Source: Candidatus Magasanikbacteria bacterium RIFCSPHIGHO2_01_FULL_33_34 (lineage in GTDB: Bacteria; Patescibacteriota; Patescibacteriia; Magasanikbacterales; UBA922). From it: DNA of 64,000 nucleotides. How positions within the stretch are numbered: position 1 is the first letter of the stretch; every line of letters begins with the position of its first letter. The position numbers and the translations under genes were made by a program. This document shows positions 1 through 64,000 of the stretch, piece by piece. The notes beneath the pieces are model-generated. The model saw nothing but the letters and a program-made list of their open reading frames with translations, searched no databases and had not been told where the DNA came from. The stretch covers positions 31,770-95,769 of the forward strand of contig MFPS01000009.1 of the NCBI GenBank assembly GCA_001782825.1, written 5' to 3'.

Positions 1-685
1 CTACTTCATATTTATCCAAAAATAATTTCCAAGCTTTCAATAAACTATCCAGATTTTTGTGCGGATAAGCTGAGCCCACATATAATGCGTATGGTTTAAC
101 TATATTATGCTTACTTAAAACCACATCATTGTTAATTGTAAATTGTAAATTGTTAATTGTTGTAAATGGCGCTTGATAAATTGTTGCCATCTTGTTCATT
201 GATACACCCAAAGTTTTATTTATATCATCTTTGGTAAATTCACTGGTAGTAATTATATGTTTTGCTTTTTTTACTGCATTTCTGATGACTATACGATGTA
301 CAAAATCTTTTAACCAAAATTTTATAGGCCCCAATGTAGTTGCTTCTGGTCTAGGAAAATGAAACATTATCAAATCATGAATAGTGACTATATACAAACC
401 ATTATAAAACAAAGGTATATTCCAATGAGGAAAATGCATCAAATCTACTTTTTCTCTTTTAATTATTTTATTTAATTTTATTTGCTCTGCCCAGCTATAC
501 CATGATATATCTGCCTCAACTTGTTTAAAATTTTTACTTTTAAACTTATTATTATCAATCTTTTTTACAAATAAAATATATTGATTATTATTATCAATTT
601 TTTGCAAACTTAGAATCAATTGTTCCACATAACGCCCGATACCAAAGCCACCGCCCATCATTCTAGCGTCAATTCCTATACGCAT
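1..685 (-). CDS. Glycosyltransferase family GT4 (group 1), partial: N-terminal part only, C-terminus lies beyond the window edge
   Basis: Manual translation of the minus strand from ATG at 683-685 gives MRIGIDARMMGGGFGIGRYVEQLILSL..., typical of the GT4 N-terminal domain. It is not in the ORF track because it runs off the window. Confidence 0.6.
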   Translation of the reverse strand, partial: MRIGIDARMMGGGFGIGRYVEQLILSLQKIDNNNQYILFVKKIDNNKFKSKNFKQVEADISWYSWAEQIKLNKIIKREKVDLMHFPHWNIPLFYNGLYIVTIHDLIMFHFPRPEATTLGPIKFWLKDFVHRIVIRNAVKKAKHIITTSEFTKDDINKTLGVSMNKMATIYQAPFTTINNLQFTINNDVVLSKHNIVKPYALYVGSAYPHKNLDSLLKAWKLFLDKYEV

Positions 686-688
686 AAA

Positions 689-1555
689 TTATTTTGTATC
701 ATTATTAATTATTCCTCCGTCACCACAAATATCTTTAGCCTCTTTTAACAAATTTTCCAACTTTTTATCCTTTATACCCAAATTTTTCAATAAATAAATT
801 TTTTCTGGTAAATCCTGAACCAAAACTACATTATTGTCCAAAAGCATACGTTTTTCATTATCATTAATTGTAGTCAAACATGTCAATGGGTGTAAACCAG
901 TCTCTTCAATCAACACTTCCACCCCTCTACCTTTTGGATAATTCCAACCTATCATCTTCATTCCATTGCACTCACCATAAGCAATAGCATCTTGTGATAA
1001 TCGAGTATTTGTAATCACCCATGCTTTATGTATTTTATGGCACAATTTTTTATCATCCATTTTTTCCAAAATATCACGAAATCTAGAATGAACATACAAT
1101 GCTACTTTGACATCTGTTGACCGCGCTTGATCAGCATGAAATTTACACTCCATAAAATAATGCTTCTCATCATTTTTTGCCACGACATCAACTTCATGAT
1201 TTACACACTTACCTTTTACAACTACACCAACCTGAACATTGAAACCTTTTCTATTAAATATCTCACCAATAAATCTCTCAAAAGGAAATCCTGTAGGCCC
1301 TAAAGCAGTAATAGCCTTTTTTAAACTATAACGCGCAGCAATCGGTCTAGCATTTTCTCTTTTTAAAATTTTATAAGCCAAATTATATATATCTTGAGTT
1401 TTAGTTCCAGACACCAAATTTTTTTCTACTTCCAAAGCAATCTGTCTAGCAAGCGCTGGATAAGCACCAGAACGCATCAAAGATTTTTCAACTTTTGCTC
1501 TTATAAATGGCGCAGTATCACCAGATTCCTTTATTATATTGATTTTTTTATTCAT
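689..1555 (-). CDS. ATP-cone domain protein fused to an Mrr-like (PD-(D/E)xK) restriction-endonuclease catalytic domain
   Basis: The N-terminus (IIKESGDTAPFIRAKVEKSLMRSG...IAARYSL) matches the ATP-cone pattern seen in NrdR and RNR N-termini. The C-terminus (FERFIGEIF..GFNV..EVDVVAK..YFMECKFH) matches the Mrr_cat D...ExK layout. The start overlaps the upstream GT4 gene by 8 nt. Confidence 0.55.
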   Translation of the reverse strand: MNKKINIIKESGDTAPFIRAKVEKSLMRSGAYPALARQIALEVEKNLVSGTKTQDIYNLAYKILKRENARPIAARYSLKKAITALGPTGFPFERFIGEIFNRKGFNVQVGVVVKGKCVNHEVDVVAKNDEKHYFMECKFHADQARSTDVKVALYVHSRFRDILEKMDDKKLCHKIHKAWVITNTRLSQDAIAYGECNGMKMIGWNYPKGRGVEVLIEETGLHPLTCLTTINDNEKRMLLDNNVVLVQDLPEKIYLLKNLGIKDKKLENLLKEAKDICGDGGIINNDTK

Positions 1556-2678
1556 AATTTATATTTAATAATTGCAAAAAATTTTCAGCTGTATTTCTCC
1601 ATCTAAATCTTTTTGATCTTTCTATAGCCTTGTTAGAAAAATAATCCCCCAATTCTTTATCCTCAACAAGTTTCAATATACCTTCTGTAATTTCATAAAT
1701 ATTAGTCGGATTTACCAAATATCCAGAATTTCCAACCACTTCTGTCAATGAAGATCTATTACTCGTGAGTACTGGAGTTCCGACTGCCATTGCTTCTAAA
1801 ACAGGAAATCCAAAGCCTTCATACAAACTCGGATAGGCAAATACTTTGGCAAGCTTGTATAGCATTGGTTTGTCAGCCGAATCAATATATCCAATATACC
1901 TTACATTTGCTGTATTTTCCATCATTTTTTTTACTTCTGTATTTTTAGAACCCATAGACCCAGCGACAATCAACTCATAATCTTTGTTTTTTAAACCAGT
2001 TTTTTCAAAAGCTTTTATCAGACCAATAATATTTTTTCTTGGCTCAACTGTTCCCAAAAATAAGATAAAATTTTCTGGTAAATTATATTTTAATTTAATT
2101 GATTCTTCACTAATTTTAGTTTCCTGCAAAAAAATAGAGGAAAGTCCAGGATAAATTACATTAATTTTATTTTTTTTAACTTTATATGTTTCAATAATAT
2201 CATTCTTTGTATTTTCTGAAGGAGTCAGAATTATACTGGCATTTTGGCAAAGTTTTTTGGGATTGATAATCTTATGCCACAACTTTTGTTTTGTATAAAA
2301 ACAATCTTCAAAATATTCAAATGACAAATCATGTATAGTTAATATCTGTTTTACTTTTGATGAAAATGCAGAAAAATTTATATTCGGAGAAAAAAAATAA
2401 TCTATTTTTTCTGGCATCATTTTATCTAACTTTGGATATTTAAAAAACTGTAATGAAAAATTAAATAACTTATTTGGGTATTTAAAATTAATAATTTCTA
2501 CATTATCTTGTTGCCATTTTGGAATATTAGCACTAACATCAGATAAAGAATTATAAAAAAGATAATACTTATTTTGTTTATCTATTTTAAACAATTCATT
2601 CAAAAATTCATAAGTATATTCACCAACTCCAGTTCGCACCGGATCCATTAATGATCGGATATCTATTGCAATATTCAT
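1548..2678 (-). CDS. Glycosyltransferase family GT4
   Basis: C-terminal GT4 signature YPSLYEGFGFPVLEAMAVGTPVLTS and EPRKN motif. Abuts the next GT gene with a 1-nt gap. Confidence 0.85.
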   Translation of the reverse strand: MNIAIDIRSLMDPVRTGVGEYTYEFLNELFKIDKQNKYYLFYNSLSDVSANIPKWQQDNVEIINFKYPNKLFNFSLQFFKYPKLDKMMPEKIDYFFSPNINFSAFSSKVKQILTIHDLSFEYFEDCFYTKQKLWHKIINPKKLCQNASIILTPSENTKNDIIETYKVKKNKINVIYPGLSSIFLQETKISEESIKLKYNLPENFILFLGTVEPRKNIIGLIKAFEKTGLKNKDYELIVAGSMGSKNTEVKKMMENTANVRYIGYIDSADKPMLYKLAKVFAYPSLYEGFGFPVLEAMAVGTPVLTSNRSSLTEVVGNSGYLVNPTNIYEITEGILKLVEDKELGDYFSNKAIERSKRFRWRNTAENFLQLLNINYE

Positions 2679-2679
2679 A

Positions 2680-3801
2680 TTATAATGGAATTCTGCACTG
2701 GCTTAAATCCTGTTTAAAATTCTCATATTTATCATTTATATACTTTTCTATTCTTTCCTTAAAATAAATAGAAGAAAATTTTTCTGCATGATTTTTAATG
2801 ATTTTACTATTCCAAACATTAGCATCAAAATTCAAAACCGCATCCAACAATGACTCCCATGTCTGTTCTTTAAAAAATACCCCAGTCACACCTGGTATCA
2901 CTGTCTCACTTGCCCCACCTACTGGATAAGCAATTACTGGCCGTCCACTGGCCATTGCTTCAATTTGTGTAATCCCCAAATCCTCAACCTGCGGATGAAT
3001 AAAGGCCTTGGATTGACTCAATAAATCAGCTTTTTCTTTGTCAGTTATCTTACCCAAAAATTCAATATTTGGTAAAGCAATATTTTTCAAATTTTCTAAC
3101 TCCGGTCCATCACCAAAAATTTTTATTGGATATCGCAAACGATTAAAAACCTCTACAATCAAATCAAATCTTTTATACTTCACTATCCTGCCACCAGAAA
3201 CAAAATAATTACCAATAATGTCACTAATATAAAATTTATCAGTATCGACAGGAGGATATATAATATCACTATCTCGTCTATAATATTTATGAATTCTTTG
3301 GCGAACTGTATCAGAATTAGCAATAAATTGATCTACTCTGTCTACACTCATTTTATCCCAAATTCTCATCCTATGAATCAATCTTGGAAGCAATGACTTT
3401 ACCACTGCATTATATTTCAAATCAGCAATATACTCATGAGTATCCGTCCAAAGATATCTAGTCGGTGTATGACAATATGATATATGCATAGTTTCTGGAC
3501 GAGTCAATACACCTTTTGCAAAAGCACTGGTTGAAGACAAAACAATATCAAAATCATGCAAATTGTGGCGTTCTGTTGCTACCGGCATAAACGGCAAAAA
3601 CCATTGATAATGATCTCTACCACCTGGTATTTTAGCAATAAAAGATTCTCTAATATCCAAATTACTAAATCTTGGCATTTTTGATTTATCATAAAACAAA
3701 ACAAAAATAGGCGCTTCTGGCCATATTTCATGAAACGCTTGTAAAACTCTTTCTGCTCCCCCATCCTGAGCTAAATAATCATGTACTAGAGCAATTTTCA
3801 T
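2680..3801 (-). CDS. Glycosyltransferase family GT4
   Basis: MKIALVHDYLAQDGGAERV N-terminus and HPQVEDLGITQIEAMASGRPVIAYPVGG GT4 C-terminal motif. Confidence 0.85.
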   Translation of the reverse strand: MKIALVHDYLAQDGGAERVLQAFHEIWPEAPIFVLFYDKSKMPRFSNLDIRESFIAKIPGGRDHYQWFLPFMPVATERHNLHDFDIVLSSTSAFAKGVLTRPETMHISYCHTPTRYLWTDTHEYIADLKYNAVVKSLLPRLIHRMRIWDKMSVDRVDQFIANSDTVRQRIHKYYRRDSDIIYPPVDTDKFYISDIIGNYFVSGGRIVKYKRFDLIVEVFNRLRYPIKIFGDGPELENLKNIALPNIEFLGKITDKEKADLLSQSKAFIHPQVEDLGITQIEAMASGRPVIAYPVGGASETVIPGVTGVFFKEQTWESLLDAVLNFDANVWNSKIIKNHAEKFSSIYFKERIEKYINDKYENFKQDLSQCRIPL

Positions 3802-3872
3802 ATATTTATTAAACTATATTATCAAAATTATGACCTTATATCAAGACAGACTTTTTATCACTTTTTTAAAGA

Positions 3873-5297
3873 TTATAATGCTTTTCTCTTCTTAAATAAT
3901 ATAAATGGAGTTTTAATAAAAATTACCAAATCAATCCACAAACTCCATTTTTCAATATAAAAAACATCCAATCTCATTTCCTCTGCAAAAGTTAAGTCAC
4001 TCCTGCCTGAGATTTGTGCCAGTCCAGTAATTCCTGGCTTTAAAGACAATACATAACGATATTCACTTTCATATTTATCAACTTCTCTAGGCTGATGCGG
4101 TCTAGGACCCACAATACTCATACTTCCACCCAATACATTAAAAAACTGAGGTAATTCATCTATGCTCCAACGCCTTATAAATCTTCCAAATTTTGTTACT
4201 CTAGGATCATCTGTAATTTTATAAATTGGGCCATCTTTGATACTTTTTTCTTTTATTAAATCTTTTTCTCTCTCTTCAGCATGGACACCTTCTTCACCAA
4301 ATTGTTTTCCCGTACAATCTTTTTTATACATTGATCGAAATTTTAAAGTAAAAAACTTTTTACTCTTCAAACCAACTCTTTCATTTTTATAAATTATTGG
4401 TAATCCTGTTTCAAAAAAAATAAATACAGAAGTAAAAATCATTATTGGGCTCACAATTACAAGCACAAAAATACTCATAACAATATCAAAAATTCGTTTC
4501 AATATCCTTGCCCAACCTTCAAGAGGTGTCGAGCGCAACTCAACAATCGGTATTCCGGCTAATGGGCTTACACGCATATTTGATGAAAAAGTATCAAATA
4601 AATCTGCTGAATATTTAAAGACAATCTGATGTTCATTACAATATTTAATTGCTTGTAATGTTTCTGTCTCATGAGCACGAGGATTTGTAAAAATTATTTC
4701 ATCAACTTTTAGATTATGAAGTGTACTAATTGTAGAATTATCAAAATGCACAAACTGCCCCACTATCAAATAACCCATTTCTTTGTGATCTTTCAAAAAA
4801 TTAATTATTTCATCCGCCGATGTCCCATGATGTCCGATAACAACAATTTTTCTAGACCCTATACCCGCCTTATACAATCTCCTCTTAAAAAGACGCATAG
4901 CAATCCTACCCAACACCATATAAACTACCGCAAATACCCAACTAACTACCACCAAAAATCTAGAATCAAAAACTTGTTGTCTAAACATTACATACACAGC
5001 AACCAAAGCAAGACCCGATGAACAAGCAAAAATCACTTTTTGTAATTCTGGTAAAAGTTTTCTATTGGGATCAGTGGAATAAAGTCCGGCAAAAGCAAAT
5101 ATTATTATCCAGACAAGTGCAATCGGCAACACTAACGAGATATATTCATTTGCCGATATATCAAATATTACCGGTTTCCAATCTACTGCCCAATCACTAA
5201 AACGCAAATAATAGGCAGAAATAGCTGCAAACAACAACAATAATAAATCCACTGGAACTTGTATGGCAGTAATAAATAATTCAGATCTTTTCATCAT
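3873..5297 (-). CDS. Polyprenyl-phosphate sugar phosphotransferase (bacterial sugar transferase, WbaP/EpsL-like priming enzyme)
   Basis: Several N-terminal TM helices. C-terminal catalytic domain with KFRSM...GPRP...SLKPGITGLAQISGRSD, the hallmark of PF02397. Confidence 0.85.
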   Translation of the reverse strand: MMKRSELFITAIQVPVDLLLLLFAAISAYYLRFSDWAVDWKPVIFDISANEYISLVLPIALVWIIIFAFAGLYSTDPNRKLLPELQKVIFACSSGLALVAVYVMFRQQVFDSRFLVVVSWVFAVVYMVLGRIAMRLFKRRLYKAGIGSRKIVVIGHHGTSADEIINFLKDHKEMGYLIVGQFVHFDNSTISTLHNLKVDEIIFTNPRAHETETLQAIKYCNEHQIVFKYSADLFDTFSSNMRVSPLAGIPIVELRSTPLEGWARILKRIFDIVMSIFVLVIVSPIMIFTSVFIFFETGLPIIYKNERVGLKSKKFFTLKFRSMYKKDCTGKQFGEEGVHAEEREKDLIKEKSIKDGPIYKITDDPRVTKFGRFIRRWSIDELPQFFNVLGGSMSIVGPRPHQPREVDKYESEYRYVLSLKPGITGLAQISGRSDLTFAEEMRLDVFYIEKWSLWIDLVIFIKTPFILFKKRKAL

Positions 5298-5373
5298 AAT
5301 ATTTTGCTTATTATAGTTATATATTAGCCCAAAAAATACAATCAGTCAATTTTATTTTTTTATGAAAAACACT

Positions 5374-5401
5374 TGACAAAAACACAAAAATATGCTATAT
5401 T
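5374..5401 (+). promoter_or_regulatory. Sigma70-type promoter of rnpB (TTGACA, 16-nt spacer, TATATT)
   Basis: TTGACA at 5374-5379 and TATATT at 5396-5401, read directly. The same CACTTGACAAA -35 context recurs at 63301. Confidence 0.6.
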
Positions 5402-5404
5402 GAA

Positions 5405-5806
5405 GCCATCTTGTTCATTATAAATGATCGCGTCACACTACTTGTGTGATGAGGAAAGTCCGAACTTCCTCTATTAAACCAGAAAAAATGTAGCGGGTAA
5501 TACCCGTCGGTGTACTGGTGACAGTACATTAGGGACAGTGCCACAGAGACTATACTAGTCCTAATTTATTAGGATAAAACGTGAAAAGAGTATGGAAGTT
5601 TTTATTCTTAAGACAAAAGCTACTATACTTCCTCCGCTATCCAGCGGGGGACGGTAAACCCTACATGGGAGAAAGAGCAGCGTTCTAATTTATTAGTTCG
5701 AAAAGTTAGCTCGTTTGAACTAAATAGCAATATTTAGTCTAGAGAAATGATCATTGCTTGATTTATCAAGTTACAAAATTCGGCTTACTGTAATGAACAA
5801 GATATA
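5405..5806 (+). ncRNA. rnpB: RNase P RNA (bacterial type A)
   Basis: Conserved P4 strands GAGGAAAGTCCGAAC (5') and ACAAAATTCGGCTTA (3'). Internal GGGTAATACCCG, CCACAGAGAC and GGTAAACCC motifs. P1 helix: 5408-5420 ATCTTGTTCATTA pairs with 5791-5803 TAATGAACAAGAT. Confidence 0.9.
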
Positions 5807-5834
5807 AAAAATCCGACATTAGTCGGTTTTTTTA
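5806..5834 (+). terminator. Rho-independent terminator after rnpB
   Basis: Hairpin CCGAC-atta-GTCGG followed by a T7 run. Confidence 0.6.
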
Positions 5835-6087
5835 TATTTAATAAGTGCTGACATATTAACCTTTGCACGAACCCACTTCACACACGTGGAGCGCGTGGTG
5901 GCTCCTGACTAAATCGTAAACTCGGATTTCACACCTCGTCCGCCCAGTGAGTACACAAATCCCCGCCGTTTTAAGAAGGTATTATAAAACGGCTGGAATT
6001 ACTCCCTTGAGTTATAAAAAAGAAAAGGCACCCAGAGGGACAAAGTCCATGGGTACCCAGATGTGACCGAAGTCACGTAGTGGTTGT

Positions 6088-6942
6088 TTAGGCGGTGATG
6101 CCAAAACCTTCGAGTGTCACCTTCGCGACCCGCTTGCCAAGCTCCTCGTCCTTGAAGCGCTGGGCGTTGATGTACGGGCCAGAGCCGAAGAAGCCACTGT
6201 CGACCGAGAAGCCATGCACGGTACCGTTCATGATGGCCTCGAGCACTTCTTCCTCAGTCCAACTGTAGAGGTTGTTCTTCGGGTTGCGCACCTCTTCGGT
6301 CTGACCGACGAGATGGAAGAAGCTGGCTTCCTCCTTGAGATCGGTGAACACGAGCGGTTGGTTGTTGTAATACTTCCAGACGTTGCCGCGTTCGATGAGC
6401 TCGATCCACGACTCCTCGGCGCTGGTCGAACCGCCTTCCATGAACCGGACATCGTAAAACGGCCACGAAGAGCCGTCGTTACGACGCTGGTGCATGTGAT
6501 GGTAGTCGATACGGCCAATTGTCATCTCGTGCTCGCTACCGTCGTGCGGGAAGCGCACGCGGACCTTGTCCTGTTCCCAGACCTTGGTTTCCGGCAGATC
6601 GCCGAGGCGAACTTGCGGAGTGCGCAGTATGCCATCGGCTCCGCGGAGAGCGGCGTCGCGACGCTTCTCCTGGTCCTTGTCGACCATCTCGATTGACCAG
6701 TCGCCGGGAACGATGCGTCCGTCCGAGAGCCAGACTGACACCGCGCCCTTGCGATGATAGACGCCGGGCTGGTGCACGAGAACCCGAACGCGAGACTCGT
6801 AGATCACGGCATCATAGAAGCCACAAACAATACCCTTGGTGCCATCGGGGACATCATTGTAGATGTCCGTCCACGCACGGCGTTCGGGGTCAACCTTGAA
6901 GACAACTTCATCGCCAATCTGTAAAAGTTCAGTGAGTGTCAT
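6088..6942 (-). CDS. Hypothetical protein encoded by a strongly GC-rich (foreign-composition) gene; function unknown
   Basis: Uninterrupted ORF. Codon third positions are GC-rich, in sharp contrast to all neighbours. The likely start is MTLTELLQIGDEVVFKV at 6940-6942, because the upstream part of the tracked ORF is AT-rich. No recognizable family. Confidence 0.6.
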   Translation of the reverse strand: MTLTELLQIGDEVVFKVDPERRAWTDIYNDVPDGTKGIVCGFYDAVIYESRVRVLVHQPGVYHRKGAVSVWLSDGRIVPGDWSIEMVDKDQEKRRDAALRGADGILRTPQVRLGDLPETKVWEQDKVRVRFPHDGSEHEMTIGRIDYHHMHQRRNDGSSWPFYDVRFMEGGSTSAEESWIELIERGNVWKYYNNQPLVFTDLKEEASFFHLVGQTEEVRNPKNNLYSWTEEEVLEAIMNGTVHGFSVDSGFFGSGPYINAQRFKDEELGKRVAKVTLEGFGITA

Positions 6943-7199
6943 TTGTAATACCTTCTGTTTGGGTTGAGAATGTTCAAATTTTAAGACACAATAGTTCACC
7001 TGAACTAATTATACTAGCAGATAAATAACTCTATGTCAAGAAGTTGTATAGTTAACATCTAATAATAACAAAAAGTCTATATTTTAAGGCTTTTTCTTAG
7101 TTTAAGTTTTTGATTAAAAAATTTTCTTTTCCAAAAACTGAATACAAATTAGTCACAAAGCAAAGTGAAGCTAATATTTCAATTTTTAAATTTCCTTTC

Positions 7200-7287
7200 T
7201 GGTGCTCAGGAGAAGACTCGAACTTCCACAGGCATTACGCCCACAGGCCCCTCAAGCCTGCGTGTCTACCAATTTCACCACCTGAGC
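7200..7287 (-). tRNA. tRNA-Leu (anticodon GAG), class II with long variable arm, CCA encoded
   Basis: The reverse complement reads GCTCAGGTGGTGAAATTGGTAGACACGCAGGCTTGAGGGGCCTGTGGGCGTAATGCCTGTGGAAGTTCGAGTCTTCTCCTGAGCACCA. The 7-bp acceptor stem pairs. Anticodon stem CAGGC/GCCTG with loop TTGAGGG. T-arm GTTCGAGTC. Confidence 0.85.
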
Positions 7288-7333
7288 ATATTTCTCTTCT
7301 ATTCTATAATGAATATAATTTTACCTAACAGCC

Positions 7334-7431
7334 AACATACATAATTATTCTTTTTACGGATTTGTCGCCACAACAGGCGACACCTCGGAGCCCGCAGGCG
7401 AGAATGAGTAAAAAGAATAATTATGTATGTT
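7334..7431. repeat. Structured repeat element copy 1: about 50-nt core (ACGGATTTG-hairpin-ACCTCGGAGCC...GCGAGAAT) nested in a perfect 24-bp inverted repeat
   Basis: 7334-7357 AACATACATAATTATTCTTTTTAC is the exact reverse complement of 7408-7431. The core contains hairpin GTCGCC-acaacag-GGCGAC. A second core copy lies at 45648. Confidence 0.7.
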
Positions 7432-7480
7432 TGGAACGAATTTGAACGAGAATGAATAAAATAAATTATATTTTTATGTA

Positions 7481-8248
7481 TCAAAACCGCCTATCTTTCC
7501 CAACAATCATCTCAATTCTATTTTTTGCCAACTTTATTACAATCTTTGTTTCCTTGGTTATAGTGCCATCAGCTTCCACTTGGAAAGGTTTACTTCCTGT
7601 AATAACCATTTCTTCAAATGGAAACAAACTCGGATCTTCATACTTATCACTAAACATTCCCTTGCCAGACATTGGACGTAAAAAAGCTTCCAATTTACCA
7701 TCTTGCGGATGGACAATAAAATCCTCTTTACCTTTTCTATTCCAGACAAATGGCTGTAAATTACAAACTACCAACTCCATTTTTTTGTGCTTTCCAAATA
7801 CTTTAAATTTTTCATCATACTCTACAGTTATATCACTCGCTGGAATATAAAGCTGAGAAATAAAATATCTATTGCGATTACTAATCCACCCAATATCTAA
7901 ATTAATTTTTCTTCTTTGAGAAAGCACATCACAAGCGTCCTCACCCTCTGGAATTCCCAAAACTTCTGCAATAGTATTTTTAGGTCCTACTGGCAAAAAA
8001 CCAAAAAGCACCCTACAGGCTGCTCCTCGAGACAAAACCCTGCCAAAAGTTTCATCATTTCCAACTATTACAATTACAGTAGCCCCTTTCTTAATTTCCT
8101 CTTCAATTATGGCTTCCGTATTTGTAAAATTTTGAAGTCTAATTATTTTACCTGCAATTTCAAAATCTGTCAACCTAGTCTCAATAGCTTTTACGGTTGA
8201 ATCAAATTTTTTACTTCTAAGGTAATTGTCATATAAATAAACATACAT
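7481..8248 (-). CDS. Diacylglycerol-kinase catalytic-domain (YegS/BmrU-like lipid kinase) family protein, degenerate GGDGT motif
   Basis: ATVIVIVGNDETFGRVL aligns to the DAGK_cat (I/V)VxGGDGT region, but the motif reads GNDET. Overall length and layout fit the YegS-like family. Confidence 0.5.
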   Translation of the reverse strand: MYVYLYDNYLRSKKFDSTVKAIETRLTDFEIAGKIIRLQNFTNTEAIIEEEIKKGATVIVIVGNDETFGRVLSRGAACRVLFGFLPVGPKNTIAEVLGIPEGEDACDVLSQRRKINLDIGWISNRNRYFISQLYIPASDITVEYDEKFKVFGKHKKMELVVCNLQPFVWNRKGKEDFIVHPQDGKLEAFLRPMSGKGMFSDKYEDPSLFPFEEMVITGSKPFQVEADGTITKETKIVIKLAKNRIEMIVGKDRRF

Positions 8249-8278
8249 AAATCAGTCATATACCAGTTACAATCCAAA

Positions 8279-8743
8279 TTATTTATCTTTTTTATCATCA
8301 TCTTTAACAATTCCTCTGATTAATCCAGATTTTTTATCACTTTTTGGGTCATCTATTTCCAATCCTTTCATTGTAACTTTTCCCCTGATTAATGCACCAG
8401 CTTCAATTACCAAGACACCACACTCAATATCCCCTAAAACTTGCGCAGTTGAAGTAAGCTCAAGTCTATCATCAACTTTTACATTACCTTTAACAACTCC
8501 AGAAACTACAGCATTACCAGCTTTTACACTTGCTAAAACTTTAGAACCTTTCTCAGATGTAAATAATTTACTAGTTTTTACATTTCCAGACACAATACCT
8601 TTTACCAAAATATTACCTTCTGAAGAAAAATCACCTTCTACGTGTACTGATGGGCCAACCACAGTCTCTACATCATCATGTTGTTTTGTATGCTGTGCAT
8701 TAATTTGAGACTCTGATTCGCTATAATTTGGTTTTTGAAACAT
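8279..8743 (-). CDS. Bactofilin (DUF583, CcmA-like cytoskeletal polymer)
   Basis: Repeated beta-helical GN(I/V)xVxGxVxGNV segments (GNILVKGIVSGNVKTS, GNAVVSGVVKGNVKVD, LVIEAGALIRGKV). Start chosen at MFQKPNY; the tracked ORF extends to 8797. Confidence 0.75.
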   Translation of the reverse strand: MFQKPNYSESESQINAQHTKQHDDVETVVGPSVHVEGDFSSEGNILVKGIVSGNVKTSKLFTSEKGSKVLASVKAGNAVVSGVVKGNVKVDDRLELTSTAQVLGDIECGVLVIEAGALIRGKVTMKGLEIDDPKSDKKSGLIRGIVKDDDKKDK

Positions 8744-8846
8744 ATATAATAGATTAAATAATATAAATATATTACAACAATTACAACTATTTTGCAACTA
8801 TACAAAATAATTAATTATTTATTATTTTGTTATATTGAGAATCAAA

Positions 8847-10478
8847 TTACAAACATTGATCCTTCTGTTTTAATGGGATTTTAAAGCCAAATTCTCCACC
8901 CTTACCAAGACCATCACTTTTTGCCCACACTTGTCCATTATGTTTTTCAACAAACTTCTTAGTCACATAAATTCCAAGTCCAGTACCGCCAACATTGGTA
9001 TTTTTAACATTTTTACCACGATAAAACTTTTGAAAAAAGTTTACTTCATCTGATTTATCAAAACCAATACCATTATCTTTAACTTTCACTTTTATATTAC
9101 TTCCAACAACTTCAGCTGATACATTGATTAAACCTCTTTCACTATACTTTATTGCATTATCAATAAAATTAAAAACTACATGACGAATTTTTTCATCATC
9201 CATACATACATCTAACTTTGTTTTGTCTGGCTTCCACACAATCTTTAGACCTTTGTCTTTTGCGCGTTGAGTCATTTCTTGGACTACACTTGTAATCAAT
9301 TCATTCATATCATGAATTTCAAAACTAAATTTAGTCCTATCTTGTTCAATTCTAGAAATATCCAAAAACTCATCAATCAATTTAACCAATCTTTCATTTG
9401 TTTCATCCATATCACCCAATATACTCTTTGTCTTCACAGTAATCTTCCCATATGCCCCATCTTGTATAAGCTCAATATATCCCTTGATAATAGATATAGG
9501 TGTACGAAGTTGATGAGAAGCAATAGAGAGAAATTCTGTCTTTTGACGATCTAATTCCTGTAGACGCAAATTGGCAGTCTCAAGTGATTTTGCAAGATGT
9601 AACAATTTTTCATTTTGTTGCACTTCTTTTCTAACACTTTGTATTAACAAAATACCAACACTTAAAATCAAAAGAAACAAAGAGCCTTTATAAAAAATAG
9701 TGACCAAATCATTAGAAGTTATCACTTCAAAAAGTACAGCTACAGATAAACCAATCACCAAAAATTCAGTAGAAACCACTTTTATATTCATCAACTTATG
9801 TCTTACAATCGCATAATATGTAAAAAATAAAAATGGTAAACTAAATGCCGCGCCAAATGTAACAAAATTAGAATTACCAAAAAAAGTAGGCAAAATTAAA
9901 CTAAAAATTAATATTAAAAAAATTGTTAAAAAAAATCCTATTAAAACAAAACTCAATGATCTGCGTTGTAATTTTGGTGATCTTAATATTTTCAGTATAA
10001 AAACAATTACACCTGACAAATTTAAACCAACCGCAGTCATTACAAACAAAAATATAAATGGTCCATTTATAACCCTAGATACCCTAACACCATTAAATTC
10101 CATTACTTCTTTAAAAATTAATGGTGTTAAAGTTAATATCGCAATAGTTATTACAAATGGTAACAAAAAAAATTTATAAAATTTAGGAATCATTTTTTTC
10201 TTTTCAGGGAAAACATAAAGTAAGTGAAAAGTAAAAAATGAATGCCAAACTGCCAAAAAAATTGTAGTTCTCAATAACCAAATCACTACATTCGGATCCA
10301 AAAATTTATAAGTTAAATAATTGAATCCATTATAAAGAATAGTAAAAATTGATAATAATAAAAATGCTTTGTTTGTAGTACTAGATTTATTATTAAAATA
10401 AATCAAAAAACCCAAAATAGCTATACCCGTTATAGCTAACCCTACGATAAATAAATCCGTATTTACAACCAAATTCAT
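8847..10478 (-). CDS. Sensor histidine kinase with an N-terminal domain of about 8-9 TM helices (HisKA + HATPase_c); no response regulator adjacent
   Basis: H-box SIASHQLRTPISIIKGYIELI. N-box and G-boxes NFIDNAIKYS, DNGIGF, GGTGLGIYVTKKFVEKHNGQVWAKS. Long hydrophobic N-terminal half. Confidence 0.85.
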   Translation of the reverse strand: MNLVVNTDLFIVGLAITGIAILGFLIYFNNKSSTTNKAFLLLSIFTILYNGFNYLTYKFLDPNVVIWLLRTTIFLAVWHSFFTFHLLYVFPEKKKMIPKFYKFFLLPFVITIAILTLTPLIFKEVMEFNGVRVSRVINGPFIFLFVMTAVGLNLSGVIVFILKILRSPKLQRRSLSFVLIGFFLTIFLILIFSLILPTFFGNSNFVTFGAAFSLPFLFFTYYAIVRHKLMNIKVVSTEFLVIGLSVAVLFEVITSNDLVTIFYKGSLFLLILSVGILLIQSVRKEVQQNEKLLHLAKSLETANLRLQELDRQKTEFLSIASHQLRTPISIIKGYIELIQDGAYGKITVKTKSILGDMDETNERLVKLIDEFLDISRIEQDRTKFSFEIHDMNELITSVVQEMTQRAKDKGLKIVWKPDKTKLDVCMDDEKIRHVVFNFIDNAIKYSERGLINVSAEVVGSNIKVKVKDNGIGFDKSDEVNFFQKFYRGKNVKNTNVGGTGLGIYVTKKFVEKHNGQVWAKSDGLGKGGEFGFKIPLKQKDQCL

Positions 10479-10529
10479 AGAAATATAATTCTATTTTATT
10501 ATACCATTTTTAATTATTTATAAAAAGAA

Positions 10530-11588
10530 TTAATTAAAAATAATTTCTGGTTTCATACGTGAAGATAAAGCTGTCGGTTCTCCGCCATCACCAACCCTCA
10601 AAGTCATTGCTACATTCTTATTATCTGAAATTTTATAAATATTTTCTAAAATATGATATGAATCATTAATTAAATTGATATGCTCAAAAGAAAAAGATTT
10701 TAAATCATTATTTTTAACACGATCATGCAGATAAGGCAAAGCTGCCAAAGGATGAGCGCTTAAGCCCCATTTAGTAATAGTTAACCACAATTTTTGGACC
10801 AACATACCTGCTTTAACATAATTAGAATCTTTATCATCAACCAAAATAGATAAATAAAATGTACCCGTAGCATAAATTTTTGCATTTTCTTTTGCAATAA
10901 ATTTTGTCATACCCAAAATTTTAAATAATTGAGCTATGCGCCAAGTCTTTAAAAGTTTAAAAATAGCTAATTGGGGTGTTTCCAATTCCATAGTCTTGAC
11001 ATAAAGACCAGTTTTATTCTCTTTTTCTTGTGTTTCTGTCCAACAAATATTATCAAAAATTAAATCATGTAAAATCTTATTTTCTAACATTATCCTATCA
11101 TTATTACTAAAAACTTTTGATAATTTTTCTTTGTTTTCTTTGGATTCCACAAATAAAAGTGAAATACCTTCAAACTCATTCGCTATATTTTTTAATTCTT
11201 CCTTTTGTGCGATAGTAATAGTAATATCTTTATATTTTTTTCTATTAGTCGCTCTTTTTTTAATAAAATCACACAAATGACTTACTTTCTTTTCAGATTC
11301 TTTTAATGAAATTTTTGCTACTAAATTAGTATCACTACTAGATGGGAATAAATCAATACTAGCTTCATAACCACTAGATTCAGATAACAAAATAATATTT
11401 TGCAACACTGCGCCATGAGCAAAATAAGAACCTCTTTGTCTATAATTATAAATATAATTATCCCTATCTGGAATATTATATTGATATATAATATTTTCTT
11501 TTACCTCAAAACGCCACGGTTGCGAATTTTCACCAGATGGAGCATACACAGCCATTTCTAAAATATCTTTAATCAATTTATTATCCAT
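10530..11588 (-). CDS. Nitroreductase-fold (FMN-dependent) protein, long two-lobed form (SagB/McbC-type dehydrogenase-like or other extended nitroreductase)
   Basis: N-terminal AVYAPSGENSQPWRF matches the nitroreductase-family FMN-binding signature. At 352 aa it is larger than the classical 200-aa nitroreductases. Confidence 0.55.
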   Translation of the reverse strand: MDNKLIKDILEMAVYAPSGENSQPWRFEVKENIIYQYNIPDRDNYIYNYRQRGSYFAHGAVLQNIILLSESSGYEASIDLFPSSSDTNLVAKISLKESEKKVSHLCDFIKKRATNRKKYKDITITIAQKEELKNIANEFEGISLLFVESKENKEKLSKVFSNNDRIMLENKILHDLIFDNICWTETQEKENKTGLYVKTMELETPQLAIFKLLKTWRIAQLFKILGMTKFIAKENAKIYATGTFYLSILVDDKDSNYVKAGMLVQKLWLTITKWGLSAHPLAALPYLHDRVKNNDLKSFSFEHINLINDSYHILENIYKISDNKNVAMTLRVGDGGEPTALSSRMKPEIIFN

Positions 11589-11594
11589 AATATT

Positions 11595-13058
11595 TTAATT
11601 TTTTTCTTTTATTATATATTTATGTTTTGCCTTCAAATTTTTAAACTCTTCTGAGCCTTTTTCATAAATAATCAATTCTGGAAACACTCTTTTTCCCACA
11701 ATATGACGCAATTTTTTATATTCCATATTTATATCTTTCAAATATTTACTAAAAAGCTGTTGTATTTCTGATAAGTCAACATCAATTTTTTTACCTGAAG
11801 ACTCCAAATGAATTTCTAAAGCTTGGTGATTTTCTCCAAACACAGTTTTCATAAAAAATTTTCCACTAAAATATTGTATAATTTCATTATGTGTGAGTAC
11901 CTCTCTAATATGTTCTGGATATATATTCACTCCATACAATGTTGCGCTATAATTACTCCTACCAAACACAAGCAATACTGGCAAATGCCAATCATCAGTT
12001 TTTAATAAATCAAAATCACTATATTCTTGATCAATCTTCTCCGGAGACATGACCATACCAACATCATGTGTATTATATCTTACCAAAGGTACACCAGAGT
12101 CTGATGTGCAAACTAATTCATTCTTATAACTCTCAAAATATTTATTCCATGTGTGATATTGATAAATTCCTGGTACATGACTATTTTCAATTCCAAGCTT
12201 GCGTCTATCCAAATCCTTCAATTCAATTAATTGACGCAATCTAATTGTAAATGGAGTCTCATGCCCCATAAAACCCAAGTCTGTTGAACCATAAACATTA
12301 AAACCATTATTCTCAACATCATCAATACCTACTTTTTTATATAGCTTATTTCTCCATTTTTCAGGGAATGATTCTGCCGAAAACATAAATTTGATATTAT
12401 GCTCTTTCCAATTTATACTTTCAGATTCTTCATCACAAATAATATCCATCAAAGAAGGTGGATAACCAATCAAAATAGTCTGTTTATGATACTTTGATAA
12501 TTTTTTTATACTATTTAAAATATCTTTTTTATTCAAACCAGCAGTCACCAGACTACCTGACATACCAGTATCCATCAAATCCCTAATTGCATTTGAAGTA
12601 ATAATACCAGCCACATGCGCCCCCAAATAAAAACACACAATAAATAAAGTATCTTTTTCGTATGAAGAATAAAATTTCTTAAAAAAAAGTTTATGTAAAA
12701 GTGCTGTCCTTTTGTCATTAATAGTAAACCGAGGCCAAAAAACTGGTTCACCTGTAGTGCCAGAACTCTGAGATATAATCCCGCCTTTAGTCAATTTACC
12801 ATCCCAACACACTTCATTTAAACTATACTGTAAAATATAGTTTTTCTTATTTAGTAAAGGTAAATTTTTAAAATCACTAATTTTCTTTATTTTATCAGAA
12901 TTAATCTTATTTTTTTTTAGAAAATCTTTATACGCAGGCACTCTTCTAGATGCTTGTCTGAATAAATCTAATGCTCTAGTCTCTGCTAAAGATTGCCAAA
13001 AATAAAAATCTTTAGTTTTTAATTTCTTTTCTAAATAATTATAAGAAAACTCTTGCAT
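11595..13058 (-). CDS. Adenylate-forming enzyme of the PaaK/coenzyme-F390-synthetase/CapK clade (ANL superfamily)
   Basis: SQSSGTTGEPVFWP P-loop-like AMP motif about 95 aa from the N-terminus. PAYKDFLKKN...NLPLLNKKNY N-terminal layout typical of phenylacetate-CoA-ligase-like proteins. Confidence 0.6.
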   Translation of the reverse strand: MQEFSYNYLEKKLKTKDFYFWQSLAETRALDLFRQASRRVPAYKDFLKKNKINSDKIKKISDFKNLPLLNKKNYILQYSLNEVCWDGKLTKGGIISQSSGTTGEPVFWPRFTINDKRTALLHKLFFKKFYSSYEKDTLFIVCFYLGAHVAGIITSNAIRDLMDTGMSGSLVTAGLNKKDILNSIKKLSKYHKQTILIGYPPSLMDIICDEESESINWKEHNIKFMFSAESFPEKWRNKLYKKVGIDDVENNGFNVYGSTDLGFMGHETPFTIRLRQLIELKDLDRRKLGIENSHVPGIYQYHTWNKYFESYKNELVCTSDSGVPLVRYNTHDVGMVMSPEKIDQEYSDFDLLKTDDWHLPVLLVFGRSNYSATLYGVNIYPEHIREVLTHNEIIQYFSGKFFMKTVFGENHQALEIHLESSGKKIDVDLSEIQQLFSKYLKDINMEYKKLRHIVGKRVFPELIIYEKGSEEFKNLKAKHKYIIKEKN

Positions 13059-13066
13059 AATGAATA

Positions 13067-14671
13067 TTATTCTAAATCAGATATCTTTTTTTTGATTACA
13101 CTAACCAATTTTCCTTGATGAATAAAGTCTTTGATTTTTTCAAAATCATTACTCATCACTCTATCCTTATTATGACTTGAAACTAATTTTCTGACTTCTT
13201 TGTGCGCTAATGTCAAAATATTTCCTAACTTTTCAACCCCTCTTTCCTCTACTCCTTGACAGGCTGCTAACAACTCTACCGCCAAAACATATTCAATCTT
13301 TTCTTTTATATCCCTTGCTTTACGAGCAGCAATCAACCCCATGCTAACAACATCTTGATTTTCCCCATTGGATGGAATAGATTGAATTGAAACTGGATTA
13401 CACAAAGTTCTACATTCTGCCACTAATGATGTCGGAATATATTGAGAACCTTCAAACCCGCATGATAAACCTGCTTTTTTACCAGCCAAAAATGGAGTTA
13501 AACCTCTACTTCTAACACTATCCAAAAGTTTATTTAATCTACGTTCTGATAATACGGCTATCTCTGTTAAAGATATTGATAAGACATCCAAAGGTAAGGC
13601 TACTGTCTGTCCATGAAAATTTGCCCCTTGATAAGATATACCCAAGTCTGTAAAAAATAATGGATTATCGTTGGCAGAATTCATTTCTATCAATAAACTA
13701 TTTGTTATATAATCCAAAGCCCCACGCACAGCCCCAAGCACTTGTGGAGTTGCCCGCAAAGAATAAACATCTTGCACATGAATTCCTGAATCAACAACTT
13801 CTTTACCATTTTTTATTTTATCTTGTAAATCATTTTGAATTTTTTTCAACTTATCATTATTTATAACCAATTCACAATCTGCCAATAATTTTCTTAGATT
13901 ACTGGCTACAGAAATTTGTCCTGGATGAGCTTTCATCTCATGTCCTCTTGCTATAAATGGCTCCATAGAGGCATTTAGCGCGCCCATAGATATTGCTGAT
14001 ATTATTTCAGCAGATCGTACCAAATTCCAGGCATCATATAATTGAATTGCACCGACACCTGTCATCATCGTTGTCCCATTTATTAAAGCCAAGCCTTCTT
14101 TAGCTTTAAACTTTACTGGTATTACCCCTTCCTTTTTAAAAGCAAAAGCCGTCTTAACTTTTTTACCTTTATAAATAACTTCACCTTCACCCATCAATGC
14201 TAAAGCTATATGAGATGATGGTGTCAAATCACCACTTGCTCCGACAGATCCCCATTGAGGTACACATGGATGAATTCTTTTATTCAACATTTCTTTTAAA
14301 GTATTCACGGTTCCTATTCTTATAGCAGAACAACCCTTGGCAAATACATTCAACCTAAGCAACATCGCTGCTCTTACCTCTTCCTCAGAAAACAATGGGC
14401 CAACATTTGCAGAATGACTTCTTATCAAATTTTCTTGTAAATCAGTCTGATGTTTGCTTGGTATCAAAACTGAAACAAAAGGTCCAAAACCAGTCGTAAC
14501 TCCATAAACTACTTTTTCATCATTTACCCAATCTTCTAACATCTGTCTAGATTCTTTCATTTTTTTCTGACTTTCTTTTGAAAAATAAACTACTACCCCT
14601 TCTCTAACAACTTTTATAAAATTATCTAAACTCAAACTATCTCCATCTAATTTTATTTTATTATCACTCAT
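13067..14671 (-). CDS. Aromatic amino-acid ammonia-lyase/aminomutase family protein (HAL/PAL/TAL, MIO cofactor-forming)
   Basis: MIO-forming tripeptide context GSVGASGDLTPSSHIA plus YGVTTGFG and NGTTMMTG blocks characteristic of PF00221. At 534 aa. Confidence 0.8.
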   Translation of the reverse strand: MSDNKIKLDGDSLSLDNFIKVVREGVVVYFSKESQKKMKESRQMLEDWVNDEKVVYGVTTGFGPFVSVLIPSKHQTDLQENLIRSHSANVGPLFSEEEVRAAMLLRLNVFAKGCSAIRIGTVNTLKEMLNKRIHPCVPQWGSVGASGDLTPSSHIALALMGEGEVIYKGKKVKTAFAFKKEGVIPVKFKAKEGLALINGTTMMTGVGAIQLYDAWNLVRSAEIISAISMGALNASMEPFIARGHEMKAHPGQISVASNLRKLLADCELVINNDKLKKIQNDLQDKIKNGKEVVDSGIHVQDVYSLRATPQVLGAVRGALDYITNSLLIEMNSANDNPLFFTDLGISYQGANFHGQTVALPLDVLSISLTEIAVLSERRLNKLLDSVRSRGLTPFLAGKKAGLSCGFEGSQYIPTSLVAECRTLCNPVSIQSIPSNGENQDVVSMGLIAARKARDIKEKIEYVLAVELLAACQGVEERGVEKLGNILTLAHKEVRKLVSSHNKDRVMSNDFEKIKDFIHQGKLVSVIKKKISDLE

Positions 14672-14673
14672 AT

Positions 14674-15786
14674 TTAATTTTTAAAATAATTTAAAAGTTC
14701 TTGCCTTAATTCTTTATCATCATCTCCATAAATAGAAAAAATATCTGTCAAAGAAATTAAATAACGGCCACTGGATAATTTCTTTTCATTTAATATCTGT
14801 CTTACAATATACGCGCCAACTACTCCTGCTAATACTGCTGTACCCCCAACCTGAGGCCATGAATAAATATCCTTACCAACTCTTGAAACAGAATCCAACA
14901 TATTTGTATCCACATCATCTACTCCTATGAAATTAGTTACTACTTTAGCTATATCTTGTATTTTCAAATTATTTTTTTCTTTTGGTATCTTTTCCATCCT
15001 TTTATAAAAATCATTAATTTCATAATCTTCATCATATCTTTCAATATCAACAATTATTCCATCCCCATTATCCGTTATGCTAAATAATGGTATTTTATGT
15101 TTGGAAGCATACTCTCTCAAGACTATTTTTGCCGGCAAATCATCAACCTCCTCTACAATCAATTTAACCACTTCACCATCATTATGGATGAAATCATCAA
15201 CATTTTTATTATTCACTCCATTATCAAATTCTACAATATTTAAATATGGATCCATTTCATACAATTTCTCAGCCAAAGCTTGAGTCTTTTTCTTGCCAAT
15301 AGAATCAATGCCATTTATTATTCTATTTAAATTAGACAACCCTATTACATCCGCATCCGCTATATTTATTTTTTTAGGACCACCCTGTAAAACACAGATT
15401 CTTGCAATATTACTCCCAACACTTAACCCCGCAATAGCAATTGATGCATCTCTAAAATTACCTTGTTCTTTTTTGGTGATTAAATCCCTATTTCTTGCTG
15501 TACGAACTTCAAAAAATAAATCTTCTGATAAACACACTACACATAAATTCTTCCACGGTAAATAACAATAAATTTTTTCTTTACTGTATTTTGCTTTATA
15601 TTCTTTTTTTTTGCTCATCATTTCATCTATATTATCTCTTATACTTGGATTCCTTGCCTCACACAACTCATCTACTTGCAAATCAAAAAAATCTATAAAA
15701 TTAACATTATTATTTTTCAATTCTTCTAACTTTTTTTCATCCTTATAACTAATACACTCCAATCTATCTATCATACAAAGTATCAA
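14674..15786 (-). CDS. ThiF/MoeB/HesA-family (E1-like) nucleotide-binding protein with a Cys-containing N-terminal extension of about 120 aa
   Basis: Rossmann segment IAIAGLSVGSNIARICVLQGGPKKINIADADVIGLSNLNRI resembles the ThiF ATP-binding fold. The N-terminal region has CxxxxxxxCxxC. Start overlaps VKOR by 4 nt; stop abuts the lyase gene. Confidence 0.5.
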   Translation of the reverse strand: MILCMIDRLECISYKDEKKLEELKNNNVNFIDFFDLQVDELCEARNPSIRDNIDEMMSKKKEYKAKYSKEKIYCYLPWKNLCVVCLSEDLFFEVRTARNRDLITKKEQGNFRDASIAIAGLSVGSNIARICVLQGGPKKINIADADVIGLSNLNRIINGIDSIGKKKTQALAEKLYEMDPYLNIVEFDNGVNNKNVDDFIHNDGEVVKLIVEEVDDLPAKIVLREYASKHKIPLFSITDNGDGIIVDIERYDEDYEINDFYKRMEKIPKEKNNLKIQDIAKVVTNFIGVDDVDTNMLDSVSRVGKDIYSWPQVGGTAVLAGVVGAYIVRQILNEKKLSSGRYLISLTDIFSIYGDDDKELRQELLNYFKN

Positions 15787-16265
15787 AAACTAATTTTAAA
15801 TTTTTTTCTATTATAAATAAAATAAACACTATTGGTTATAAATATCATTGTAGAAAATAAAGCTGACAACATACAATAAAAACACAAATTCTCTATTACA
15901 AAGAATTGAAGATAAACCAAGCGTACAGAAAATAAAAATCCAAATATACTCATCGCATAGAGAATATTAAAATATTTTTTATTAACACCTGTTGAATATA
16001 TTAAAATAAATACAAACAATGAAAAATAATAACCAAAACCCAAAATAGAAAGTGGCAAACCAAATAACTTGGAATACTCACTGGTCAAAACATTACTACA
16101 ACTATTTACTTCATAAATATTACAAACAACTGAGCTACCAGACAATTGCTTTAGAGATAAATATGTAGTATCAATAAGACCAGCAAAAACAAATAACAAA
16201 ATAGCTATAATCCACCATAGTGGTATTACTTCTTTTTTTTGAAATATTTTTTTTAAAAATTCCAT
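15783..16265 (-). CDS. Vitamin K epoxide reductase (VKOR) family membrane protein
   Basis: Loop Cys pair (CNIYEVNSC) and TM CxxC (CFYC), with multiple TM helices, 160 aa. Confidence 0.7.
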   Translation of the reverse strand: MEFLKKIFQKKEVIPLWWIIAILLFVFAGLIDTTYLSLKQLSGSSVVCNIYEVNSCSNVLTSEYSKLFGLPLSILGFGYYFSLFVFILIYSTGVNKKYFNILYAMSIFGFLFSVRLVYLQFFVIENLCFYCMLSALFSTMIFITNSVYFIYNRKKFKISF

Positions 16266-16268
16266 AAA

Positions 16269-17984
16269 TTACATTTCTTTAACTGTACTTATACCCAAAA
16301 GATATAGGCCTTTGGTCATAACAATATGCACTGATTTTATTATCTCAATTCTAAACTTTTTATCCTCATTCTCTGCCTTTAGTATAGGCAATTCATGATA
16401 AAAATTATTAAATAATTGCGCAACTGAAAATAAATACTGAGCAATTTTTGATGGATCGTGATTATCACAAGCTATTTTTATTATATCATTAAACTCAGCT
16501 AATTTCATTAATAATTGCTTTTCAATACTATCAATATTTTTTGGCAACACATTTTTTTTCTTGAATAATTTTTTAAAAAAGTTTCTACTTCCTGCTTTAT
16601 CCAAAATACGATTGATCCTAGCCACAATATACATAAGATATGGCCCACTATCTCCTGACAAACTGACAGACTCTTCCAAATCAAAAACTATATCGTTGTG
16701 TACTCCAGTCTTGAGAAATGAATATTTGAGCGCGCCCAATGATACTTTTTCTGAAATGAATTCTTTATTTTTAATATCACTTTCCTCCATTATTCCCAAT
16801 ATTTTTTTATTGATATCATTTATCAGATCTTCTGCCAAAACTACTTGCCCACTCCTAGAGCTCATCTTTCCACTCTTTAAACTCACCCAACCAAAAGCCA
16901 AATGACTTTCTTTGCCACGAGAATTGGGTAAAGTTCGCTCTAATACTTGAAAAATAACTCTTAAATATTCTGTTTGTTCACGAGCAATAACATGAATAAT
17001 TTTATCTGGATTAAATTCCTTAAATTGTAGCTCTGCCAAAGCCAAATCTTTAGCTTCATAAGTTGGCAAACCCATACTACTTAGAAAAACCCTATCATGA
17101 AGACCTTGGGTACTACCTCTGTAAATTATCGCCCCTTCACTCTCTGCAAACAAATGTTCAATCAAGAAATTTTTTACTATGCCAATAGCTCTCTCAAAAA
17201 CTTCTGACTCAAAAAATAACCGATCAAAATGTGTATCCAATTTAATATAAATTTTATCAAAATATTCCAAACTCCAAGCTCTAGTCTCCCCATATATTTC
17301 TTTTATACTTTTATCTTGCTTATAGATTTTAGCATTGATATCTACTATTTCTGCTTTGGATTTTTCATCACTTTCAAATGCCTTGGCGCCATCAGCATAA
17401 GCCATTCCTAAAAACTGGACTTTTTCCTCAACAGACGAATGTTTGAGACTATCATATTTTTCCTTATTTCTAATAATTGCCCAAATAGCTTTGGCAATAT
17501 GCATCCCTACATCTCCTTGATAATTTACTCTCACAACATTATAACCACACATTTCCATTATACGCGACAAACTCTCACCCGTTATAGTTCCACGCAAATG
17601 CCCAATATGAAATGCTTTGTGTGTATTTGGTTGAGCATATTCTATCAAAACTTTTTTATTTTTTTTCTCTTGTTTTCCATAATCTGGTGTAATTGAGCCT
17701 AATATTTTTTCTGCAAGCAAACTACTATTTAAATAAAAATTAACATAAGGTCCAACAGCTTCTACTTTATCCAAAATATCAATCTCAGCTATTTCCTTCT
17801 GTAAATCTTCTACCAAAATTTTAGCAGATTCGGCTGGATTCAAATTCAATTTCTTGGCATAATTGAAACAAGCAAACGCAAACTCACCCATCTCTGGTTT
17901 GGGCGGTGTAACCAATTCAATACTACCAGTTACCCCAGCAGAATAAAGCGCTTTGATTAATTGTTGTTTCAGAGAACTCAACAT
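16269..17984 (-). CDS. argS: Arginyl-tRNA synthetase
   Basis: Class I HIGH motif PNTHKAFHIGHLRG, ArgRS N-terminal add-on domain and anticodon-binding C-terminus, 571 aa. Confidence 0.9.
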   Translation of the reverse strand: MLSSLKQQLIKALYSAGVTGSIELVTPPKPEMGEFAFACFNYAKKLNLNPAESAKILVEDLQKEIAEIDILDKVEAVGPYVNFYLNSSLLAEKILGSITPDYGKQEKKNKKVLIEYAQPNTHKAFHIGHLRGTITGESLSRIMEMCGYNVVRVNYQGDVGMHIAKAIWAIIRNKEKYDSLKHSSVEEKVQFLGMAYADGAKAFESDEKSKAEIVDINAKIYKQDKSIKEIYGETRAWSLEYFDKIYIKLDTHFDRLFFESEVFERAIGIVKNFLIEHLFAESEGAIIYRGSTQGLHDRVFLSSMGLPTYEAKDLALAELQFKEFNPDKIIHVIAREQTEYLRVIFQVLERTLPNSRGKESHLAFGWVSLKSGKMSSRSGQVVLAEDLINDINKKILGIMEESDIKNKEFISEKVSLGALKYSFLKTGVHNDIVFDLEESVSLSGDSGPYLMYIVARINRILDKAGSRNFFKKLFKKKNVLPKNIDSIEKQLLMKLAEFNDIIKIACDNHDPSKIAQYLFSVAQLFNNFYHELPILKAENEDKKFRIEIIKSVHIVMTKGLYLLGISTVKEM

Positions 17985-17985
17985 A

Positions 17986-19356
17986 TTACTTTATTTTCAC
18001 AAAAAATCTTTTACCTTTTTGGACAATATCGCCTGATTTTACTTGAACATCAATTTTTAAAACTTTTTCATCATTGATTTTTACTCCACCATCATCAATA
18101 GCACGACGAGCTTCTGAGGTACTTTTGACAAATCCAGCTTCTACCAATACTGATACAATGTCTTTTTCTTTTGGTGATAATTCCATCATGCTATCTGGCT
18201 TGTCTTTATTCTGGATTACTTTGACAAAATATTCCTCACCTTTTTTTCCCGATTCTTCACCCAAAAATGCTTTGGTTATTTCATAAGCCAATTTCATTTT
18301 TAAGTCACGCGGATCTGCATCCTTAAATTCTTTTTCTATTTTCTTTACTTCATCCATCCCCACATTAGTACAAAGTTCAAAACCACGCACAATCATATCA
18401 TCAGCCCAAGACATAACTTTCCCATACATTTCTTCAGGTTCATCGTTAAGTGCTATCATATTACCCTCACTCTTGCCCATTTTCTTGCCAGACGCATCAA
18501 CCAAAAGTTTTGTAGTCAAAACAAATTTTTCTTTTCCTTTCATTTTCTTCATTAATTCTCTTCCGGCTAACATATTAAAAGTCTGATCATTGCCCCCAAC
18601 TTCTCCATCTACATCCAGTCTAACGCTGTCATAAGCCTGCATTACTGGATACAAAAACTCATGTAAATATATTGGTTTAGGAGATGTAAAAATTGAAAGT
18701 TTTTTTTCATTATTATTGCTATTAAGCATTTCCTCAACTGTTCTACCACATTTAGAGCACTTTGTAATTTTTGGAAAATCAACACCTTCTGATGTCGTAG
18801 AATTATCAGATAAAGTTGAATATGGTTGGGTAAATACATTATCACAAAAAATACATTTTATCTCTCCCCTATATCTTCTTTCAAACATATCTCTTTCTAA
18901 CATTCTTTGTACAGTAAACTGAGAAGTAAGGTCTATAACATTAGCAAAACTCATCTTTTTAAACCACTCACTATTATATTTGATTTGTGCTGAATTTTTT
19001 CCTTTGAAATTCAAAATGAGCGAAGCTTGTTCCTTATAATTTTTACAATTTTCCAAAACCTGATCTCTTGTTAATACTTGTCTGGCTGATGTTTTGTCAG
19101 TCGGATCACCAATCATACCTGTAAAATCCCCTATCAACATGATAATTTTATGCCCTAAATCCTGAAATTGTCTTAATTTCATCATGGTAATACCATGACC
19201 AATATGTAGAGTCGGCGCAGTCGGATCATAACCGGTATACAGGGTAAGCTGTTCAGTACTTTTTAATTTTGATTCCAAAAACTCTTTATTGGGGTAGATG
19301 TTTTCTACACCTCGCTCCAAAAGTTCATTAATTTTTTGTTGGTCAGTATTTATCAT
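17986..19356 (-). CDS. tyrS: Tyrosyl-tRNA synthetase with an internal Cys4 zinc-ribbon insertion of about 60 aa
   Basis: YTGYDPTAPTLHIGH (HIGH), KMGKSEGN (KMSKS), C-terminal S4 domain. Insert is CIFCDN...CSKCGR. Confidence 0.88.
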   Translation of the reverse strand: MINTDQQKINELLERGVENIYPNKEFLESKLKSTEQLTLYTGYDPTAPTLHIGHGITMMKLRQFQDLGHKIIMLIGDFTGMIGDPTDKTSARQVLTRDQVLENCKNYKEQASLILNFKGKNSAQIKYNSEWFKKMSFANVIDLTSQFTVQRMLERDMFERRYRGEIKCIFCDNVFTQPYSTLSDNSTTSEGVDFPKITKCSKCGRTVEEMLNSNNNEKKLSIFTSPKPIYLHEFLYPVMQAYDSVRLDVDGEVGGNDQTFNMLAGRELMKKMKGKEKFVLTTKLLVDASGKKMGKSEGNMIALNDEPEEMYGKVMSWADDMIVRGFELCTNVGMDEVKKIEKEFKDADPRDLKMKLAYEITKAFLGEESGKKGEEYFVKVIQNKDKPDSMMELSPKEKDIVSVLVEAGFVKSTSEARRAIDDGGVKINDEKVLKIDVQVKSGDIVQKGKRFFVKIK

Positions 19357-19371
19357 ATTATTATTTATTTA

Positions 19372-19736
19372 TGTCATTCCCGCGCAGGCGGGAATCTAGT
19401 TTATTTGCACAAATCATTCCAATTTGGATTATTTTTTTCAATTAATTTAACCTTCCATTCTCTATTCCATTTTTTCATTGCTTTCTCTCTTTTTATAGCC
19501 TCCTCTATATTAACATAATCTTCATAATAAACTAATTTATCTACTCCATATTTTTCTGTAAAACCTTTTATAACTTTATTTTTGTGTTCTAATACTCTTC
19601 TAGTTAATTCATTCGTCACCCCTATATACAAAGTACCATTTCTTTTACTTGCTAATATATATACATAATAAGTTTTTATCATATTACTGGATTCCCGCCG
19701 GAGTTTATCCCCGTGTAGACGGGGGCGGGAATGACA
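19372..19736 (-). mobile_element. Mini selfish element: GIY-YIG nuclease ORF flanked by GC-rich hairpin-forming terminal inverted repeats, inserted in the tyrS-valS intergenic spacer
   Basis: Left end TGTCATTCCCGCGCAGGCGGGAAT (19372-19395), itself a perfect 8-bp hairpin. Right end ATTCCCGCCGG...GGCGGGAATGACA (19691-19736) forms a 9-bp hairpin. The termini are inverted copies (TGTCATTCCC / GGGAATGACA). The element fills the gap between tyrS start (19356) and valS stop (19738) exactly. Confidence 0.65.
19401..19682 (-). CDS. GIY-YIG nuclease family protein (UPF0213/YhbQ-like, 93 aa)
   Basis: YYVYILASKRNGTLYIGVTNELTRRVLEH matches GIY-(10)-YIG-...-R...E. Confidence 0.85.
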   Translation of the reverse strand: MIKTYYVYILASKRNGTLYIGVTNELTRRVLEHKNKVIKGFTEKYGVDKLVYYEDYVNIEEAIKREKAMKKWNREWKVKLIEKNNPNWNDLCK

Positions 19737-19737
19737 T

Positions 19738-22398
19738 CTACATCAAACTTTCTAATTGTTTTTTTAATTTTTCTAATTTTGTTTCTGCTTCTGCCAATTT
19801 TTTCTTTTCTTCTTCTACCACTGCTTTGGGCGCATTGTCTACAAAACCCTTGTTTGCCAATTTGCTGGTTTGTGCTTTGACATACGGTTCAATATTTTGT
19901 ATTTCTTTTTGCAAACGAGCTTTTTCTTTTTCTAAATCTACTGCACCAGATAAGTCTAAATATACTTCATATCCACCAGCTACAAATCCAACCATATTTT
20001 CAACTCCAGATTTTTCATTATTGACATACAAATTATCCAAACGAGCCAATGCGCTAATAATTTTATTATTATCTTTTACCAATTCTACATTTTTGCCAAA
20101 AATATGCGCATTAATTTTTTTAACTGGTTCAATTTTATTTTCTGATCTAATCATGCGTATTTGTTCTACAATATCTTTAATTGCCAAAAAATCAACATTT
20201 ATATCAGTCCTTTCAAAATCGCTAGGCTTGTGAACAAAACTAGGCCATTTCTCAATCATCAATATCTCATTCTCCCCATAAACCTCTGTCCAGATTGCTT
20301 CGGTTACAAATGGCATAAATGGATGCCAAAGTTTCAAAATTGTATTTAAAATATAATTTAATATTTCACTCTTGTCGCTTTCAACTTTTGAAATTTCCAA
20401 ATACCAATCAGCCAAATCTCCCCAGGTAAAGTCTCTTAAATTTTCCCCAGCAAATGAAAAATTAAAATTTGCAAAAGAATCCTCTACTAAAGATTGTATA
20501 TTTTCCAAAGATTCTAAAATCCATTTATCAGCTAAAGTTTTTGCTTTTGGTTTTTTACAATCTACTTTTTGTTCATCAATATTCAACAACATAAATCGTG
20601 AAATATTCCAAAGCTTATTGGTAAAATTGCGAAAACCAGCAATTTTTTCCTCAGACAATTTCATATCATTGCCGGATGTACTACCCAAGAGCAATGACAA
20701 ACGAGTCGCATCAGTACCATACTTCTCTATCATATCTAGTGGATCAATAATATTCCCCAAGCTCTTGCTCATTTTCTTACCAGTTTCATCACGCACCAAA
20801 CCATGCAAATACACTTTTTTAAATGGAATTTCTCCCAAAGTATAGGTAGTCATCAAAATCATACGAGCCACCCAAAAAAACAAAATATCATAACCAGTTT
20901 CCATAACTGAAGTTGGGTGATATTGCATATCAGGAGTATTTTCTTCTGGCCAACCAAGTGTAGAAAAAGTCCACAGACCTGAGCTAAACCAAGTGTCTAA
21001 TGTATCTGAATCTTGTACCCAACCATCACCAGCTGGTGCTTCTAATCCAACAAAAATTTCTTCATTTTTATACCAAACAGGAATCTGATGACCATACCAA
21101 AGCTGACGAGAGATACACCAATCACGCAAATTATCTATCCAATGAAAATAAGTTTTTTCAAATCTCTCTGGAATAATCTCTATTTGTTTATTCTTTACTA
21201 CTGTTTGCATCAACTCTTTTAAACTTACTTCTTGCCCATCTTTTACGCCATCAATTTTGGACTTTTCTAATTTGAATTTTTTATTTACATCTACAAACCA
21301 TTGTAATTTTGGCAAAACTTCTACTACATCTCCAAACCTATCAGAAGTACCAACATTTTGTATTATGTCTTCTTCTTTTTCTAATAATCCTTTTTCTTTA
21401 AGCTCTGCAACTATTTTTGCTCTTGCCTCTACTACACTCAAGCCTGCAAATTTACCACCTTCATTTGAAATCTTGCCATCCTCGCCAATTACTTTTATCA
21501 GTTCAAGATTATGTTTCTGAGCCATTTCATAATCAGTCATTGAATGTGCTGGCGTTACACCAAGCGCGCCCGTTCCAAAGTCAATTTCTACTGCCTCGTC
21601 ACCAATAATTTTTAGTTTCAAACTTTGACCCAAAAAATCAATATCAAAAACTTTGTCTATATATTTTTTGTATCGTTTATCCTTTGGATTCACTGCCACA
21701 GCCGTATCACCCAGTTTTGTCTCTGGTCTGGTAGTGGCAATAGTAAATGGGAAGTTCTCTGAATATTTAAAGGTATATAATTTTGCCTGTCTTTCTAAAT
21801 GTACAATTTCATCATCAGACAATGTACTTTGGCCTTTGGTAGACCAATTGACTGCTCTAAATTTCCTATAAATCAACTCATCGTCCGACATTTTTTTAAA
21901 AACTGTCCGCACTGCCAAATTTCTTTTTGCGTCCAGTGTAAAAGCTTCTCGACTCCAATCCAAAGATGCACCCATTTTTTTGCATTGATTGACAATCGTA
22001 TCATGAGACTCCTTCGCAAATTTATTTACTTCTGCCAGAAATTTTTCTCTGCCTAAATCATGTTTACTCTGACCAGTTTCTTCCAACAGTTTTTTTTCTA
22101 CTTTGGCCTGAGTAGCAATAGCAGCATGATCAGTACCCGGCAACCACAAAGTTTTGTCACCTTTCATTCTATGATATCTGACCATTACATCTTGGATAGC
22201 CAACATTGCCGCATGGCCCATATGCAAATTACCTGTTACATTTGGTGGAGGCAAAACAATTGAAAAAGGTTTAGCTTTTGCGTCTGTTACACCTTTTTCA
22301 ATACAAATATCAGGATTAAAAAATTCGCTGTTTTCCCAGCGTTTGTAGGTATCATTTTCATATTTTTTAGGATCGTAAGCCTTTTCTAATTCTCGCAT
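19738..22398 (-). CDS. valS: Valyl-tRNA synthetase
   Basis: PPPNVTGNLHMGHA (HIGH), KMSKSLGN, C-terminal coiled-coil. Start placed at MRELEKAYDPKKYE; the ORF track extends to 22431. Confidence 0.92.
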   Translation of the reverse strand: MRELEKAYDPKKYENDTYKRWENSEFFNPDICIEKGVTDAKAKPFSIVLPPPNVTGNLHMGHAAMLAIQDVMVRYHRMKGDKTLWLPGTDHAAIATQAKVEKKLLEETGQSKHDLGREKFLAEVNKFAKESHDTIVNQCKKMGASLDWSREAFTLDAKRNLAVRTVFKKMSDDELIYRKFRAVNWSTKGQSTLSDDEIVHLERQAKLYTFKYSENFPFTIATTRPETKLGDTAVAVNPKDKRYKKYIDKVFDIDFLGQSLKLKIIGDEAVEIDFGTGALGVTPAHSMTDYEMAQKHNLELIKVIGEDGKISNEGGKFAGLSVVEARAKIVAELKEKGLLEKEEDIIQNVGTSDRFGDVVEVLPKLQWFVDVNKKFKLEKSKIDGVKDGQEVSLKELMQTVVKNKQIEIIPERFEKTYFHWIDNLRDWCISRQLWYGHQIPVWYKNEEIFVGLEAPAGDGWVQDSDTLDTWFSSGLWTFSTLGWPEENTPDMQYHPTSVMETGYDILFFWVARMILMTTYTLGEIPFKKVYLHGLVRDETGKKMSKSLGNIIDPLDMIEKYGTDATRLSLLLGSTSGNDMKLSEEKIAGFRNFTNKLWNISRFMLLNIDEQKVDCKKPKAKTLADKWILESLENIQSLVEDSFANFNFSFAGENLRDFTWGDLADWYLEISKVESDKSEILNYILNTILKLWHPFMPFVTEAIWTEVYGENEILMIEKWPSFVHKPSDFERTDINVDFLAIKDIVEQIRMIRSENKIEPVKKINAHIFGKNVELVKDNNKIISALARLDNLYVNNEKSGVENMVGFVAGGYEVYLDLSGAVDLEKEKARLQKEIQNIEPYVKAQTSKLANKGFVDNAPKAVVEEEKKKLAEAETKLEKLKKQLESLM

Positions 22399-22473
22399 AT
22401 TTTTAACTTCAGTAATACTAATTTTATACAATTTTGGCTAATAAATCAAGTTTTTATTAATTTTTATGAAAAA

Positions 22474-22489
22474 TTGCTAAAATTAGCAA
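22474..22489. promoter_or_regulatory. Perfect palindrome TTGCTAA-AA-TTAGCAA in the divergent valS/DHH intergenic region (candidate operator)
   Basis: Read directly: 7-bp arms, 2-nt spacer. Confidence 0.3.
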
Positions 22490-22534
22490 AATTTAAAGAA
22501 AAAAAGTTACTTTAAAATAAGTTCCTCTAGGTAA

Positions 22535-22563
22535 TTGACAGTCTGATAAATCTATGTTAATAT
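22535..22563 (+). promoter_or_regulatory. Sigma70-like promoter for the DHH-like gene (TTGACA, 17 nt, TAATAT), very short leader
   Basis: TTGACA at 22535-22540, TAATAT at 22558-22563, ATG at 22576. No Shine-Dalgarno sequence visible. Confidence 0.4.
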
Positions 22564-22575
22564 GCTTAATCAACT

Positions 22576-23721
22576 ATGTCATTCACAAACACTCAACAAA
22601 TCAAACAACTAATAAGTGATAAAAAACAAATACTTATCACTTTTAGTCGCGATGCGTCAATTGACTCAATCTCAAGTGCATTGGCGCTTCTTTTATTTTT
22701 GGAAAAACAAAGTAAACCAGTTGATATTGTATGTGATAATTTTTCTTTGCCAAACCAATGTAAATTCTTAAAACAATCAGACCAAATAAAAAATAATTTT
22801 GATTATTTACAAAAATTTATCATATCCATAGACGTAGAAAAAACTGGTGTGCAAGAATTGAGCTATGACATGAAAAATGAAAAACTCCGAATCTTTATAA
22901 CTCCAAAACAAGGCTATCTTAATCAAGATAATATTAAAACTGCTCAAAGTGACTTTAGATATGATTTGATTTTTGTGGTTGGCACACCGGATTTGGAATC
23001 CTTAGGGTCAATCTATGACAATAATACAGATCTATTTTACAAAACACCGATTATCAATATAGATAATCAATCTGGCAATGAACATTTTGGCCAAATTAAT
23101 TGTATTGATCTTACATGTTCTTCTACGACAGAAATCCTATTTGATTTACTCAAAAATATTGGAGAAGAATATATTGATGAAAATATCGCAACCGCGCTTT
23201 TAACCGGTATAATATCTGAAACAAAAAGTTTCAAAGCAGAAAATATAAAACCATTCACTCTCAATACTGCCAGTAAATTAATCGACATGGGCGCAAATAG
23301 AGAAAAAATTATTAATAATCTATATAGAAACAGAACAATCCCTATGTTAAAACTCTGGGGGAATACTCTTACCCACATGCAAAGTAACAAAAATATAGGG
23401 TTAGTTTGGAGTACTATTACAAAAGATGATTTTACTAGATCAAATGCCAAAGAAGATGATCTACGCGATATAATTGATGAATTAATCAGTACCTCACCAG
23501 AAGCAAAAATAACATTATTGATTCATGAACACACAAATTCAAACGAAAACAAAATTCACGTTATAATAAATTCAAAGAAAAATATTGACCTCAAACAATT
23601 ATTGACCAAATACAAACCAACTGGTTCAAAAGATAAAATATCATTTTTTGTAGAAAATAAAACTCTCAAAGAAGTAGAAGAGGAAATTGTTGAAGAACTA
23701 ATTAAAATAATTAAGGAATAA
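22576..23721 (+). CDS. DHH-superfamily phosphoesterase-like protein (NrnA-like fold) with degenerate catalytic motifs
   Basis: Layout resembles NrnA/DHH-DHHA1 (ILITFSRDASIDSISSALALLLFL ... VVGTPD ... INIDNQSGNEH). The positions of the DxD and DHH motifs read DAS..D and DNQ. Confidence 0.45.
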   Translation: MSFTNTQQIKQLISDKKQILITFSRDASIDSISSALALLLFLEKQSKPVDIVCDNFSLPNQCKFLKQSDQIKNNFDYLQKFIISIDVEKTGVQELSYDMKNEKLRIFITPKQGYLNQDNIKTAQSDFRYDLIFVVGTPDLESLGSIYDNNTDLFYKTPIINIDNQSGNEHFGQINCIDLTCSSTTEILFDLLKNIGEEYIDENIATALLTGIISETKSFKAENIKPFTLNTASKLIDMGANREKIINNLYRNRTIPMLKLWGNTLTHMQSNKNIGLVWSTITKDDFTRSNAKEDDLRDIIDELISTSPEAKITLLIHEHTNSNENKIHVIINSKKNIDLKQLLTKYKPTGSKDKISFFVENKTLKEVEEEIVEELIKIIKE

Positions 23722-23746
23722 TATAAAATACTATCTTTATATTAAT

Positions 23747-25321
23747 TTATACCAACAATGACCTACCCGTCATCTCTGGTGGTATATCTATTTCTAATAA
23801 CTCTAATATTGTAGGCGCTACATCTGCTAAAACTCCAACTGGTTTAATAAGACTCAAATCAGTATCTGGTGGGTCCCCTCCTGGACCAGCTTGGCCACGA
23901 TATTTATTTGCTATAATCAAAAATGGTACTGGATTAGTACTATGTTCTTTATTCATTTCTCCAGTCTGTATATTTAATATCTCTTCAGCATTACCATGAT
24001 CAGCTGTAATCAAAAATACACCATCTTTTGCCAAAACATGCTCAGCAATTGACCCCAAACCTTTATCTACAGACTCTACAGCAAGCAAAACTGCATCATA
24101 ATTTGATGTGTGTCCAACCATATCAGGCGATGCATAATTTAAAAAAATTACATCAAATCTATCTGCCTCAATTGCTTTTACAACTTCTTTTGTAATTTCT
24201 GGTGTAGACATTTCTGGAGCCAAATCATACTTTGCTACTTGTGGCGAAGCAATGATTTGTCTTTCTTCACCTTCAAAAGGTTCCTCAATTGTACCATTCA
24301 AAAAAAATGTAATATGAGCATACTTTTCTGTCTCGGCCACATGAAATTGTTTAAGCCCAGCATCACTTATAACTTGTGTCATACTATTGTGAACCACCAT
24401 TGGCGAAAAAGCGACAACTACAGGAATCTCTTTTTCATATTCTGTCATTGTTACAAAAAATAAATTTTTAATATATTCTCTTTCAAATTTTGCAAAAGAA
24501 GGCAATACAAATGCTTTTGTCAACTGACGAGCCCTATCTGGTCTAAAATTAAAAAAAACAACGCCATCATCATTTTTTATAACTGCTTTAGGTTTATTAT
24601 TAGAGCCTATTACTACTGGCACAAACTCTTCATCAAAAACTTCTTCTCTATATGATGTTTGTATAGCCTCCGAAACATCCTCATAAATTTTTCCTTGACC
24701 TTCTGCCATAGCTCTATAAGCTTTTTCAGTTCTATCCCACCGATTATCTCGGTCCATTGCATAATATCTACCAGATATTGTGGCTATTTCACCAATTTTC
24801 AACTCTTTCATTTTTTTCTGCATTTGCTCAACATAGTCTATACCTCCATTATACAAAGTATCCCTACCGTCCAATATTACATGCAAATATACTTTTTTTA
24901 ATTTATTTTTCTTTGCCAGCTCAAGCAATGCATAACAATGGGTCTGACTAGCATGAATATTCCCTGGACTAACCAAACCAATCAAATGAAGCGCGGATTT
25001 ATTTTGTTTTACATGTTCTGTAACTTTTTTGAAGGCATCATTTTCAAAAAAAGATTGATCACTAATAGATTTATTTATCCGAGGAAATGTTTGATAGTAT
25101 ACCCGACCAGCCCCAATATTGAGATGTCCAACTTCTGAATTACCCATCTCGCCGAATTGCAAACCAACCTCATTTCCAGAAGCATATAATGTCATGGCAG
25201 GATATTCTTTTATAAATTTATCGTAATTTGGAGTTTTGGCATGAAAAATAGCATTCCCCTTAGAATCAGGTGCGACCCCCCAGCCATCTATTATTGCCAG
25301 AACTACTGGTTTTGGTCTCAT
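23747..25321 (-). CDS. gpmI: 2,3-bisphosphoglycerate-independent phosphoglycerate mutase, paralog 2
   Basis: AIIDGWGV, SEVGHLNIGAGR and ITADHGNAEE iPGM blocks, 524 aa. Confidence 0.88.
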   Translation of the reverse strand: MRPKPVVLAIIDGWGVAPDSKGNAIFHAKTPNYDKFIKEYPAMTLYASGNEVGLQFGEMGNSEVGHLNIGAGRVYYQTFPRINKSISDQSFFENDAFKKVTEHVKQNKSALHLIGLVSPGNIHASQTHCYALLELAKKNKLKKVYLHVILDGRDTLYNGGIDYVEQMQKKMKELKIGEIATISGRYYAMDRDNRWDRTEKAYRAMAEGQGKIYEDVSEAIQTSYREEVFDEEFVPVVIGSNNKPKAVIKNDDGVVFFNFRPDRARQLTKAFVLPSFAKFEREYIKNLFFVTMTEYEKEIPVVVAFSPMVVHNSMTQVISDAGLKQFHVAETEKYAHITFFLNGTIEEPFEGEERQIIASPQVAKYDLAPEMSTPEITKEVVKAIEADRFDVIFLNYASPDMVGHTSNYDAVLLAVESVDKGLGSIAEHVLAKDGVFLITADHGNAEEILNIQTGEMNKEHSTNPVPFLIIANKYRGQAGPGGDPPDTDLSLIKPVGVLADVAPTILELLEIDIPPEMTGRSLLV

Positions 25322-25330
25322 ATATATACA

Positions 25331-26905
25331 TTAATCAAATAAGCATTCACCTGTCATTTCCTCAGGCTTATTAATATTCATTAGTTTTAACATAGTCGGC
25401 GCAATATCAGCCAATCGTCCTTTACGCATTTTTACACCTTCCATTCCCTTTTTAACTATAATAAATGGAACTAAATTAGTAGTATGTTCAGTGGAAACTT
25501 CACCAGTATCAGGATTTATCATTTCTTCAGCATTTCCATGATCAGCAGTAATTAAGACTTGTCCATTTTTATTTTCTACAACCTCATCAACTATTTTTTT
25601 AATTTGTTCATCTATAAATTGCACTGCTGTTTGAACAGCATTTAATTCTCCAGTATGTCCAACCATATCTGCATTTGGAATATTCATACAAACAAAATCA
25701 TATTTATCTTTTTGAATATATGAAACTACTCTATCAGTCAACTCTTCAGCATTCATAGTTGGTTTTTCTGCATAAGATCTAATCGAAATTGAATTTATTA
25801 CTTCTCGTTCTTCACCATTTAAAGCTTTAGAGTAACCACCATTTATAAAATAAGTAATATGAGCATATTTCTCTGTTTCAGATATATATAACTGCTTATA
25901 GTTCTCACCAATTGCTTTTGCAAGGGCATTGTCTACATCCGGACTTGGAAATGCCGTAAAAATTCCTGGCAAATCTGGTCCAAAATCAGTCATTGCCACA
26001 AAACGAGTATTTTGAGGAAATTTTGATCTTTTAAAAGCTCCAAGATTTTTCTTTTGAAAATCTGGTTGGACAAAAGCCTTCGTAAGTTGACGAGCTCTGT
26101 CACTTCTTGCATTTATAAAATAAATTGAATCATTATCATTAAATAACCCTACTGGTTTACCATTTTCAACAATAACAGTCGGCTCAATAAACTCATCAGT
26201 ATCCCCTCTTTTGTATGATTCTTTAATAGCATCTTCTGCGCTTGTTGCTATTCTACCTTGCCCTGAAACAATTGCTTCATATGCTTGCCTTGTTCTATCC
26301 CATATTTTATTTCTATCCATAGCATAAAATCTACCCATCAATGTCGCAATTTTCTCATGACTAAGTAAATGTTTTCTCAACTCTTCTAAATGCATCAATG
26401 CACTACTTGAAGCAGAATCACGACCATCAGTAAATAAATGCAAATATACTTTACCTTGACGCTCGCGACGAAAATATTCCAACATTGCAAAAAGATGATC
26501 AGGACATGCATGAGCACTAGAACCATCTGTCAACAATCCAAAAATATGAACAGCTCTATTATACTTTTTTACATGAAAAAGAGCTTGTTTAAATGCCTCA
26601 TTTTTAAAAAATGTTCCATCCTTAATTGATTCTGAAATCAAAACTAAATCTTGTTTTACAATTCTACCTCCACCAATATTCAAATGCCCAGCTTCAGAAT
26701 TGCCCGGTTGACCATCTCTGAGACCGACATCTTTACCAGATGCCAACAATTCTGTACTAGGATATTGTTTCATATATCCAAATATATTTGGGGCTGTCCT
26801 TTGGGTAATACCATTACCTTTTTTGGTCTCATCAGCCAATCCAAAACCATCTAATATAATCAATACGGTCGGTATATTTTTAATTGATGCATCTTTTTTA
26901 AACAT
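25331..26905 (-). CDS. gpmI: 2,3-bisphosphoglycerate-independent phosphoglycerate mutase, paralog 1
   Basis: LIILDGFGL, SEAGHLNIGGGR and ITADHGNAEEM, 524 aa. Directly upstream of paralog 2. Confidence 0.88.
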   Translation of the reverse strand: MFKKDASIKNIPTVLIILDGFGLADETKKGNGITQRTAPNIFGYMKQYPSTELLASGKDVGLRDGQPGNSEAGHLNIGGGRIVKQDLVLISESIKDGTFFKNEAFKQALFHVKKYNRAVHIFGLLTDGSSAHACPDHLFAMLEYFRRERQGKVYLHLFTDGRDSASSSALMHLEELRKHLLSHEKIATLMGRFYAMDRNKIWDRTRQAYEAIVSGQGRIATSAEDAIKESYKRGDTDEFIEPTVIVENGKPVGLFNDNDSIYFINARSDRARQLTKAFVQPDFQKKNLGAFKRSKFPQNTRFVAMTDFGPDLPGIFTAFPSPDVDNALAKAIGENYKQLYISETEKYAHITYFINGGYSKALNGEEREVINSISIRSYAEKPTMNAEELTDRVVSYIQKDKYDFVCMNIPNADMVGHTGELNAVQTAVQFIDEQIKKIVDEVVENKNGQVLITADHGNAEEMINPDTGEVSTEHTTNLVPFIIVKKGMEGVKMRKGRLADIAPTMLKLMNINKPEEMTGECLFD

Positions 26906-26919
26906 AAAAATAAATTATA

Positions 26920-28170
26920 TTACTTTTTAATTTCACTTTCAATTTGCATTAGACGATTATATTTTTCTACTCTTTCACTACGAGACATTGATCCAGTCTT
27001 GATAAATTCTGCATTTACAGCTACGGCAAGATCAGCAATAAATGTATCAGCTGTCTCACCAGATCGATGTGAAATAGAAACTTGATACTTATTTTTTCTT
27101 GCTAAATATATTGCATCAATTGCTTCAGACAATGTACCAATTTGATTCACTTTAATCAATACAGCATTACAAACCCCTTCATCAATGCCCTTTTTTATCC
27201 TAGCAGTATTAGTCACAAACACATCATCTCCTACAAGTATAATTTTTTTGCCAAGATTGCGTGTAAGTTCTGACCAATTCTCCCAATCATCTTCTGACAA
27301 AGCATCCTCAATGGATATAATTGGATATTTTTTTATCCATTCAGACAATAATCGGCCAATTTTATTTGCAGAAGAAGTCTGCTTTTGATTTATAAAATAA
27401 TAATTTCCATTACGATAAAATTCAGAGGCAGCAATATCCATTGCCAAAAATACATTTTTACCAGCTACAAAACCAGCTACTTTTATGGCTAACATCAACA
27501 ATTTGAGTGCCTGCTCATTGTTTAATAAATCTGGAGCAAAACCACCTTCGTCGCCCACTGCTGTATTATACCCTTTTTCTCGCAAAATTGATGCCAATGA
27601 ATGAAAAATCTGTGAGCCCATTCTCACTCTCTCTTTCATTTCTTTATGTATTGGCACTATCATAAACTCCTGAATTGTCAAATTGTTATCTGCGTGTCGC
27701 CCTCCATTGATAATATTCATCGTTGCAACAGGCATTCTCCAACCATTTTCCTTGAGATCATAAACCTTTCTAATATACTTATACAAAGGCATATTAACAT
27801 CATTGGCAGATGCGCGAGCACAAGCAAGAGATACTGCCAAAATTGCATTCGCACCTAATTTCTTTTTGTTAGGAGTACCATCCAATTCAATCATTTTTTT
27901 ATCAATTTCTCTTTGAGAATAAATATTCATACCATTCAATCCATCATTGATCACCGTATTAACATTTTTTACAGCTTTCAAAACTCCTTTTCCGCCATAA
28001 CGCTTGGTCTTATCACGCAATTCAACTGCCTCATGAGAACCAGTAGAAGCACCACTAGGCACAGAAGCCACACCAAATATATTGTTATCCAATATTACAG
28101 TAGCCTCAACAGTAGGATTCCCTCTTGAATCCAATATTTCTCTAGCTGTAATTTTTTTTATTTTGGCCAT
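26920..28170 (-). CDS. eno: Enolase
   Basis: ITAREILDSRGNPTVEA N-terminus and SHRSGETEDT-type C-terminal block (SHRSGETADTFIADLAV). Start chosen at MAKIKKITAREI; the tracked ORF starts at 28191. Confidence 0.92.
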   Translation of the reverse strand: MAKIKKITAREILDSRGNPTVEATVILDNNIFGVASVPSGASTGSHEAVELRDKTKRYGGKGVLKAVKNVNTVINDGLNGMNIYSQREIDKKMIELDGTPNKKKLGANAILAVSLACARASANDVNMPLYKYIRKVYDLKENGWRMPVATMNIINGGRHADNNLTIQEFMIVPIHKEMKERVRMGSQIFHSLASILREKGYNTAVGDEGGFAPDLLNNEQALKLLMLAIKVAGFVAGKNVFLAMDIAASEFYRNGNYYFINQKQTSSANKIGRLLSEWIKKYPIISIEDALSEDDWENWSELTRNLGKKIILVGDDVFVTNTARIKKGIDEGVCNAVLIKVNQIGTLSEAIDAIYLARKNKYQVSISHRSGETADTFIADLAVAVNAEFIKTGSMSRSERVEKYNRLMQIESEIKK

Positions 28171-28177
28171 AACTACT

Positions 28178-29011
28178 TTAAAGAATCTCAAATAAAATAT
28201 TTATATTTAATGTAACATCAGTCGAACCTGATTCAATTGAAGGTGATTCAGCACCACCAACCCCATAATCCATAGCTTTCATTGCATACATTGGACTAGG
28301 CAATCCACTTCCTGAATATTCATCATATGAAATGATACCAACAAATTTAACACCCAAAGATTGACGTAATGCTTTTGCTTTCTCTCCGATTTTTTTCATA
28401 GCATCTTCTCTAGCTTCATTCAAATATACATCCATATCATCAATTGTAAACTGTAGTCCACCGACATTATTCGCACCTACAACACCCGCAAGTGAAATCA
28501 CATCATCAACTTTATCAAGATCACGTATTTTTACTGATACATTTTGTGAAACTGTATAACCCTTCAATACACTACCTCTATCTTCTAGATAATCATATTG
28601 CGGATAAATACTATAGTTACTAGTTTGGATATCTTTTTCTTCAATTTCCAATTGTTTTAATCTAGAAATCAAATCATTCATTACTTTTGTATTCTTAGCC
28701 TGAGCTTCTTCTACTGTCTCTGCGTCCGAAGTCATACCCATAGAAGTAACCGCAATATCTGGTTTGGCGACTACTTTGCCAACTGCTTGAAGAGAAATTG
28801 TTCTTTCTTGCTTGTCTGCGCGACCAATATAATAGAACTCCTTTAGATTATTTCTAATCATCGTTGCAAGCAAAACCAAAAAATAAACTAAAAGTAAAAT
28901 TAAAAAAGTATAAAGAAACTTCTTATAAACACCATTACCAGACCAAGCATTCTTTTCACAGCATTCATTAGTGTTTTCACTTATTTTATCCATTGTTTTT
29001 TTGACAGACAT
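28178..29011 (-). CDS. SIMPL/DUF541 (YggE-like 26-kDa periplasmic) domain protein, membrane-anchored
   Basis: N-terminal TM, then ISLQAVGKVVAKPDIA...YTVSQNVSVKIRDLDKV...GVVGAN pattern typical of SIMPL/DUF541. Confidence 0.6.
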   Translation of the reverse strand: MSVKKTMDKISENTNECCEKNAWSGNGVYKKFLYTFLILLLVYFLVLLATMIRNNLKEFYYIGRADKQERTISLQAVGKVVAKPDIAVTSMGMTSDAETVEEAQAKNTKVMNDLISRLKQLEIEEKDIQTSNYSIYPQYDYLEDRGSVLKGYTVSQNVSVKIRDLDKVDDVISLAGVVGANNVGGLQFTIDDMDVYLNEAREDAMKKIGEKAKALRQSLGVKFVGIISYDEYSGSGLPSPMYAMKAMDYGVGGAESPSIESGSTDVTLNINILFEIL

Positions 29012-29047
29012 ATATTTTATATTTAAAAATATTTTTTATTAACAAAA

Positions 29048-30244
29048 TTATTTAAGTGCCTCAATACCAGGCAACTTCCGACCAGACAAAAATTCCAGCA
29101 TTGCGCCACCTCCAGTCGATATCAAATCTACAAACTCACCCATTTCTATTTCTTTCATTGCTTGTAATGTTTCACCACCACCAATTACACCATAAGCCCG
29201 TCCTTTTGAACGAGACGCAACCAATCTGGCAATAGACAAAGTACCTATATTATACGGTTTTTGTTCAAAATATCCAACTGCCCCATTCCACACAATCGTT
29301 TGAGATTTTTTTATGTATGATGAAAACAGACAAATACTCTCTGGTCCAATATCATAAATAGCTTCATGCCCTGTACAAATATTATGTGGTTTCTTGCCCA
29401 ATCGTACAATTCTAAAATTTCTTCCTTTGTTATCACCTACAACTAAATCCACTGGTAAAATCATTTTTCTTTTTTTCCCCATTTTTTTCATTATTTTGTC
29501 ACAAGACCCATCCACTTTAGACATTCCTACTCCATATTTTCTACATTTCAAATATGAATTCAAAATACCTCCACCAATCAATATATTACTAACCTTTGGT
29601 AATAAATTTAACATTACTGGCACCTTTGTACTTACTTTTATTCCACCCATAATTGCAATAAATGGTTTTTTTGGTTTTTTTAATATTTTTTTTAGACCAT
29701 TTATTTCTTCTTCTAAAAGTAAACCAGCATAACTAGGCAAATATTTGGCCACACCAGTCACAGATGCTGAAGCCCTATGAGCTACTGCAAAACCATCCAA
29801 AACAAAAGCATCAGCAAGACTAGCCAAATCTTTTGCCAGAGTACCAGTATTTTTACTCTCATACGGAGAAAATCTAATATTATCAAACATTACCACCTGC
29901 CCCAATTCCATCTGATCAATACTATCTCTCAATTTATGCAAAGCTTCATTATTAAATTTAAAATTCTTTGTTTCAATTTTTTTAACTTGTTTTTTCAAAA
30001 GATTACTCAAACACTCCGCCACACTATCTAACTTTAATTCCGGAACAACCTCTCCATCTGGTCTGCCCAAATGAGCAATCAAAATAACTTTGGCACCAGC
30101 ATCAGACAAATATTTGATTGTCGGTAGTGAAGCTACTATCCGAGAATCATCAATTACTGATTTATTTTTAATAGGAACATTAAAATCCACTCTGACAAGT
30201 ATTTTCATCCCTTTTAAATTTTTTATGGATTTTATTGTTTGCAT
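29048..30244 (-). CDS. pgk: Phosphoglycerate kinase
   Basis: KILVRVDFNVP N-terminal motif and GGGA/GGGE hinge. Start chosen at MQTIKSIKNLKGMKILVRVDFNVP. Confidence 0.9.
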   Translation of the reverse strand: MQTIKSIKNLKGMKILVRVDFNVPIKNKSVIDDSRIVASLPTIKYLSDAGAKVILIAHLGRPDGEVVPELKLDSVAECLSNLLKKQVKKIETKNFKFNNEALHKLRDSIDQMELGQVVMFDNIRFSPYESKNTGTLAKDLASLADAFVLDGFAVAHRASASVTGVAKYLPSYAGLLLEEEINGLKKILKKPKKPFIAIMGGIKVSTKVPVMLNLLPKVSNILIGGGILNSYLKCRKYGVGMSKVDGSCDKIMKKMGKKRKMILPVDLVVGDNKGRNFRIVRLGKKPHNICTGHEAIYDIGPESICLFSSYIKKSQTIVWNGAVGYFEQKPYNIGTLSIARLVASRSKGRAYGVIGGGETLQAMKEIEMGEFVDLISTGGGAMLEFLSGRKLPGIEALK

Positions 30245-30267
30245 AAAAATAAAAGACGGTTCCAATT

Positions 30268-31263
30268 TTATTTCACTATCTTCACTGCCATCTCAACCAA
30301 ACGATTGGCATAACCCCATTCATTGTCATACCATGCGATTACCTTTACCAAATTTCCATCAAGCACTTTGGTCAAAGTCAAATCTACAATGGCTGAATGT
30401 TGATCACCTACAAAATCACTAGAAACCAATGGTTCATCTGTTGTAGACAATATTCCTTTCAAATAAGTTTTCTCGGCTCGTTTGAAAGCATTGTTTATAC
30501 TTTCAACAGTAGCCTTATCTTTCAAAAGAAATACAAAATCAGTCAATGAAACAGTAATTGTCGGCACACGAATTGCCATACCATCAAACTTGTCAACTAA
30601 CTCTGGTATAACCCTAGTCACAGCTAAGGCTGCGCCCGTTGAAGTCGGAACAATATTTTGTGCAGCTGCTCGTGCTCTGCGCAAATCTTTGTGTGGGCCA
30701 TCTTGTAAATTCTGATCAGCCGTATATGAATGCACAGTTGTCAAAAAACCTTTTTCAATACCAAATTTTCTATTGATTATGTCCACTACAGGCCCAGCAC
30801 AATTGGTAGTACAAGATGCAATGTCAATTATATTTTGGTTATTATAACTATCACTATTTACTCCACAAACAAAACCTTGCACACCATCGCCTTTGGATGG
30901 AGCCGAAATAATAACTTTTTTTGCTCCGGCTTTTAAATGCATTCCCGCTTTTTCTTTGGTTCTAAAAGCTCCAGTGCATTCCAATACCACATCAACACCC
31001 AGCTCTTTCCAAGGAAGTTTAGCTGGTTCTTTTGTTGCATATACTTTTATTTTCTTTCCATTTACTATCAGATGATTACTGTCCGAAGTCACTTTTTTGG
31101 TATATCTTGAATATGCCGTATCATATTTGAGTAAATGCGCAATAGTTTTGGTATCCGTCAAATCATTAATTGCAACAATTTCAATATTTTTATTATTAAC
31201 AGCAACTTTAAAAGCATGTCTACCAATCCTCCCAAACCCATTTATTGCTAACTTAATTTTTGA
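30268..31263 (-). CDS. gap: Glyceraldehyde-3-phosphate dehydrogenase (type I)
   Basis: KLAINGFGRIGR Rossmann N-terminus and active-site SCTTNC. Start chosen at MSKIKLAING. Confidence 0.92.
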   Translation of the reverse strand, partial: SKIKLAINGFGRIGRHAFKVAVNNKNIEIVAINDLTDTKTIAHLLKYDTAYSRYTKKVTSDSNHLIVNGKKIKVYATKEPAKLPWKELGVDVVLECTGAFRTKEKAGMHLKAGAKKVIISAPSKGDGVQGFVCGVNSDSYNNQNIIDIASCTTNCAGPVVDIINRKFGIEKGFLTTVHSYTADQNLQDGPHKDLRRARAAAQNIVPTSTGAALAVTRVIPELVDKFDGMAIRVPTITVSLTDFVFLLKDKATVESINNAFKRAEKTYLKGILSTTDEPLVSSDFVGDQHSAIVDLTLTKVLDGNLVKVIAWYDNEWGYANRLVEMAVKIVK

Positions 31264-31374
31264 CATAATAATTTTTAATATATATGTAAATTTACTATCT
31301 TTGCAGACAGTATTTATCATAATTATTTTACCACAACTAATCTAAATACAAAAGCCCTGCATATTAACAAAATT

Positions 31375-32082
31375 TCAACCTTCCAAATGTTTCATCCTAT
31401 CTCTCACTTGTTTTATTGCTATAGCAATTGCCGTAAACAAAAATAAAAATATTATGCCTAGCGGTACCAAAAGATAAACTAATGTTTGCCCAAAAAACTT
31501 CTTTAAAATAAATAAACCAAAAAAATCTTCTTTAGGTCTTTGTAAAATTTTACTATTTCTAAGTATTGCTTTAGTATCAAATATTTTTTCATCACCCACT
31601 ATCAAAACGAATTTTTCTGTATTTTCTTTGCCATATACTTCTATTGTATAATCACCCGCAATCATATTTACACCTTCCGTATCCAAATCATTTGAATTTT
31701 GGGAAGCTAATTCTGGACCCCAAAGATAATTTTTGCCACCCAATTTTTTATAAAACTTTCGCCACTTCGACTCTATTCCATCCAAAAAAACAATCTCTTC
31801 TCTTTCACCTTCTTTATTTTGAAAATATATTTTGGCAAATATATTTTTATCTGGCTCTTTTATATCTGGGACCAACAAACCAATATACAAATTAAAATCT
31901 TCTTCCATTGCAATCTGGAAAGTACTAGTAACTCCATTAAGATTTCCATAAAAAGCCTGCGCAATCATTGGATCTTCAATAATAGTAAAATCACTACTTA
32001 TTACTTCAAACTGATGCGCTGATACGCCTAAAGGGAAAAACAAAAAAGAAAAAAATATAATTGTTTTCAATTTTAATAACAT
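31375..32082 (-). CDS. Hypothetical exported protein with signal peptide and C-terminal TM anchor
   Basis: N-terminal hydrophobic leader ending ...GVSA and C-terminal hydrophobic stretch LVYLLVPLGIIFLFLFTAIAIAI. No recognized family. Confidence 0.5.
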   Translation of the reverse strand: MLLKLKTIIFFSFLFFPLGVSAHQFEVISSDFTIIEDPMIAQAFYGNLNGVTSTFQIAMEEDFNLYIGLLVPDIKEPDKNIFAKIYFQNKEGEREEIVFLDGIESKWRKFYKKLGGKNYLWGPELASQNSNDLDTEGVNMIAGDYTIEVYGKENTEKFVLIVGDEKIFDTKAILRNSKILQRPKEDFFGLFILKKFFGQTLVYLLVPLGIIFLFLFTAIAIAIKQVRDRMKHLEG

Positions 32083-32141
32083 ATCATAATTATATCACAA
32101 AAATAAAAAAACTGCTCTCTCGAGCAATTTTTTTAATTTTA

Positions 32142-33365
32142 CTATATTGTGAAATTACCCTCTTTCTTTGTTTTATTATCTGCTGGATCTTTTGATTCAA
32201 CTTGGAAATAATATGTTCCTGACACTAAACCACTTAATTCAACTGTGTGGGTAAATGTTCCATTATTATTCTCTACAGTAACTGCGTCTACAGAAAATTC
32301 ATAAGTTGATGTAACAACAGTAGATGTAGGTGTATTATAATTTAATTCACTAGTTGCAGATTCATCTGTTGACCAAGTTATAGTTGCGCTTGTAGAAGTC
32401 ACAGTTACATTAAGACCGGATATAACTGGAGCAGTTGTGTCTGTAGTGGTACCATTGTCATCTGATTTACATTCACCCTCATTATCTCCATGAGACAAAT
32501 GAGCATTTAAAGCTGACCTAGAAACACTGATTGTGTGCTTATTACTGATATTTCCTGGTGGAATATGACATACCCTAACCTTACTGTTATCTACCTCATT
32601 CTCATCAAGAACCTCTAATTCATCTTCGTCTTCTTCATTGACTACTTCGTCATCACTACCACCATCTCTATGTTTTTGATGTGGCTTCAAAAATGCTCTT
32701 GTTGCTTTTACAGCCCCACTTCTTAAATGAAGCTTTGCAAAAACACCCCAATTAACAACCCGAACATCATCCTCATCAACCTCAGATGTATCTTCTAATT
32801 TCTTTAATACTCCATTTTCTACATAAAAAATGCCTTCCATACGTGGGGTTTGTAAAAACATTCCATCATGAGGTCTTGAATCCTTTATTTCTTGACCTCT
32901 GTTTTTGAAATTTGGCCAAAATGCATCAGAAACATCACGCACAAGTTTTGCCCAATTTGGTCCATAAAGTTCACGAGCAACTTGTTCACTACCAATTTTT
33001 CTTAATCTATTTCCTGGTTCAATTACATATACTGATGGCGATATTTTGACTTTTACCAATCTTGAACCTGGACGATAGTTAACTCCAAATGGAGGATCCA
33101 ATGGGGCTGGATAGGCGTCTACACAAGTTTCTGGTATTTCTACAACAGATGAATAATCATCATACCAACTTTTAAATACATCCGCATGTGGAAAATACAA
33201 TCGCTTGAGATTGTCATCCAATAAATACACCGCACTATGTCCTGTCACCTTAAAAATATCACCAGCTACAAGAGTAGGACAATCTGACTCTTGAGCATGG
33301 ACTGGAACAGCAAATACCATTCCGATTGCTAAAGCAAATAAAGCAAATAGATTTATTTTCTTCAT
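32142..33365 (-). CDS. Secreted protein with C-terminal fibronectin-type-III-like domain
   Basis: Signal peptide MKKINLFALFALAIGMVFAVPVHA. C-terminal TITWSTDESATSELNY...TYYFQVESKD Fn3/PAP-N-like pattern. Acidic linker. Confidence 0.55.
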   Translation of the reverse strand: MKKINLFALFALAIGMVFAVPVHAQESDCPTLVAGDIFKVTGHSAVYLLDDNLKRLYFPHADVFKSWYDDYSSVVEIPETCVDAYPAPLDPPFGVNYRPGSRLVKVKISPSVYVIEPGNRLRKIGSEQVARELYGPNWAKLVRDVSDAFWPNFKNRGQEIKDSRPHDGMFLQTPRMEGIFYVENGVLKKLEDTSEVDEDDVRVVNWGVFAKLHLRSGAVKATRAFLKPHQKHRDGGSDDEVVNEEDEDELEVLDENEVDNSKVRVCHIPPGNISNKHTISVSRSALNAHLSHGDNEGECKSDDNGTTTDTTAPVISGLNVTVTSTSATITWSTDESATSELNYNTPTSTVVTSTYEFSVDAVTVENNNGTFTHTVELSGLVSGTYYFQVESKDPADNKTKKEGNFTI

Positions 33366-33444
33366 ATTATATTAAATTATATTAAATTAATTATTTTTTT
33401 ATTATACATTATCTAAAAAATTCTTTCAAATAAACAAAGTAGAT

Positions 33445-33819
33445 TTAGAATTTAGTATATTTGATTGCCCTGCCTTTTGCTTTTTCTATAGGATATTTTA
33501 ATTTTGCTTTTGCAATTTTATTTTTTGTCAAAGTTGCCACATCTAATCCTGCAATATTTGCAAAAGCAAGACAAAGATTAATCACATCAGCCAATTCATC
33601 AGACACTTCTTCTCTAAATTCTAAATCATTCTCCATCTGCTTAGTAAAATCTTCTGACTTATGCCACAAAAAAAGTTCCAAAAGTTCACCTGCCTCAACT
33701 GAAATCGCTACTGCTAAATCTTTTACATTGTGAAATTTTTCCCAATCACGCTCATCACGAAACTCCCTCATCAATTCCTTCAATTCAAAAACATTTGTAT
33801 TTTTATCATTAATCATAAT
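33445..33819 (-). CDS. MazG-like nucleotide pyrophosphohydrolase (all-alpha NTP-PPase)
   Basis: FRDERDWEKFH...LAVAISVEAGELLELF...EVSDELADVINLCLAFANIAG matches the MazG EExxE/D core. Start chosen at MINDKNT. Confidence 0.7.
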   Translation of the reverse strand: MMINDKNTNVFELKELMREFRDERDWEKFHNVKDLAVAISVEAGELLELFLWHKSEDFTKQMENDLEFREEVSDELADVINLCLAFANIAGLDVATLTKNKIAKAKLKYPIEKAKGRAIKYTKF

Positions 33820-33835
33820 TAAAAATATATTAATC

Positions 33836-34027
33836 TTATAAAATTTCCTGTACACGCCCCACTTGTCCATCTTCCAAACGGACTTTGATACCCCTTGGAT
33901 GAAATTGACTATTGGTTAAAATATCTTGGACCACTCCACGCGTAAGTTCACCTGTTCTTTGATCTTCTTTCAAGACTACCATTACTTCCATACCAATATC
34001 TATATCATTTCTATTTTGTCCATTCAT
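33836..34027 (-). CDS. YwbE/DUF2196 family small protein
   Basis: MNGQNRNDIDIGMEVMVVLKEDQRTGELTRGVVQDILTNSQFHPRGIKVRLEDGQVGRVQEIL is near-collinear with Bacillus YwbE. Confidence 0.75.
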   Translation of the reverse strand: MNGQNRNDIDIGMEVMVVLKEDQRTGELTRGVVQDILTNSQFHPRGIKVRLEDGQVGRVQEIL

Positions 34028-34345
34028 ATTATTTCTTTTAATCTAAATAGTTATTTAAAAGTAAATTTAATATATCACAAATATAACAAAAAATCGCCTA
34101 TCTGGCGAACTGATCTATCCCTAAAATAACATCAGGGTTCTCGTGAGAGAACCCTTTAGTATTAGGAAGTGGTGGTGTTGAGTGGATTTCTATTACTTAT
34201 CTTGTAAGTCTCAGAAATCCACTCGCTACCAACTTAACTTTCTAATAAATATATTATACACCAAATACCATATTCTGTCAATACCTAGATGGGGATAACT
34301 TTAAAATATAGCTAAAATAAGCCAAATATAATACAATATATTAAA

Positions 34346-34371
34346 AAATTCCCTTTCGGGAATTTTTTATT
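34346..34371. terminator. Bidirectional rho-independent terminator (AATTCCC-tttc-GGGAATT flanked by A and T runs), directly after the tsf stop
   Basis: Palindromic hairpin with A-run 5' and T-run 3' on the plus strand. Confidence 0.6.
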
Positions 34372-35018
34372 TATCCTAATTGTTCTTCTACTTCTTCAGC
34401 AAAACTTTGTTTTTTCTTTTCAATACCTTCGCCTAGTTCAAATCTTGCAAATCTCCTGATTGAAATTTTTTCTCCAATTTCACTGGTTTTTTCTACAAGA
34501 ATTTGTTCAATTGTTTTGTCTTCATCCTTGATAAAAGGTTGTTCAAGCAAACAAACTTCACTATAATATTTTTTCATTTTTCCTTCCAAAATCTTTTCAA
34601 TCATATCTGCTGGTTTACCCTCAGCTTCAAGTTGTGTTCTGTGAATACTTTTTTCATTTTCCAACTCTGTCGCTGGCACTTCTTCACGAGAAAGATATTT
34701 AGGTGAAGCTGCGGCAATATGCATAGCAATATCCACAGTCAAAGCTTTAAAAATATCATTTTTGGCCACAAAATCAGTTTCTGAATTTATCTCAACAAGT
34801 ACTCCAATTTTGCCAGCACCATGAATATAACTTACCACCGCACCTTCCGCGGCAATTTTACCAGCTCGCTTTGCAGCTTTAGTTATTCCTTTTTCACGAA
34901 GATAATTTATTGCTTTTTCAAAGTCGCCATTGGTCTCATCAAGCGCATGTTTACAATCAAGCATACCTGCTCCTGTTTGAGCTCGGAGCTTAGCGATGTC
35001 TGAAGCGTTAATAGACAT
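34371..35018 (-). CDS. tsf: Elongation factor Ts (short form)
   Basis: ASDIAKLRAQTGAGMLDCKHAL UBA-like N-terminus, 215 aa. Follows rpsB. Confidence 0.9.
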   Translation of the reverse strand: MSINASDIAKLRAQTGAGMLDCKHALDETNGDFEKAINYLREKGITKAAKRAGKIAAEGAVVSYIHGAGKIGVLVEINSETDFVAKNDIFKALTVDIAMHIAAASPKYLSREEVPATELENEKSIHRTQLEAEGKPADMIEKILEGKMKKYYSEVCLLEQPFIKDEDKTIEQILVEKTSEIGEKISIRRFARFELGEGIEKKKQSFAEEVEEQLG

Positions 35019-35054
35019 AGTAATTATTGTTATAGCCCGAAGGCTTTTATTATA

Positions 35055-35831
35055 TTAAGTCCAATCCAAACCTCTTTTTTGTTTTTCTGGAGGTCTTTCA
35101 GCTTTCTTTAAAGAAACTGGTACTTTAATGGTTGGATTCTTTTTATTATATTCTTCTTTACCTTCTTTGACAGCTTCCGCAATTAGGTTAACCATCATTC
35201 TGATTGAATTTACAGCATCATCATTAGCTGGGATTATATATTCAGCTTTATCTGGATTAGAATTTGTATCACAAATTCCAATGATAGGTACACCTGTTTT
35301 GTTTGCTTCCATTACCGCAGTTTTCTCTCTTTGAAGCGCTGGTACAAATAATACATCTGGCATTTCTTCAAGATGAGCCAATCCTACCAAAGTCTTTTCC
35401 ATCTTTTCAAGATCTTTGAGAATTTTTGAACGCTCTTGTTTTGTATATCGTTCCAATTCTCCATTTTCTTTTTGTTCTTTGATATCATTGTATTTCTTAA
35501 ACAATTTTTTCATCTCATCAAAATTTGTCAACAAACCTCCAACCCATCTTTCTACAAGATATGGTGAATCACAACTAATTGCTGCTTCTTTTACTATTTC
35601 ACGAGCTTGTACTTTTGTAGTGATAAAAAGTACTTCTTTACCTTCGGCTGCAAGAGCGCGAACTGCCTCCAAAGTTTCTTCCAACTTTAACTTTGTTTTT
35701 TCTAAATCAATTACATGAACACCATTGCGTTCTGTAAAAATATACTCTTCCATTTTTGGATGCCAACGTGAAGACTGATGTCCAAAATGAACACCGGCCT
35801 GAAGCATCTCCAAGATACTTGGTATCTTCAT
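35055..35831 (-). CDS. rpsB: 30S ribosomal protein S2
   Basis: LQAGVHFGHQSSRWHPKM N-terminus, 258 aa. Confidence 0.92.
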   Translation of the reverse strand: MKIPSILEMLQAGVHFGHQSSRWHPKMEEYIFTERNGVHVIDLEKTKLKLEETLEAVRALAAEGKEVLFITTKVQAREIVKEAAISCDSPYLVERWVGGLLTNFDEMKKLFKKYNDIKEQKENGELERYTKQERSKILKDLEKMEKTLVGLAHLEEMPDVLFVPALQREKTAVMEANKTGVPIIGICDTNSNPDKAEYIIPANDDAVNSIRMMVNLIAEAVKEGKEEYNKKNPTIKVPVSLKKAERPPEKQKRGLDWT

Positions 35832-36006
35832 AAATATTTTCCTTTAACCTCTAATCTGTCTACCCCAGTTGGGCTGGAGAGGAAAAAATGCAGAATATGA
35901 GGGATTAATAATGTTTGATTGGGATTAATGTAGCCCATTCAAGTTGAGAACACTATACTATATATAGATATTTTTGTCAATAACCTTACCACAAATAAAA
36001 ACCTAT

Positions 36007-37053
36007 TTAAAAACCAACCCTACTTGAATCACTAACAATATCATTATTTAATATAGTTTCCATCAAAACTGCACAAACTTGATAAGGATCCATATTTGCA
36101 GCTGGACGACGATCTTCTAGATAACCACAACCTTCTTTAGAAGTTGCCAAAGGAATACGTATAGAAGCCCCACGATCACTCACTCCATAACGAAACTCAT
36201 CAATACTACAAGTTTCATGTAAACCTGTGAGTCTATTATGATTACCATAACCATAAACCTCAATATGTTTTTTATGATTTTGACGCAAGTTCATACAAGC
36301 TTGTTCAATTGCTTTTATACCACCAGGATCGCGCATTGTTTTAGTAGAAAAATTCGTATGAGCGCCAGCCCCATTCCAATCACCTTTCACTGGTTTAGGA
36401 TCCAGAGTAGCTGAAACACCATAATTTTCTGCAACCCTATACAAAAGCCAACGTGAAAGCCATAGTTGATCTGCAACAGCCAAAGGACCCAATGGTCCCA
36501 CTTGAAATTCCCATTGACCTGGCATTACCTCAGCATTAATCCCAGAAATACTTATACCAGCTTCCAGACATACACTCATATGTTCCTCAACAATTTGCCT
36601 ACCAAATACCTCGTCTGATCCAACCCCACAATAATATCCGCCTTGAGGAGCAGGAAATCCATTGTCTGGCCAACCCAGTGGTCTTGAACCTTTGAAAAAG
36701 GTATACTCTTGTTCTATACCAAACCAAGCTTCATGATTTTCATATTTCCTTGCAATTTCACGCAATCTGGCTCTATGATTACTTTTATGAACATTACCAT
36801 TAGCTTCAAACACTTCACACATTACCAAAATATGTGGATTGCCTCGCACAACATCAGCAACAAAATATACTGGCTTTAAAACACAATCACTACTATGGCC
36901 TTCTGCCTGTTGTGTACTGGAACCATCAAACCCCCACTCTGGTATATCACTCACTTGAGATACAACATGATCCAAAATTTTCGTTTTGGATCTCAATTTT
37001 GCGACAGGCTTACTACCATCTATCCAAATATATTCCGCTTTTATTTTTTGCAT
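36007..37053 (-). CDS. Glutamine synthetase, type II-like (short, about 350-aa form)
   Basis: AEYIWIDG N-terminal motif. Catalytic-domain blocks GIEQEYTF, GYYCGVG, NAEVMPGQWEFQVGP, GAHTNFS and RIP. Confidence 0.8.
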   Translation of the reverse strand: MQKIKAEYIWIDGSKPVAKLRSKTKILDHVVSQVSDIPEWGFDGSSTQQAEGHSSDCVLKPVYFVADVVRGNPHILVMCEVFEANGNVHKSNHRARLREIARKYENHEAWFGIEQEYTFFKGSRPLGWPDNGFPAPQGGYYCGVGSDEVFGRQIVEEHMSVCLEAGISISGINAEVMPGQWEFQVGPLGPLAVADQLWLSRWLLYRVAENYGVSATLDPKPVKGDWNGAGAHTNFSTKTMRDPGGIKAIEQACMNLRQNHKKHIEVYGYGNHNRLTGLHETCSIDEFRYGVSDRGASIRIPLATSKEGCGYLEDRRPAANMDPYQVCAVLMETILNNDIVSDSSRVGF

Positions 37054-37253
37054 AATTTAAAAAATTAAAATAATTATAATGTATTATTTTAACTAATATA
37101 TTATATAAAAGCAAATAAAAATAAATAATTAAAATTAATGCGATCGTATATAAAAATATAAACAATACTATTGTATCTTACAACTAATATTAATCTATAA
37201 TATGTTGACATTATGAAAAATATGTTATAATAAACCAAAACTAATTTATTCTT

Positions 37254-37970
37254 ATGAATATATTAAAACCACAACAAAAATGGTATCAATCAACTGGCGG
37301 AGCAATATTTTTGGGTATTATAATTTTTTTTCTTGTAGCTGGAATATTATTTATGGGTCTAGTTGGCTACTTTTTATACAATATAAAATACGGTGATACA
37401 AATACTTTATTCAATAAATATGGAAATAATAATCAAATAGAAAAAAAATCTATAAATACTGAAAATTTTATACACGACCATAATCCTATATTTGGTCCGT
37501 CAACTGCACTGGTCACTATATTTGCTTTTGAAGATTTTGAATGTCCATTTTGTAGACAAAGCTTTCCAATCATGAAAAAAATAAAAGAAAAATATGGACC
37601 AGCCATCAGAATTATTTTTAAACACACACCAATAGTCGGGATACATCCAGATTCACTATTAGCCCATATTGCCTCAACTTGCGCGCAAGATCAAAACAAA
37701 TTTTGGGAATATTATGATTTATTATATACCTATCAAAAACTTGACAAAGACTCACTTTTGAGTTATGCTGAATCACTAGCAATTAACAACTCAAAATTCC
37801 AGCAATGTCTAGAAACTAATACCAATTTAAATAATATTGAAACAGATCTCAAAGATGCTGCCCAAATCGGCTTACAAGGGACACCAACATATTTGGTAAA
37901 TGGCAAGCAAATTCAAGGAGTACTTTCTGAAGATGATTGGTCAAATCTAATATTGCAAGAACTTAAATAA
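37254..37970 (+). CDS. DsbA-like thioredoxin-fold thiol:disulfide oxidoreductase, N-terminal membrane anchor
   Basis: CPFC active site within the FAFEDFECPFCRQSFPIMKKI thioredoxin motif. TM helix at the N-terminus. Confidence 0.75.
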   Translation: MNILKPQQKWYQSTGGAIFLGIIIFFLVAGILFMGLVGYFLYNIKYGDTNTLFNKYGNNNQIEKKSINTENFIHDHNPIFGPSTALVTIFAFEDFECPFCRQSFPIMKKIKEKYGPAIRIIFKHTPIVGIHPDSLLAHIASTCAQDQNKFWEYYDLLYTYQKLDKDSLLSYAESLAINNSKFQQCLETNTNLNNIETDLKDAAQIGLQGTPTYLVNGKQIQGVLSEDDWSNLILQELK

Positions 37971-37978
37971 CTTAAGTT

Positions 37979-40837
37979 ATGCCACAATACATAAAAATTA
38001 CAAATGCTCGAGTAAACAACTTAAAAAATGCTTCTCTCAAAATTGAAAAAAACAAACTTACAGTAATTACTGGACTATCTGGATCAGGTAAATCATCTTT
38101 GGCTTTTGATACCATCTATGCCGAAGGACAACGCAGATACGCAGAAAGTCTAAATGCTTATGCGCGTCAATTTATGGATGTACAAGACAAACCTGATGTT
38201 GATGAAATTACTGGATTGTCTCCGACTATCGCCATTGATCAGAGAAATACTTCTCAAAACCCTCGTTCAACAGTCGGAACTGTAACCGAAATTTATGATC
38301 ACCTCCGTCTATTATTTTCTCGCATTGGAAAACAATTTTGTCCTGATACAAACAAACCCGTAACCAAATATACCACTGGTGAAATTACTGAAATCATCCG
38401 CAAAACTTGTCGCACAGAAAAAGAAGTTTTATTATTTGCTCCAATAATTACAAAAAAAGAAATTGATGCCAAAAAAATTCTCCCTCGCCTTGAACAATCT
38501 GGTTATCAAACTATCCGTGTCAATGGTATTATAATGAAATTAATAGATTTAAAAAAATACAAATTTAATACAAATTCAACTTATGATATTGAAATATTGA
38601 TTGGCAAAATAACTGACATTAAAAAACAAGATATATCATCATTAGTTGAAAAAGCAATTGATCTTTCAAATGGATCAATACTAATATTAAATGAAGAAAC
38701 CGGGGACGAACAAATTTATACTACTTTTCCATTTTGTCCAGATTCTAATAGAAATTTTGAAGCAATTGAACCAAGGACTTTCAGTTTCAATAGTCCATAT
38801 GGAGCATGTCCACGCTGTACTGGTCTTGGTTTTACATTAGATGTAGATACTGATTTAGTTATTCCCAACCCAAGACTTACGCTAGCAGAAGGAGCCATTC
38901 AACCATGGACTAGAATTGTCGGCAATCAAAATCATTATCAAAAAATATTATCTTCTGTAGCTCAAGCTCACAATTTTTCCATGAATACACCCATAAAAGA
39001 TTTGCCTCAAGATGTAATGAATATTTTATTTTTTGGTACAGATGGAGAAAACTATGAGATTGATGGTAAAAAAATGAATTATGATGGAATAGTCCCAAAT
39101 CTTACTCAACGCCATGCTGAAACTGATTCTGAATATATTAGAAAAGAAATTGAAAATTACATGCGTGAAAAAAAATGTCCGGCATGCAAAGGTAAAAGAC
39201 TAAAAGCCGAATCTCTCCATGTCAAAATCAATGACTATTCAATCTCAGATATTGCTGAGATGACTATTGAAGAAGCTAATGACTTTTTTAATCAACTTAT
39301 TTCCAAACCAAACTCCACAACGACCAAAGGCAAAAAAACTGACAATCATCTAATAATTACCAAACAAGAAGAACAAATTGCTTTGCCTATTTTAAAAGAA
39401 ATAAAAAATAAAATTGACGATTTGTTACAAGTTGGTCTTTATTATCTAACACTTGATCGTGGATTTAATACGCTCTCTGGTGGTGAAGCCCAAAGAATCC
39501 GTTTATCATCACAACTCTCCACTGGACTTACTGATGTTATATATATATTAGATGAACCTTCTATTGGACTCCACCCAAAAGACAATGACAAACTAATAAA
39601 TACCCTAAAAACATTACGGGATTTAGGTAATACTGTTATAGTAGTTGAACATGATCAAGCGATGATAGAAGAAGCAGATTATGTTGTAGATGTTGGACCT
39701 GGAGCTGGATTTTATGGCGGAGAAATAATTGCCTGTGGAACACCTGCTCAAATAAAGAAAAATCCAAAATCAATTACTGGAAAATACCTATCAATGAAGG
39801 AAAAAATTTCTGCGCCAAAAAAACTTCATGCTGGCAATAATAAAAACATATCAATCATTGGAGCAAAAGCCTTCAACCTTAAAAATATTGATGTCAATAT
39901 TCCTCTCAGCAAATTAGTTTGTGTGACCGGCGTCTCTGGTTCTGGAAAATCTAGCCTTATTACCAATATACTAGGCAAAGCTCTTAGTAAACATTTTTAC
40001 CGAGCAAAAAGTGAACCTGGTATACATAAATCTATAAAAGGAATAACAAATATTGATAAAGTAATTTCAATCAATCAATCTCCAATTGGACGAACACCTC
40101 GCAGTAATCCAGCCACCTATACTGGTGTATTTACTGGCATTCGCGATGTATTTACCAATGTTCCAGAAGCAAAACTCCGCGGATATGGTGCCGGTATGTT
40201 TAGTTTCAATGTCAAAGGTGGTGGTAGATGTGAAGCTTGTTCAGGAGATGGATATATCAGAATTCCAATGCAATTTTTGACTGATGTATTTGTTGAATGT
40301 AGTGAATGTGAAGGGAAAAGATACAACAAAGAAGCTCTAGAAATTCATTATCATAGCAAAAATATTGCTGATGTCTTAGATATGACAGTTGAAGAAGCCA
40401 GAGTATTTTTTTCTGATATTTCTGGAATTGCTGACAAACTACAAATATTACGAGAAGTTGGATTAGGTTATCTACATCTTGGACAACCAGCTACCAACTT
40501 ATCTGGTGGTGAAGCCCAAAGAATAAAACTGGCTACAGAATTATCTCGCCGTGCTACTGGTAAAACTTTATACATACTTGACGAACCAACTACTGGTTTA
40601 CATTTTGAAGATATCAAACGCTTACTCCAAGTATTAAACCAACTAGTAGACAAAGGAAATACCGTCCTAATCATTGAACATAATCTTGATGTTATAAAAT
40701 CTGCTGACTGGGTGATTGATCTCGGTCCTGGTGGTGGCAAACAAGGTGGTGAATTAGTCGCCGAAGGCACTCCAAAAGATGTAGCCAAAGTAAAAAATAG
40801 TTATACCGGACAATATTTGAAAGAACTACTTAAATAA
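37979..40837 (+). CDS. uvrA: Excinuclease ABC subunit A
   Basis: Two ABC ATPase modules ([24 protein letters not shown]; LSGGEAQRI twice) and Cys4 zinc modules, 952 aa. Confidence 0.95.
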
Positions 40838-40845
40838 TAAATTAA

Positions 40846-40872
40846 AAAATCCCTTTATAGGGATTTTTTAAT
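40846..40872. terminator. Bidirectional terminator AAAAATCCC-tttata-GGGATTTTT shared by uvrA (+) and pnp (-)
   Basis: 9-bp hairpin flanked by A and T runs, between convergent genes. Confidence 0.65.
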
Positions 40873-43107
40873 TTATCTTCTGTTTTTATTAAATGGTTTT
40901 TTGAAGCCACCGGATCTGCCACCTGAACCACTACCACCTGTTCTTGGTGGTCTTGGTGCTGGAGGCATATATCCTTCTGGTTGAGGTAAAAGTGCTTTCA
41001 TAGAAAGATTTATTCTTCCCATATCATCAATCTCTTTTACTTTCACTCTCACCTTCTGTCCAATTTTCAATACATCGCCTGGTTTTTCTACTCTCTCCCA
41101 AGCAATTTCACTCACATGAACCATACCATCTTTGCCAGGCAAAACCTGTACAAAAGCTCCAAAATCCATAATACGAACCACTTCACCATCATATTCTTCA
41201 CCAGCCATAACTTCTTTGGTAAGTTCTTCAATAATTTTACGAGCTTTAGCCATACCTTCGCCATCATTTGATGTAATCATTACCCGACCGTCCTGTTCAA
41301 TATCAATCTGCACACCAGTATCATCAATAATTTTATTTATTACTTTTCCACCAGGTCCAATAACGTCCCTAATCTTTTCTGGATCAATTATAATGGTTTC
41401 AATTCTTGGAGCATACTTTGACATTGCTTGTGGTTCTGCAATAGTATTTTCCATAACTGATAATATTTCTAATCTAGCATCATACGCTTGTGAAATAGTT
41501 TTTTTCACCAGATCCCAATTAAGACCTTGCGTCTTTGTATCCATTTGTAAAGCTGTAATACCATCTCGTGTCCCAGCAATCTTAAAATCCATTCCGCCTT
41601 TACCATCTTCAATGTCTTGCAAATCAGTCAAAATTTTCCAATTTCCTGATTCGTCTGATGCAAGACCCATGGCAATACCCGCTACAGATTTTTTTATTGG
41701 TACTCCAGCTGCCATCAAGGTCATACTTGAACCACAAGTTGAAGCCATAGAGCTAGATCCATTTGATCCTAACACTTCTGAAACAACCCGAATTGTATAT
41801 GGAAAATCTTCTACTGATGGAAGTACTGGTTCTAAAGCGCGTTCTGCAAGCGCCCCATGACCAATCGCCCGACGGCCAGGTCCACGCATAAATCCTGCTT
41901 CACCATATGTATACGGAGCATCATTATAGTGATGCATATATCGTTTTGTTCCATCTTCTTCCATAGTGTCTAATGTCTGTACATCTCCAGGTGCGCCAAG
42001 AGTAGCAATTGATAATACTTGTGTGTCCCCACGCATAAACATAGCCGAACCATGAGTACGAGGAAGTAAATCAATACTAGATTGCAATTCACGAATTTCA
42101 GTCAACTTTCTACCATCCAATCTTTGATCACGTTCCAAAATTCTTTTTGTAATTTCAAATGCAATATATTCTTTCAAATTCTTTAATCCAGCATTATGAG
42201 TGTCTTCTTCAAAACCTTTTTCAACCAAATGAACTTTCAACGCTTCTTTGATTTTGTCAATCATTTCTTTTCTTTCTTTTTTACTTACTTTTATAGAATC
42301 AAAAATCATTGTATCCGATACGCTTGCCACAAATTCTTGTGAAATTTTTCTAACCTTTTCTTCAACATTATCTTCTATCAATCCCAAATCATTAGCAAAA
42401 TCAGGTAAAGCTAATTTTTCAACCCCAGCTTCAGCACGAACACGCTCAATTAAATCTATTAATGGTTTTAGTTGTTCACAACCCCATTTGATTGCCTCAA
42501 ACATATCATCTTCTTTGACTTCTTTTGCTCCAGCTTCTACCATTACCAATTTTTCCGGTGTACCTGCTACCACCAAATCCAAATCACTTTCTCCAAGTTT
42601 ATCTGAGGTAATATTCAATATGAATTCTCCATTAACTCGTCCAATTCTAGCAGCACCAATTGGACCACCCCAAGGTACGGCTGACATATGAACCACACAA
42701 CTAGCAGCCACAAGACCAACAATAGCTGCATCATTTTCACCATCAACAGAAAGAGCAGTGATTACGACTTGTACATCATTGCGTACTCTTTCATCAAAAA
42801 GAGGGCGAATAGCTCTATCAATTACTCGGCCTGACAATATTGCTTCGTCTGTTGGTCGTCCTTCACGTTTTATAAATCTTGAACCTTTAATTTTACCAGC
42901 GGCATACAATTTTTCTTCAAAATCAACCATTAGTGGAAAGTAATCTATACCTTCACGAACGCTATCACTCTGTACTATAGTCGCCATAATAACAGTGTCA
43001 CCATAACGCACTGTACAAGTCGCATTAGCTTGTAATGCAAATCTACCTGTCTCAATAGACAGTGTTCGTCCACCCCATTCTATGGACCAATTTTTTATAT
43101 CCAACAT
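40873..43107 (-). CDS. pnp: Polynucleotide phosphorylase, with Gly/Arg/Pro-rich C-terminal tail
   Basis: Two RNase PH domains, KH (IGPGGKVINKI) and S1 domains. Tail PPAPRPPRTGGSGSGGRSGGFKKPFNKNRR. Confidence 0.93.
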   Translation of the reverse strand: MLDIKNWSIEWGGRTLSIETGRFALQANATCTVRYGDTVIMATIVQSDSVREGIDYFPLMVDFEEKLYAAGKIKGSRFIKREGRPTDEAILSGRVIDRAIRPLFDERVRNDVQVVITALSVDGENDAAIVGLVAASCVVHMSAVPWGGPIGAARIGRVNGEFILNITSDKLGESDLDLVVAGTPEKLVMVEAGAKEVKEDDMFEAIKWGCEQLKPLIDLIERVRAEAGVEKLALPDFANDLGLIEDNVEEKVRKISQEFVASVSDTMIFDSIKVSKKERKEMIDKIKEALKVHLVEKGFEEDTHNAGLKNLKEYIAFEITKRILERDQRLDGRKLTEIRELQSSIDLLPRTHGSAMFMRGDTQVLSIATLGAPGDVQTLDTMEEDGTKRYMHHYNDAPYTYGEAGFMRGPGRRAIGHGALAERALEPVLPSVEDFPYTIRVVSEVLGSNGSSSMASTCGSSMTLMAAGVPIKKSVAGIAMGLASDESGNWKILTDLQDIEDGKGGMDFKIAGTRDGITALQMDTKTQGLNWDLVKKTISQAYDARLEILSVMENTIAEPQAMSKYAPRIETIIIDPEKIRDVIGPGGKVINKIIDDTGVQIDIEQDGRVMITSNDGEGMAKARKIIEELTKEVMAGEEYDGEVVRIMDFGAFVQVLPGKDGMVHVSEIAWERVEKPGDVLKIGQKVRVKVKEIDDMGRINLSMKALLPQPEGYMPPAPRPPRTGGSGSGGRSGGFKKPFNKNRR

Positions 43108-43206
43108 ATATTTATTGCTGGATTGATCTAGATACTATAGATCTGAACACATAATAATTATATGCAAACCTAGCTGTCTCCAGACCAATCCTTAATTAAT
43201 TAATAA

Positions 43207-43857
43207 TTATTTTTTTATATTTTTTTTATGCATTTGTTTTCTATCATTATTTTTCTTGTAATCAACTGCTTTTTGTCCATTATTGCTATTGTTTCCAGTC
43301 TGCGATTTATTTTCAGACAATTTTCTATCAACAATTAAAAACCTATCCTGATCATCACTCAAATCAAGAAAACTATCAGCAACTTCTATTAATTTTGATG
43401 ATGCTGTCTCACCAAATGCAGCTACTTCTACATATTTGCCAGTACTTTTTTGTAAATATTCTATCAATGGAACATAATCTCCGTCTCCTGACACAAGAAT
43501 AACCGCATCCAAACTAGGTGCAAGTCTAATAGCATCCACTGTAAGACCAACATCCCAATCAGCCTTCTTCATACCAGAATAAAAAATTTGTAAATCTTTT
43601 TCTCTTTTTTCAATACCTAAATTATATAAAGCATCAAAAAATGGCATTTCTTCTTTTGATTCAGTTCTTACGACATAAGCAAAAGCACGAATCAATTTTC
43701 TTCCAGCCACAGTTTCATTGAGAATATTTCCAAAATTTACTTTTTTTCTATACAAATTTTTAGCACTATAATACAAATTTTGAACATCTATAAACACCCC
43801 TACTCTTTGGTGGGGGTGTATTACTGGATTATGTCTATTACTCTTTATCTTTGTCAT
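43207..43857 (-). CDS. NYN/LabA-like (PIN-fold, predicted RNase) domain protein with basic C-terminal tail
   Basis: VGVFIDVQNLYYSA...ILVSGDGDYVPLIEYLQ...VEVAAFG matches PF01936 NYN. Sits between rpsO and pnp. Alternative start at 43881. Confidence 0.7.
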   Translation of the reverse strand: MTKIKSNRHNPVIHPHQRVGVFIDVQNLYYSAKNLYRKKVNFGNILNETVAGRKLIRAFAYVVRTESKEEMPFFDALYNLGIEKREKDLQIFYSGMKKADWDVGLTVDAIRLAPSLDAVILVSGDGDYVPLIEYLQKSTGKYVEVAAFGETASSKLIEVADSFLDLSDDQDRFLIVDRKLSENKSQTGNNSNNGQKAVDYKKNNDRKQMHKKNIKK

Positions 43858-44182
43858 CTTCTTCAATATTATCCTCATCATCTAACACTAGCTCTTGAGG
43901 CTTATCTAGAGATTTCACTTGTTTTAATTTAAGTTTTTTTATTAAATTTTCATGTGATTTAAGATCTTCTTTTTTCAAAAATCTTAACAATCTTCTTCTC
44001 TCACCAACTTTTTTCAAAAGACCTCTTCTTGAAGAATGATCCTTTGGATTAACTTTCAAATGTTCTGCTAACTCATCTATCTCAGCTGAGAGAATTGCTA
44101 TTTGCACTTCACTTGACCCAGTATCTCCCTCATGAGTCTGAAACTTTTTTATTAACTTGGTTTTTTTCTGTTTATCTAACAT
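43838..44182 (-). CDS. rpsO: 30S ribosomal protein S15 with acidic C-terminal extension of about 25 aa
   Basis: GDTGSSEVQIAILSAEIDELAEHLK..DHSSRRGLLKKVGERRRLLRFL matches the S15 core. Tail DDEDNIEEDDKDKE overlaps the NYN gene start. Confidence 0.85.
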   Translation of the reverse strand: MLDKQKKTKLIKKFQTHEGDTGSSEVQIAILSAEIDELAEHLKVNPKDHSSRRGLLKKVGERRRLLRFLKKEDLKSHENLIKKLKLKQVKSLDKPQELVLDDEDNIEEDDKDKE

Positions 44183-44327
44183 ACATGCCAATATTATTTA
44201 TCGGGCCGATTGCTAGCATGTTAATCCCTTTTGGGCTGCATATGGTCCGAACCGCTTATATAGAGTATATAAGCTGATTTTTTAATGAGTATATTATAGC
44301 ATTGCTACCTCAAAATGTCAAGCCAAA

Positions 44328-44852
44328 TTATTCCATACTTTTTTCCTTATATGCAAGAGAATATGCACAAGTTAGGGCAATAGCGAGAGCATCAGCCGCA
44401 TCATCTTGAGTAATCTTTTCCTTCATTTTCAAGTGTATTTGAACCAATTTTTGAATTTGATCTTTTTGGGCCCGACCATACCCCGTGAGGGATTGTTTTA
44501 CTTGAAGCGGTGTAAATTCATCTATTGGTAATCCAGCTTGTTTCAAAGTAAGTAAAATAACCCCTCTCGCTTGCCCCACCTTAATAGCCGTCTTTACATT
44601 ATTACAAAAAAATAAATCTTCAACCCCTGAATAATTTGGCCGATACTTCTCAATAATCGAAGTTAATTGTTCATGAATCTGAACTAATCTATCAATAAAT
44701 TCAAATTTCGTATCAGTTTCAATACAACCATGATCAACATATACCCAGTCTCCATTTTGTTTTTCAATCACACCCCAACCAACTCGCCCAAAACCTGGAT
44801 CAATACCTATGACTCTTTTTTTTTGTTCCAAATTCATAAAATCAAGCTTCAT
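44328..44852 (-). CDS. ruvC: Holliday junction resolvase RuvC
   Basis: VIGIDPGFGRVGWGVIE N-terminus, catalytic D/E/D/D spacing, DAADALAIALTC C-terminal block. Start chosen at MKLDF, overlapping yebC stop; the tracked ORF extends to 44990. Confidence 0.85.
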   Translation of the reverse strand: MKLDFMNLEQKKRVIGIDPGFGRVGWGVIEKQNGDWVYVDHGCIETDTKFEFIDRLVQIHEQLTSIIEKYRPNYSGVEDLFFCNNVKTAIKVGQARGVILLTLKQAGLPIDEFTPLQVKQSLTGYGRAQKDQIQKLVQIHLKMKEKITQDDAADALAIALTCAYSLAYKEKSME

Positions 44853-45576
44853 TGGTATAAACCGCTTCAACATCATCAAGCTCATCCAGCAAATCATACA
44901 ATTTAGCAACACTAGCTGATTCATTTTCTTCCAAAGTAATTGTTTCTTTTGCAACCCATTCCAAACCAGAATCTTCTGTATCAATAGCAAATTTTTTAAT
45001 AACTTCCAAAACTGTTTGTAATTTGTCTATAGCACAATGTAGCTCTATACCAAATTCACTCTCGATAATATCATCCACTCCCGCATCCATTAAACCTAAC
45101 TCAAGATCAGACCACTTTTCCCCAAGCATATCCTTTTTATCTTTACCCAAACGAACAACTCCCATATGATCAAACTGCCACTGAACACAGCCTGGTCCAC
45201 CAAGAGAACCTTCGTACTTAGAAAAAACATGTTTTATTTCTGATACAGCTCTGTTTTTGTTATCAGTAACAGCTTCTATTAAAAAAGCTATACCACCCTG
45301 GCCAAAGCCTTCATATATAATCTCTTCAAAAACTGCGCCTTCAGCTAATTCACCTATTCCTCGTTTTATGGCCTTTTCAATATTATCTTTAGGAACATTA
45401 CTTATTTTAGCTTTGTCTATTGCTAAACGTAATGAAAAGTTCATATCTGGATCCCCTCCACCATGAGACGCCGCAATTGTAATTGCTTTACAAAGTTTAG
45501 TAAACAAATTACTACGAGCCCCATCAATTTTCCCCTTTTTATGTTGAATTTTACTCCATTTTGAATGTCCTGACAT
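44842..45576 (-). CDS. yebC: YebC/PmpR family DNA-binding transcriptional regulator
   Basis: MSGHSKWSKIQHKKG..DGARSNLFTKL canonical N-terminus, 244 aa. Confidence 0.9.
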   Translation of the reverse strand: MSGHSKWSKIQHKKGKIDGARSNLFTKLCKAITIAASHGGGDPDMNFSLRLAIDKAKISNVPKDNIEKAIKRGIGELAEGAVFEEIIYEGFGQGGIAFLIEAVTDNKNRAVSEIKHVFSKYEGSLGGPGCVQWQFDHMGVVRLGKDKKDMLGEKWSDLELGLMDAGVDDIIESEFGIELHCAIDKLQTVLEVIKKFAIDTEDSGLEWVAKETITLEENESASVAKLYDLLDELDDVEAVYTNEA

Positions 45577-45647
45577 ATATTTATGAATAATATAAATTGT
45601 AAGAATTGAAAGTGTTGTTTATAATTAAGCACTAATTCCAATTGTTT

Positions 45648-45722
45648 GTTTTTACGGATTTGATGCCCCAACAAGCATCACCCTCGGAGCCGAAGCGAGA
45701 ATCCTGCCTGCCGACAGGCAGG
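45648..45722. repeat. Structured repeat element copy 2 (core ACGGATTTG-GATGC..GCATC hairpin-ACCCTCGGAGCC..GCGAGAAT) followed by hairpin CCTGCCTG-ccga-CAGGCAGG
   Basis: Aligns with 7358-7407. The first hairpin has compensatory substitutions (GTCGCC/GGCGAC versus GATGC/GCATC). It lacks the 24-bp inverted-repeat arms of copy 1. Confidence 0.6.
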
Positions 45723-45811
45723 GAGTGAATAATAATTCCCATTATATTAATTCACACTACTCATATTAACAATATATTCACACTTTATCACTATATTCAA
45801 TTCTTTTCAAC

Positions 45812-45838
45812 ACAAAACCCCTCTAAAAGGGGTTTTGG
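45812..45838. terminator. Terminator AAAACCCCT-ctaaa-AGGGGTTTT downstream of the giant surface-protein gene
   Basis: 9-bp hairpin with flanking A and T runs, 24 nt after the stop of the 1983-aa CDS. Confidence 0.6.
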
Positions 45839-45861
45839 CTAAAAAGTTATAAAAAGTTATT

Positions 45862-48800
45862 TTATAATCCCAATTGTCCAACCCATCCAAATGTATCTTC
45901 AAGATTGCTCATAATTACTTGGAATACAGACTCTTTTTGTCTTGGTGTAAGCAAAGTATAAGTTCTCGATCTGGTAACATTTCCTGAAGAATCAATAGAT
46001 TCTACTTGAAATTGGTACACTGTACCAGGTTCAAAATCAGTTATGACTAGAATATGTCTCTTGGTATAATTTGGTTGTAATGGTGTTTTTTTACTAAACT
46101 CTACTTTATCATCTGTTCTACCAAATCCTTTTTGATAAAATACTTGACTAGTAGACGGTTCATTGGTTGTCCAAGAAACTATAGCTTGAACGGCTGATTC
46201 ATCACCCGGTAATAAAGCAGCGTCAGTTTGTACCTGAACAATTATTGGGGACGAATCAGTTTCTGAAGTTGAAAATGTTGAAATTATTTTTGATAATATA
46301 TTACCATTCAAATCTTTTCCAGAAAGCTCAACTTGATAAGTAATACCAGCCTCCATATCACTGACTGTAACACCATGCAATATTGAAACAGCTTTATCAG
46401 ATACAGATTTAACCGAATCAATTTGTAATATACCATCCTGACCATAAGGAATATATGTAACCACTGAATCTGTTGGAATATTTGTTGTCCAATTAAAAAC
46501 TGCCTCACTATCAGATACTAAGTCTACTTTGTATGTGATTATTTCAGCTTGCTCATCTTTGGTTGTAAATGTAAGATCACCAGATCTTGCAGTATCTGAA
46601 ACCGGTGTCTTAGATCTCACTTGATAATGATAAGTAGTATTTGGTCTTAATTCTGAAATCAGAATATCATGATTTTCTACTTGTTCTGTAGCATCACCTA
46701 CTACTTGAGAATATTCCCCATTATTTACATAAGTTGATTCAGGCGCAAAAGCTACAAGTGAATTTGCTGGCTTATCTGTTGTCCAATAAACTCTAGCATA
46801 ACTTGATCCTACTTCAACAACTGGCCTACCACCTATTAAAGGTAATGGAACAAGCGCACCAAGTTCTTTTATGGTAGTATACTGAGTTGCCAAACCAGAT
46901 TCTAATGTCTCAATTGATACTTCTCCTGACATTCTTCTAATTATTTCTGCTGTTTTGTCTATAAGTGATTTGAAAATTGACTCTGGAGTTCCTTCTTCTT
47001 CCAAAATTTCCTCTTCAAGTTTTTCTAATTCATCAATTTCTTCTAAACCTGAGAGAGTTGTAAAAGATTGATTAGTAGATATAGTTCTATTTCCAGAAAT
47101 ATCAGCAGTTGAGACTTTAAATGTATATTGAGTTGAAGGTGATAAATCTCCAATAACTAAAGAATGATTAGTTTTTGTACTACTAATATCAACTAAAGCT
47201 ACATTCAAATCTTCTGCTAATTTTCCATATTGTAATATACTATCTCCTGCTTCATTTGTATCCCATTCAATCTTCACGGACTTTGTAGCAATATCTGAAA
47301 CTCTTATATTTGTAATTGTAGGGGCAATCTTATCAGATGGAGGAGTATAAGGAAAACCACCACCACCACTTGGAACACTTGCTACCCCAGCTGCTTCTGC
47401 CACTGCTTCTGCAGCTGCAACCTCGGCTGCAACTTCTGTCGCAGTTGAAAGTTCTTCACTTGTTACAAAACTTGATTGACTTGATGTGGTAGCATTGCCA
47501 GAACCATCAACTGAAGAAACTGTATAATAATAAGTTGTATCTTCAGTCAAACCTGTCAATGAAACTGTATGACTCAAATTTAATCCTGTTGTAAGAGTTG
47601 AATAAGTATCAAGTGAACCTGAGGTTGTTCCATACAAAAGTTGTGTAGTAGCTCCTTCATTGGTAGTCCAAGTTATAACCGCAGTTGTATCAGCCACCGG
47701 AGAAGCTGATACTGATGAAATAGTTGGTACAGTAGTATCATTAGTTGTTATAAAAGAATAATAATTTCCAGAATTTTTATCATTGGCTACACCAGATTCC
47801 ACATAAAAATAATAAGTCGTTCCTTGTATAAGTCCTGTAAGAGTAATTGAATGATTAGTTGTAGCTGTGGTATCTTCTACATTTGATGGACTTGATAAAC
47901 TAGAGTTTGTTGAATAATAAACTTGTGAATCAGCCGAAACATTTGTTGTCCACACAATAGTGGCTTGATTATTATCAACCGAATCAACTGCTACACTAGA
48001 AATGGAAGGTCCATCTAAAGTTGTAATAGAATAACCTGCACCAGAATTTGACTCATATGAAATATTACCATTTGGGTCGCTTGAAGCAAGCTGATAATAA
48101 TATGTCGTATTTGGAGACAATCCTATAACTGAAACAGAATGTCCTCCCAAACTTCCACCATCAGCTTTTACCATAGTATCCACTGTTGTAGTACTAAACG
48201 ATCCACCAAAAGCATTAGCAGAATAAGCAACCGATGAGCTAGCCACTTCATCTGTATCCCATGTAATTGTAAAACCTTGAGTCGTTATATTTGACTCAGC
48301 TCTATTTGTAATGGTTGGTGCGGTAGTATCTGTTCCACCTTGACCATCTGCATTGTCCGATACTACACTTGAAAAAGCTGAAGTGTTACCATCTGAATCA
48401 ACTGTTGCTACTTTATAATAGTAAGTTGTGTTTTGTGAAACTGTTTGGTCAAGATAATAATTGGTAGTACGTGATGCTTCAGATGACAAGAATGTATAAG
48501 TTGACCCATCTGTAGATCTATAAATATCATATCTAGAAAATCCTGGACTCGGAGCTGCTACTGTTTCCCAAATTATAAATTCTTTATAATTTCCTGAACT
48601 TGCATTTGAAATATCTTTGATTACCATATTTGTCGGTGTTTCTGGTGTTGTAGCTGATTGAATTGTAGTTGTATTAGAAAATGCATCCCTAAATTGTACA
48701 TAGACTGTATCTGGATCAGTTGCCAATGTAATTGTATCTGTAACCGCATAGCTCTCCCAAGTTCCATCTGAAACATCAGAAGATAATCCACTTATCATCT

Positions 48801-51800
48801 GGATTGAATTGGTGTCTGTAGCATAATTGGTAATTGTTGCTGGTGTTGTAGTAGCCACTACTTTAAATGATGGAGTGCCCAAAGCTGGATCTGTAACATC
48901 GAGCGCAAAAGCTGCTGAAGTTGATGTAACCAAATTATTGGCAGCCTCACCATCATTTATAGTTACCCTTATCATAGCTTGTGATACATCTTGTCCATCA
49001 ATGACTTGTCTGGCATCCCAAAGCACAGTAGATGTAGACCAAGTAGTTTCTTGCAAAGCTCTAGTTGAAGTAGCTGATGACCCACTCTCTGTAATATGTC
49101 CAGTTATATTTGACCAACTTGAACCATTGTTCAGTGAATATTCAAAGGATGGTGTTACTAGCCCATCTGTATCTGTAGTAGCGTCTGAATCCAATACTGA
49201 ATATATTATCCGTACAGATCCATTTGAAATCTGACTTGCTGACACCCCAGAACCAGAAAATTGTGGTGCTTCATTTACTACATATGTAACAGTCACATCC
49301 GAAAGAGTTGGTGTCTGTCCACCATCTGAACTAGAAATATATACTTTGTATTGTATCCATTGATCATCAGTTCCATCAGTATGACTACTATTTATGGTTT
49401 CACCACCAGCAGAATTTGTATAATAGTCACTACCATTAGTTGGCCCCAACCAAGATGTCCATGTCCCTGGTGAACCAGATGAATCTGGAGCCGTCCTTAT
49501 TTGAAACTTAATATCCGTACCAGTTGGCAAATTTTCTGTCCAAGCAATACTTGAAAGAATATTAGCAACATCACTTGTGTCAAAAGGGCTTGATGTCAAT
49601 GTCTGTTCTGTATTGGTATATCTAGTGTAATTTATTGTTACATCTTGAAGTTCTGGGGTAACACTGGTATCTGATGTTGCAAGAGCTGTTTGATATTGAA
49701 TATATCTTTCACCATCTGTCACACAATTGTTGGATGATATATCATCTCCGGTATTGTTTACAACATTACAAGATGCCCAAGCAGTAGCATCTGACATATC
49801 GGCTTTTTGACCTGTCCTTACTTTCATAGTCAAAGTTGTATTTGCAAGAGTGCTAGTTGTCCATGTCATTGTTCCAAATACAGTTGAACTCACTGTATCT
49901 ATTATATTTGAAGTAAAAGTACCAGATGAAACATAAGCTACACCTAAATTTAGGGTACCAGAACCACCTACGCCACTTACGGCAACTGGAGTACTCTGTG
50001 GATCAATAGAACCATTTCCTCCTTGGTACAAACTATTCCATCCCCAACAATAAACATCATCACCTGAATCAAGTGCACAAACAAACTCTTGACCGGCACT
50101 AATATTTACTATATTTGATAAATTACCAGAACCACCAACACCAACAACTTGAACCGGAGTGGTTGTAACCGTACCATCTGTTCCATCCCCTCTCTCTCCT
50201 CTAAAATTATTTCCACCCCAACAATATACACTACCGCTGGTATTTACTGCGCACATAACACCACCAGCACCACCAGTAACATCTATAACATTGGTTAAAT
50301 TACCGACACCATTTACACCTAATACTTGAACCGGCACAGACCTGTTAGTTGTAGTTTGATCACCAACTGAACCTGAAGAATTTTCACCCCAACAATATAA
50401 GTCATTACTTGTATCAATCGCACAAGTAGTTGAATCTCCAGTTGAACCACTGGAAACATTGGCAAAAAAACCAACCGCGCCAACACCAACCACTTGAACT
50501 GGAGTGGTATATTGATCTGTTGCATTATTTCCAAGTCTTCCAGCAGCACCGACTCCCCAACAATACATACTATTACCAGTATCAGCTGCACACACATGAT
50601 TTGCACCATCCATAACTGTGTCTATATTTGTCAAATTTCCAGAACCACCAACACCAACAACTTGAGTTGGCACAGGTACAGCACTGAATGTATCTGCTCC
50701 AGATTGAACACCTTGACCCCAACAATATAAATTGTTACTTGAATCCATTGCACAAAATCCATCAATATGACCAGATATGCCTGTTATATTGGACAAAAAA
50801 CCGCTGCCACCAACACCCAAAACTTGAACTGGAGTACTACTATCGGTGGGATTATTATCATTACCTAACTCTCCAGAACCATTATCTCCCCAACAATAAA
50901 CATTATTACTGGTATTTAATGCACAATAACCTTCGCCACCATGCCCTGCTATTTTTGTAATATTACTCAAAACACCACTACCACCGACACCCAAAACTTG
51001 AACTGGAGCTGAACTTGTACCTCCGGCAGTACCTTGTCCTAATTGTCCATCAGCATTTGATCCCCAACAAAAGACTGTACCATCTTCTTTCAAAGCACAA
51101 ACACTGCCAGAACCATTCTTAATATCAGCGGTAGCGATTGTACTACCAGTACTCAAAATCACACCATTACCAGTTACCGAAGCAGTGCTAGTAGTGCCCC
51201 GATTAAAATGAGCCGTTGTTGTATGTAAAGTAGAAGAAGCTTCAGTGGCTAAAGTTAATTCAGACCCAGTAGTTGTAGTTATATTAGTTGGATATATATC
51301 CCAATAATTTGTCCAACCGGTTCTGTCAGTCGTATGGGATGCATTGCTAGTTGAACTAGCTGTCCAACCAGTTTGTACCCAAGTAAATGTAGCGGCCTCT
51401 ACCACACCAATGTCCTTTTGAAAATAAAATATACCACCTTGTACTAATACATATGTAAAAACAAGCCAAGACATCATCGCCATACGAAGCGGACGAAATT
51501 CTTGTTTTGTGGCTATTAATTTTATATTCGTCCAAATATTTGGGCTACCTTTTAGAAATGATGGGGTTAATATTTTGATTAACCAAATTGGAAATAAAAA
51601 TATATTTTTTATATAATTCCATACTATTTGGCGAGTCAGATAATTCAATTGTCTTCTATATTCTTTTTTATTTAACTCATTATGAGCATATTCATCTATC
51701 AACAATTTTCTAGAATTCAAAAAACCATTTATCAAAAAATAATGATAAAGATTATTTTTTACACTATCATTTATTTCCTGCTCATTTAAATCTTTTTTAT

Positions 51801-51813
51801 GATATCCTGCCAT
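45862..51813 (-). CDS. Giant (1983 aa) cell-surface protein: N-terminal cytoplasmic segment + single TM, RCC1/BLIP-II-like beta-propeller repeats, then many fibronectin-type-III-like domains with an acidic coiled linker
   Basis: TM LRMAMMSWLVFTYVLVQGGIFYF. About 8 repeats of the CAxxxxGxVYCWGxNxxGxLG type. More than 8 Fn3-like modules (TTAPTITN..ITWTTDE..TTYYYQ). EEIDELEKLEEEILEEE linker. Confidence 0.8.
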   Translation of the reverse strand: MAGYHKKDLNEQEINDSVKNNLYHYFLINGFLNSRKLLIDEYAHNELNKKEYRRQLNYLTRQIVWNYIKNIFLFPIWLIKILTPSFLKGSPNIWTNIKLIATKQEFRPLRMAMMSWLVFTYVLVQGGIFYFQKDIGVVEAATFTWVQTGWTASSTSNASHTTDRTGWTNYWDIYPTNITTTTGSELTLATEASSTLHTTTAHFNRGTTSTASVTGNGVILSTGSTIATADIKNGSGSVCALKEDGTVFCWGSNADGQLGQGTAGGTSSAPVQVLGVGGSGVLSNITKIAGHGGEGYCALNTSNNVYCWGDNGSGELGNDNNPTDSSTPVQVLGVGGSGFLSNITGISGHIDGFCAMDSSNNLYCWGQGVQSGADTFSAVPVPTQVVGVGGSGNLTNIDTVMDGANHVCAADTGNSMYCWGVGAAGRLGNNATDQYTTPVQVVGVGAVGFFANVSSGSTGDSTTCAIDTSNDLYCWGENSSGSVGDQTTTNRSVPVQVLGVNGVGNLTNVIDVTGGAGGVMCAVNTSGSVYCWGGNNFRGERGDGTDGTVTTTPVQVVGVGGSGNLSNIVNISAGQEFVCALDSGDDVYCWGWNSLYQGGNGSIDPQSTPVAVSGVGGSGTLNLGVAYVSSGTFTSNIIDTVSSTVFGTMTWTTSTLANTTLTMKVRTGQKADMSDATAWASCNVVNNTGDDISSNNCVTDGERYIQYQTALATSDTSVTPELQDVTINYTRYTNTEQTLTSSPFDTSDVANILSSIAWTENLPTGTDIKFQIRTAPDSSGSPGTWTSWLGPTNGSDYYTNSAGGETINSSHTDGTDDQWIQYKVYISSSDGGQTPTLSDVTVTYVVNEAPQFSGSGVSASQISNGSVRIIYSVLDSDATTDTDGLVTPSFEYSLNNGSSWSNITGHITESGSSATSTRALQETTWSTSTVLWDARQVIDGQDVSQAMIRVTINDGEAANNLVTSTSAAFALDVTDPALGTPSFKVVATTTPATITNYATDTNSIQMISGLSSDVSDGTWESYAVTDTITLATDPDTVYVQFRDAFSNTTTIQSATTPETPTNMVIKDISNASSGNYKEFIIWETVAAPSPGFSRYDIYRSTDGSTYTFLSSEASRTTNYYLDQTVSQNTTYYYKVATVDSDGNTSAFSSVVSDNADGQGGTDTTAPTITNRAESNITTQGFTITWDTDEVASSSVAYSANAFGGSFSTTTVDTMVKADGGSLGGHSVSVIGLSPNTTYYYQLASSDPNGNISYESNSGAGYSITTLDGPSISSVAVDSVDNNQATIVWTTNVSADSQVYYSTNSSLSSPSNVEDTTATTNHSITLTGLIQGTTYYFYVESGVANDKNSGNYYSFITTNDTTVPTISSVSASPVADTTAVITWTTNEGATTQLLYGTTSGSLDTYSTLTTGLNLSHTVSLTGLTEDTTYYYTVSSVDGSGNATTSSQSSFVTSEELSTATEVAAEVAAAEAVAEAAGVASVPSGGGGFPYTPPSDKIAPTITNIRVSDIATKSVKIEWDTNEAGDSILQYGKLAEDLNVALVDISSTKTNHSLVIGDLSPSTQYTFKVSTADISGNRTISTNQSFTTLSGLEEIDELEKLEEEILEEEGTPESIFKSLIDKTAEIIRRMSGEVSIETLESGLATQYTTIKELGALVPLPLIGGRPVVEVGSSYARVYWTTDKPANSLVAFAPESTYVNNGEYSQVVGDATEQVENHDILISELRPNTTYHYQVRSKTPVSDTARSGDLTFTTKDEQAEIITYKVDLVSDSEAVFNWTTNIPTDSVVTYIPYGQDGILQIDSVKSVSDKAVSILHGVTVSDMEAGITYQVELSGKDLNGNILSKIISTFSTSETDSSPIIVQVQTDAALLPGDESAVQAIVSWTTNEPSTSQVFYQKGFGRTDDKVEFSKKTPLQPNYTKRHILVITDFEPGTVYQFQVESIDSSGNVTRSRTYTLLTPRQKESVFQVIMSNLEDTFGWVGQLGL

Positions 51814-52012
51814 ATATTCTTTGTGACTATTATTCCATCCTATTTTTTATCTATATTTTTTAGTCACAAGTTATAATTAAAAAATACCAAAAATATTTTA
51901 CAAAATAATATTTTAAGATAAATTAATTATACCATATTTTTTATTTTTTGGGTATTTTTCTGTGTAAAATAAAACTCCCCACTTAGATAATGGGAAGTTT
52001 TATTTTCTTTTA

Positions 52013-55000
52013 TTATTCTTCTTTATTTTTTTTCAGATTACTTAATGCAATTTTTTCTTCACCAACTCCAGTTCCGACTGGAATTAATCTTCCTATAATC
52101 ACATTTTCTTTGAGACCTTCAAGATAATCAACTTTTCCATTAATTGCAGCATTGATTAATACTCTGGCTGTCTCTTGGAATGATGCAGCTGACAAGAAAC
52201 TTTGAGTTGAAAGTGATACCTTACTAATACCCAAGAATAATTCACGAGCTTCTGATCTACTAGCCGAATCTTTTCTAAATTGTTGATTGGCTACCAACCA
52301 TTGCGCTTTTTCAACTGTTTCGCCTGGTAATAAATCTGTCTCACCTGGATCTTCTATATATACTCTACTAAACATTTGCTTAATAATAATTTCCACATGT
52401 TTGTCATTCAATCTCTGTCCTTGTGAAGCATATATTTCTTGAATTTCAGTCAATACATATCTTTGTACTGCATCACGTCCTTTTAATTCATGTAATTCAT
52501 GCAAATCAATACTACCTTCAGTCAATTGATCACCCTTTTTAACCATATCACCATCTTTTACCCACAATTTGTACCCCATTGGGATAACATATTCTCTGAC
52601 ATGCTTTCCATCAAAACTCAAAATAATTTTATTCTTGTCAACCATTACAGTTCCGCCATGACTTGCTTTTATTTCTTCACCAGAGCTACCCTTTACAAAA
52701 AGTATCGTATCTTTTTTTACTTGTTGACCATCAGCCACTTTCAAATCATCTGATTTCAAAAATCTAATTACAACCTCATCACTACCTTCATATGTAAGTT
52801 TAATAATTTTTTGGCCACGTCTACCTTCAAATATTTTTCTACCAGTAGGACTAGTAATAACTTTGCCATCAGCATCTTCCACTTCAATCTTACCGTCATG
52901 TTCAGCCAGCACGGCTTTTCTTTTTGGATTGCGAGCTTCAAACAATTCTTCAACCCGTGGCAAACCTTGGGTAATATCTCCACCACCAGCTACACCACCC
53001 AAATGGAAAGTTCTCATAGTAAGCTGTGTACCTGGTTCACCAATAGATTGCGCAGCAATAATACCAACAGCAGTACCTTTCTTAACAACTTTATTATTAC
53101 TCAAATCAAACCCATAACATTTAACACAGACACCTTTTGGTAATTCACATTGCAATACTGAACGAACATGAATAGTCTCAATTCCAGCGGCATCAATCTG
53201 ACGTGCACCTTCTTCTGTCACCACTTCATCAGTCTTAATAATTGTCTTGTTTCCATCTTTAACATCAGCCAATACAAATCTACCAATAACTCGCTGAGAT
53301 AATTTTTGTCCCATTTGTTCAGATTGTTCACGAGTAAATACTTCACCATCGGTATCCCCACAATCATCTTCCAATACTACTACATCTTGGGCAACATCTA
53401 CCAAACGTCTAGTCAAATAACCAGCATTAGCCGTACGAAGCGCTGTATCAGACAATCCTTTACGAGTACCATGACTAGAAATAAAGAACTCCAATACATC
53501 AAATCCTTCTTTAAAGTTTCCTTTTACTGGCAACTCAATAATATCTCCTGATGGTGATGCAACCAAACCTTTCATTCCAATAACTTGTCCTAGCTGTCCC
53601 CAAGAACCACGAGCACCAGAATCAATCATAGCAAATACCGAACCATCCTTATCAACTCTTTCTTTATTGTGTGAAACAACTTTGTCTTTTATTCCTGTCC
53701 AAATTTCCATTACTTTTGAATGTCTTTCAGAATCAGTTAATAGTCCTTCTTGAAATTGTTGGTCAACCAATAAAATCTGCTCATCACCTATGGCAAGTAA
53801 ATCTTCTTTTTCTGGAATATTTGCAAAATCATCCATGCCCAATGAATAACCTGAGCTAGTAACATATTTGAAACCAAGTCTCTTCATATCGTCAAGCACA
53901 TAAGCAGTCTTTTCTTGACCATAAAGCTCAAGTAAAAATTGAATAATATTTCCTAAGTGTTTTTTTGTAATAGTTTCATTGTAATATGGGAGTTTGTCCG
54001 GCAAAATTTCATTAAAGAAAATTCTACCAATTGAAGTCTCAATAATTGGCCCTTCTCCTTCAGGAAATTTACTCAAATCATCAAAACGGACTTTGATTCT
54101 ATCTTTCAATGTAATCTTGCGAGTCTTGTATGCAAAAGTCGCTTCCCGAATATCTGAAAAAAATCTAGTAACTTCTTTTGTATCACTCTCTAAATATTTT
54201 GTTAAGTAATAACAACCAAGAGCAATATCTTGTTGTGGAGTAGTTACTGGAGAACCAGTCGCTGGTTTTAAAATATTTTTTTCAGAAGCCATCAAATTTT
54301 CTGCTTCCCAACGAGCTTCCTCTGTAAGCGGTACATGCACTGCCATTTGATCTCCATCAAAGTCCGCGTTAAAAGCTGCACAAACAAGCGGATGCAAACG
54401 AATCGCTTTACCTTCAACTAATAATGGATGAAAAGCTTGAATACCCAAACGATGCAAAGTTGGAGCACGATTTAAAAGTACACGAGTACCTTTAGTAATT
54501 TCTTCTAATATATCCCAAACTTCTGGCGCATTTGTCTCAATAAATCGTGATGCACTGCGTACATTGTAGGCATATTCACGCTTGATAATCTGACTCATTA
54601 CAAATGGCTTGAATAATTCCAAGGCCATTCTTTTTGGCAAACCACACTCATCAATATTCAAGTGAGGTCCAACCACAATTACTGAACGACCTGAATAGTC
54701 TACTCGTTTACCAAGAAGATTTTGACGGAAACGACCTTGCTTGCCTTTCAAGATATCAGCCAATGAACGAAGTTGTCTTTTTTGACCAGTAGAAGCAGTT
54801 ACAGTTTTTGAAGCACGAGCATTATTATCAATCAATGCGTCCACTGCTTCTTGCAACATTCTTTTTTCATTTCTACAAATTACCTCTGGTGCATTCAAGT
54901 CCAACAATCTCTTCAAACGATTATTTCTGTTGATTACTCTTCTGTACAAATCATTCAAATCAGACGTAGCAAATCTACCACCATCTAGCGCTACCATCGG

Positions 55001-55921
55001 ACGCAAATCTGGCGGAATTACTGGGATCGCATCCAATATCATCCACTCTGGTTTTATATTATTTTTGTGAAAACTCTTCAAAAGTTTTGCTCGTCTGATA
55101 AGTCTTTCACACTTTGCGCCTTTACTTTGTTTTATTTCATCAGTAATTGCTTCAATAGTTTTTTCTAGATTTATTTTTTCTAGCAAAGATCTTACTGCTT
55201 CAGCCCCAATACCAGCTTCAAACAAATGACCAAAACGAAGCGCCAACTCTTGATACTGATTCTCTGACAAAATTGTAAGCGGTTTTATATCTTTCAAATC
55301 ACTTTCAACTATTTTGAATTCTTCTTCCAAATTTTTATTCTTCTCATCTCTTTCTTTGCCGATTTTTTCCATTTCTTTAGTATTGCCATTAGCATTTTCA
55401 ATTTTATTTTTATATTCCTTTTCTATTTGCTTTTTCTTTGATTTAAACTCTTGCTTCAATGATTCATGAGTTTCAGTTTTTAATTCTTCATCAACTTTAT
55501 TTATAATAAATGAAGCAAAATAAATAACTTTTTCAAGTGCATGCATTGGCACATCTAATACCAAACCAATTTTTGAAGGTATAGAACGCAAAAACCAAAT
55601 ATGTGAAACTGAAGTTGATAATTCAATATGACCCATACGTTCACGACGCACCAGCGAATGAGTTACTTCTACTCCACACTTATCACACACAATTCCTTTG
55701 TATCTAATCTTTTTATATTTTCCACAATAACATTCCCAATCTTTGGTAGGCCCAAAAATTTCCTCAGCAAATAAACCACCTTTTTCCGGTTTTTGTGTTC
55801 TATAATTTATTGTTTCTGGTTTTGTTACTTGACCACTTGACCAACCACGAATAACTTCTGGTGAAGCTACTTGTAATGCGAGCGCATCGAAGTCTACTAA
55901 ATTTTGTGAATCACGAGACAT
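52013..55921 (-). CDS. rpoC: DNA-directed RNA polymerase subunit beta'
   Basis: Zn-finger CYCGKYKKIRYKGIVCDKCG, NADFDGDQM catalytic loop, 1302 aa. Confidence 0.97.
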   Translation of the reverse strand: MSRDSQNLVDFDALALQVASPEVIRGWSSGQVTKPETINYRTQKPEKGGLFAEEIFGPTKDWECYCGKYKKIRYKGIVCDKCGVEVTHSLVRRERMGHIELSTSVSHIWFLRSIPSKIGLVLDVPMHALEKVIYFASFIINKVDEELKTETHESLKQEFKSKKKQIEKEYKNKIENANGNTKEMEKIGKERDEKNKNLEEEFKIVESDLKDIKPLTILSENQYQELALRFGHLFEAGIGAEAVRSLLEKINLEKTIEAITDEIKQSKGAKCERLIRRAKLLKSFHKNNIKPEWMILDAIPVIPPDLRPMVALDGGRFATSDLNDLYRRVINRNNRLKRLLDLNAPEVICRNEKRMLQEAVDALIDNNARASKTVTASTGQKRQLRSLADILKGKQGRFRQNLLGKRVDYSGRSVIVVGPHLNIDECGLPKRMALELFKPFVMSQIIKREYAYNVRSASRFIETNAPEVWDILEEITKGTRVLLNRAPTLHRLGIQAFHPLLVEGKAIRLHPLVCAAFNADFDGDQMAVHVPLTEEARWEAENLMASEKNILKPATGSPVTTPQQDIALGCYYLTKYLESDTKEVTRFFSDIREATFAYKTRKITLKDRIKVRFDDLSKFPEGEGPIIETSIGRIFFNEILPDKLPYYNETITKKHLGNIIQFLLELYGQEKTAYVLDDMKRLGFKYVTSSGYSLGMDDFANIPEKEDLLAIGDEQILLVDQQFQEGLLTDSERHSKVMEIWTGIKDKVVSHNKERVDKDGSVFAMIDSGARGSWGQLGQVIGMKGLVASPSGDIIELPVKGNFKEGFDVLEFFISSHGTRKGLSDTALRTANAGYLTRRLVDVAQDVVVLEDDCGDTDGEVFTREQSEQMGQKLSQRVIGRFVLADVKDGNKTIIKTDEVVTEEGARQIDAAGIETIHVRSVLQCELPKGVCVKCYGFDLSNNKVVKKGTAVGIIAAQSIGEPGTQLTMRTFHLGGVAGGGDITQGLPRVEELFEARNPKRKAVLAEHDGKIEVEDADGKVITSPTGRKIFEGRRGQKIIKLTYEGSDEVVIRFLKSDDLKVADGQQVKKDTILFVKGSSGEEIKASHGGTVMVDKNKIILSFDGKHVREYVIPMGYKLWVKDGDMVKKGDQLTEGSIDLHELHELKGRDAVQRYVLTEIQEIYASQGQRLNDKHVEIIIKQMFSRVYIEDPGETDLLPGETVEKAQWLVANQQFRKDSASRSEARELFLGISKVSLSTQSFLSAASFQETARVLINAAINGKVDYLEGLKENVIIGRLIPVGTGVGEEKIALSNLKKNKEE

Positions 55922-55956
55922 ATATAATATAGTTATAGTTTATAGTTATGGATTAT

Positions 55957-58900
55957 TTATTCTTCTATTCTACCTTCTACTGCATCTCTTTCATCTTTTT
56001 CTTTTTGTTTTTCAGCTCTCAATTCTTCTGTTGAAACATAATTTCCATTATCTACTTTTGATAACAATTTAACATCCAAACACAATCCTTTAAGCTCACG
56101 AACTAATACATTAAATGATTCTGGCAAATTAACTTTGGTAATTCTTTCACCTTTAATAATTGCTTCATAAGCTTTACTACGTCCTGGAACATCATCTGAT
56201 TTGATAGTCAAAATTTCTTGCAAAGTATGAGCTGCGCCATAAGCTTCCAATGCCCAAACTTCCATCTCTCCAAATCTCTGTCCACCAAATTGAGCTTTAC
56301 CACCAAGAGGTTGTTGGGTAATCAAACTATATGAACCAATTGATCTTTGGTGAATTTTATCTTCAACCATGTGATTTAACTTCAACATGTAGTTATAACC
56401 AACCGTTGTTTTGTGAGCAAAAGATTCACCAGTTCTACCATCATATAATTGGACTTTACCATCAGTTGGCATACCCGCTTTTTTTAACTCTTCTTTGATT
56501 TGACTTTCTGTAATTCCATTCAAAGCTGGTGTAGCTACTTTGTATCCAAGAGCATTAGCTGCCAATCCCAAATGAGTTTCAAGTAACTGCCCCAAATTCA
56601 TACGAGAAACAACTCCTAATGGAGAAAGAATAATATCTACCGGTGTTCCATCTTCCAAAAATGGCATATCTTCTACCGGCACTACTCTAGAAATTACACC
56701 TTTGTTTCCATGACGACCAGCCATCTTGTCACCAACTTGAATTTTACGAAGATCAGCTACTGTAACTTGGACTTGTTTCATCACACCCGGTTGCAATTTG
56801 TCACCACTCTCAGTTGTAAATACTTCAATATTTATTACTTTACCTTGTTCACCATGTTCCAAATAAAGTGATGAATCACGAACATCTCTTGCTTTCTCAC
56901 CAAAGATTGCTCGAAGTAATCTTTCTTCAGAAGTAAGTTCTGTTTCACCTTTTGGAGTAATCTTACCGACAAGAATATCACCTGAGTGAACTTCAGCTCC
57001 AACTCGGACTACTCCTTCTGAATCAAGGTTCTTTAATTTTTCTTCGGATACATTTGGAATATCTGAAGTAACTACTTCAGAACCAAGTTTTGTTTCACGA
57101 ACATCGGTTGCATAATCTTCAATATGGACTGAAGTATAATTATCATTTTGTACCAATCTTTCAGAAACAATAATAGCATCTTCGTAGTTATATCCATCCC
57201 ATACCATATAAGCAACCAATACATTCTGACCCAATGCTAATTCACCATTTTGAATAGATGGTCCATCACACAATACATCGCCTTTTTTAACACTGTCATC
57301 CAACTTTACAAGCGGTCTTTGATTGATTGAACTTGATGCATTTGAACGAATAAACTTATTCATTCTATATACATCAGTTTTTCCATGAGAAGTTATTTCA
57401 ATTTTATTGCCATCAACTGCGGTTACTTTACCATCTCTCTTTGCCAAAATTGCATGCCCACTATTTTGTGCAGCCTTGCCTTCAATACCAGTACCCACAA
57501 TCGGTGAATCTGGATTAATACAAGGTACAGCCTGTCTTTGCATGTTTGTTCCCATCAATGCGCGAGTAGCATCATCATGTTCCAAAAAAGGAATCAAGCT
57601 TGTAGCTACACTCAAAATCTGATTGGAAGCAATATCCAAATAATCAATCTTATCAACTTCAACAATAGTCGGCTGACCACCAACACGAGCTGGAACTCTC
57701 ACTCCAGAAAGAATTGCATTTTCATTCATTGGGGTAGTTGCACTAGCTGTAACAACTCTTTCTTCCTCAAATGAATTAAGATAAACAATCTCATTAGTTG
57801 CGCGTGCTTTAACAGCAATAGTTTTTAAATCTTTTTTAGCTTCAAGTTTTTTAGCAATTTCTGCGGTGATTTTTTCACCCACTTTTACAATTCCACTTAC
57901 ATCTACTCTTGCGATTTCATCTTTTGAAAATCTAGCTTCATTTGGCACATCATGAATAACTTTTCTATAAGGTGTTTCTACAAAACCAAAACTATTAACT
58001 TTTGCAAAAGTCGACAAATGACCCACAAGACCAATATTTGGTCCTTCAGGTGTAGCAATTGGACAAATTCTTCCATAGTGAGTAGTGTGTACATCACGTA
58101 CTTCAAACCCTGCTCTGTCTCGTGATAAACCACCAGGTCCAAGGGCACTAATACGTCTTTTGTGTTCAAGTTCAGCCAATGGATTGATCTGATCCATGAA
58201 TTGTGACAATTGTGAGCTCATAAAGAATTCACGAACCGCCCCAATCACCGGTCTTGCATTGATAAGTTTATTTGGATTTAAACTCTCAATATCATAAGTA
58301 CTCATTCTATCTTTTACAATACGCTCCATACGAGCCATACCTACACGAAATCTATTTTGAACCAATTCACCAACAGAACGAACACGACGATTTCCTAAAT
58401 GATCAATATCATCTGGTTCATCTTGACTCACATTCAAACGAACCACTTCTTTCAAAACATTTACTAATTTTTCTGGTGACAATACTCTTTGTTCTTTTGA
58501 GTCAAAACCTTTTTCATCCAAACCAAGTTTAAATTTTGTATTAAATTTATATACACCAACTTTTCCCAAATCATAACGTTCAAAATTGAAGAACATCGCA
58601 TGAATCAATCCGCGTGCATTATCTGCTGTAGCCAAATCACCTGGTCGAATTCTTTTGTATACTTCAATCAAACCATCATCTTCATTGGTAGCGATATCTT
58701 TTTCTAATGTATTTTCAATATATTTTATATTTGGATGAATATCAACATCTACAAATGCTTTTAGTATTTCTTCATCCGTACTCATACCAAATGCCCGCAA
58801 AAGAGAAGTGGCGGCTACTTTTCTTTTTCTATCAACTTTAATCCAAATTACATTATTTTGATCAGTTTCAACTTCAATCCATGCCCCACGATTTGGGATA

Positions 58901-59385
58901 ATTTTACTACCATAATATCTTCTACCACGAACTGACTCTGCAGTAAAAAACGCACCTGGACTACGAATAAGCTGAGAAACAACTACACGCTCAATTCCAT
59001 TTACCACAAAAGTACCACGATCAGTCATTACCGGAATATCTCCCAAATAAATTTCTTGCTTGTCTTCTTTTTTGGTACGCTTGTTAACCAATCTAGCCAC
59101 TACACGCAATGGCGCTTCAAAAGTAATATTTTTTTCTCTACAAGTTACTTCATCAAACTTTGGGTCATCTATAAAATAATCTTCAAAATATAATTCCAAA
59201 TCTCTACCTGTAAAATCTGTTATAGGAGAAACTTCTTCAAATAACTCTTTCATACCTCCATCAAAAAACCATTTGTATGATTCTTTTTGTGCCTCAATTA
59301 AATCAGGCAAAGGGATTCTATCACGTATATCTGTAAAAAACTTTCGTTCAAGACTCTTGGTTGGTTGACGTTTGAATGCCGGCAT
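55957..59385 (-). CDS. rpoB: DNA-directed RNA polymerase subunit beta
   Basis: Characteristic rifampicin-cluster and C-terminal catalytic blocks, 1142 aa. Immediately upstream of rpoC. Confidence 0.97.
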   Translation of the reverse strand: MPAFKRQPTKSLERKFFTDIRDRIPLPDLIEAQKESYKWFFDGGMKELFEEVSPITDFTGRDLELYFEDYFIDDPKFDEVTCREKNITFEAPLRVVARLVNKRTKKEDKQEIYLGDIPVMTDRGTFVVNGIERVVVSQLIRSPGAFFTAESVRGRRYYGSKIIPNRGAWIEVETDQNNVIWIKVDRKRKVAATSLLRAFGMSTDEEILKAFVDVDIHPNIKYIENTLEKDIATNEDDGLIEVYKRIRPGDLATADNARGLIHAMFFNFERYDLGKVGVYKFNTKFKLGLDEKGFDSKEQRVLSPEKLVNVLKEVVRLNVSQDEPDDIDHLGNRRVRSVGELVQNRFRVGMARMERIVKDRMSTYDIESLNPNKLINARPVIGAVREFFMSSQLSQFMDQINPLAELEHKRRISALGPGGLSRDRAGFEVRDVHTTHYGRICPIATPEGPNIGLVGHLSTFAKVNSFGFVETPYRKVIHDVPNEARFSKDEIARVDVSGIVKVGEKITAEIAKKLEAKKDLKTIAVKARATNEIVYLNSFEEERVVTASATTPMNENAILSGVRVPARVGGQPTIVEVDKIDYLDIASNQILSVATSLIPFLEHDDATRALMGTNMQRQAVPCINPDSPIVGTGIEGKAAQNSGHAILAKRDGKVTAVDGNKIEITSHGKTDVYRMNKFIRSNASSSINQRPLVKLDDSVKKGDVLCDGPSIQNGELALGQNVLVAYMVWDGYNYEDAIIVSERLVQNDNYTSVHIEDYATDVRETKLGSEVVTSDIPNVSEEKLKNLDSEGVVRVGAEVHSGDILVGKITPKGETELTSEERLLRAIFGEKARDVRDSSLYLEHGEQGKVINIEVFTTESGDKLQPGVMKQVQVTVADLRKIQVGDKMAGRHGNKGVISRVVPVEDMPFLEDGTPVDIILSPLGVVSRMNLGQLLETHLGLAANALGYKVATPALNGITESQIKEELKKAGMPTDGKVQLYDGRTGESFAHKTTVGYNYMLKLNHMVEDKIHQRSIGSYSLITQQPLGGKAQFGGQRFGEMEVWALEAYGAAHTLQEILTIKSDDVPGRSKAYEAIIKGERITKVNLPESFNVLVRELKGLCLDVKLLSKVDNGNYVSTEELRAEKQKEKDERDAVEGRIEE

Positions 59386-59955
59386 AAATTAATTAATTAT
59401 ATTATTTATTTTAAAATTATTTAAATTTAACTGAGATAACAAAAAAATCGACTTTTACAAAAAGCCGTGCAACGTTAATTCATTTTTAGGTAATTCGCGT
59501 ATGGCATGGGTTTTGACAATCCCGCACTTGCAGGTCCACCTAGTCCCAAGTATGGAAACTGGCAGTTTTGACTTATGACCATGTCTTTCTTCTCTCCGTG
59601 TATAGACACGACTGCCGAAGTGAGGAGCAGATTATTAGACAAGGACGCGTTTTATATATGAACTGACAAGTAAGTATAATAACTAAACTTAACTAAATTT
59701 TATACTCAATTGACTATTCATATTCCAATGTTCATAAGCATACAAGATTTTAATTGTATTGTCAAATAGAACATAACAGATTTATTATGTCAAGAAACAA
59801 TCTTTTTTGGCTAATTTTAGGTAATTTTAAACAAATATTAGAATTATAAGTATAAAAACTTATCCACACATACATATTAAATGAAAAAACTCTAATAATT
59901 GACTAATCAATACCAATAATATATGCTTGGACTCAACACTAACAAGGTGGTCAAT

Positions 59956-60144
59956 ATGCGTTGGCTGATGAATTATCTGCGTGAAGTATTTTGTAAACAC
60001 GATTGGGAGCGTGAAGAAGTAAAGGCTACATTAAAAGATACATATACAGGAGATTACAAAACAGATATACGTGTATCCTCTACCTGTAAAAAATGTGGTT
60101 ACCACAAATCATACTGGAAGTATCTTAAATACCTAGGAGATTAA
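59956..60144 (+). CDS. Small Cys/His-containing protein (possible zinc-ribbon), 62 aa, function unknown
   Basis: Start placed at MRWLMNYL, preceded by AAGGTGG 5 nt upstream. Contains FCKHDW...CKKCGYH. Stop overlaps the next start (TAAAATG). Confidence 0.45.
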   Translation: MRWLMNYLREVFCKHDWEREEVKATLKDTYTGDYKTDIRVSSTCKKCGYHKSYWKYLKYLGD

Positions 60145-60145
60145 A

Positions 60146-60415
60146 ATGCTCAGACGAATAGCTAAAAAAACTGCTAATTGGCTTGATCACAATCCAAACT
60201 ATTCACCCTACATACCTCTTTCAATTGCTATTATTGCTTTGTTAACATTGCTTCTAGCAATATGTGGTATAGTAGATTTAACCAAGATATTTGTAGGTAC
60301 AACCGCTGTTATATCGTGGTTTCTATTTAATAGAGTAGCTACTCCTTACCACAAGCCAAATACAACAACCACAGAAGAAGAAAAAACTGACACAAATGAT
60401 CAAAAACCCATATAG
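60146..60415 (+). CDS. Small two-TM membrane protein, 89 aa, translationally coupled to the preceding ORF
   Basis: Two hydrophobic helices (LSIAIIALLTLLLAICGIV, VGTTAVISWFLF). Followed by hairpin GAGCA..TGCTC + T8 at about 60426-60464. Confidence 0.45.
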   Translation: MLRRIAKKTANWLDHNPNYSPYIPLSIAIIALLTLLLAICGIVDLTKIFVGTTAVISWFLFNRVATPYHKPNTTTTEEEKTDTNDQKPI

Positions 60416-60661
60416 ACCAAAAGTGCTGAGCACACTCTAAAATGCTCTTTTTTTTATAAATAACTTTTTTGGTTAAAAATTAATTCTTTCGTATATAATA
60501 CTCAATACCTTGACAAAAAAATATAAATAATATAAAATGTGATCTTCTTTGCTTAATATACTAAATAAAGAAAAGAGGAAACACCAAAATAGCGCACGCG
60601 GACCAGATTGTGTAGTGGTAGTACCAACGTAGTACAACGTTGTAAATACCCGGAGACACAA

Positions 60662-61054
60662 ATGCTGAATCCATTCAAAGCTACCATTTCTATCCTGTGT
60701 GTAATTGCATTTACCACTAACGCAATCGCACAAGACAATGGTCCAATCCTTATCAGTAAAGAGGACTGTGCAAAACTACAATTCATAAAGTATGATGCCC
60801 AACAAGACCTAAATGAAACCAAAAACCGATGTGATGCCGGTGTATACTCATCAACAACCTGCCATTTTTTGGCAAAACTGTATAGTGAAATTATCGAAGA
60901 AGCAACAAGATTGTACGAGGTATTCTGCCATTCGTACTCAGCTAAAGATACCATGCAATGGCAAACCATTAGGGATCTCGACACAATCAAGGAATACGAT
61001 GCATTGATGTTCGCCCTCAACGACATGTTGAGCCCGAACACCTTCCAGCCGTAA
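60662..61054 (+). CDS. Secreted small Cys-containing protein, paralog A (signal peptide; conserved C-terminus ...DLDTIKEYDALMFALNDMLSPNTFQP)
   Basis: Start MLNPFKATISILCVIAFTTNAIA (signal-peptide-like). The C-terminal 45 aa are about 85-100% identical to the 61978-62460 product. The antisense ORF 60553..61080 is rejected. Confidence 0.6.
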   Translation: MLNPFKATISILCVIAFTTNAIAQDNGPILISKEDCAKLQFIKYDAQQDLNETKNRCDAGVYSSTTCHFLAKLYSEIIEEATRLYEVFCHSYSAKDTMQWQTIRDLDTIKEYDALMFALNDMLSPNTFQP

Positions 61055-61158
61055 CAAAGATCTGGCCCTAATCGCGACAAGCTCGCAATACGGGTCGATC
61101 TTACGGCGCGACAGCCCTAGCCAACACCAAGTACTGGTGTTGGCAGGGCTGTTTTTTT
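60968..61158 (+). repeat. 190-bp direct repeat (3' coding end + UTR + terminator), copy 1. The last 140 nt or so are near-identical to copy 2.
   Basis: Direct comparison with 62376-62568. Only 2 substitutions in the last ~140 nt (caac/cgac and ggtc/ggcc). Confidence 0.85.
61112..61158 (+). terminator. Strong rho-independent terminator (17-bp stem with one bulge, T7), copy 1 of duplicated 3' module
   Basis: CAGCCCTAGCCAACACCA-agtac-TGGTGTTGGCAGGGCTG + TTTTTTT. Confidence 0.8.
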
Positions 61159-61260
61159 ATTCATGAATTCAGCAATTACCCCAACCTATTGACAAAAAAG
61201 GATTTTTCATGTAGACTCTCCAACAGCTTTTAGCAAACCGATTTCAAATGGAGATTCACC

Positions 61261-61887
61261 ATGAATCGCTATACCTTAGGGATACTGATACCTGTCGTCG
61301 TGGTAATCATTACGATTTGTACTTTTTCTAGTGATGATTACTCATCTGTTGTTGATATCAACTCACAACAGATCACAAAACCATCTGGACTACCAAACAA
61401 GTCCGCAACAAAAAAAATAAGATCAAAACGGTTTTTCCGATTTTTCTTTCGATACACAGCATCTCCCCCAAAAAATGATGTGTTAAAAGTATATATGGAA
61501 GAAGTTGCAGAAAACGAGATCAACTCGATTCTGGATACTGACTCCATAAGTGAAGAAAAAAGAGATTTTCTAGAAAAATCACAAGGATTAATTGCCCAAA
61601 AAAACTCCTTGCAAAAAGCTGAATTGGGCGCGTACGATGCCATTTCTGACCCAGACCAAAGAGAAGCTTTCAAGAAAGCTTTTCAACAAAAAATCATCGA
61701 TCTAGATGAAATCACCTACCAAATAGCTACTGGTAAGCTCACACAAGAAGAAGGTCGTGCAAAGAAAAAAGAAATCAACGACCGCTTCACCGATAAAGAG
61801 CAACTAGAAATACCAGAAGATGAACTTGTAAAAATAAAGCGAGTTCAAGTAAATAGTTTCATCAAAACCTATGAAAGGAGGGAGTGA
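61261..61887 (+). CDS. Hypothetical membrane-anchored protein (N-terminal TM, charged coiled C-terminal region)
   Basis: GGAG RBS-like sequence before the ATG. TM LGILIPVVVVIITICTF. Lies between the two secreted paralogs. Confidence 0.5.
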   Translation: MNRYTLGILIPVVVVIITICTFSSDDYSSVVDINSQQITKPSGLPNKSATKKIRSKRFFRFFFRYTASPPKNDVLKVYMEEVAENEINSILDTDSISEEKRDFLEKSQGLIAQKNSLQKAELGAYDAISDPDQREAFKKAFQQKIIDLDEITYQIATGKLTQEEGRAKKKEINDRFTDKEQLEIPEDELVKIKRVQVNSFIKTYERRE

Positions 61888-61977
61888 CAAGAGAGCGCAC
61901 GAGTGTTAAATTGTGTAGTGGCAGTACCCCACGCAGTATTGAGTAGTAAAACCAGTAATGACGAGAGGCACGCCACA

Positions 61978-62460
61978 ATGGGAAAGAGCATGAAAACATC
62001 TGGACTGATCTGCATGATCATCATGTTCATGTCAGTCAGTTCAGCCATGGCTGCGGACGACACCTCGTTGTCCGAAACCAACAAACTGGCGCTCCAACAG
62101 TTGTTGGGTGACAACACAAGCGCCCAAGACAACGGTGGATACTCTGAGCTGGAGAAGACCTGCAAGATGCTCTGGGATGCCAAAGGGCATGCCCAAATCC
62201 AGCTTGACGACTGGACATACAACTGTAGCTTCGGGGATATCTCTCAATTCACCTGCAACTACTGGATCTCGTATTACACCGACATGCGCGACAAGGCGCA
62301 AGCGTTGTACAAGTTCTGGAAGTGTGCAGACCACTTCGGACCGTCTAGGACCTCCACGTGGTCTGAAGGGTCAATCGGAGATCTCGACACTATCAAGGAA
62401 TACGACGAGCTGGTGTTCGCCCTCGACGACATGTTGAGCCCGAACACCTTCCAGCCGTAA
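61978..62460 (+). CDS. Secreted small Cys-containing protein, paralog B (GC-rich codon usage)
   Basis: Start MGKSMKTSGLICMIIMFMSVSSAMA (signal peptide). C-terminus DLDTIKEYDELVFALDDMLSPNTFQP. 4+ Cys. Confidence 0.6.
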   Translation: MGKSMKTSGLICMIIMFMSVSSAMAADDTSLSETNKLALQQLLGDNTSAQDNGGYSELEKTCKMLWDAKGHAQIQLDDWTYNCSFGDISQFTCNYWISYYTDMRDKAQALYKFWKCADHFGPSRTSTWSEGSIGDLDTIKEYDELVFALDDMLSPNTFQP

Positions 62461-62568
62461 CAAAGATCTGGCCCTAATCGCGACAAGCTCGCAATACGGG
62501 CCGATCTTACGGCGCGACAGCCCTAGCCAACACCAAGTACTGGTGTTGGCAGGGCTGTTTTTTTTATT
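62376..62568 (+). repeat. 190-bp direct repeat, copy 2
   Basis: See copy 1. Confidence 0.85.
62518..62565 (+). terminator. Strong rho-independent terminator, copy 2 (identical hairpin, T8)
   Basis: Same 17-bp bulged stem as 61112-61158. Confidence 0.8.
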
Positions 62569-62643
62569 TTTAAACTTTATATTTTTAAAAAATTAAATGA
62601 TTTCACTATTGACTTTTACTCAAAAATTGTATAGTGTATACTC

Positions 62644-63153
62644 GTGAAAAATGGACAAAAGAAGATGGTCGTCTTCACGGCTCCACTAAACCCAAGCTTT
62701 CCACCAGGAACCGAAATACCCCAAAGCGTAATTAAAGTTATTGAAGATCTCCCAAGGACAAACTCATTAACTGTGGCAGAGGCAATAGATAAAATCCATA
62801 AACAAATGAAAGAAGAAAGGATTGCGATCACCAAAGCAATTCAGGATTCATACATCAAATCAATAATCATTTCAGAAGTGTCAAGTAAAAAATGGTATAC
62901 TTTAGCCTACGGTGATAATCTAGATAATAAATCTTTAATGGAAATCACAGAACAATTATCACATGATCCAACTATACTACGTGAACCAACCCAAAGAGAA
63001 ATAGACACAGTTCGCCAACTAGAAGTTGATTTTCATATATGGAATCAACCAAATAGAACTTATCCTTCAACTGGTCTAATAATGGTTGAATTTAAATGTG
63101 GTGATGATTTTATAATAGTAGGCATTCTTATAGACTATAAACCAGCCATATAG
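62644..63153 (+). CDS. Hypothetical protein (169 aa), no recognized family
   Basis: Clean ORF. Preceded by TTGACT...TATAGT promoter-like sequence (62610-62636). Followed by hairpin CCCAGCT-caacca-AGCTGGG at about 63194-63213. Confidence 0.45.
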   Translation: MKNGQKKMVVFTAPLNPSFPPGTEIPQSVIKVIEDLPRTNSLTVAEAIDKIHKQMKEERIAITKAIQDSYIKSIIISEVSSKKWYTLAYGDNLDNKSLMEITEQLSHDPTILREPTQREIDTVRQLEVDFHIWNQPNRTYPSTGLIMVEFKCGDDFIIVGILIDYKPAI

Positions 63154-63304
63154 CAAAAAAAGCTACCATACAAGTTCGTTTTCACAGACAAAGCCCAGCT
63201 CAACCAAGCTGGGTGTTAAATTTTATAACTAATATATACAAAATAAATAAGCAAAATTAACATTAATATATCCCCTAATTTAGCCTATTTTACCCCAACA
63301 CCAC

Positions 63305-63333
63305 TTGACAAATTAACCTAAATATGGTACTAT
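63305..63333 (+). promoter_or_regulatory. Near-consensus sigma70 promoter (TTGACA, 17 nt, TACTAT)
   Basis: TTGACA at 63305-63310, TACTAT at 63328-63333. Same CACTTGACAAA context as the rnpB promoter. Confidence 0.6.
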
Positions 63334-63339
63334 GATCCG

Positions 63340-63672
63340 TTATCCAGATGGCGTCTCTGAACTGAATGAAATGGCCTAGAAATGATCGCCTTAGAAAATA
63401 CAGCCTAGACGCCCAAAGGATAATGCCCGTGATCGGGGGAATATATATGATATATCGTATATAATCTTCCTCTCACGGCCCTAAGACCTAGTCCGCTAGG
63501 TCACACAGGTGGAGAGGCAGTTTTAAAAATAACTGTCCCGCTTACGCGGGAAGAAGTATTGACGACACAATACAATAGTCTCTGTAAAAAGAGTTTAACT
63601 ACGATTGTGTTGTATAGATATTTCTCACGAACCACCCCACCCGCCGTCAGGCGGGTGGGGTGGTTTTATTTT
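63340..63672 (+). ncRNA. Candidate structured non-coding RNA (about 330 nt, identity unresolved) between a consensus promoter and a strong terminator
   Basis: No ORF above a few codons. Nested helices: CCGTTATCC/GGATAATG, GGCGTCT/AGACGCC, CCTCTCAC/GTGGAGAGG and GACCTAG-tccg-CTAGGTC. Further hairpins CCCG-tgat-CGGG, CAGTT..AACTG and TCCCGC-ttac-GCGGGA. Confidence 0.45.
63632..63670 (+). terminator. Strong rho-independent terminator (14-bp GC stem CCACCCCACCCGCC/GGCGGGTGGGGTGG, T-run)
   Basis: Read directly. Ends the ORF-less transcript about 100 nt before the ftsK ATG. Confidence 0.8.
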
Positions 63673-63768
63673 ATAGTTTGAGCAATTCCAATATTAATGA
63701 TAAAATAGAGATTAGACAATACAAAAATCGTTTTTTTGTATTTTCAAATTTATTTATTACTTTCAATT

Positions 63769-64000
63769 ATGAGTAGAAAAAGAAAACAAACACAGTTTGA
63801 TCCAGCACTCTCCAAAGGAATATTATCTGTTATCCTACTTGTACTCTCAATCATAATTATTTTAAGCTTTTTTGATCAAGCTGGTCCACTTGGATATATT
63901 TTAAATAAAGGAATATTAAGCTTTCTATTTGGATCAATTAGATATGCAAGTCCATTTGTTATCTTAACCATCGCTTGGTTTCTCATAAAAGACAAAGACT
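63769..64000 (+). CDS. ftsK: DNA translocase FtsK/SpoIIIE, N-terminal (membrane) part; runs off the window
   Basis: MSRKRKQTQFDPALSKGILSVILLVLSIIIILSFF...GPLGYIL..FLFGSIRYASPFVILTIAWFL is typical of the FtsK N-terminus. Confidence 0.65.
   Translation, partial: MSRKRKQTQFDPALSKGILSVILLVLSIIIILSFFDQAGPLGYILNKGILSFLFGSIRYASPFVILTIAWFLIKDKD

What the first reader, a model, noticed from the sequence alone, without database searches (positions are those of the whole stretch)
5845..6960. GC-rich foreign-composition island of about 1.1 kb carrying a single unknown 284-aa gene, wedged between rnpB and tRNA-Leu
Seen in sequence:
- Base composition switches abruptly from an AT-rich background (about 30% GC by eye) to clearly more than 50% GC between about 5845 and 6960, and back again.
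- The island contains one uninterrupted minus-strand ORF (6088-6942) with GC-rich third positions and no recognizable family.
- It is flanked by two stable-RNA genes: RNase P RNA 40 nt to the left and tRNA-Leu about 240 nt to the right. Stable-RNA genes are classical integration hot spots.

Inference:
- This looks like horizontal acquisition from a high-GC donor (for an episymbiotic small-genome bacterium, the host is an obvious candidate) or a phage/integrative remnant.
- The spurious long antisense ORFs across it are a side effect of the high GC.
Basis: partly seen in the sequence, partly recalled or inferred. Interest (0 to 1): 0.6.

Follow-up and report, generated by a model that had tools for sequence, protein, structure and literature searches.

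The report
Roving GC-rich single-gene cassette
The GC-rich island is a real, horizontally acquired, self-contained one-gene cassette (own promoter and terminators) that circulates among ultra-small Patescibacteria while keeping about 58-60% GC, and it encodes a conserved protein of unknown function whose wider family is native to giant phages.

Summary
Window 5845-6960 reaches 54-66% GC against a 34% background. It holds one intact minus-strand ORF (6088-6942, 284 aa) between rnpB and tRNA-Leu(GAG).

It is an insertion. Three sister Magasanikbacteria lineages have the same gene order, but their tRNA-Leu and rnpB 3' ends lie 41-79 nt apart, against 1,396 nt here. Three independent assemblies reproduce both junctions at 100% identity, so it is not a chimera.

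The unit is larger than the GC island. It runs from a sigma-70 promoter (-35 at 7034-7039) through a 5'UTR, the ORF, an intrinsic terminator and a second hairpin to about 5854. The same cassette (77-90% nucleotide identity) sits at unrelated loci in other Patescibacteria. One copy lies inside the spc ribosomal operon, and some lie in small tRNA-Ser-associated islets with a Shedu defence gene.

Its GC stays at 0.55-0.63 whatever the host GC (0.32-0.59). Distant and jumbo-phage homologs track their genomes (r = 0.94). dN/dS is about 0.14.

The protein has two Tudor/SH3-like barrels plus a C-terminal domain with no structural analog found. It matches no curated family, but about 677 clusters of relatives exist. 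Its function is unknown. The symbiont's host is not supported as donor.

The parts
5412..5803 (+). rnpB (RNase P RNA, class A). Native left neighbour, convergent with the cassette.
   Evidence: Rfam RF00010, 156 bits. Also present in the cassette-free sisters L037, L039 and L041.
5813..5836 (.). Native bidirectional terminator hairpin (CCGACattaGTCGG plus T-run) of rnpB. It is retained, and it marks the left limit of the insertion.
   Evidence: Terminator scan. The same sequence lies between tRNA-Leu and rnpB in the sisters.
5854..5886 (-). Distal tail segment of the cassette (CGTGTGTGAAGTGGGTTCGTGCAAAGGTTAATA), shared with copy L028.
   Evidence: Local alignment z = 9.1, 0 of 300 shuffles.
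5887..5957 (-). Middle of the tail. It is moderately GC-rich and non-coding, and it is only partly shared with other copies (5943-5957 with L028). A by-eye resemblance to a tRNA-Leu 3' half proved to be chance.
   Evidence: tRNA-half test: 256 of 1000 shuffles reach the score.
5958..6000 (-). Second hairpin after the terminator (stem GCCGUUUUA/UAAAACGGC plus outer pairs). Its loop at 5974-5988 is 14/15 complementary to the gene's own Shine-Dalgarno/start region.
   Evidence: Inverted repeats I4 and I5. The fold has z = -4.5, and the same architecture with compensatory changes occurs in L028 (z = -5.9) and L043. Loop-to-SD duplex is -13.7 kcal/mol, 0 of 1000 shuffled loops.
6014..6058 (-). Intrinsic terminator: GGGUACCCAUGGACUUUGUCCCUCUGGGUGCC followed by UUUUCUUUUUU.
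   Evidence: Conserved at the DNA level in 8 or more copies. Predicted hairpin.
6063..6076 (-). Small conserved hairpin GUGACuucgGUCAC between the stop codon and the terminator.
6088..6942 (-). 284-aa ORF encoding two Tudor/SH3-like beta-barrels (about residues 1-100 and 105-184) plus a C-terminal alpha/beta domain (185-284).
   Evidence: 128 homologs, 677 clusters. AF2 pLDDT 91.8 and 90.4. Fold hits. dN/dS median 0.14.
6943..7010 (-). 5'UTR with SD AGAAGG (6951-6956). The UTR hairpin conserved in other copies (UUUUGAGCuauugugGCUCAAAA) is mutated here (GAAC...GUCUUA).
   Evidence: Alignments. Folds.
7011..7039 (-). Sigma-70-type promoter TTGACA-17-TAGTAT with an extended TG. DNA homology with other copies begins exactly at the -35 box (to about 7041).
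   Evidence: Promoter scan, 10 of 12 matches. blastn boundary at 7041. Alignment.
7042..7199 (-). AT-rich 158-nt leader. It is absent from the sister genomes and not shared with any other copy, so it is part of the insertion, but its origin is unknown.
   Evidence: absent in sisters. (no significant match to other copies).
7200..7287 (-). tRNA-Leu(GAG). Native right neighbour, upstream of and co-oriented with the cassette. Its former terminator now lies beyond the cassette.
   Evidence: ARAGORN, Rfam, sisters.

Best explanation
The island is a horizontally acquired, autonomous one-gene expression cassette. About 1.19 kb of it (window 5854-7041) is shared with other genomes, and the whole insertion relative to sister genomes is about 1.35 kb. 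It landed in the 41-79-nt spacer between the 3' end of tRNA-Leu(GAG) and the rnpB terminator, after this Magasanikbacterium split from its known relatives. SHOWN: it carries its own sigma-70 promoter, 5'UTR/SD, ORF, intrinsic terminator and a second hairpin. The same promoter-to-terminator unit occurs at unrelated chromosomal sites in other Patescibacteria candidate phyla. The coding sequence is under purifying selection. This cassette lineage keeps 55-63% GC irrespective of host GC, whereas distant family members, including those on jumbo-phage contigs, have the composition of their genomes. The window copy has no recombinase gene, terminal inverted repeats or target duplication. Some sister copies sit in small, decaying tRNA-Ser-associated islets next to a Shedu nuclease and an Xre-type regulator. 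INFERRED: the cassette behaves like a phage 'moron' that has escaped into chromosomes. It is moved passively, by DNA uptake or transduction followed by illegitimate recombination, or as cargo of small tRNA-targeting islets that later erode. It is transcribed from its own promoter, possibly boosted by read-through from the co-oriented tRNA-Leu, and it is insulated by tandem terminators. It is kept because its product is useful or addictive. The protein most likely acts by binding a macromolecule through its two Tudor/SH3-like barrels, with the novel C-terminal domain as effector. My best guess, at about 0.3, is a role in phage-host conflict such as exclusion, defence or counter-defence. Its biochemical function is not established.
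For: Insertion: sisters L037, L039 and L041 share the order bactofilin-DAGK-tRNA-Leu-rnpB-sugar transferase-GT4-GT4, but with 41-79 nt between the tRNA-Leu and rnpB 3' ends, against 1,396 nt in the window. Real, not chimeric: JGI, ENA and Logan assemblies are 100% identical to window 5000-8300 across both junctions, and the protein is on 23 or more contigs. Autonomous unit: blastn homology to other copies starts at the -35 box (7041) and ends past the terminator (6012 to 5943). Promoter TTGACA-17-TAGTAT. The 3' region has a conserved fold, z = -4.5 and -5.9. Unrelated contexts: GH16|SAM synthetase, nucleoside deoxyribosyltransferase, PGM, Obg, AddA-like, rplN|rplX and others, and no conserved neighbour. 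HGT clock: cassette dS is 0.60-0.75 between candidate phyla, against dS of 1.2 or more for the flanking genes compared with the closest sisters. Selection: dN/dS 0.08-0.25, median 0.14. Frozen composition: in the close clade, gene GC has sd 0.018, slope 0.08 and r = 0.35 (not significant) against host GC of 0.32-0.59. In distant and phage members r = 0.94 and slope 0.98. Phage link: 11 IMG/VR contigs of 60-608 kb carry the gene at native GC, one of them next to a tail sheath gene. Islet link: L043 has tRNA-Ser, an HTH control protein, SduA (E = 4e-86), the gene, then an inverted copy of the HTH start. L028 keeps a 37-codon SduA stub and L031 keeps the HTH gene. Moron definition (own promoter and terminator, deviant GC): PMC3594210. 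HGT mostly among Patescibacteria, via competence or transduction: PMC12455944. Fold: two Tudor/SH3-like barrels.
Against: No vector has been caught. The exact 5'UTR and terminator motifs give 0 hits in IMG/VR, and there are no hits in GenBank phages, so phage carriage of this particular cassette lineage is not shown. With dS of about 0.6-1 between copies, passive residence in AT-rich hosts should have lowered GC3 more than observed. The constancy therefore needs either an unseen GC-rich reservoir or selection/biased gene conversion, and neither is demonstrated. The defence role is only guilt by association in 2-3 of about 17 contexts. There is no PADLOC hit, and the fold matches are generic with weak E-values (4e-3 or worse). 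The origin of the AT-rich 158-nt leader is unexplained.
Confidence: 0.72

Rival explanations
1. Selfish single-gene mobile element. On this reading the 284-aa protein is itself a new kind of recombinase, transposase or homing-type nuclease that moves its own promoter-to-terminator cassette, preferentially next to tRNA or other highly transcribed genes, without terminal inverted repeats or target duplications.
For: The gene is the only constant component, while partners (HTH, Shedu, a 225-aa ORF) vary. It occupies different loci in every lineage. The tree is star-like and composition is independent of the host, as for IS elements. The gene lies directly downstream of and co-oriented with a tRNA in the window, L001, L011 and L013/L014, and 4 of 17 close contexts have a tRNA within 600 nt (rough p of about 0.015). 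Acidic residues D11, D125 and E205 are invariant. Hairpins lie near both ends of the unit. Decayed or IS-disrupted copies exist.
Against: There is no match to any transposase, integrase or nuclease family in Pfam, NCBIfam or PHROGs. The fold is two Tudor/SH3-like barrels, not an RNase-H, HUH or recombinase fold. The HxH in 'HHMH' is not conserved. There is a single copy per genome region. In L005/L046 the copy has been inherited vertically at one site while diverging in step with the ribosomal genes. The extents of shared flank vary between copies, unlike precise transposition.
Confidence: 0.15
2. Eroded remnant of an integrase-borne island or prophage that integrated site-specifically into the 3' end of tRNA-Leu. 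Everything except this one moron-like gene would since have been deleted.
For: The position is immediately 3' of a tRNA gene. In L001 the cassette starts at the base after the tRNA-Ser 3' end. Sister copies show progressive erosion of a larger islet: a full SduA in L043, a 37-codon stub in L028 and nothing in the window. An unexplained 158-nt leader and a roughly 160-nt tail flank the core. The family is phage-associated.
Against: There is no integrase or remnant anywhere in the insert (ORFs; tblastn with the islet proteins finds nothing in the window). There is no att-type direct repeat: the tRNA-half resemblance is chance and no flanking direct repeat was found. No recurrent integrase occurs next to any of about 17 copies. 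Many copies are nowhere near a tRNA.
Confidence: 0.25
3. Direct transfer from the high-GC host organism of the episymbiont.
For: GC of about 58% and GC3 of 0.74 are foreign to a 34% GC genome.
Against: All relatives at 54% identity or more are in Patescibacteria MAGs. The only hits outside Patescibacteria and phages are 24-31% identical (Alphaproteobacteria, Magnetococcales, a Rhizobium plasmid). The non-coding promoter, UTR and terminator are shared specifically with other Patescibacteria copies.
Confidence: 0.04
4. Native gene, or an assembly or binning artefact. The island would be either an old resident whose GC is held up by selection, or a chimeric join.
For: GC3 stays high despite dS of about 0.6-1 between copies, which could suggest selection on composition.
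Against: Three sister lineages show empty sites. Both junctions are 100% identical in three independent assemblies, on contigs up to 247 kb and 1.17 Mb. Private substitutions in the window copy are 13 GC>AT against 2 AT>GC, which indicates decay and not maintenance.
Confidence: 0.02

Closest known systems
Phage morons (Hendrix/Juhala; reviewed in Cumby, Davidson & Maxwell 2012, PMC3594210)
   Same: It is a single ORF with its own sigma-70 promoter and factor-independent terminator. Its GC content clearly differs from that of its neighbours. It is inserted between two genes that are adjacent in relatives. It is spread by horizontal transfer, and the protein family is present in phage genomes.
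   Different: It sits in a bacterial chromosome between two stable-RNA genes, not in a prophage or phage genome. The same DNA cassette is found in several candidate phyla and even inside the spc ribosomal operon. No phage carrying this exact cassette has been found.
tRNA-associated genomic or defence islets (integrase-borne islands carrying systems such as Shedu)
   Same: It is adjacent to a tRNA 3' end, its composition is foreign and its distribution is patchy. In L043, L028 and L031 the gene travels with an Xre-type control protein and a Shedu (SduA) nuclease next to tRNA-Ser.
   Different: The window copy has no integrase, no att direct repeats and no other cargo. The gene itself matches no known defence family.
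IS200/IS605-type and other minimal insertion sequences
   Same: It is about 1.2 kb with one gene, has hairpins near both ends, and lacks terminal inverted repeats and target-site duplications. Its composition is independent of the host.
   Different: There is no HUH/Y1, DDE or serine/tyrosine recombinase signature or fold. It is single-copy, the shared ends are imprecise and variable, and it has been inherited vertically over a long period at one site (L005/L046).
Tandem Tudor / KOW / SH3-like barrel proteins (e.g. PHF1 and LBR Tudor domains, ribosomal eS4, phage KOW-domain proteins)
   Same: Both N-terminal domains superpose on Tudor-type barrels (target-normalised TM up to 0.79, rmsd 1.5-2 Å over about 65 residues).
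   Different: Sequence identity is only 10-20% and E-values are 4e-3 or worse. The C-terminal 100-residue alpha/beta domain, which holds most of the invariant residues, has no detected analog. No whole-protein match exists.

Membership tests
Phage moron | Independent transcription unit: own promoter and factor-independent terminator flanking a single ORF | tested here: met
   TTGACA-17-TAGTAT with TG. Hairpin plus U-run terminator conserved in 8 or more copies. This is a sequence prediction only, with no transcript data.
Phage moron | Nucleotide composition differs from the surrounding genes | tested here: met
   58.1% against 30-34% GC, z = 5.3.
Phage moron | Inserted between genes that are adjacent in related genomes | tested here: met
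   tRNA-Leu and rnpB are 41-79 nt apart in L037, L039 and L041.
Phage moron | Resides in a phage or prophage genome | tested here: not met
   The flanks are rnpB, tRNA-Leu, a DAGK-like kinase, bactofilin and a sugar transferase. The exact cassette is absent from IMG/VR and GenBank phages. Only distant homologs (30-48% identity) are on viral contigs.
Integrase-mediated tRNA-targeting genomic island | Integration at the 3' end of a tRNA gene | tested here: met
   The insert begins at the base after tRNA-Leu (7199/7200) relative to the sisters. L001 begins at the base after tRNA-Ser.
Integrase-mediated tRNA-targeting genomic island | Tyrosine or serine integrase gene within the island | tested here: not met
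   The insert holds a single ORF with no Pfam, NCBIfam or PHROG hit. No integrase lies next to any copy examined.
Integrase-mediated tRNA-targeting genomic island | Flanking direct repeats (attL/attR) duplicating the tRNA 3' end | tested here: not met
   The apparent tRNA-half in the tail is not significant (256 of 1000 shuffles). No flanking direct repeat was found.
Insertion sequence / transposon | Recognisable transposase (DDE, HUH, serine or tyrosine) | tested here: not met
   No family hit. The fold is Tudor/SH3-like barrels. A novel catalytic domain cannot be excluded.
Insertion sequence / transposon | Terminal inverted repeats and/or target-site duplication; multiple copies | tested here: not met
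   Only a 13-nt, 85% inverted pair (5906-5918 / 7143-7155) was found, with no duplication. There is no second copy in the 64 kb. The rest of the genome was not available.
Free-standing homing endonuclease gene | LAGLIDADG, GIY-YIG, HNH, His-Cys or PD-(D/E)XK nuclease domain | tested here: not met
   No Pfam or PHROG hit at E of 1 or less.
Free-standing homing endonuclease gene | Same insertion site in different genomes (homing into a conserved target) | tested here: not met
   About 17 different contexts. The only shared site (rplN|rplX in L005/L046) is explained by vertical descent.
Integron gene cassette | Promoterless ORF followed by an attC site, in or near an integron or CALIN array | tested here: not met
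   The cassette has its own promoter. It is solitary, with no array or IntI nearby. The 3' hairpin was inspected only by eye for R''/R' core sites, and no attC model was run.
Shedu (SduA) defence system | DUF4263/SduA nuclease gene in the locus | tested here: not met
   Absent from the window (tblastn). Present next to the L043/L044 copy (PADLOC E = 4e-86) and as a stub in L028.
Tudor / SH3-like barrel fold | Five-stranded barrel superposable on Tudor/KOW domains | tested here: met
   Domain 1: LBR Tudor TMt 0.68, plus phage KOW proteins. Domain 2: PHF1 Tudor TMt 0.78-0.79, rmsd 1.5-2.0 Å. This is fold level only, with weak E-values.
Tudor / SH3-like barrel fold | Aromatic cage or other defined ligand-binding site | not tested
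   Conserved aromatics (F121, W122, Y147, Y163) are noted. The model coordinates could not be inspected with these tools.

The most novel reading that the evidence does not exclude
The 284-aa protein founds a new class of self-mobilising enzyme. On this reading the cassette is a minimal, TIR-less, duplication-less mobile element that targets the 3' flanks of tRNA and other highly transcribed genes in Patescibacteria and jumbo phages. Its constant 58-60% GC would be actively maintained, by selection on the DNA/RNA or by GC-biased conversion during frequent recombination, and would not be a relic of a donor. The tail-hairpin loop that pairs with the gene's own Shine-Dalgarno sequence would then be a built-in translational brake on the mobility protein.
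Probability: 0.12. Interest if true: 0.85.

Novelty: new variant of a known kind. Interest (0 to 1): 0.55.

Why it matters
Patescibacteria have tiny genomes of about 1 Mb that are thought to tolerate little surplus DNA. Yet here a complete promoter-to-terminator cassette has crossed between candidate phyla. It has lodged between two stable-RNA genes, and in another lineage inside the universally conserved L14|L24 junction of the spc operon. Everywhere it is kept under purifying selection.

This gives three things. First, it is a clean, datable case of inter-phylum gene flow in the CPR, with empty-site controls. Second, it is a compositional puzzle: GC is frozen across hosts from 32% to 59% GC although dS is about 0.6-1. 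That puzzle can be used to test reservoir, selection and biased-conversion models. Third, it identifies a large family (about 677 clusters) of phage-linked proteins with an unmatched C-terminal domain, which is a worthwhile target for structural and functional work on phage-host conflict in uncultured bacteria.

If the function turns out to be ordinary, the finding is still a well-documented example of a moron-like gene outside a prophage.

Tried and rejected
1. att-type repeat. The tail looked by eye like a degenerate 3' half of tRNA-Leu. The local alignment score is reached by 256 of 1000 shuffles, so this is rejected.

2. Structured RNA in the tail. A permissive Rfam scan of 5700-7300 gave only noise besides rnpB and the tRNA.

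3. Curated families. Pfam, PHROGs, NCBIfam, PADLOC and a PDB sequence profile search all returned nothing for the protein.

5. Conserved neighbours. An all-against-all comparison of ORFs over all loci found none. Trigger factor recurs upstream in L009, L013 and L014, but it is housekeeping.

6. Domain fusions. The longer members carry no known domain. P0117 is a copy disrupted by an IS256-type transposase and P0111 is a chimera.

7. Phage carriage of the exact cassette. The 5'UTR and terminator motifs give 0 hits in IMG/VR, GenBank phages give no hit, and plasmids give one weak Rhizobium hit.

8. Terminal inverted or direct repeats in the window. None are convincing.

9. Host-specific amelioration. 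Private substitutions are biased GC>AT in every copy, including those in hosts of about 50% GC, so the test does not discriminate.

10. The 158-nt leader (7042-7199). It matches no other copy.

11. Anti-SD loop as a conserved feature. It is significant in the window and L043 but not in L028 or L045, so it is kept only as a lead.

It was redone with substrings of permitted proteins.
Full report
OBSERVATION. The composition switch is real and sharp. GC in 200-nt windows is 0.23-0.40 on both sides and 0.54-0.66 between about 6000 and 6900. The ORF 6088-6942 (-) is 58.1% GC, with 0.63/0.38/0.74 at codon positions 1/2/3, against 33.8% for the whole window. That is z = 5.3 relative to 400-nt windows elsewhere, and only one other, weaker segment in the 64 kb reaches 0.46. 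The ORF is intact. Homologs show that the ATG at 6942 is the start, not the upstream GTG at 6999. The antisense ORFs are mirror images of the gene and carry no independent signal.

IT IS AN INSERTION, NOT AN ARTEFACT. The neighbouring DAGK-family gene (7481-8248) is native, with hundreds of Magasanikbacteria orthologs. Contigs of three sister lineages (DAGK 80-88% identical; L037, L039, L041) show the same order: bactofilin, DAGK, tRNA-Leu, rnpB, sugar transferase, GT4, GT4. In them the tRNA-Leu and rnpB 3' ends are only 41-79 nt apart and share one bidirectional terminator. In the window they are 1,396 nt apart. The identical protein is on at least 23 contigs. Loci from JGI, ENA and Logan assemblies are 100% identical to window 5000-8300 across both junctions.

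ANATOMY OF THE UNIT. Nucleotide homology with other genomes does not stop at the ORF. Read on the minus strand, it begins exactly at a -35 box (CTCTTGACA, window ~7041). It then runs through a promoter (TTGACA-17-TAGTAT with TG), a conserved 5'UTR with SD, and the ORF. Next come a small hairpin (6063-6076), an intrinsic terminator (6014-6058) and a second long hairpin (5958-6000), and it ends at about 5854. The 3' region folds far better than shuffles in the window (z = -4.5) and in L028 (z = -5.9). The architecture is the same in both, and the second stem shows compensatory changes. A further 158 nt (7042-7199) is also absent from the sisters but matches no other copy. The window copy has no convincing terminal inverted repeats, no target duplication and no att-like repeat. 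An apparent tRNA-half in the tail is chance, reached by 256 of 1000 shuffles.

THE SAME CASSETTE ELSEWHERE. The protein has 128 relatives at 90% clustering, all unnamed. They lie in MAGs labelled Parcubacteria, Kaiserbacteria, Nomurabacteria, Paceibacterota and Saccharibacteria. NCBI ranks Magasanikiibacteriota and Kaiseribacteriota as separate candidate phyla. Copies at 77-90% nucleotide identity, including promoter, UTR and terminator, lie in unrelated contexts. These include GH16|SAM synthetase (L028), a nucleoside deoxyribosyltransferase (L027), directly after tRNA-Ser (L001), PGM (L003), MYG1|Obg (L034) and an AddA-like helicase (L007). Most strikingly, one copy lies between rplN (L14) and rplX (L24) inside the spc operon (L046/L047 and L005). 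An all-against-all ORF comparison finds no conserved neighbour. L005 and L046 are related genomes: their flanks are 75-78% identical and the gene 78%. That insertion has therefore been inherited vertically for a long time.

EVOLUTIONARY SIGNATURES. dN/dS among close copies is 0.08-0.25 (median 0.14), so the gene is functional everywhere. The NJ tree is star-like. dS between the window copy and copies in other candidate phyla is 0.60-0.75. The window's native flanking genes differ from the closest cassette-free sisters by dS of 1.2-3.0, which is saturating. The cassette lineages therefore coalesce more recently than this genome split from its own relatives, which means horizontal transfer.

Composition is the oddest feature. 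In 17 close copies, gene GC is 0.547-0.630 (sd 0.018) over host GC of 0.32-0.59 (r = 0.35, not significant; slope 0.08). In 16 distant and phage members, gene GC tracks the genome (r = 0.94, slope 0.98). Private substitutions are GC>AT biased in every copy (13:2 in the window). So the copies decay, yet the lineage as a whole stays GC-rich. Either divergence accumulates in an unseen reservoir of about 58-60% GC (L046's host, at 0.59 GC, is such a genome), or GC is maintained by selection or biased conversion. I could not decide between these.

LINKS TO PHAGES AND TO DEFENCE ISLETS. A profile search of 1.84 billion representatives finds 677 clusters (327 at E of 1e-30 or better), almost all of 260-310 aa. 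Eleven IMG/VR contigs of 60-608 kb carry homologs at 30-48% identity with native composition. One is next to a tail sheath gene, and others lie among helicases, CobT-like genes and amidotransferases. GenBank phages give no hit and plasmids give one weak hit. The exact UTR and terminator motifs are absent from IMG/VR.

Within the close clade, L043/L044 show a larger unit. It consists of tRNA-Ser(gct), an Xre-type control protein, a frameshifted Shedu nuclease (SduA, E = 4e-86 and 1e-44), the gene, its tail, and then an inverted, 45/45-identical copy of the HTH gene start at the contig end. L028 retains a 37-codon SduA stub. L031, the window's nearest relative, retains the HTH gene plus a different 225-aa ORF. 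L045 has the HTH-start segment abutting a tRNA-Ser 3' end. tRNA genes lie within 600 nt in 4 of 17 close contexts (rough binomial p of about 0.015). Distant homologs sit just downstream of tRNA-Ser (L011) and tRNA-Pro (L013/L014). Part of the lineage thus travels in small, eroding, tRNA-associated islets. The window holds only the core gene with its own signals.

THE PROTEIN. AlphaFold models are confident: pLDDT 91.8 for the full length and 90.4 for residues 103-284. Foldseek finds only local matches. Domain 1 resembles Tudor/KOW/SH3-like barrels, including many uncharacterised phage KOW proteins. Domain 2 superposes on PHF1-type Tudor domains (TMt 0.78-0.79, rmsd 1.5-2.0 Å over about 65 columns, but E of 4e-3 or worse). 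The C-terminal alpha/beta domain (185-284) holds most of the invariant residues: R185-G-N-V-W, E204-E205, N220-P221 and W228. It has no detected analog. No curated family, solved-structure sequence or defence model matches, and the longer members carry no informative fusion. The function is therefore unknown. Tandem Tudor/SH3-like barrels point to macromolecule binding, and phage residency plus the Shedu/HTH company suggest phage-host conflict, but that is inference at about 0.3.

AN UNEXPLAINED DETAIL. The loop of the second hairpin (5974-5988) is 14/15 complementary to the gene's own SD/start region (6942-6956). The duplex is -13.7 kcal/mol (0 of 1000 shuffled loops) in the window and -11.9 (p of about 0.002) in L043. 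The pairs look compensatory: SD AGAAGG with loop CCUUCU in the window, and AGGAGG with CUCCU in L043. In L028 and L045 the pairing is not significant. It may be an anti-SD element or coincidence.

COMPARISON AND VERDICT. The unit works like a phage moron: it has its own promoter and terminator, deviant GC, and is inserted between genes adjacent in relatives (PMC3594210). It fails the membership criterion of residing in a phage or prophage. It resembles a tRNA-targeting island but lacks an integrase and att repeats. It resembles a minimal IS but lacks any transposase signature, defined ends and multiple copies. It is not a homing endonuclease gene or an integron cassette. Gene flow mainly among Patescibacteria, by competence or transduction, is in line with PMC12455944. 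I rate it a new variant of a known kind. Interest is moderate (0.55): it is a well-controlled inter-phylum transfer with a real compositional puzzle and an uncharacterised, widespread protein family, but no demonstrated new mechanism.

Noticed in passing
L046:2524-4327 and L047; L005:5767-7100: The cassette is inserted between rplN (L14) and rplX (L24) inside the spc ribosomal-protein operon, co-oriented and carrying its own terminator. L046 has a second insertion between rplE and rpsN (a gag-asp-protease-like ORF plus small ORFs). How the downstream ribosomal genes are expressed is unclear.
   Followed up: partly
window 5974-5988 vs 6942-6956: The loop of the post-terminator hairpin is 14/15 complementary to the gene's own Shine-Dalgarno/start region. 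The pairing is significant in the window and L043 but not in L028 or L045. It could be an anti-SD element.
   Followed up: partly
window 61903-62460 (+) and 60608-61054 (+): This is the second, weaker GC-enriched spot (up to 0.54). It is a 185-aa ORF that looks secreted. Its C-terminus (…DLDTIKEYDELVFALDDMLSPNTFQP) is paralogous to that of the more AT-rich ORF about 1 kb upstream.
   Followed up: no
L037:6077-6571 and L041:5931-6425 (rnpB): rnpB in two sister genomes is about 495 nt, against 392 nt in the window and 409 nt in L039. The alignment shows two extra modules of about 50-60 nt of the form CCACTAATCT…AGATTAGTGG inserted in the RNase P RNA gene.
   Followed up: no
L043:1679-2877 (and L044): The Shedu nuclease gene (SduA) is split by a frameshift into ORFs of 295 and 104 aa. 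L028:5763-5873 keeps only its last 37 codons. This looks like progressive erosion of a defence islet.
   Followed up: partly
L011:5962-6846 and 8172-9014: Two diverged paralogs of the family lie 1.3 kb apart in an AT-rich (30% GC) contig, both at native composition and downstream of tRNA-Ser(gct).
   Followed up: no
L002:7683-7804 and L012:3944-4075: LOOT RNA (RF03000) genes lie within about 1-2 kb of the family gene in two loci.
   Followed up: no
L009:3788-4921, L013:2530-4005, L014:2161-3513: Trigger factor is the divergent upstream neighbour of the family gene in one Nomurabacteria MAG and two Proteobacteria MAGs. This is probably coincidence or a shared hot spot.
   Followed up: partly
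P0117 (contig of 14 kb, JGI): A family member has its N-terminal 125 residues fused to the C-terminal half of an IS256/Mutator transposase. It is a copy disrupted by an IS insertion.
   Followed up: partly
window 6943-7010: The 5'UTR hairpin conserved in other copies (UUUUGAGC…GCUCAAAA) is destroyed in the window copy by G>A and C>T changes, and a different small hairpin lies just upstream. This looks like AT-ward decay of the non-coding parts.
   Followed up: partly
window 7042-7287: After the insertion, tRNA-Leu has lost its immediate terminator. Its transcripts would read into the co-oriented cassette. The same co-orientation downstream of a tRNA or a ribosomal operon is seen in L001, L011, L013/L014 and L046.
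   Followed up: no

Follow-up and report, generated by a model that had tools for sequence, protein, structure and literature searches.

What might four adjacent genes, encoding a ThiF/E1-like protein, a MIO-type enzyme, a PaaK-like adenylate-forming ligase and a long nitroreductase-fold flavoprotein, be doing among the core genes of a Candidatus Magasanikbacteria genome? We analyzed them within a window of 64 kb, the whole stretch of DNA under study. All lie on the minus strand, in the order ThiF-like enzyme (14674-15786 with a TTG start, 14674..15774 with an ATG start), MIO enzyme (13067-14671), ligase (11595-13058) and flavoprotein (10530-11588). Upstream of the ThiF gene is a gene for VKOR (15783-16265, minus strand; ORF list), and downstream is one for a kinase with HisKA_7TM, HisKA and HATPase_c domains (8847-10478, minus strand; ORF list and Pfam). 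The four contiguous genes were confirmed as real. The domain assignments of an earlier note on this DNA proved right, by the ORF list and profile search for three proteins and by the ORF list, fold prediction and motifs for the ligase; the motifs that it had named, GASGDL, SSGTTGEP and APSGENSQPWRF, were located. In GenBank the genes are annotated as "hypothetical", and no paper on the Patescibacteria module was found within the library searched.

The tight packing described earlier is present, with gaps of 2 nt (ThiF/MIO), 8 nt (MIO/ligase) and 6 nt (ligase/flavoprotein), followed by 51 nt before the kinase gene, but it is not special to these genes. All genes of the string ValRS-TyrRS-ArgRS-VKOR-...-DAGK point the same way with almost no gaps between them, so spacing alone cannot define an operon. 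The 4-nt overlap with VKOR requires the alternative TTG start at 15786, whereas the public record places an ATG start at 15774 (366 aa, P0121), leaving an 8-nt gap. The housekeeping setting was borne out by the neighboring genes, which include glycolysis genes, RpoB/C, EF-Ts, S2, PNPase, UvrA and aminoacyl-tRNA synthetases. We looked for hutU, hutI and YcaO within the 64-kb window and found none, as the note had stated.

The functional linkage of the four genes rests instead on synteny and gene fusions elsewhere, as judged from sequence. We counted 41 loci in GTDB Patescibacteria with enough flank, which cover no fewer than 14 named candidate phyla; gene order differs between phyla. The ligase gene was accompanied by a ThiF gene in 40 of them and by a flavoprotein gene in 34, both counts including one NTR-ThiF fusion (locus L061); in the other seven no flavoprotein was detectable nearby. 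The kinase adjoined the ligase module in 39. Fusions join the components in several ways: ELFV dehydrogenase-ligase-ThiF (P0318, 1242 aa), ELFV-ligase (P0396 and L082), ligase-ThiF and ThiF-ligase (P0287 and P0294), and ligase-flavoprotein (P0004, 837 aa, locus L001). The module is thus widespread in the ultra-small Patescibacteria and not, as first supposed, an oddity of one reduced genome. The proposal of a self-contained pathway to an aryl-acid-derived metabolite, tied to the adjacent kinase, fits this cross-phylum synteny and these fusions. We put the probability at about one half that the genes form a module for small-molecule biosynthesis found across Patescibacteria, with a split oxazolone synthetase at its core and a functional tie to the adjacent 7TM kinase.

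The same data largely refute the idea that these are housekeeping or catabolic genes that merely happen to be adjacent, such as a hut remnant, aryl-acid CoA catabolism, a ThiF protein of thiamine, Moco or tRNA-ct6A metabolism, or an anti-phage E1. Their position in the housekeeping string would suit it, as would the HAL subfamily cutoff that the MIO enzyme passes and the fact that TcdA is the best PDB sequence match of the ThiF protein. But the four-way synteny persists across phyla in changing contexts, and equivalog cutoffs were missed for hutH (526.9 against 539.15), TcdA (46 bits), ThiF, MoeB and PaaK. In addition to the absence of hutU and hutI, the MIO enzyme reads NQDV at the position of the HAL motif NQEDH (Glu414), so that the HAL-specific Glu is missing. 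PADLOC gave only generic E1 matches, of 38 bits or less. We consider this explanation highly improbable.

The ThiF-like protein and the flavoprotein point to the chemistry. The former matched PF00899 (E = 2e-20). In NCBIfam it scored 232.8 bits with the Rv1355c-family model NF005901 (positions 21-347 of 722), compared with 69 bits for the model of ThiF proper and 46 for that of TcdA. The flavoprotein scored 174.3 bits with the Rv1355c model (positions 374-713), 185 bits with NF011424, the ThiF-FDO model (positions 325-660), and 120 bits with the Acg family. By model and alignment, the two proteins correspond to the N and C halves of Rv1355c/TrzS, a fusion of a ThiF cyclase and a flavin oxidase by which N-acyl oxazolones are made. 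TrzS cyclizes N-acyl-Trp with ATP and desaturates it with O2 (PMC12856293), and the same chemistry is carried out on N-acyl-Tyr by OxzB (bioRxiv 10.1101/2020.06.11.147165) and TyzBC (PMC10404671).

The ThiF-like protein aligns over 350 aa with an annotated Rv1355c-family fusion at 28% identity, including an N-terminal extension of about 95 aa that is common to Rv1355c-family proteins. The Cys-rich extension of the earlier note is real, but its cysteines are not conserved in the family alignment and are no family feature. Invariant in the family are RNRN, SNLNR (aa 147-151), D211/K216 of the ATP-binding Asp motif, ERxD and WPQ; the conserved Asp corresponds to the one replaced in the TrzS mutant D217A. 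These features make the ThiF-like protein a candidate ATP-dependent cyclodehydratase.

In the flavoprotein, PF00881/PF14512 span only the N-terminal nitroreductase signature, with the motif APSGENSQPWRF at aa 16-27. The FMN motifs are retained: among 63 homologues, APSxxNxQPW (aa 16-25) and R112/R116 are conserved. In a BLAST alignment with an Rv1355c-family protein, an arginine near position 540 aligns to Cys, the mapping to R540, a residue mutated in TrzS, being inexact; we weighed this against the oxazolone reading. The protein is a long single-chain member of the nitroreductase superfamily of the FDO type, a candidate FMN-dependent desaturase. Known FDOs of this type use O2, which we counted against the oxazolone reading, as we did the loci in which the flavoprotein was not detected. 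Many Patescibacteria live at little or no oxygen.

The pairing of an E1-like protein with a nitroreductase had suggested peptide tailoring, in which the ThiF-like protein would be an E1-like/RRE partner and the flavoprotein an azoline dehydrogenase of the SagB/McbC type. As chemistry the idea is apt, since TOMM/azole RiPP machinery (McbBCD, E1-like/YcaO plus SagB-type dehydrogenase) also cyclodehydrates an amide with ATP and then oxidizes with FMN. Among solved structures, the ThiF component most resembles AclA (9egb), which has no function assigned in this analysis and was weighed for this view and against the oxazolone reading. However, the nearest known system, which the earlier note had not named, is an oxazolone synthetase and not a RiPP/TOMM system. 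YcaO is absent from the window, no SagB-type family is among the NCBIfam matches of the flavoprotein, and the gaps within the operon are only 2-8 nt. The search for small precursor peptides found no conserved small ORF family across 79 loci. TrzS-type enzymes, whose substrates are small molecules, have the same N-terminal extension, and the partner enzymes use free amino acids. The substrates of the module are probably free amino-acid derivatives. Peptide tailoring thus has very little probability. The RiPP, hut, TcdA and defense readings each failed their own tests.

Like the module, the recently discovered oxazolone synthetases OxzAB (Pseudoalteromonas rubra), TyzACB and TrzAS (Rv1355c/Rv1356c, Mycobacterium tuberculosis) combine an ATP-dependent ThiF-like cyclase, which carries the N-terminal extension, with an FDO-type oxidase, adjacent or fused, and use aromatic amino-acid building blocks. 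They differ in their hosts, which are Proteobacteria or Actinomycetota rather than Patescibacteria, whereas in the module the cyclase and oxidase are mostly separate genes and a 7TM histidine kinase adjoins them in nearly every case. Moreover, the module has no OxzA/TyzA/TrzA, and no GNAT or other acyltransferase recurs across its loci; a PaaK-family ligase and a deaminating enzyme are present instead. We counted against the oxazolone reading the absence of this N-acyltransferase, a defining partner in known systems, and scores below the equivalog cutoffs for Rv1355c (232.8 + 174.3 bits, cutoff 476) and PaaK.

The ligase had no Pfam match and only weak NCBIfam matches to PaaK and FlxY (PaaK TIGR02155, 42 bits with the cutoff at 646). 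Its AF2 model (pLDDT 86) has the PaaK fold, and the best Foldseek matches were BT_0428 and PaaK1/2, followed by NatL2, ClxA, HCL and GH3. The adenylation motifs are intact (SSGTTGEP at aa 98-105, YGSTD, RYNTHD and GRSN), and the C-terminal K478/K480 are nearly invariant. About 449 clusters at 50% identity were found with E <= 1e-30. The ligase belongs to a separate, Patescibacteria-specific clade of the PaaK family. NatL2 and ClxA are PaaK-family ligases that form ester or amide bonds without CoA. The ligase shares its fold and adenylation motifs with NatL2/AjiA1 of benzoxazole pathways, ClxA and GH3 amido synthetases, in which an aryl-acid adenylate is captured by an amine or hydroxyl and not by CoA; it differs in its low identity (16-19%) and in a clade about 50 aa longer. 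We infer that it stands in for the missing N-acyltransferase, as a candidate ATP-dependent N-acyl-amino-acid (amide) synthetase.

The acid for such a ligase would come from the upstream enzyme. Directly upstream of the ligase, nine loci have a MIO gene, 19 have one for an ELFV dehydrogenase and five have one for an aminotransferase, and MIO and ELFV genes swap within one synteny frame. The ELFV dehydrogenases are ScyB-like, and the MIO genes come from three clades, SgTAM-like, FlxA-like TAL (619 bits in sister locus L014) and PAL-like. The common trait of these enzymes is that an amino acid is deaminated to a carboxylic acid. A tyrosine ammonia-lyase is likewise paired with a ligase that activates aryl acids in FlxA/FlxY, which provide the flexirubin starter, and in TAL plus 4-coumarate ligase pairs such as that for the PYP chromophore, but the module lacks PYP as well as any machinery for polyketides or fatty acids, and its NCBIfam matches to FlxA and FlxY are weak, far under the cutoffs.

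The MIO enzyme of our locus matched PF00221 (E = 1e-165), with the ASG triad within GASGDL (aa 144-149). Its best PDB match was SgTAM, the tyrosine 2,3-aminomutase SgcC4 of the C-1027 enediyne (422 bits, compared with about 275-307 bits for HALs). It is a SgcC4-like aromatic amino-acid ammonia-lyase/aminomutase, probably Tyr-specific. It could be a true aminomutase, with the ligase activating beta-tyrosine, as SgcC1 does after SgcC4, toward a beta-amino-acid heterocycle. The aminomutase equivalog cutoff is passed (TIGR03832, 541.7 against 501), GenBank names the protein tyrosine 2,3-aminomutase, and the catalytic Y63 of SgTAM, together with H93 and Y415, which contact the substrate phenol, is conserved (Y56, H86 and Y411). 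The HMM call does not discriminate, because the enzyme scores above the HAL subfamily cutoff as well. SgTAM Glu71, the residue altered in the E71A mutant structure 3kdy, is Pro (P64) here, and the inner loop reads TGFGPF, not TGYGEM. Gene context favors lyase-type deamination, since the ScyB-like dehydrogenases, BCAT, FlxA-like TAL and PAL-like lyases of sister loci cannot make beta-amino acids. A beta-tyrosine product is possible, given the cutoff and the closeness to SgTAM, but we regard it as improbable, and infer that the enzyme supplies 4-coumarate.

The oxazolone pathway that we propose, each step drawn from homology and context, would begin with conversion of L-tyrosine to 4-coumarate by the MIO enzyme, or, in other lineages, with formation of an aryl- or branched 2-oxo acid by a ScyB-like dehydrogenase or aminotransferase. 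The ligase would then adenylate the acid and use it to acylate an amino acid at its amino group, directly, as NatL2/ClxA/GH3 do, or via CoA, giving an N-acyl amino acid; elsewhere this is the task of the acyl-CoA N-acyltransferase OxzA/TyzA/TrzA. The intact motifs and the NatL2 and ClxA structural neighbors provide a precedent for this step. The ThiF-like enzyme would adenylate the free carboxylate, allowing the amide oxygen to close an oxazol-5(4H)-one ring, and the flavoprotein would desaturate C-alpha/C-beta to yield a conjugated 4-ylidene oxazolone.

The kinase (PF16927, PF00512 and PF02518) is polytopic, with a sensor part in which Pfam detects a membrane region only. In 27 of the 41 loci it ends a tightly packed chain of co-directional genes, and a reverse look-up with a kinase homologue again reached ELFV-PaaK-ThiF-NTR-HK. 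The link is not symmetric: hardly any module lacks the kinase, but relatives often have the kinase alone. Within the Magasanik-type synteny frame, the kinase occurs in 30 of 32 loci, the module in nine, and the kinase without the module in 21, where the upstream slot holds unrelated genes, for MazF, methyltransferase-like proteins, DHODH, pyruvoyl decarboxylase or an ATP-grasp enzyme. The kinase is therefore not specific to the module.

As a supplement to the oxazolone pathway, the module might make a diffusible oxazolone-like autoinducer for which the adjoining kinase is the dedicated receptor. N-acyl oxazolones resemble acyl-homoserine lactones, and trzAS adjoins c-di-GMP genes (PMC12856293); the authors of the oxazolone studies suspect a role in signaling or stress and point to signaling genes in the vicinity. 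Synthase genes also lie directly upstream of a membrane-embedded kinase in the quorum-sensing pairs LuxM/LuxN, CqsA/CqsS and AgrBD/AgrC, although the enzymes there are unrelated and signal activity here is hypothetical. Adjacency across phyla would fit such a circuit, but the kinase-only loci do not, only 19 of the 41 loci have a response regulator close by, neither a response regulator nor a second kinase lies within the 64-kb window, and no exporter is present. We hold it to be rather unlikely. The kinase may sense the product of the module or control its synthesis. The module itself is related to oxazolone synthetases, yet an ATP-dependent ligase would replace their usual acyltransferase.

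The minus-strand genes at 8.8-16.3 kb of the window are co-directional and follow each other nearly without gaps. ArgRS (16269-17984) belongs to this string, and VKOR (15783-16265) lies directly upstream of the gene for a ThiF-like protein (14674-15786, or up to 15774 with the ATG start). Genes for an MIO enzyme (13067-14671), a PaaK-like ligase (11595-13058) and a nitroreductase-fold protein of 352 aa (10530-11588) follow. A HisKA_7TM/HisKA/HATPase_c kinase gene (8847-10478) comes 51 nt after the nitroreductase gene, and bactofilin and then a DAGK-like kinase are encoded beyond it in the same string and on the same strand. An earlier note, made from the sequence alone, had named the domains of the four enzymes of this module; profile searches bore the calls out, and the motifs were found at the positions it had given. 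The same note had described a compact operon. The tight packing was confirmed, with gaps of 2-8 nt inside the module, but spacing alone does not single out an operon, because the entire gene string is tight. Promoter and terminator scans gave signals at or below shuffle expectation. The window matches a Ca. Magasanikbacteria MAG exactly, and GenBank names four of the five genes of the module and kinase 'hypothetical protein', and the MIO gene 'tyrosine 2,3-aminomutase'.

The remainder of the window is housekeeping, as had been proposed, with glycolysis genes, RpoB/C, EF-Ts, S2, PNPase, UvrA and aminoacyl-tRNA synthetases around the module. Pfam scans of the window ORFs of at least 120 aa, except three short ORFs at 61261-63153, detected no hutU, hutI, YcaO, response regulator or second kinase, in agreement with the previous reading for hutU/hutI and YcaO. 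Some other features of the window deserve mention. An island of about 1 kb (5900-6950) with 54-66% GC, in a genome of about 30% GC, is flanked by the RNase P RNA (5412-5803) on one side and a tRNA (7203-7287) on the other. Its ORF (6088-6942, minus strand) encodes a normal-looking 284-aa protein with no match in Pfam, PHROG, PADLOC or Rfam, is missing from all related loci fetched, and is probably a foreign gene that arrived recently at this tRNA-adjacent site. Cofactor-independent phosphoglycerate mutase is encoded twice in tandem on the minus strand, by paralogues of 524 aa each at 23747-25321 and 25331-26905, beside enolase, PGK and GAPDH, a redundancy unusual in a reduced genome. A giant protein of 1983 aa (45862-51813, minus strand) carries RCC1-like beta-propeller repeats, repeated purple-acid-phosphatase-N/FN3-type domains and an Ig-like domain, and is probably a surface or adhesion protein. 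Finally, an ATP-cone is joined to an Mrr-type restriction-endonuclease domain in one protein at 689-1555 (minus strand).

The ThiF-like protein covers positions 21-347 of the 722-position NCBIfam model NF005901 ('Rv1355c family protein') with 232.8 bits, and the nitroreductase-fold protein covers positions 374-713 of the same model with 174.3 bits. The two halves each miss the equivalog cutoff of 476 bits, and both score far higher against this model than against the ThiF, MoeB, TcdA and Acg models of NCBIfam; the nitroreductase-fold protein also matches NF011424 with 185 bits. A Mycolicibacterium plasmid encodes an annotated fusion protein of the Rv1355c family to which both proteins align. 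The ThiF-like protein shares 28% identity with the Rv1355c-family protein over 350 aa, an alignment that covers its N-terminal extension of about 95 residues. Rv1355c is TrzS, which cyclises N-acyl-tryptophan with ATP and then desaturates it with O2 to yield N-acyl tryptazolone (PMC12856293). N-acyl-tyrosine is handled likewise by OxzB of Pseudoalteromonas (bioRxiv 10.1101/2020.06.11.147165) and by TyzB/TyzC of M. tuberculosis (PMC10404671). Because the two window proteins match both parts of the Rv1355c (TrzS) model, the window appears to hold a split oxazolone-synthetase pair. The putative cyclase and oxidase genes share an operon in the window and are fused in another locus (L061).

In an alignment of 33 sequences of the ThiF family, RNRN, SNLNR, D211/K216 (the ATP-motif Asp), ERxD and WPQ are invariant, and the N-terminal cysteines vary. 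The motifs APSxxNxQPW and RxxxR of the nitroreductase-fold flavoprotein (FDO) are kept across 63 homologues. The positions equivalent to TrzS R540 and Q651 could only be approximated, through the alignment to the plasmid-borne Rv1355c-family protein. The nearest structures to the model of the ThiF-like protein (pLDDT 94) are AclA (9egb), then MoeB, PaaA, MccB and TcdA. TcdA, the tRNA ct6A dehydratase, gives the best sequence match in the PDB, yet the ThiF-like protein reaches only 46.2 bits against the TcdA cutoff of 304. A housekeeping role as ThiF or MoeB is likewise rejected, with NCBIfam cutoffs missed by wide margins. A role in anti-phage defence of the E1/Cap2 type is rejected too, since the E1-E2 matches in PADLOC (at most 38 bits) are generic and cover the Rossmann core only; the other three module enzymes have no PADLOC match.

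The earlier note had also offered peptide tailoring, in the manner of RiPP/TOMM systems, as a reading of the ThiF-like and nitroreductase-fold pair. This option did not hold. YcaO is absent from the window, no SagB-type family is among the NCBIfam matches, the operon has gaps of only 2-8 nt, and no family of small ORFs is conserved across 79 loci. The N-terminal extension of the ThiF-like protein also occurs in enzymes whose substrates are small molecules.

The known systems OxzAB, TyzACB and TrzAS resemble the window module in two respects, a ThiF-like cyclase homologous to the N-domain of OxzB/TrzS, and an oxidase of the FDO type of the nitroreductase superfamily that is adjacent or fused to the cyclase. 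However, these systems begin with an acyl-CoA-dependent amino-acid N-acyltransferase (OxzA, TyzA or TrzA), and the window module has none; instead, the MIO and ligase genes lie between cyclase and oxidase. An N-acyltransferase gene is also not recurrent among the ORFs left unassigned in 79 loci. In a published similarity network, ThiF-like cyclases have acyltransferase and FDO neighbours, and the TrzS subcluster is mainly from Actinomycetota (PMC12856293). A stand-alone ThiF of the same clade is encoded on a Streptomyces plasmid (NZ_CP109501.1; L087:4710-6484). It is 33% identical to the ThiF-like protein of the window, its gene shows translational coupling to one of the GNAT family, and no FDO is annotated close by; this may be a further Streptomyces variant of oxazolone-type logic.

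The ligase has no Pfam match, AMP-binding included. It scores 42.3 bits against the PaaK model TIGR02155, the phenylacetate-CoA ligase, for which the equivalog cutoff is 646.3. Its AF2 model (pLDDT 86) has the PaaK fold with two domains, and Foldseek places it with E = 3.5e-23 and TM of 0.65-0.72 to BT_0428 and PaaK. The structural neighbours are, in order, BT_0428 and PaaK1/2, then NatL2 and ClxA, then HCL and the GH3 amido synthetases. NatL2 and ClxA form ester or amide bonds without CoA. The adenylation motifs are intact (the P-loop SSGTTGxP, YGSxD/E, RYxxxD, GRxD/N and the C-terminal Lys). At 50% identity the family falls into about 449 clusters (E <= 1e-30), and its named members are nearly all Patescibacteria.

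A scan with the ligase alignment, using one genome per GTDB species, gave 259 confirmed loci, 80 of which were fetched. The fetched loci carry at least 14 candidate-phylum names, including Magasanik-, Yanofsky-, Doudna-, Wolfe-, Woese-, Roizman-, Andersen-, Nealson-, Lipton-, Adler-, Kaiser- and Uhrbacteria and Saccharibacteria. Several MAG records titled 'uncultured Gammaproteobacteria/Pseudomonadales' have typical Patescibacteria synteny (L007, L008, L040, L042, L046, L056, L060, L061, L064, L079, L080 and L084), as does one contig in a bin labelled 'Jordarchaeaceae archaeon' (L089); the taxonomic labels or binning of these records look wrong. Synteny was counted in the 41 loci whose flanks reach 4 kb or more upstream and 5 kb or more downstream. 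ThiF accompanies the ligase in 40 of these, FDO in 34 (one NTR-ThiF fusion counted in both cases; seven loci have no detectable FDO) and a HisKA_7TM kinase in 39. Association of the ThiF and FDO genes with the ligase spans candidate phyla.

Gene order in the module is shuffled among loci, and the kinase ends a tight co-directional chain in 27. All pairs among PaaK, NTR (the flavoprotein) and ThiF are fused somewhere, and both the PaaK-ThiF and ThiF-PaaK orders exist. Examples are a PaaK-NTR fusion of 837 aa (P0004; L001:8001-10514), the NTR-ThiF fusion (L061:9491-11722) and a fusion of PaaK to an ELFV-family amino-acid dehydrogenase (ELFV-PaaK; L082:6891-9467, and also P0396). There is also an ELFV-PaaK-ThiF triple fusion of 1242 aa (P0318), and P0287 and P0294 join PaaK and ThiF. 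These fusions are strong evidence that the enzymes belong to one pathway.

The gene directly upstream of the ligase varies, and the MIO enzyme is a non-constant member of the module. Among the 41 loci this slot holds ELFV in 19, MIO in nine, a class I/II aminotransferase in four and a class IV aminotransferase in one, with no such gene detected in nine; the counts sum to 42 because one locus has both MIO and ELFV nearby. MIO and ELFV swap within the same frame, TyrRS-ArgRS-[module]-HK-bactofilin-DAGK, where HK is the 7TM histidine kinase. In NCBIfam the upstream dehydrogenases resemble ScyB (tryptophan dehydrogenase, 247-266 bits), the class IV aminotransferase belongs with the BCATs of the IlvE type, and the MIO enzymes of other lineages are FlxA-like TAL (619 bits) or PAL-like. 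Since the MIO enzymes come from different clades, the slot was filled by them at least three times. Judged from their families, the upstream enzymes appear to share the conversion of an aromatic or branched-chain amino acid to a carboxylic acid, which would be an arylacrylate in some cases and a 2-oxo acid in others.

The MIO enzyme of the window matches PF00221 with E = 1e-165 and has the ASG triad within GASGDL (aa 144-149). It is nearest to SgcC4 (SgTAM, the tyrosine 2,3-aminomutase of the C-1027 pathway), with 422 bits versus about 275-307 bits for HALs. It exceeds the cutoffs of both the tyrosine 2,3-aminomutase model TIGR03832 (541.7; cutoff 501) and the HAL subfamily PRK09367 (535.9; cutoff 524). 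SgTAM Y63 (the catalytic residue, aligned with Y56), H93 and Y415 are conserved, and SgTAM E71, for which the structure of an E71A mutant exists, corresponds to P64. A hut remnant or operon is rejected, with a hutH score (526.9) below its cutoff (539.15), neither hutU nor hutI among the window ORFs scanned and no HAL-type Glu motif. An aminomutase is what the TIGR03832 score and the GenBank name suggest. The gene context nevertheless favours a lyase that would feed the ligase over a mutase, because the alternative upstream enzymes share the conversion of amino acid to carboxylic acid and because the enol form of arylpyruvate is nearly isosteric with cinnamate.

We propose a pathway in which the MIO enzyme would deaminate Tyr to 4-coumarate, the ligase would make coumaroyl-AMP, and an amino acid would capture the coumaroyl group to give an N-acyl amino acid. 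The ThiF enzyme would then adenylate the carboxylate, ring closure would give an oxazolone, and the FDO would desaturate the ring substituent. In the triple fusion, the dehydrogenase, ligase and ThiF domains follow one another in the proposed order of steps. Patescibacteria have a reduced metabolism and are not known to have fatty-acid metabolism. Drawing both halves of the product from amino acids and using ATP in place of acyl-CoA would make sense for them. Against the pathway count the seven of 41 loci with no detectable FDO, the missed equivalog cutoffs, the aminomutase cutoff passed by the MIO enzyme and the O2 dependence of known FDOs of the same type. The sequence matches suggest core chemistry of the oxazolone-synthetase kind; what would be new are the enzymes of entry, the clade of the hosts and the constant partnership with a kinase. 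Full-text literature searches on Patescibacteria/CPR with the module chemistry and enzymes, and on HisKA_7TM, found no description of the module.

In several lineages, an alpha/beta-hydrolase or SAM methyltransferase gene lies between the biosynthetic genes and the kinase (L077:10641-11546, L116, L137, L167, L169, L056, L066, L082; L028:8487-9221, L024, L069; L089:2095-2628), and an M19 dipeptidase is present in two such lineages. All three kinds of enzyme might serve in tailoring or in hydrolysis of the product.

Seen from the module, the association with the kinase is very strong (39/41 loci). A reverse look-up from a kinase homologue landed on RR-ELFV-PaaK-ThiF-NTR-HK, and a short contig binned as an archaeon carries ELFV-PaaK-methyltransferase-HisKA_7TM. 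A locus-anchored reverse test gave a different result. Among 80 metagenomic loci fetched by the DAGK gene, 32 have at least 8 kb upstream; the kinase is present in 30 of these and the module in only nine. Thus, in the Magasanik-type frame only 9/30 kinase-bearing loci have the module, and the reciprocal co-occurrence expected of a circuit of autoinducer synthase and kinase was not found (9/30 versus 39/41). Where the module is missing, unrelated genes occupy the place between ArgRS and the kinase; they encode MazF, DHODH, methyltransferase-like proteins of about 400 aa, an ATP-grasp enzyme or a pyruvoyl-type decarboxylase. This variable slot (L100, L105, L111, L118, L125, L126, L133, L141, L155 and L166; about 1.2-3.6 kb upstream of HK) has the methyltransferase-like proteins directly upstream of the kinase, a decarboxylase that is histidine/arginine-decarboxylase-like, and also an EamA transporter. 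Accessory small-molecule genes may have a hot spot here, next to the kinase.

Because the kinase is present in 30 and the module in nine of the 32 loci, the Magasanik-type lineage has the kinase as a backbone gene, beside which the module is an accessory insert. A receptor whose producers are optional would match this pattern, as with orphan quorum-sensing receptors, and so would, just as well, a kinase that merely regulates, or is co-transcribed with, whatever lies upstream. The adjacent orphan kinase had previously been suggested as a possible sensor. Its co-occurrence with the module (39/41) agrees with this suggestion, but the kinase is not specific to the module, which is missing from 21 of the 30 kinase-bearing loci. 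One further reading is that the product of the module is a reactive oxazolone with conjugated bonds, such as a 2-(4-hydroxystyryl)-4-ylidene-oxazolone, and acts as a signal between cells or between episymbiont and host, that the 7TM kinase reads it, and that kinase-only strains are listeners. We consider this reading unlikely, at roughly one chance in seven.

Patescibacteria are not known to have an acyl-CoA pool, or any but the sparsest secondary metabolism. The module would be a rare case of specialised metabolism in this group, a conserved and fusion-documented pathway that reuses oxazolone-synthetase chemistry with carbon only from amino acids and ATP as the only activator. Oxazolone biosynthesis would then extend well beyond Proteobacteria and Actinomycetota and, if so, would have a new entry route, with a ligase in place of the acyltransferase. 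The physiological role of oxazolones is an open question (PMC12856293), and the membrane kinase that nearly always accompanies the module offers a concrete and testable way to approach it. If the signal reading were true, this would be, as far as our literature searches show, the first chemical signalling circuit described for Patescibacteria and the first physiological role assigned to bacterial oxazolones.

Follow-up and report, generated by a model that had tools for sequence, protein, structure and literature searches.

An ssn nuclease gene between inverted NTS hairpins in the valS-tyrS spacer of a Magasanikbacteria genome

Organization of the valS-tyrS spacer

In the 64-kb stretch of Candidatus Magasanikbacteria DNA that we analysed (the window), argS (16269-17984), tyrS (17986-19356), a short ssn open reading frame (19401-19682) and valS (19738-22431) all lie on the minus strand. 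The start of tyrS at 19356, the stop of valS at 19738, the 93-aa GIY-YIG open reading frame and the two hairpins that bracket it are where a sequence-only reading of this DNA had placed them. Ssn nucleases are single-domain GIY-YIG proteins of ~94 aa (CDD cd10448, GIY-YIG_unchar_3) that recognise a hairpin repeat in single-stranded DNA (ssDNA) only (Chenal et al., Nat Commun 2025, PMC11893778). This repeat is called NTS in Neisseria, where its consensus is CGTCATTCCCGCGMAVGCGGGAATCYRG and cleavage occurs about 3 nt 5' of it; the general form of the repeat, SRM, follows the pattern HGTCWYN(0-2)YYVSBRHN(0-5)WNVSBRGN(0-2)RNCYNB (PMC11893778). The features of the locus are as follows.

19354-19371, minus strand: tyrS start codon and the 15-nt leader between the cassette and tyrS, from the sequence
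19372-19736, minus strand: whole NTS-ssn-NTS cassette, TGTCAT...ATGACA, 365 bp, within the valS-tyrS spacer and with inverted termini
19372-19399, plus strand: canonical NTS/SRM hairpin TGTCATTCCCGCGCAGGCGGGAATCTAG, 3' of ssn on the tyrS side, from its match to the NTS consensus (27/28)
19401-19682, minus strand: ssn, an intact gene for a 93-aa single-domain GIY-YIG nuclease, from PF01541 and alignment with an SsnA ortholog
19686-19737, minus strand: long-loop NTS variant, 5' of ssn on the valS side, ATGTCATTCCCGCC-[CCCGTCTACACGGGGATAAACTCCG]-GCGGGAATCCAG
19738-19740, minus strand: valS stop codon TAG, with the cassette end 1 nt away
Expected sequence of the valS-tyrS junction without the cassette: GATGTAGATAAATAAATAATAATATG

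Deletion of 19372-19736 in silico leaves a 16-nt AT-rich valS-tyrS spacer, comparable to the spacers of relatives (4-35 nt). The outer ends of the cassette had been described as inverted copies of each other, and the TGTCAT and ATGACA termini are indeed part of an inverted repeat that is perfect over 13 nt (ATGTCATTCCCGC at 19371-19383 and GCGGGAATGACAT at 19725-19737); the inner ends form a 14-nt inverted repeat that is 93% complementary. The contrast between GC-rich hairpins and AT-rich flanks also holds, with a G+C content of ~60% in the hairpins against 34% in the window and 24% in the ssn open reading frame. Elsewhere in the window, a bacterial class A RNase P RNA (156 bits; 5412-5803, plus strand) and a tRNA (7203-7287, minus strand) lie in or beside a G+C-richer part at 4-8 kb (0.34-0.45 vs ~0.30 on its flanks).

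A further repeat at the locus, the 16-nt direct repeat TAATATGATAAA[T/A]ACT, spans the start codons of tyrS and ssn (19345-19360 and 19671-19686, minus strand). The pattern has two perfect matches in the window, where 0.84 would be expected even with up to 2 mismatches. We considered this repeat as an insertion footprint and set it aside. The MxKxYY N-terminus is found in Ssn homologs and M(K)(I/V)NT in TyrS relatives (loci L010, L013, L077 and L206), and TAATATG also occurs 3' of the upstream hairpin of another ssn locus (L090). Because the N-termini of tyrS and ssn both look native to their families, the repeat probably reflects chance or microhomology.

The two flanking hairpins

The hairpin on the tyrS side, downstream of ssn, has an 8-bp stem (ATTCCCGC/GCGGGAAT, 19376-19383/19388-19395) and a 4-nt loop. 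It agrees with the Neisseria NTS consensus at 27 of 28 positions, is the sole match to the published SRM pattern within the window, and folds at -13 to -13.7 kcal/mol with a z-score of about -4 (-13.7 kcal/mol and z = -4.1 for 19372-19399). The core palindrome of the Neisseria dRS3 element, ATTCCC-N8-GGGAAT, is literally present at 19376-19395; dRS3 is this 20-bp palindrome alone, whereas the window has an oriented 28-nt NTS with a 5' GTCAT extension, linked to ssn.

The hairpin on the valS side, upstream of ssn, reads ATGTCATTCCCGCC-[24 nt]-GGCGGGAATCCAG on the minus strand (19737-19686). Its 9-bp outer stem (ATTCCCGCC/GGCGGGAAT, 19691-19699/19724-19732) encloses a 24-nt loop with a nested CCCCG/CGGGG stem (19709-19713/19720-19724). 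This hairpin shares the GTCATTCCCGC...GCGGGAATCCAG arms with the canonical copy; it fails the published SRM pattern in loop length and loop-closing bases, and it folds less stably (z of about -2). The long-loop variant also flanks ssn homologs at three other loci (L143, L154 and L168), with its ATAAACTCCGGCGGGAAT 3' half conserved, and across loci the pairing of the nested stem is kept while its sequence and loop differ. This long-loop, nested-stem hairpin is a second type, which could widen the range of Ssn/target pairs sought for ssDNA tools.

Both motifs of the stem are concentrated well above expectation. ATTCCC-N(4-30)-GGGAAT occurs 3 times in the 64 kb against 0.03 expected, and ATTCCCGC occurs 5 times against 0.63 expected, with 4 of the 5 at the cassette. 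A copy of ATTCCCGC at 30941 and an ATTCCC...GGGAAT at 34348 are isolated and have no NTS context, and we dismissed them as chance. The window contains no NTS copies beyond the two of the cassette, and no repeat expansion is seen in it. An Rfam search at the locus returned nothing above threshold. We rejected a match to FtrB (RF02748, Francisella sRNA B) at 19352-19449 on the plus strand, which scored 31.4 bits vs a gathering score of 66. This match is carried by an NTS-like hairpin inside the FtrB consensus (guCauuCcCGCGuAGGCGgGaauCUC), and the Francisella sRNA family may therefore overlap an Ssn target repeat.

The ssn protein and the history of its junction

Pfam reports only GIY-YIG (PF01541; residues 5-77, E = 5e-15, 55.9 bits vs a cut-off of 22.6) and T5orf172 on the 93-aa protein, which has a single domain. 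Pairwise BLASTP against the 94-aa N. gonorrhoeae SsnA ortholog gave a gapless alignment with 58% identity (E = 7e-38), and tblastn against the whole of PLSDB gave E = 8e-27; the published criterion for an Ssn homolog is E < 1e-10 to Neisseria SsnA (PMC11893778). The gonococcal protein is encoded at L208:1489-1773, from N. gonorrhoeae chromosomes labelled as plasmids in PLSDB, and we took it as the presumptive ortholog of NMV_0044 from its length and its residues Y6, Y17 and E64. These are the residues that were mutated in N. meningitidis SsnA (Y6A, Y17A and E64A; PMC11893778), and they align with Y8, Y19 and E66 of the window's protein, which retains the residue at each of the 36 positions that are invariant among 20 aligned homologs. 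Because of this homology to SsnA, the alignment of the catalytic Y/Y/E residues and the match of the hairpin to NTS, the 93-aa protein is, by sequence, a member of the Ssn family. The sequence-only reading had framed the nuclease through homing endonucleases; in the family where we place it, the characterised members cut only ssDNA, beside the hairpins that flank the gene.

A TyrS scan of species-representative genomes yielded 80 loci. The gene order valS-tyrS(-argS) is kept in about 20 Patescibacteria loci, none of which encodes an Ssn. Three of them (L010, L013 and L077) have a valS-tyrS spacer of 4 nt, and four others (L017, L026, L031 and L040) one of ~35 nt or less; in L021, the nearest species-representative genome in GTDB (TyrS about 71-77% identical), it measures 12 nt. 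A 4-nt spacer is also present in L205, which encodes the closest non-conspecific TyrS (71%) in a collection of 5.8 billion proteins. Since the syntenic valS-tyrS junctions of relatives lack the cassette, comparison of these junctions indicates that it is an insertion and entered, as a single block, what was once a tight junction in this Magasanikbacteria lineage. The sequence-only reading had proposed that a cassette bounded by inverted repeats colonised an operon spacer, and had suggested looking for empty orthologous spacers; the junctions of all relatives examined are empty of it. An ssn gene conserved at the orthologous position would have spoken for an ordinary gene, and ssn is absent from every orthologous junction examined.

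Within the species, the cassette DNA is identical in 9 of 9 conspecific contigs compared, and where contigs encode an identical Ssn or TyrS protein, the junction is occupied in every listed place. An exact-pattern search of metagenome contigs (valS end + 0-30 nt + tyrS start) gave no match to an empty allele in the same species, and no presence/absence polymorphism of the cassette was found within it. The cassette is now fixed in this species, being present and sequence-identical in every contig seen, and the identical contigs and lack of an empty allele give no sign of current activity.

The TyrS of the window has 456 aa, vs 394-397 aa in most Patescibacteria relatives, whose alignments split at an insert of ~60 aa (residues ~165-225; window ~18680-18865, minus strand). 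The insert carries two CxxC pairs (EIKCIFCD...CSKCGRT) and may be a zinc-ribbon insertion.

The three closest relatives of ssn (79-85% aa identity) all lie in contexts other than valS-tyrS: in L090 the gene is flanked by gmk and rplS, in L091-L093 by a class-I aminoacyl-tRNA synthetase (aaRS) gene and comEC, and L094 has it at another site. Two of these loci (L090 and L091) have the layout of the window, and their DNA similarity to it is confined to TGTCAT...ATGACA. In L094 the upstream hairpin is absent and two are found downstream, and only the downstream boundary is readable. At L091-L093, an 80%-identical ssn cassette lies directly upstream of comEC (Competence and DUF4131 domains). The comEC gene belongs to the DNA-uptake machinery and encodes the channel for incoming ssDNA. 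Given the role of SsnA in transformation, this adjacency is suggestive, as a single case.

We scanned 80 further metagenomic homologs (56-72% aa identity) with a simple finder for GTC[AT][CT] plus a perfect stem; of these, 73 have at least one flanking hairpin and 51 have hairpins on both sides of the gene. In the published survey, SRM lies near 71% of Ssn homologs and on both sides (NTS-ssn-NTS) in 42% (PMC11893778). Upstream hairpins are on the gene strand at a ratio of 71:13 and downstream hairpins are inverted at 73:19, which turns the GTCAT ends outward; as background, the rest of these loci has 0.17 hairpins per kb, and 834 kb of TyrS loci have 0.05 per kb. Conservation around the 80 homolog loci falls to background past the T before GTCAT. 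No target-site duplication or target motif was found: outside 53 upstream and 48 downstream hairpins, the information content of the adjoining sequence is ~0. Further NTS-ssn-NTS units lie on contigs of IMG/VR and on large replicons of rhizobia and sphingomonads. In N. gonorrhoeae (L208:1350-1880, NZ_CP119140.1), the NTS copies nearest to ssnA face inward, with GTCAT toward the gene, which is opposite to the outward hairpins of the window and of most environmental homologs.

Units without an open reading frame are found as well. Just downstream of tyrS in another locus (L043:5117-5277) lies a 161-nt outward-facing NTS...NTS unit, nested in a second TGTCAT...ATGACA inverted-repeat element (TGTCATTGCGGGCAAC...TTCTCGCAATGACA, 5075-5327); it has the appearance of a MITE-like element derived from the ssn cassette. 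The valS-tyrS spacers of two Patescibacteria-like genomes contain GC-rich ORF-less inserts, one of about 215 nt (TGTCATCCCGACCG...CGGTCGGGATGACG, L015:5745-5965) and one of about 95 nt (TGTCATTGCGAG...CTCGCGATGACA, L023:4580-4650). Both have TGTCAT...ATGAC(A/G) termini, and these inserts suggest that the valS-tyrS junction has been recurrently colonised by related hairpin elements.

Proposed mechanism and alternative readings

Together, these data make it very likely that the locus is an Ssn-family cassette, in which ssn is bracketed by two cognate NTS/SRM hairpins with TGTCAT facing outward, and that it was inserted as a block. By homology with SsnA enzymes, the ssn protein would bind its hairpin only when the DNA is single-stranded. 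Besides the stem sequence, it would recognise the 5' GTCAT and 3' C, and it would hydrolyse the strand on the 5' side of the hairpin, ~3 nt away. On the plus strand, this predicts a cut in the tyrS leader (near 19368/19369), and on the minus strand one in the valS stop codon (near 19740/19739). Because the hairpins are inverted with GTCAT outward, both predicted cuts are just outside the cassette, one per strand. Ssn cleavage, combined with host repair or recombination, could then move the cassette; movement would need these host functions because GIY-YIG enzymes cut DNA by hydrolysis and have no joining activity. The ssDNA cleavage by the window's protein and its cut positions are predicted from the characterised enzymes, and a part of Ssn cleavage in moving the cassette is a hypothesis.

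The gene family, the target repeat, the NTS-ssn-NTS layout and the idea of a mobile element, raised as a hypothesis in the Discussion of the original study, have been known since 2025 (PMC11893778), and the locus is no new kind of system. It resembles the N. meningitidis SsnA system in its single GIY-YIG domain of ~94 aa, its flanking NTS hairpin (27/28) and its NTS-ssn-NTS arrangement (PMC11893778). It differs in its host, a CPR/Patescibacteria metagenome-assembled genome where the published hosts are Pseudomonadati, in having two NTS copies in the window without expansion, and in a flank that is a long-loop variant outside the SRM pattern. The Ssn family is hereby extended to CPR/Patescibacteria, with an unusually clean natural case: a single gene with its two hairpins forms a precisely delimited insertion of 365 bp, and the orthologous site is empty in many relatives. 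What our analysis adds is the evidence from occupied vs empty junctions, the rule of outward orientation, the recurrent long-loop variant, and ORF-less derivatives in the same type of junction. Sharp boundaries, outward orientation, the lack of target-site duplications and the ORF-less derivatives give comparative support to the movement of NTS-ssn-NTS as a unit.

In architecture only, the cassette is like REP/RAYT systems (TnpA_REP, IS200/IS605-like), in which a small nuclease gene lies between oppositely oriented copies of the hairpin that its product recognises as ssDNA, target-site duplications are lacking and ORF-less hairpin derivatives exist. RAYT proteins are HUH enzymes with a covalent tyrosine intermediate, whereas the Ssn fold is that of a hydrolytic GIY-YIG nuclease; a HUH Y1 transposase domain (Y1_Tnp, PF01797) was not found in the ssn protein by Pfam, and the window shows no REP-like expansion. 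A bolder version of our proposal, which we hold only tentatively and consider unlikely, is that NTS-ssn-NTS units represent a new class of autonomous mobile element, mobilised by the cuts of a hydrolytic ssDNA nuclease just outside their termini, one on each strand. A nuclease of ~93 aa would then mobilise both a cassette that makes no target-site duplication and its ORF-less, MITE-like derivatives, and the recurrent landing sites would be tight CPR operon junctions (valS-tyrS, tyrS-argS, aaRS-comEC and gmk-rplS). To our knowledge, GIY-YIG nucleases have no strand-transfer chemistry, and a role as a transposase would be unprecedented.

The gene could instead have been domesticated, with Ssn now restricting incoming NTS-bearing ssDNA from natural transformation, conjugation or ssDNA phages, as in Neisseria, and the flanking hairpins being either a legacy of the gene's arrival or autoregulatory sites. 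Such a role is compatible with the same cassette origin and differs in the present-day function only; we regard it as possible but doubtful. It would accord with the ~5-fold reduction by SsnA in transformation with NTS-bearing DNA in N. meningitidis (PMC11893778), with an intact open reading frame in a fixed cassette that shows no variation among the contigs sampled, and with the close relative found directly upstream of comEC. However, such a system would find little to act on in this genome, with two NTS in 64 kb, both at ssn; no PADLOC defence model matched the locus, and the distribution of the gene among relatives is patchy.

That patchiness also weighs on the idea of an ordinary conserved housekeeping gene of the YhbQ/UPF0213 type, with hairpins acting as REP-like mRNA stabilisers or terminators, which is the least probable reading that we considered and which the sequence-only reading had already discounted. 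Proteins of the UPF0213 / YhbQ-YazA group are similar in size and have a single GIY-YIG domain, the nearest solved structures show distant similarity (1zg2, E = 6e-5; 1ywl, E = 3e-4), ssn is oriented with the operon, and there is one terminator-like call at 19376-19395 on the plus strand. Yet the gene is missing at every orthologous junction examined, the protein is far nearer to SsnA (58%) than to UPF0213, and the hairpins have no U-tracts on the transcribed strand. Furthermore, conservation across phyla extends from the structure of the hairpin to its sequence, which is that of the Ssn target. We know of no association of UPF0213 / YhbQ-YazA genes with hairpins. Hardly more credible is a free-standing GIY-YIG homing endonuclease of the Seg/I-TevI type, which would cut the double-stranded DNA (dsDNA) of empty valS-tyrS junctions and spread by gene conversion, with the hairpins incidental. 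Like I-TevI and SegA-G, the locus has a GIY-YIG catalytic domain and looks like a selfish insertion between conserved genes, a position that is typical of such endonucleases; a PHROG family of GIY-YIG homing endonucleases (E = 1.7e-4) and TIGR01453 (28.1 bits, below its cut-off of 56.05) match weakly. The I-TevI and Seg enzymes have DNA-binding modules at the C terminus, cleave dsDNA at a cognate allele and have no flanking hairpin inverted repeats, whereas the window's protein has only 93 aa and no DNA-binding domain (NUMOD/IENR1/HTH), its close relatives occupy unrelated sites with no single cognate site, and its hairpins are oriented and family-wide. Moreover, characterised Ssn members lack activity on dsDNA and RNA (PMC11893778), and no GenBank phage record matched in a search for ssn units. 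An Ssn-family cassette inserted as a block is the reading that we prefer over these alternatives.

A separate observation concerns a contig of the same species that lies inside the genome region of the window (L001:2778-5936). It carries two tandem 524-aa paralogs of cofactor-independent phosphoglycerate mutase (iPGM_N and Metalloenzyme domains), which adjoin the genes for enolase and PGK; one copy is present as two open reading frames in contig L003.

Follow-up and report, generated by a model that had tools for sequence, protein, structure and literature searches.

A species-specific insert of Candidatus Magasanikbacteria encodes two orphan, putatively exported paralogs with near-identical 3' ends

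Paralogous genes can evolve in concert by gene conversion, as in tufA/tufB, in rRNA operons and in the pilin and opa loci. Another category close to the locus described here is that of the orphan secreted proteins encoded in variable islets of CPR and host-associated bacteria. This category is descriptive and not a family, and no common sequence or fold can be claimed for its members. An attached life on other microbes is assumed for CPR bacteria (Patescibacteria). The exported proteins specific to their lineages are prime candidates for mediating this contact and, to our knowledge, almost none of them is characterised; a literature search for small, Cys-rich secreted proteins of CPR found nothing relevant.

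The window, i.e., the whole 64-kb stretch of DNA that was analysed, contains a 3.4-kb insert in which two such genes, A and B, are separated by a third gene, M:

59878..63297, forward strand: species-specific insert of 3.4 kb with six small orphan genes, encoding proteins of 73 aa and 89 aa, A, M, B and a protein of 169 aa
60510..60538, forward strand: sigma-70-type promoter of A (TTGACA, 17 nt, TAAAAT; 11/12)
60570..60640, forward strand: leader block, copy A, with AGCGCACG at 60591-60598, ATTGTGTAGTGGTAGTACC at 60607-60625 and AGTA repeats at 60620 and 60631
60662..61054, forward strand: gene A, 130 aa, with a predicted signal peptide at residues 1-23 (AIA-QDNG) and an acidic mature part of 107 aa
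60974..61158, forward strand: 3' module, copy A, with the last 27 codons, hairpin 1 (61057-61102), the terminator hairpin (61110-61153) and a U-run
61189..61217, forward strand: sigma-70-type promoter of M (TTGACA, 17 nt, TAGACT)
61261..61887, forward strand: gene M, an orphan of 208 aa, with one N-terminal hydrophobic anchor followed by a Lys/Glu-rich part
61873..61945, forward strand: leader block, copy B, with AGCGCACG at 61894-61901, ATTGTGTAGTGGCAGTACC at 61910-61928 and five AGTA repeats
61978..62460, forward strand: gene B, 160 aa, with a predicted signal peptide at residues 1-25 (AMA-ADD) and a GC3 of 0.74
62380..62564, forward strand: 3' module, copy B, with the last 27 codons, hairpin 1 (62463-62508), the terminator hairpin (62516-62559) and a U-run

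The insert is flanked by the conserved leader of rpoB and by the conserved promoter of a non-coding RNA (ncRNA, 63336-63675). In blastn comparisons with relatives, positions 59388-59877 and 63298-63707 are retained, with no match between them. In one relative, the two conserved flanking blocks lie ~16 nt apart and represent the empty site, and other relatives carry different cargo in the same slot; the rpoB leader/ncRNA interval is thus an insertion hot spot. As judged from these alignments, the insert is found in only one groundwater species of Candidatus Magasanikbacteria (CPR). Its composition looks foreign. The GC3 of B (overall GC 0.52) stands out, as had been noted, from a background of 0.23 +/- 0.09, and that of A is 0.46. 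The A/B pair resembles the orphan islet proteins: the two are small, with Sec-type signal peptides and no homologs, and their genes, foreign in composition, occupy a variable slot between core genes. No pili, secretion systems or known host-interaction genes were seen in the islet.

The two proteins had been described as small, exported, Cys-containing paralogs that converge on a common C-terminus. The paralogy is clear (BLASTP E 2e-24) and the four Cys residues are aligned (positions 36, 57, 67 and 89 in A; 62, 83, 93 and 116 in B). Rather than merely converging, the copies are homologous over the entire mature protein, with 41% identity and with indels of whole codons. After its signal peptide, B carries an extra segment of 24 residues, followed by an NxxAQDNG motif common with A. 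On this alignment, A and B are true paralogs, old and diverged. A Shine-Dalgarno sequence, GGAG, precedes gene A at 60652-60655, and the minus-strand ORF considered as a possible conserved frame is broken in B by three stop codons. Both proteins end in the same 26 residues, which no other protein carried in the cluster and profile searches. Within the first 12 codons of the 3' tract, pN is 0.069 vs. a pS of 0.585, so the C-terminal peptide itself is constrained.

Export is suggested by the N-termini. Signal peptides were called by simple rules: a charged n-region, a core of 10-15 residues, and AXA at -3/-1 within ~20-30 residues of the start. By this heuristic, both proteins resemble Sec (SPase I) substrates, A with K6, a hydrophobic core at 8-18 and AIA-Q at 23/24, B with K3/K6, a core at 9-20 and AMA-A at 25/26. 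Neither contains a lipobox ([LVI][ASTVI][GAS]C). The Cys of the signal peptide stands in SILC in A and in GLIC in B, with L or I at -1 and not G, A or S, and processing as SPase II lipoproteins was rejected. Each gene would thus yield a Sec-exported, acidic protein of ~12 kDa and, as an anchoring motif is lacking, the proteins would probably be released or loosely associated with the surface. An extracellular role, for example an interaction with the host cell or with M, may be envisaged.

The structure models, built from alignments of 2 to 4 sequences, are of moderate confidence (pLDDT of 71.8 for the mature domain, 78-87 in the core). Helices are predicted at 8-38, 45-68, 71-80 and 94-108, forming a long antiparallel helical hairpin, then two shorter helices and the 26-residue C-terminal module. 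C38 and C48 are placed at the loop of the hairpin, C17 and C71 at its far end. From the helix register, and not from the coordinates, two disulfides probably hold the hairpin together, the first Cys pairing with the fourth and the second with the third. Four Cys that could cross-link two antiparallel helices are also found in twin CX9C (CHCH) proteins, plant alpha-hairpinins and PMEI-type bundles. The likeness is geometric only: the spacings of C-20-C-9-C-21-C in A and C-20-C-9-C-22-C in B are much longer than CX9C or CX3C, and the Foldseek values for PMEI (E 3 to 5) are noise. Foldseek against PDB/BFVD found no fold match (best E 0.57 to 1.6), and a profile search of the PDB gave no significant match (best E 0.34).

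The pair has no relatives in the collections searched. A word-indexed search of 5.8e9 clusters with B and an exhaustive profile search of 1.84e9 representative proteins returned A and B themselves and nothing else. Pfam, PHROGs, NCBIfam and PADLOC assigned zero families. Metagenome and viral contigs scanned with back-translated patterns gave no match to A or B, nor did phages and plasmids in blastn and tblastn, and nine loci from relatives hold no copy of the modules. A 91-aa protein of one relative, ending in TDYQP, was considered as a diverged homolog and rejected (hhalign probability 0.2%). The proposed cassette-like organization (leader, coding sequence, 3'UTR, terminator) holds for both members, but to speak of a family is generous, as only two were found anywhere.

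The 3' ends are nearly identical, as first described: 60974-61158 and 62380-62564 differ by 8 mismatches over 185 nt. Over 61008-61158 (151 nt), the only differences from copy B are at 61019 (A/G) and 61095 (T/C). These last 151 nt of each unit comprise 14 codons, the terminator and a 106-nt 3'UTR with two hairpins. The predicted folding energy is -53.7 kcal/mol for copy A (z -7.6) and -56.4 kcal/mol for copy B (z -8.2). Each copy has the features of an intrinsic terminator, a 19-bp stem that a single bulge interrupts and, directly after it, U7-8; because of this bulge, 61110-61153 and 62516-62559 were missed by a simple terminator scan. The 36-nt core of the terminator has exactly two copies in the 64-kb window, and its pattern occurs 0 times in metagenome contigs (a collection apparently without the source contig) and 0 times in viral contigs. 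A GC-rich stem with U7-8 and a second hairpin upstream is also the arrangement of intrinsic terminators with stabilising 3'UTR hairpins. The 106-nt UTR of A and B is unusually long in comparison, is kept identical between the paralogs save for one position (loops and linkers counted), and matches no known RNA family. Besides ending transcription, the hairpins would probably make both transcripts more stable.

In the gene bodies, synonymous sites have reached saturation (pS 0.78), whereas the last 14 codons show 0 synonymous differences. The GC3 of A rises from ~0.38 (0.375) outside the tract to 0.81 within it, and its last 14 codons all end in G or C. Near-identity of the last 151 nt next to saturated sites elsewhere points to recent gene conversion and not to recent duplication. 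The original prediction had left both open; the duplication itself is old, and what has been homogenised recently is the last ~150 nt. Exchange between the copies, also proposed, agrees with the sole UTR difference being polymorphic in both copies across samples: the T/C variant gives a G.U or a G-C pair in the stem, and in other samples each copy is seen with the variant of the other. The swapped variant could also come from assemblers mixing reads between the 185-nt repeats, as contigs break there. Conversion would be recent and probably ongoing, with A most likely the recipient of a GC-rich, B-like version. Both conversion and direction are read from two copies in one species, a comparison that gives no strict separation of conversion from nucleotide-level selection on the 3' module.

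In common with paralogs evolving in concert, A and B show a tract of near-identity in otherwise diverged genes, ~1.4 kb apart in direct orientation; the tract spans unconstrained sites, and a polymorphism appears to be common to both copies. In contrast to these, the tract is limited to the 3' coding end, the UTR and the terminator, and the gene bodies are saturated. Neither a reservoir of silent cassettes nor any sign of programmed or antigenic variation was seen.

A conserved block before both genes had been reported as well, and 60570-60625 and 61873-61928 are indeed 73% identical, including AGCGCACG and the exact 19-mer ATTGTGTAGTGGNAGTACC. With 3 mismatches allowed, this 19-mer has two copies only in the 64-kb window, against 0.05 expected. 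An 18-mer of the leader gave 13 single matches in unrelated taxa, i.e., at chance level, in a collection of genome contigs without the source genome, and the leader pattern gave 2 chance matches in viral contigs. AGTA repeats are enriched in leader B (p = 2e-4).

The proposal that the block is itself a promoter (TTGTGT/17/TAGTAC) is weak: the YAGTAY form falls below the threshold of the promoter scan (>= 9/12), which instead reported the 11/12 promoter upstream of A, the top-scoring one within 59400-64000. The A block lies ~60 nt downstream of this promoter, probably within a 5'UTR of ~115 nt. For B, the last five codons of M overlap the start of the homology of the B unit, and the scan found no terminator-like site or T-run between M and B; these two genes probably form one operon transcribed from the promoter at 61189..61217. 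With the A block downstream of a consensus promoter and no terminator between M and B, the leader would be transcribed, and it is more likely an element of the 5'UTR (A) and of the M-B intercistronic region (B) than a promoter. It may act as a transcribed regulatory or processing element, placing both mRNAs under common post-transcriptional control. A weak candidate promoter at 61884-61912 (GTGACA-17-TAAATT, 9/12) overlaps the leader block of B, and for this reason the block may instead act at the DNA level, as promoter or operator. No Rfam family matched the 5' block or the 3'UTR region at the gathering threshold, and at E <= 5, the sole match (22.6 bits) is antisense and terminator-like in appearance.

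The favoured reading, probable though well short of certain, is that A and B are orphan exported paralogs in a foreign insert, with converted 3' ends and with a leader and a 3' module that act at the RNA level. The identity of the 3' module, possibly also that of the leader, could instead be due to selection on a functional RNA, such as a 3'UTR-derived sRNA or a binding element for a regulator, and not to conversion. The very stable, non-random fold, a sole substitution that preserves the structure and the enrichment of AGTA in leader B would agree with this. However, ~35 unpaired positions of the UTR are identical too, as are the synonymous sites of the last 14 codons, which are saturated elsewhere; with no Rfam match and no further copy elsewhere in the window, among relatives or in the scanned collections, this reading is rather unlikely. 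Still less probable is the role first suggested for the pair, that of secreted toxins or bacteriocin-like effectors with M as cognate immunity protein or partner. Small, exported, Cys-containing and lineage-specific proteins would suit it, as would the variable islet, acquired horizontally, in which a gene for a membrane-anchored protein separates the two. Both population variants of A/B are also non-synonymous, in contigs that were retrieved because they encode a variant. Against it, the four family collections gave zero matches, no toxin fold was matched, and the ORFs of the islet include no double-glycine leader, ABC exporter or modification enzyme. The membrane protein gene noted between A and B is real, but M has a single anchor and a highly charged remainder of ~180 aa (34 K+R and 34 D+E), which is atypical of immunity proteins, these being small and multi-pass or cytosolic. 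Mature A and B are acidic, unlike most membrane-active bacteriocins. A class II bacteriocin locus was rejected on similar grounds: no GG leader, acidic mature proteins of 107-135 aa, no transporter and no family match.

A middle that varies between conserved ends, a hairpin on the 3' side and the location in an insertion hot spot could also recall mobile or recombination cassettes, whether integron-like with attC sites, MITE/REP repeats or the template and variable repeats of a DGR, but this is extremely unlikely. A U-run comes after the hairpin, as in an intrinsic terminator; AGCCAAC/GTTGGCA does not match attC R'' (RYYYAAC)/R' (GTTRRRY) and, by eye, sits in the inner and not the outer stem. 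Neither an integrase nor a reverse transcriptase gene is present among the ORFs of the islet. Against MITE/REP elements, there are two copies only, both joined to paralogous genes. The differences between the copies (A>T, T>C x3, C>A, A>G x3) are not adenine-specific as in a DGR, 4/8 involving A in copy A, and the C-terminal 26 residues occur in no other protein. Spurious ORFs, or a duplicated or collapsed assembly, have a close to negligible probability. GC-rich DNA in an AT-rich genome does give long ORFs on both strands, and some short contigs end within the repeat. Nevertheless, 23 contigs, obtained from independent samples and with several assemblers, show the same two-copy layout, among them ones of 197 kb, 247 kb and, for the species, 1.17 Mb. 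Of the frames, the plus one alone is conserved between A and B; it has the signal peptides and the aligned Cys, and its indels comprise whole codons. A last proposal goes beyond conversion in orphan exported paralogs and is a long shot: leader and 3' module would be portable handles by which genes for secreted surface-interaction proteins are captured, swapped or homogenised at the rpoB-ncRNA hot spot, the AGTA leader being bound by a dedicated RNA-binding regulator. If true, it would describe a simple variable-effector system in an episymbiont.

The A/B pair is real, yet a fairly ordinary sort of lineage-specific gene pair; it overturns no current understanding and amounts to a well-described hypothetical gene pair. 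The locus nevertheless offers a cleanly bounded, species-specific insert with an empty site in a relative, a putatively exported orphan pair whose conserved C-terminal module is a candidate for a binding-partner test, and a small natural example of concerted evolution of 3' ends.

Two further candidate features of the region were rejected. The shared 14-mer AGCGCACGCGGACC (6552-6565), which could have linked the insert to the other GC-rich island of the window, is no more than expected by chance (E 0.66) and is one among many 14-mers. The switch between rpoB and ftsK was considered as a replication origin; DnaA boxes are not enriched there (28 vs. 27 expected), and the GC skew tracks gene orientation. 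One perfect, conserved DnaA-box-like sequence, TTATCCACA, is present at the switch. The ncRNA gene beside the insert, upstream of ftsK, is conserved, unannotated and without an Rfam match, and it may be of wider interest than the A/B pair.

Genes A (60662-61054, 130 aa) and B (61978-62460, 160 aa), with gene M between them (61261-61887, 208 aa), belong to an AT-rich CPR bacterium (~33% GC). Identical DNA is found in GCA_001782955.1 (MFQG01000004.1) and in several Rifle-aquifer metagenomes. Judged from their sequences, A and B are a species-restricted pair of orphans, predicted to be exported helical proteins with four cysteines and carried by an apparently horizontally acquired islet (59878-63297): a new family, yet a familiar kind of thing. 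The two genes share a leader block at the 5' side and, at the 3' side, a module of coding end, 3'UTR and terminator. The region is organized as follows:

55957-59385, minus strand: rpoB, accompanied by rpoC on the same strand
after rpoB, plus strand, in this order: 73-aa ORF, 89-aa membrane ORF, A, M, B, 169-aa ORF
beyond the 169-aa ORF: GC-rich non-coding block, then ftsK, an HTH gene and recA
60510-60538: near-consensus sigma-70 promoter (TTGACA-17-TAAAAT), upstream of the leader block of A
61057-61102: hairpin 1 of the 3'UTR, copy A (strong predicted fold)
61110-61153: terminator hairpin, copy A (predicted fold, 19-bp bulged stem, then U7-8)
61189-61217: promoter of M
overlapping the leader of B: weaker promoter (9/12)
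63305-63333, plus strand: promoter of an ncRNA candidate (TTGACA-17-TACTAT)
63629-63666, plus strand: strong terminator of the ncRNA candidate

All the elements of the original prediction are present and were accurately described. The repeat search returned a direct 3' repeat of 185 nt (60974-61158 / 62380-62564, 96% identity) and an upstream repeat of 56 nt (60570-60625 / 61873-61928, 73% identity). In a pairwise alignment, the 185-nt copies differ at eight positions, and just two of these (61019 A/G, 61095 T/C) lie within the final 151 nt. Even when three mismatches are tolerated, the 64 kb contain no more than two occurrences of the leader core, ATTGTGTAGTGGNAGTACC (0.05 expected); the terminator core is also present twice. 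The GC content is indeed above the background, with a GC3 of 0.74 for B and 0.46 for A vs. 0.23 +/- 0.09 for the long ORFs of the window. That the pair could be an assembly artefact is refuted: 23 contigs, derived from different samples and built by different assemblers, all show the same two-copy layout; among them are ones of 95, 197 and 247 kb, and a 1.17-Mb contig exists for the species. Short contigs often stop within the 185-nt repeat (start of L005 at ~61126, end of L007 at 62480, end of L009 at 62470), as a genuine repeat in short-read assemblies would give. Nor are the minus-strand ORFs the true frames. In B, the frame that matches the one spanning A is interrupted by three stop codons. 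In the plus frame the indels are whole codons, the cysteines are aligned and, over the first 12 codons of the conserved tract, pN is below pS; hence, the plus-strand genes are the real ones.

The paralogy extends along the whole mature part of both proteins (41% identity, E 2e-24), with the four cysteines in register. Both N-termini pass simple Sec signal-peptide rules and contain no lipobox. A common motif, N-x-x-A-Q-D-N-G, lies at the predicted signal-peptidase site in A and 24 residues past that site in B. Both mature proteins are acidic and lack any motif for anchoring to the cell wall or membrane. The AF2 models are all-helical and of moderate quality (pLDDT of 60 for full-length B and 71.8 for the mature domain, with a core at 78-87), with helices predicted at 8-38, 45-68, 71-80 and 94-108 in mature-domain numbering. 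These helix positions put Cys38 and Cys48 on the two sides of the loop, with Cys17 and Cys71 at the opposite end of the hairpin; disulfide staples may thus join the first cysteine with the fourth and the second with the third. No match to sequence families, defence-system models, phage families, or solved or viral folds was identified for A or B. When 1.84 billion representatives were searched exhaustively with a profile, only the two proteins came back, and a word-based search of 5.8 billion clusters, along with DNA-level scans, gave nothing besides them. M, an orphan too, has one N-terminal anchor followed by a Lys/Glu-rich domain of ~180 residues; the proposal of a toxin with its immunity protein found no positive evidence. 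The defining features of an integron attC site, a DGR and a MITE were tested, and these identities were rejected.

The copies were proposed to be recently duplicated or gene-converted. In the variable mature region, synonymous sites are saturated (pS 0.78, pN 0.51, Nei-Gojobori), which rules out a recent duplication. Synonymous divergence also extends into the opening 12 codons of the tract (DLDTIKEYDxLx; pN 0.069 vs. pS 0.585), where the protein is kept, so that the C-terminal peptide is under constraint at the protein level. Against this saturated body, the last 14 codons show no synonymous difference and the 106-nt 3'UTR a single one, although the predicted fold leaves about one-third of its positions unpaired; this supports the suggested exchange between the copies at the 3' end. 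The 3' module may instead be an independent functional RNA held identical by selection. The 3'UTR folds strongly (-53.7 kcal/mol, z -7.6 in A; -56.4 kcal/mol, z -8.2 in B), and its single difference is a G.U vs. G-C pair within the stem of hairpin 1. Such an RNA leaves the identity at unpaired and synonymous sites unexplained. As loops, linkers and third codon positions are identical, unlike what selection on structure would give, gene conversion that homogenised the two ends recently is the more economical explanation. In A, GC3 is 0.38 for the body but 0.81 for the tract, with G or C at every third position of the last 14 codons, which suggests that a GC-rich version like that of B replaced the one in A. 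In other samples, the UTR difference carries the opposite allele in both copies (61095 C in L007, 62501 T in L008). This swap fits ongoing exchange between the copies; either that or the assembler mixed the two repeats.

The promoter predicted within the leader block falls below the threshold of the promoter scan. The promoter upstream of the block in A predicts a ~115-nt 5'UTR containing it. Between M and B, there is no terminator or T-run, and with the M promoter ahead, the leader of B is probably intercistronic. Together, these positions favour a role at the RNA level, which would be translation control, processing or the binding of a regulator. The block is not coding, as the frame of its conserved 19-mer, relative to upstream in-frame starts, differs between the copies. 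No Rfam match was found for the leader block or the 3' module. Leader B has five AGTA tetramers (61923-61957; shuffle p = 2e-4) and leader A has two (60620-60634; p = 0.07), spaced by roughly 11-12 nt. The positions of the first two are conserved (YAGTAC-N6-7-YAGTAY), and the tetramers may be a protein-binding repeat.

The rpoB loci of related species (83-91% RpoB identity) preserve the order rpoC-rpoB ... ftsK-HTH-recA wherever the retrieved contig reaches. The rpoB leader (59388-59877) and a second non-coding block (63298-63707) are kept, with 68-78% identity; the islet between them, including A, M and B, is absent, and neither the leader nor the 3' module is present in any of these relatives. 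In L031, the conserved blocks are about 16 nt apart, forming an empty site. The slot holds a 1.1-kb spacer in L029 and L030, ~700 nt of CACCTAAT-type tandem repeats in L026 (about 8950-9640), a different GC-rich cargo (50-57% GC; a 207-aa repeat protein and a 91-aa ORF) in L025 (8200-9460) and an unrelated secreted Cys-rich protein with a signal peptide (181-252 aa) in L028 (8405-9163). The empty site and the differing cargo point to the rpoB-ncRNA locus as an insertion hot spot and to the A-M-B islet as species-specific.

At the islet start, the 73-aa ORF (59923-60144, plus strand) has a CxxC zinc-ribbon-like motif and weak matches to several function-unknown PHROG families (best E 4e-5), which hints that this small gene came from a phage. 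The structured ncRNA candidate of ~330 nt (63336-63675, plus strand) follows the islet, ahead of ftsK. Together with its promoter, it shows 70-71% conservation in L026 and L025, and 12 of its 98 pairs have compensatory double changes (RNAalifold, three sequences). The candidate matches no Rfam family, nor is it a tmRNA. In L025, a HAD hydrolase is located between the ncRNA and ftsK. On the other side, the ~490-nt non-coding rpoB leader (minus strand) retains its 68-78% identity in six related contigs. Its distal edge carries the window's only perfect copy of the DnaA-box consensus, TTATCCACA (59860-59868), also kept in L031 and L026. In total, 28 DnaA boxes were counted vs. 27 expected, which is no enrichment; hence, this site is probably not oriC.

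A second foreign-looking island contains a 284-aa ORF (6088-6942, minus strand; GC 0.58, GC3 0.74), located between the 3' ends of the RNase P RNA (5412-5803) and tRNA-Leu (7200-7287). It has no Pfam, PHROG, NCBIfam or PADLOC match. A distant tblastn match on the Rhizobium leguminosarum plasmid NZ_CP140867.1 (31% identity over 61%, E 2e-11) shows that the genome acquires genes from high-GC bacteria.
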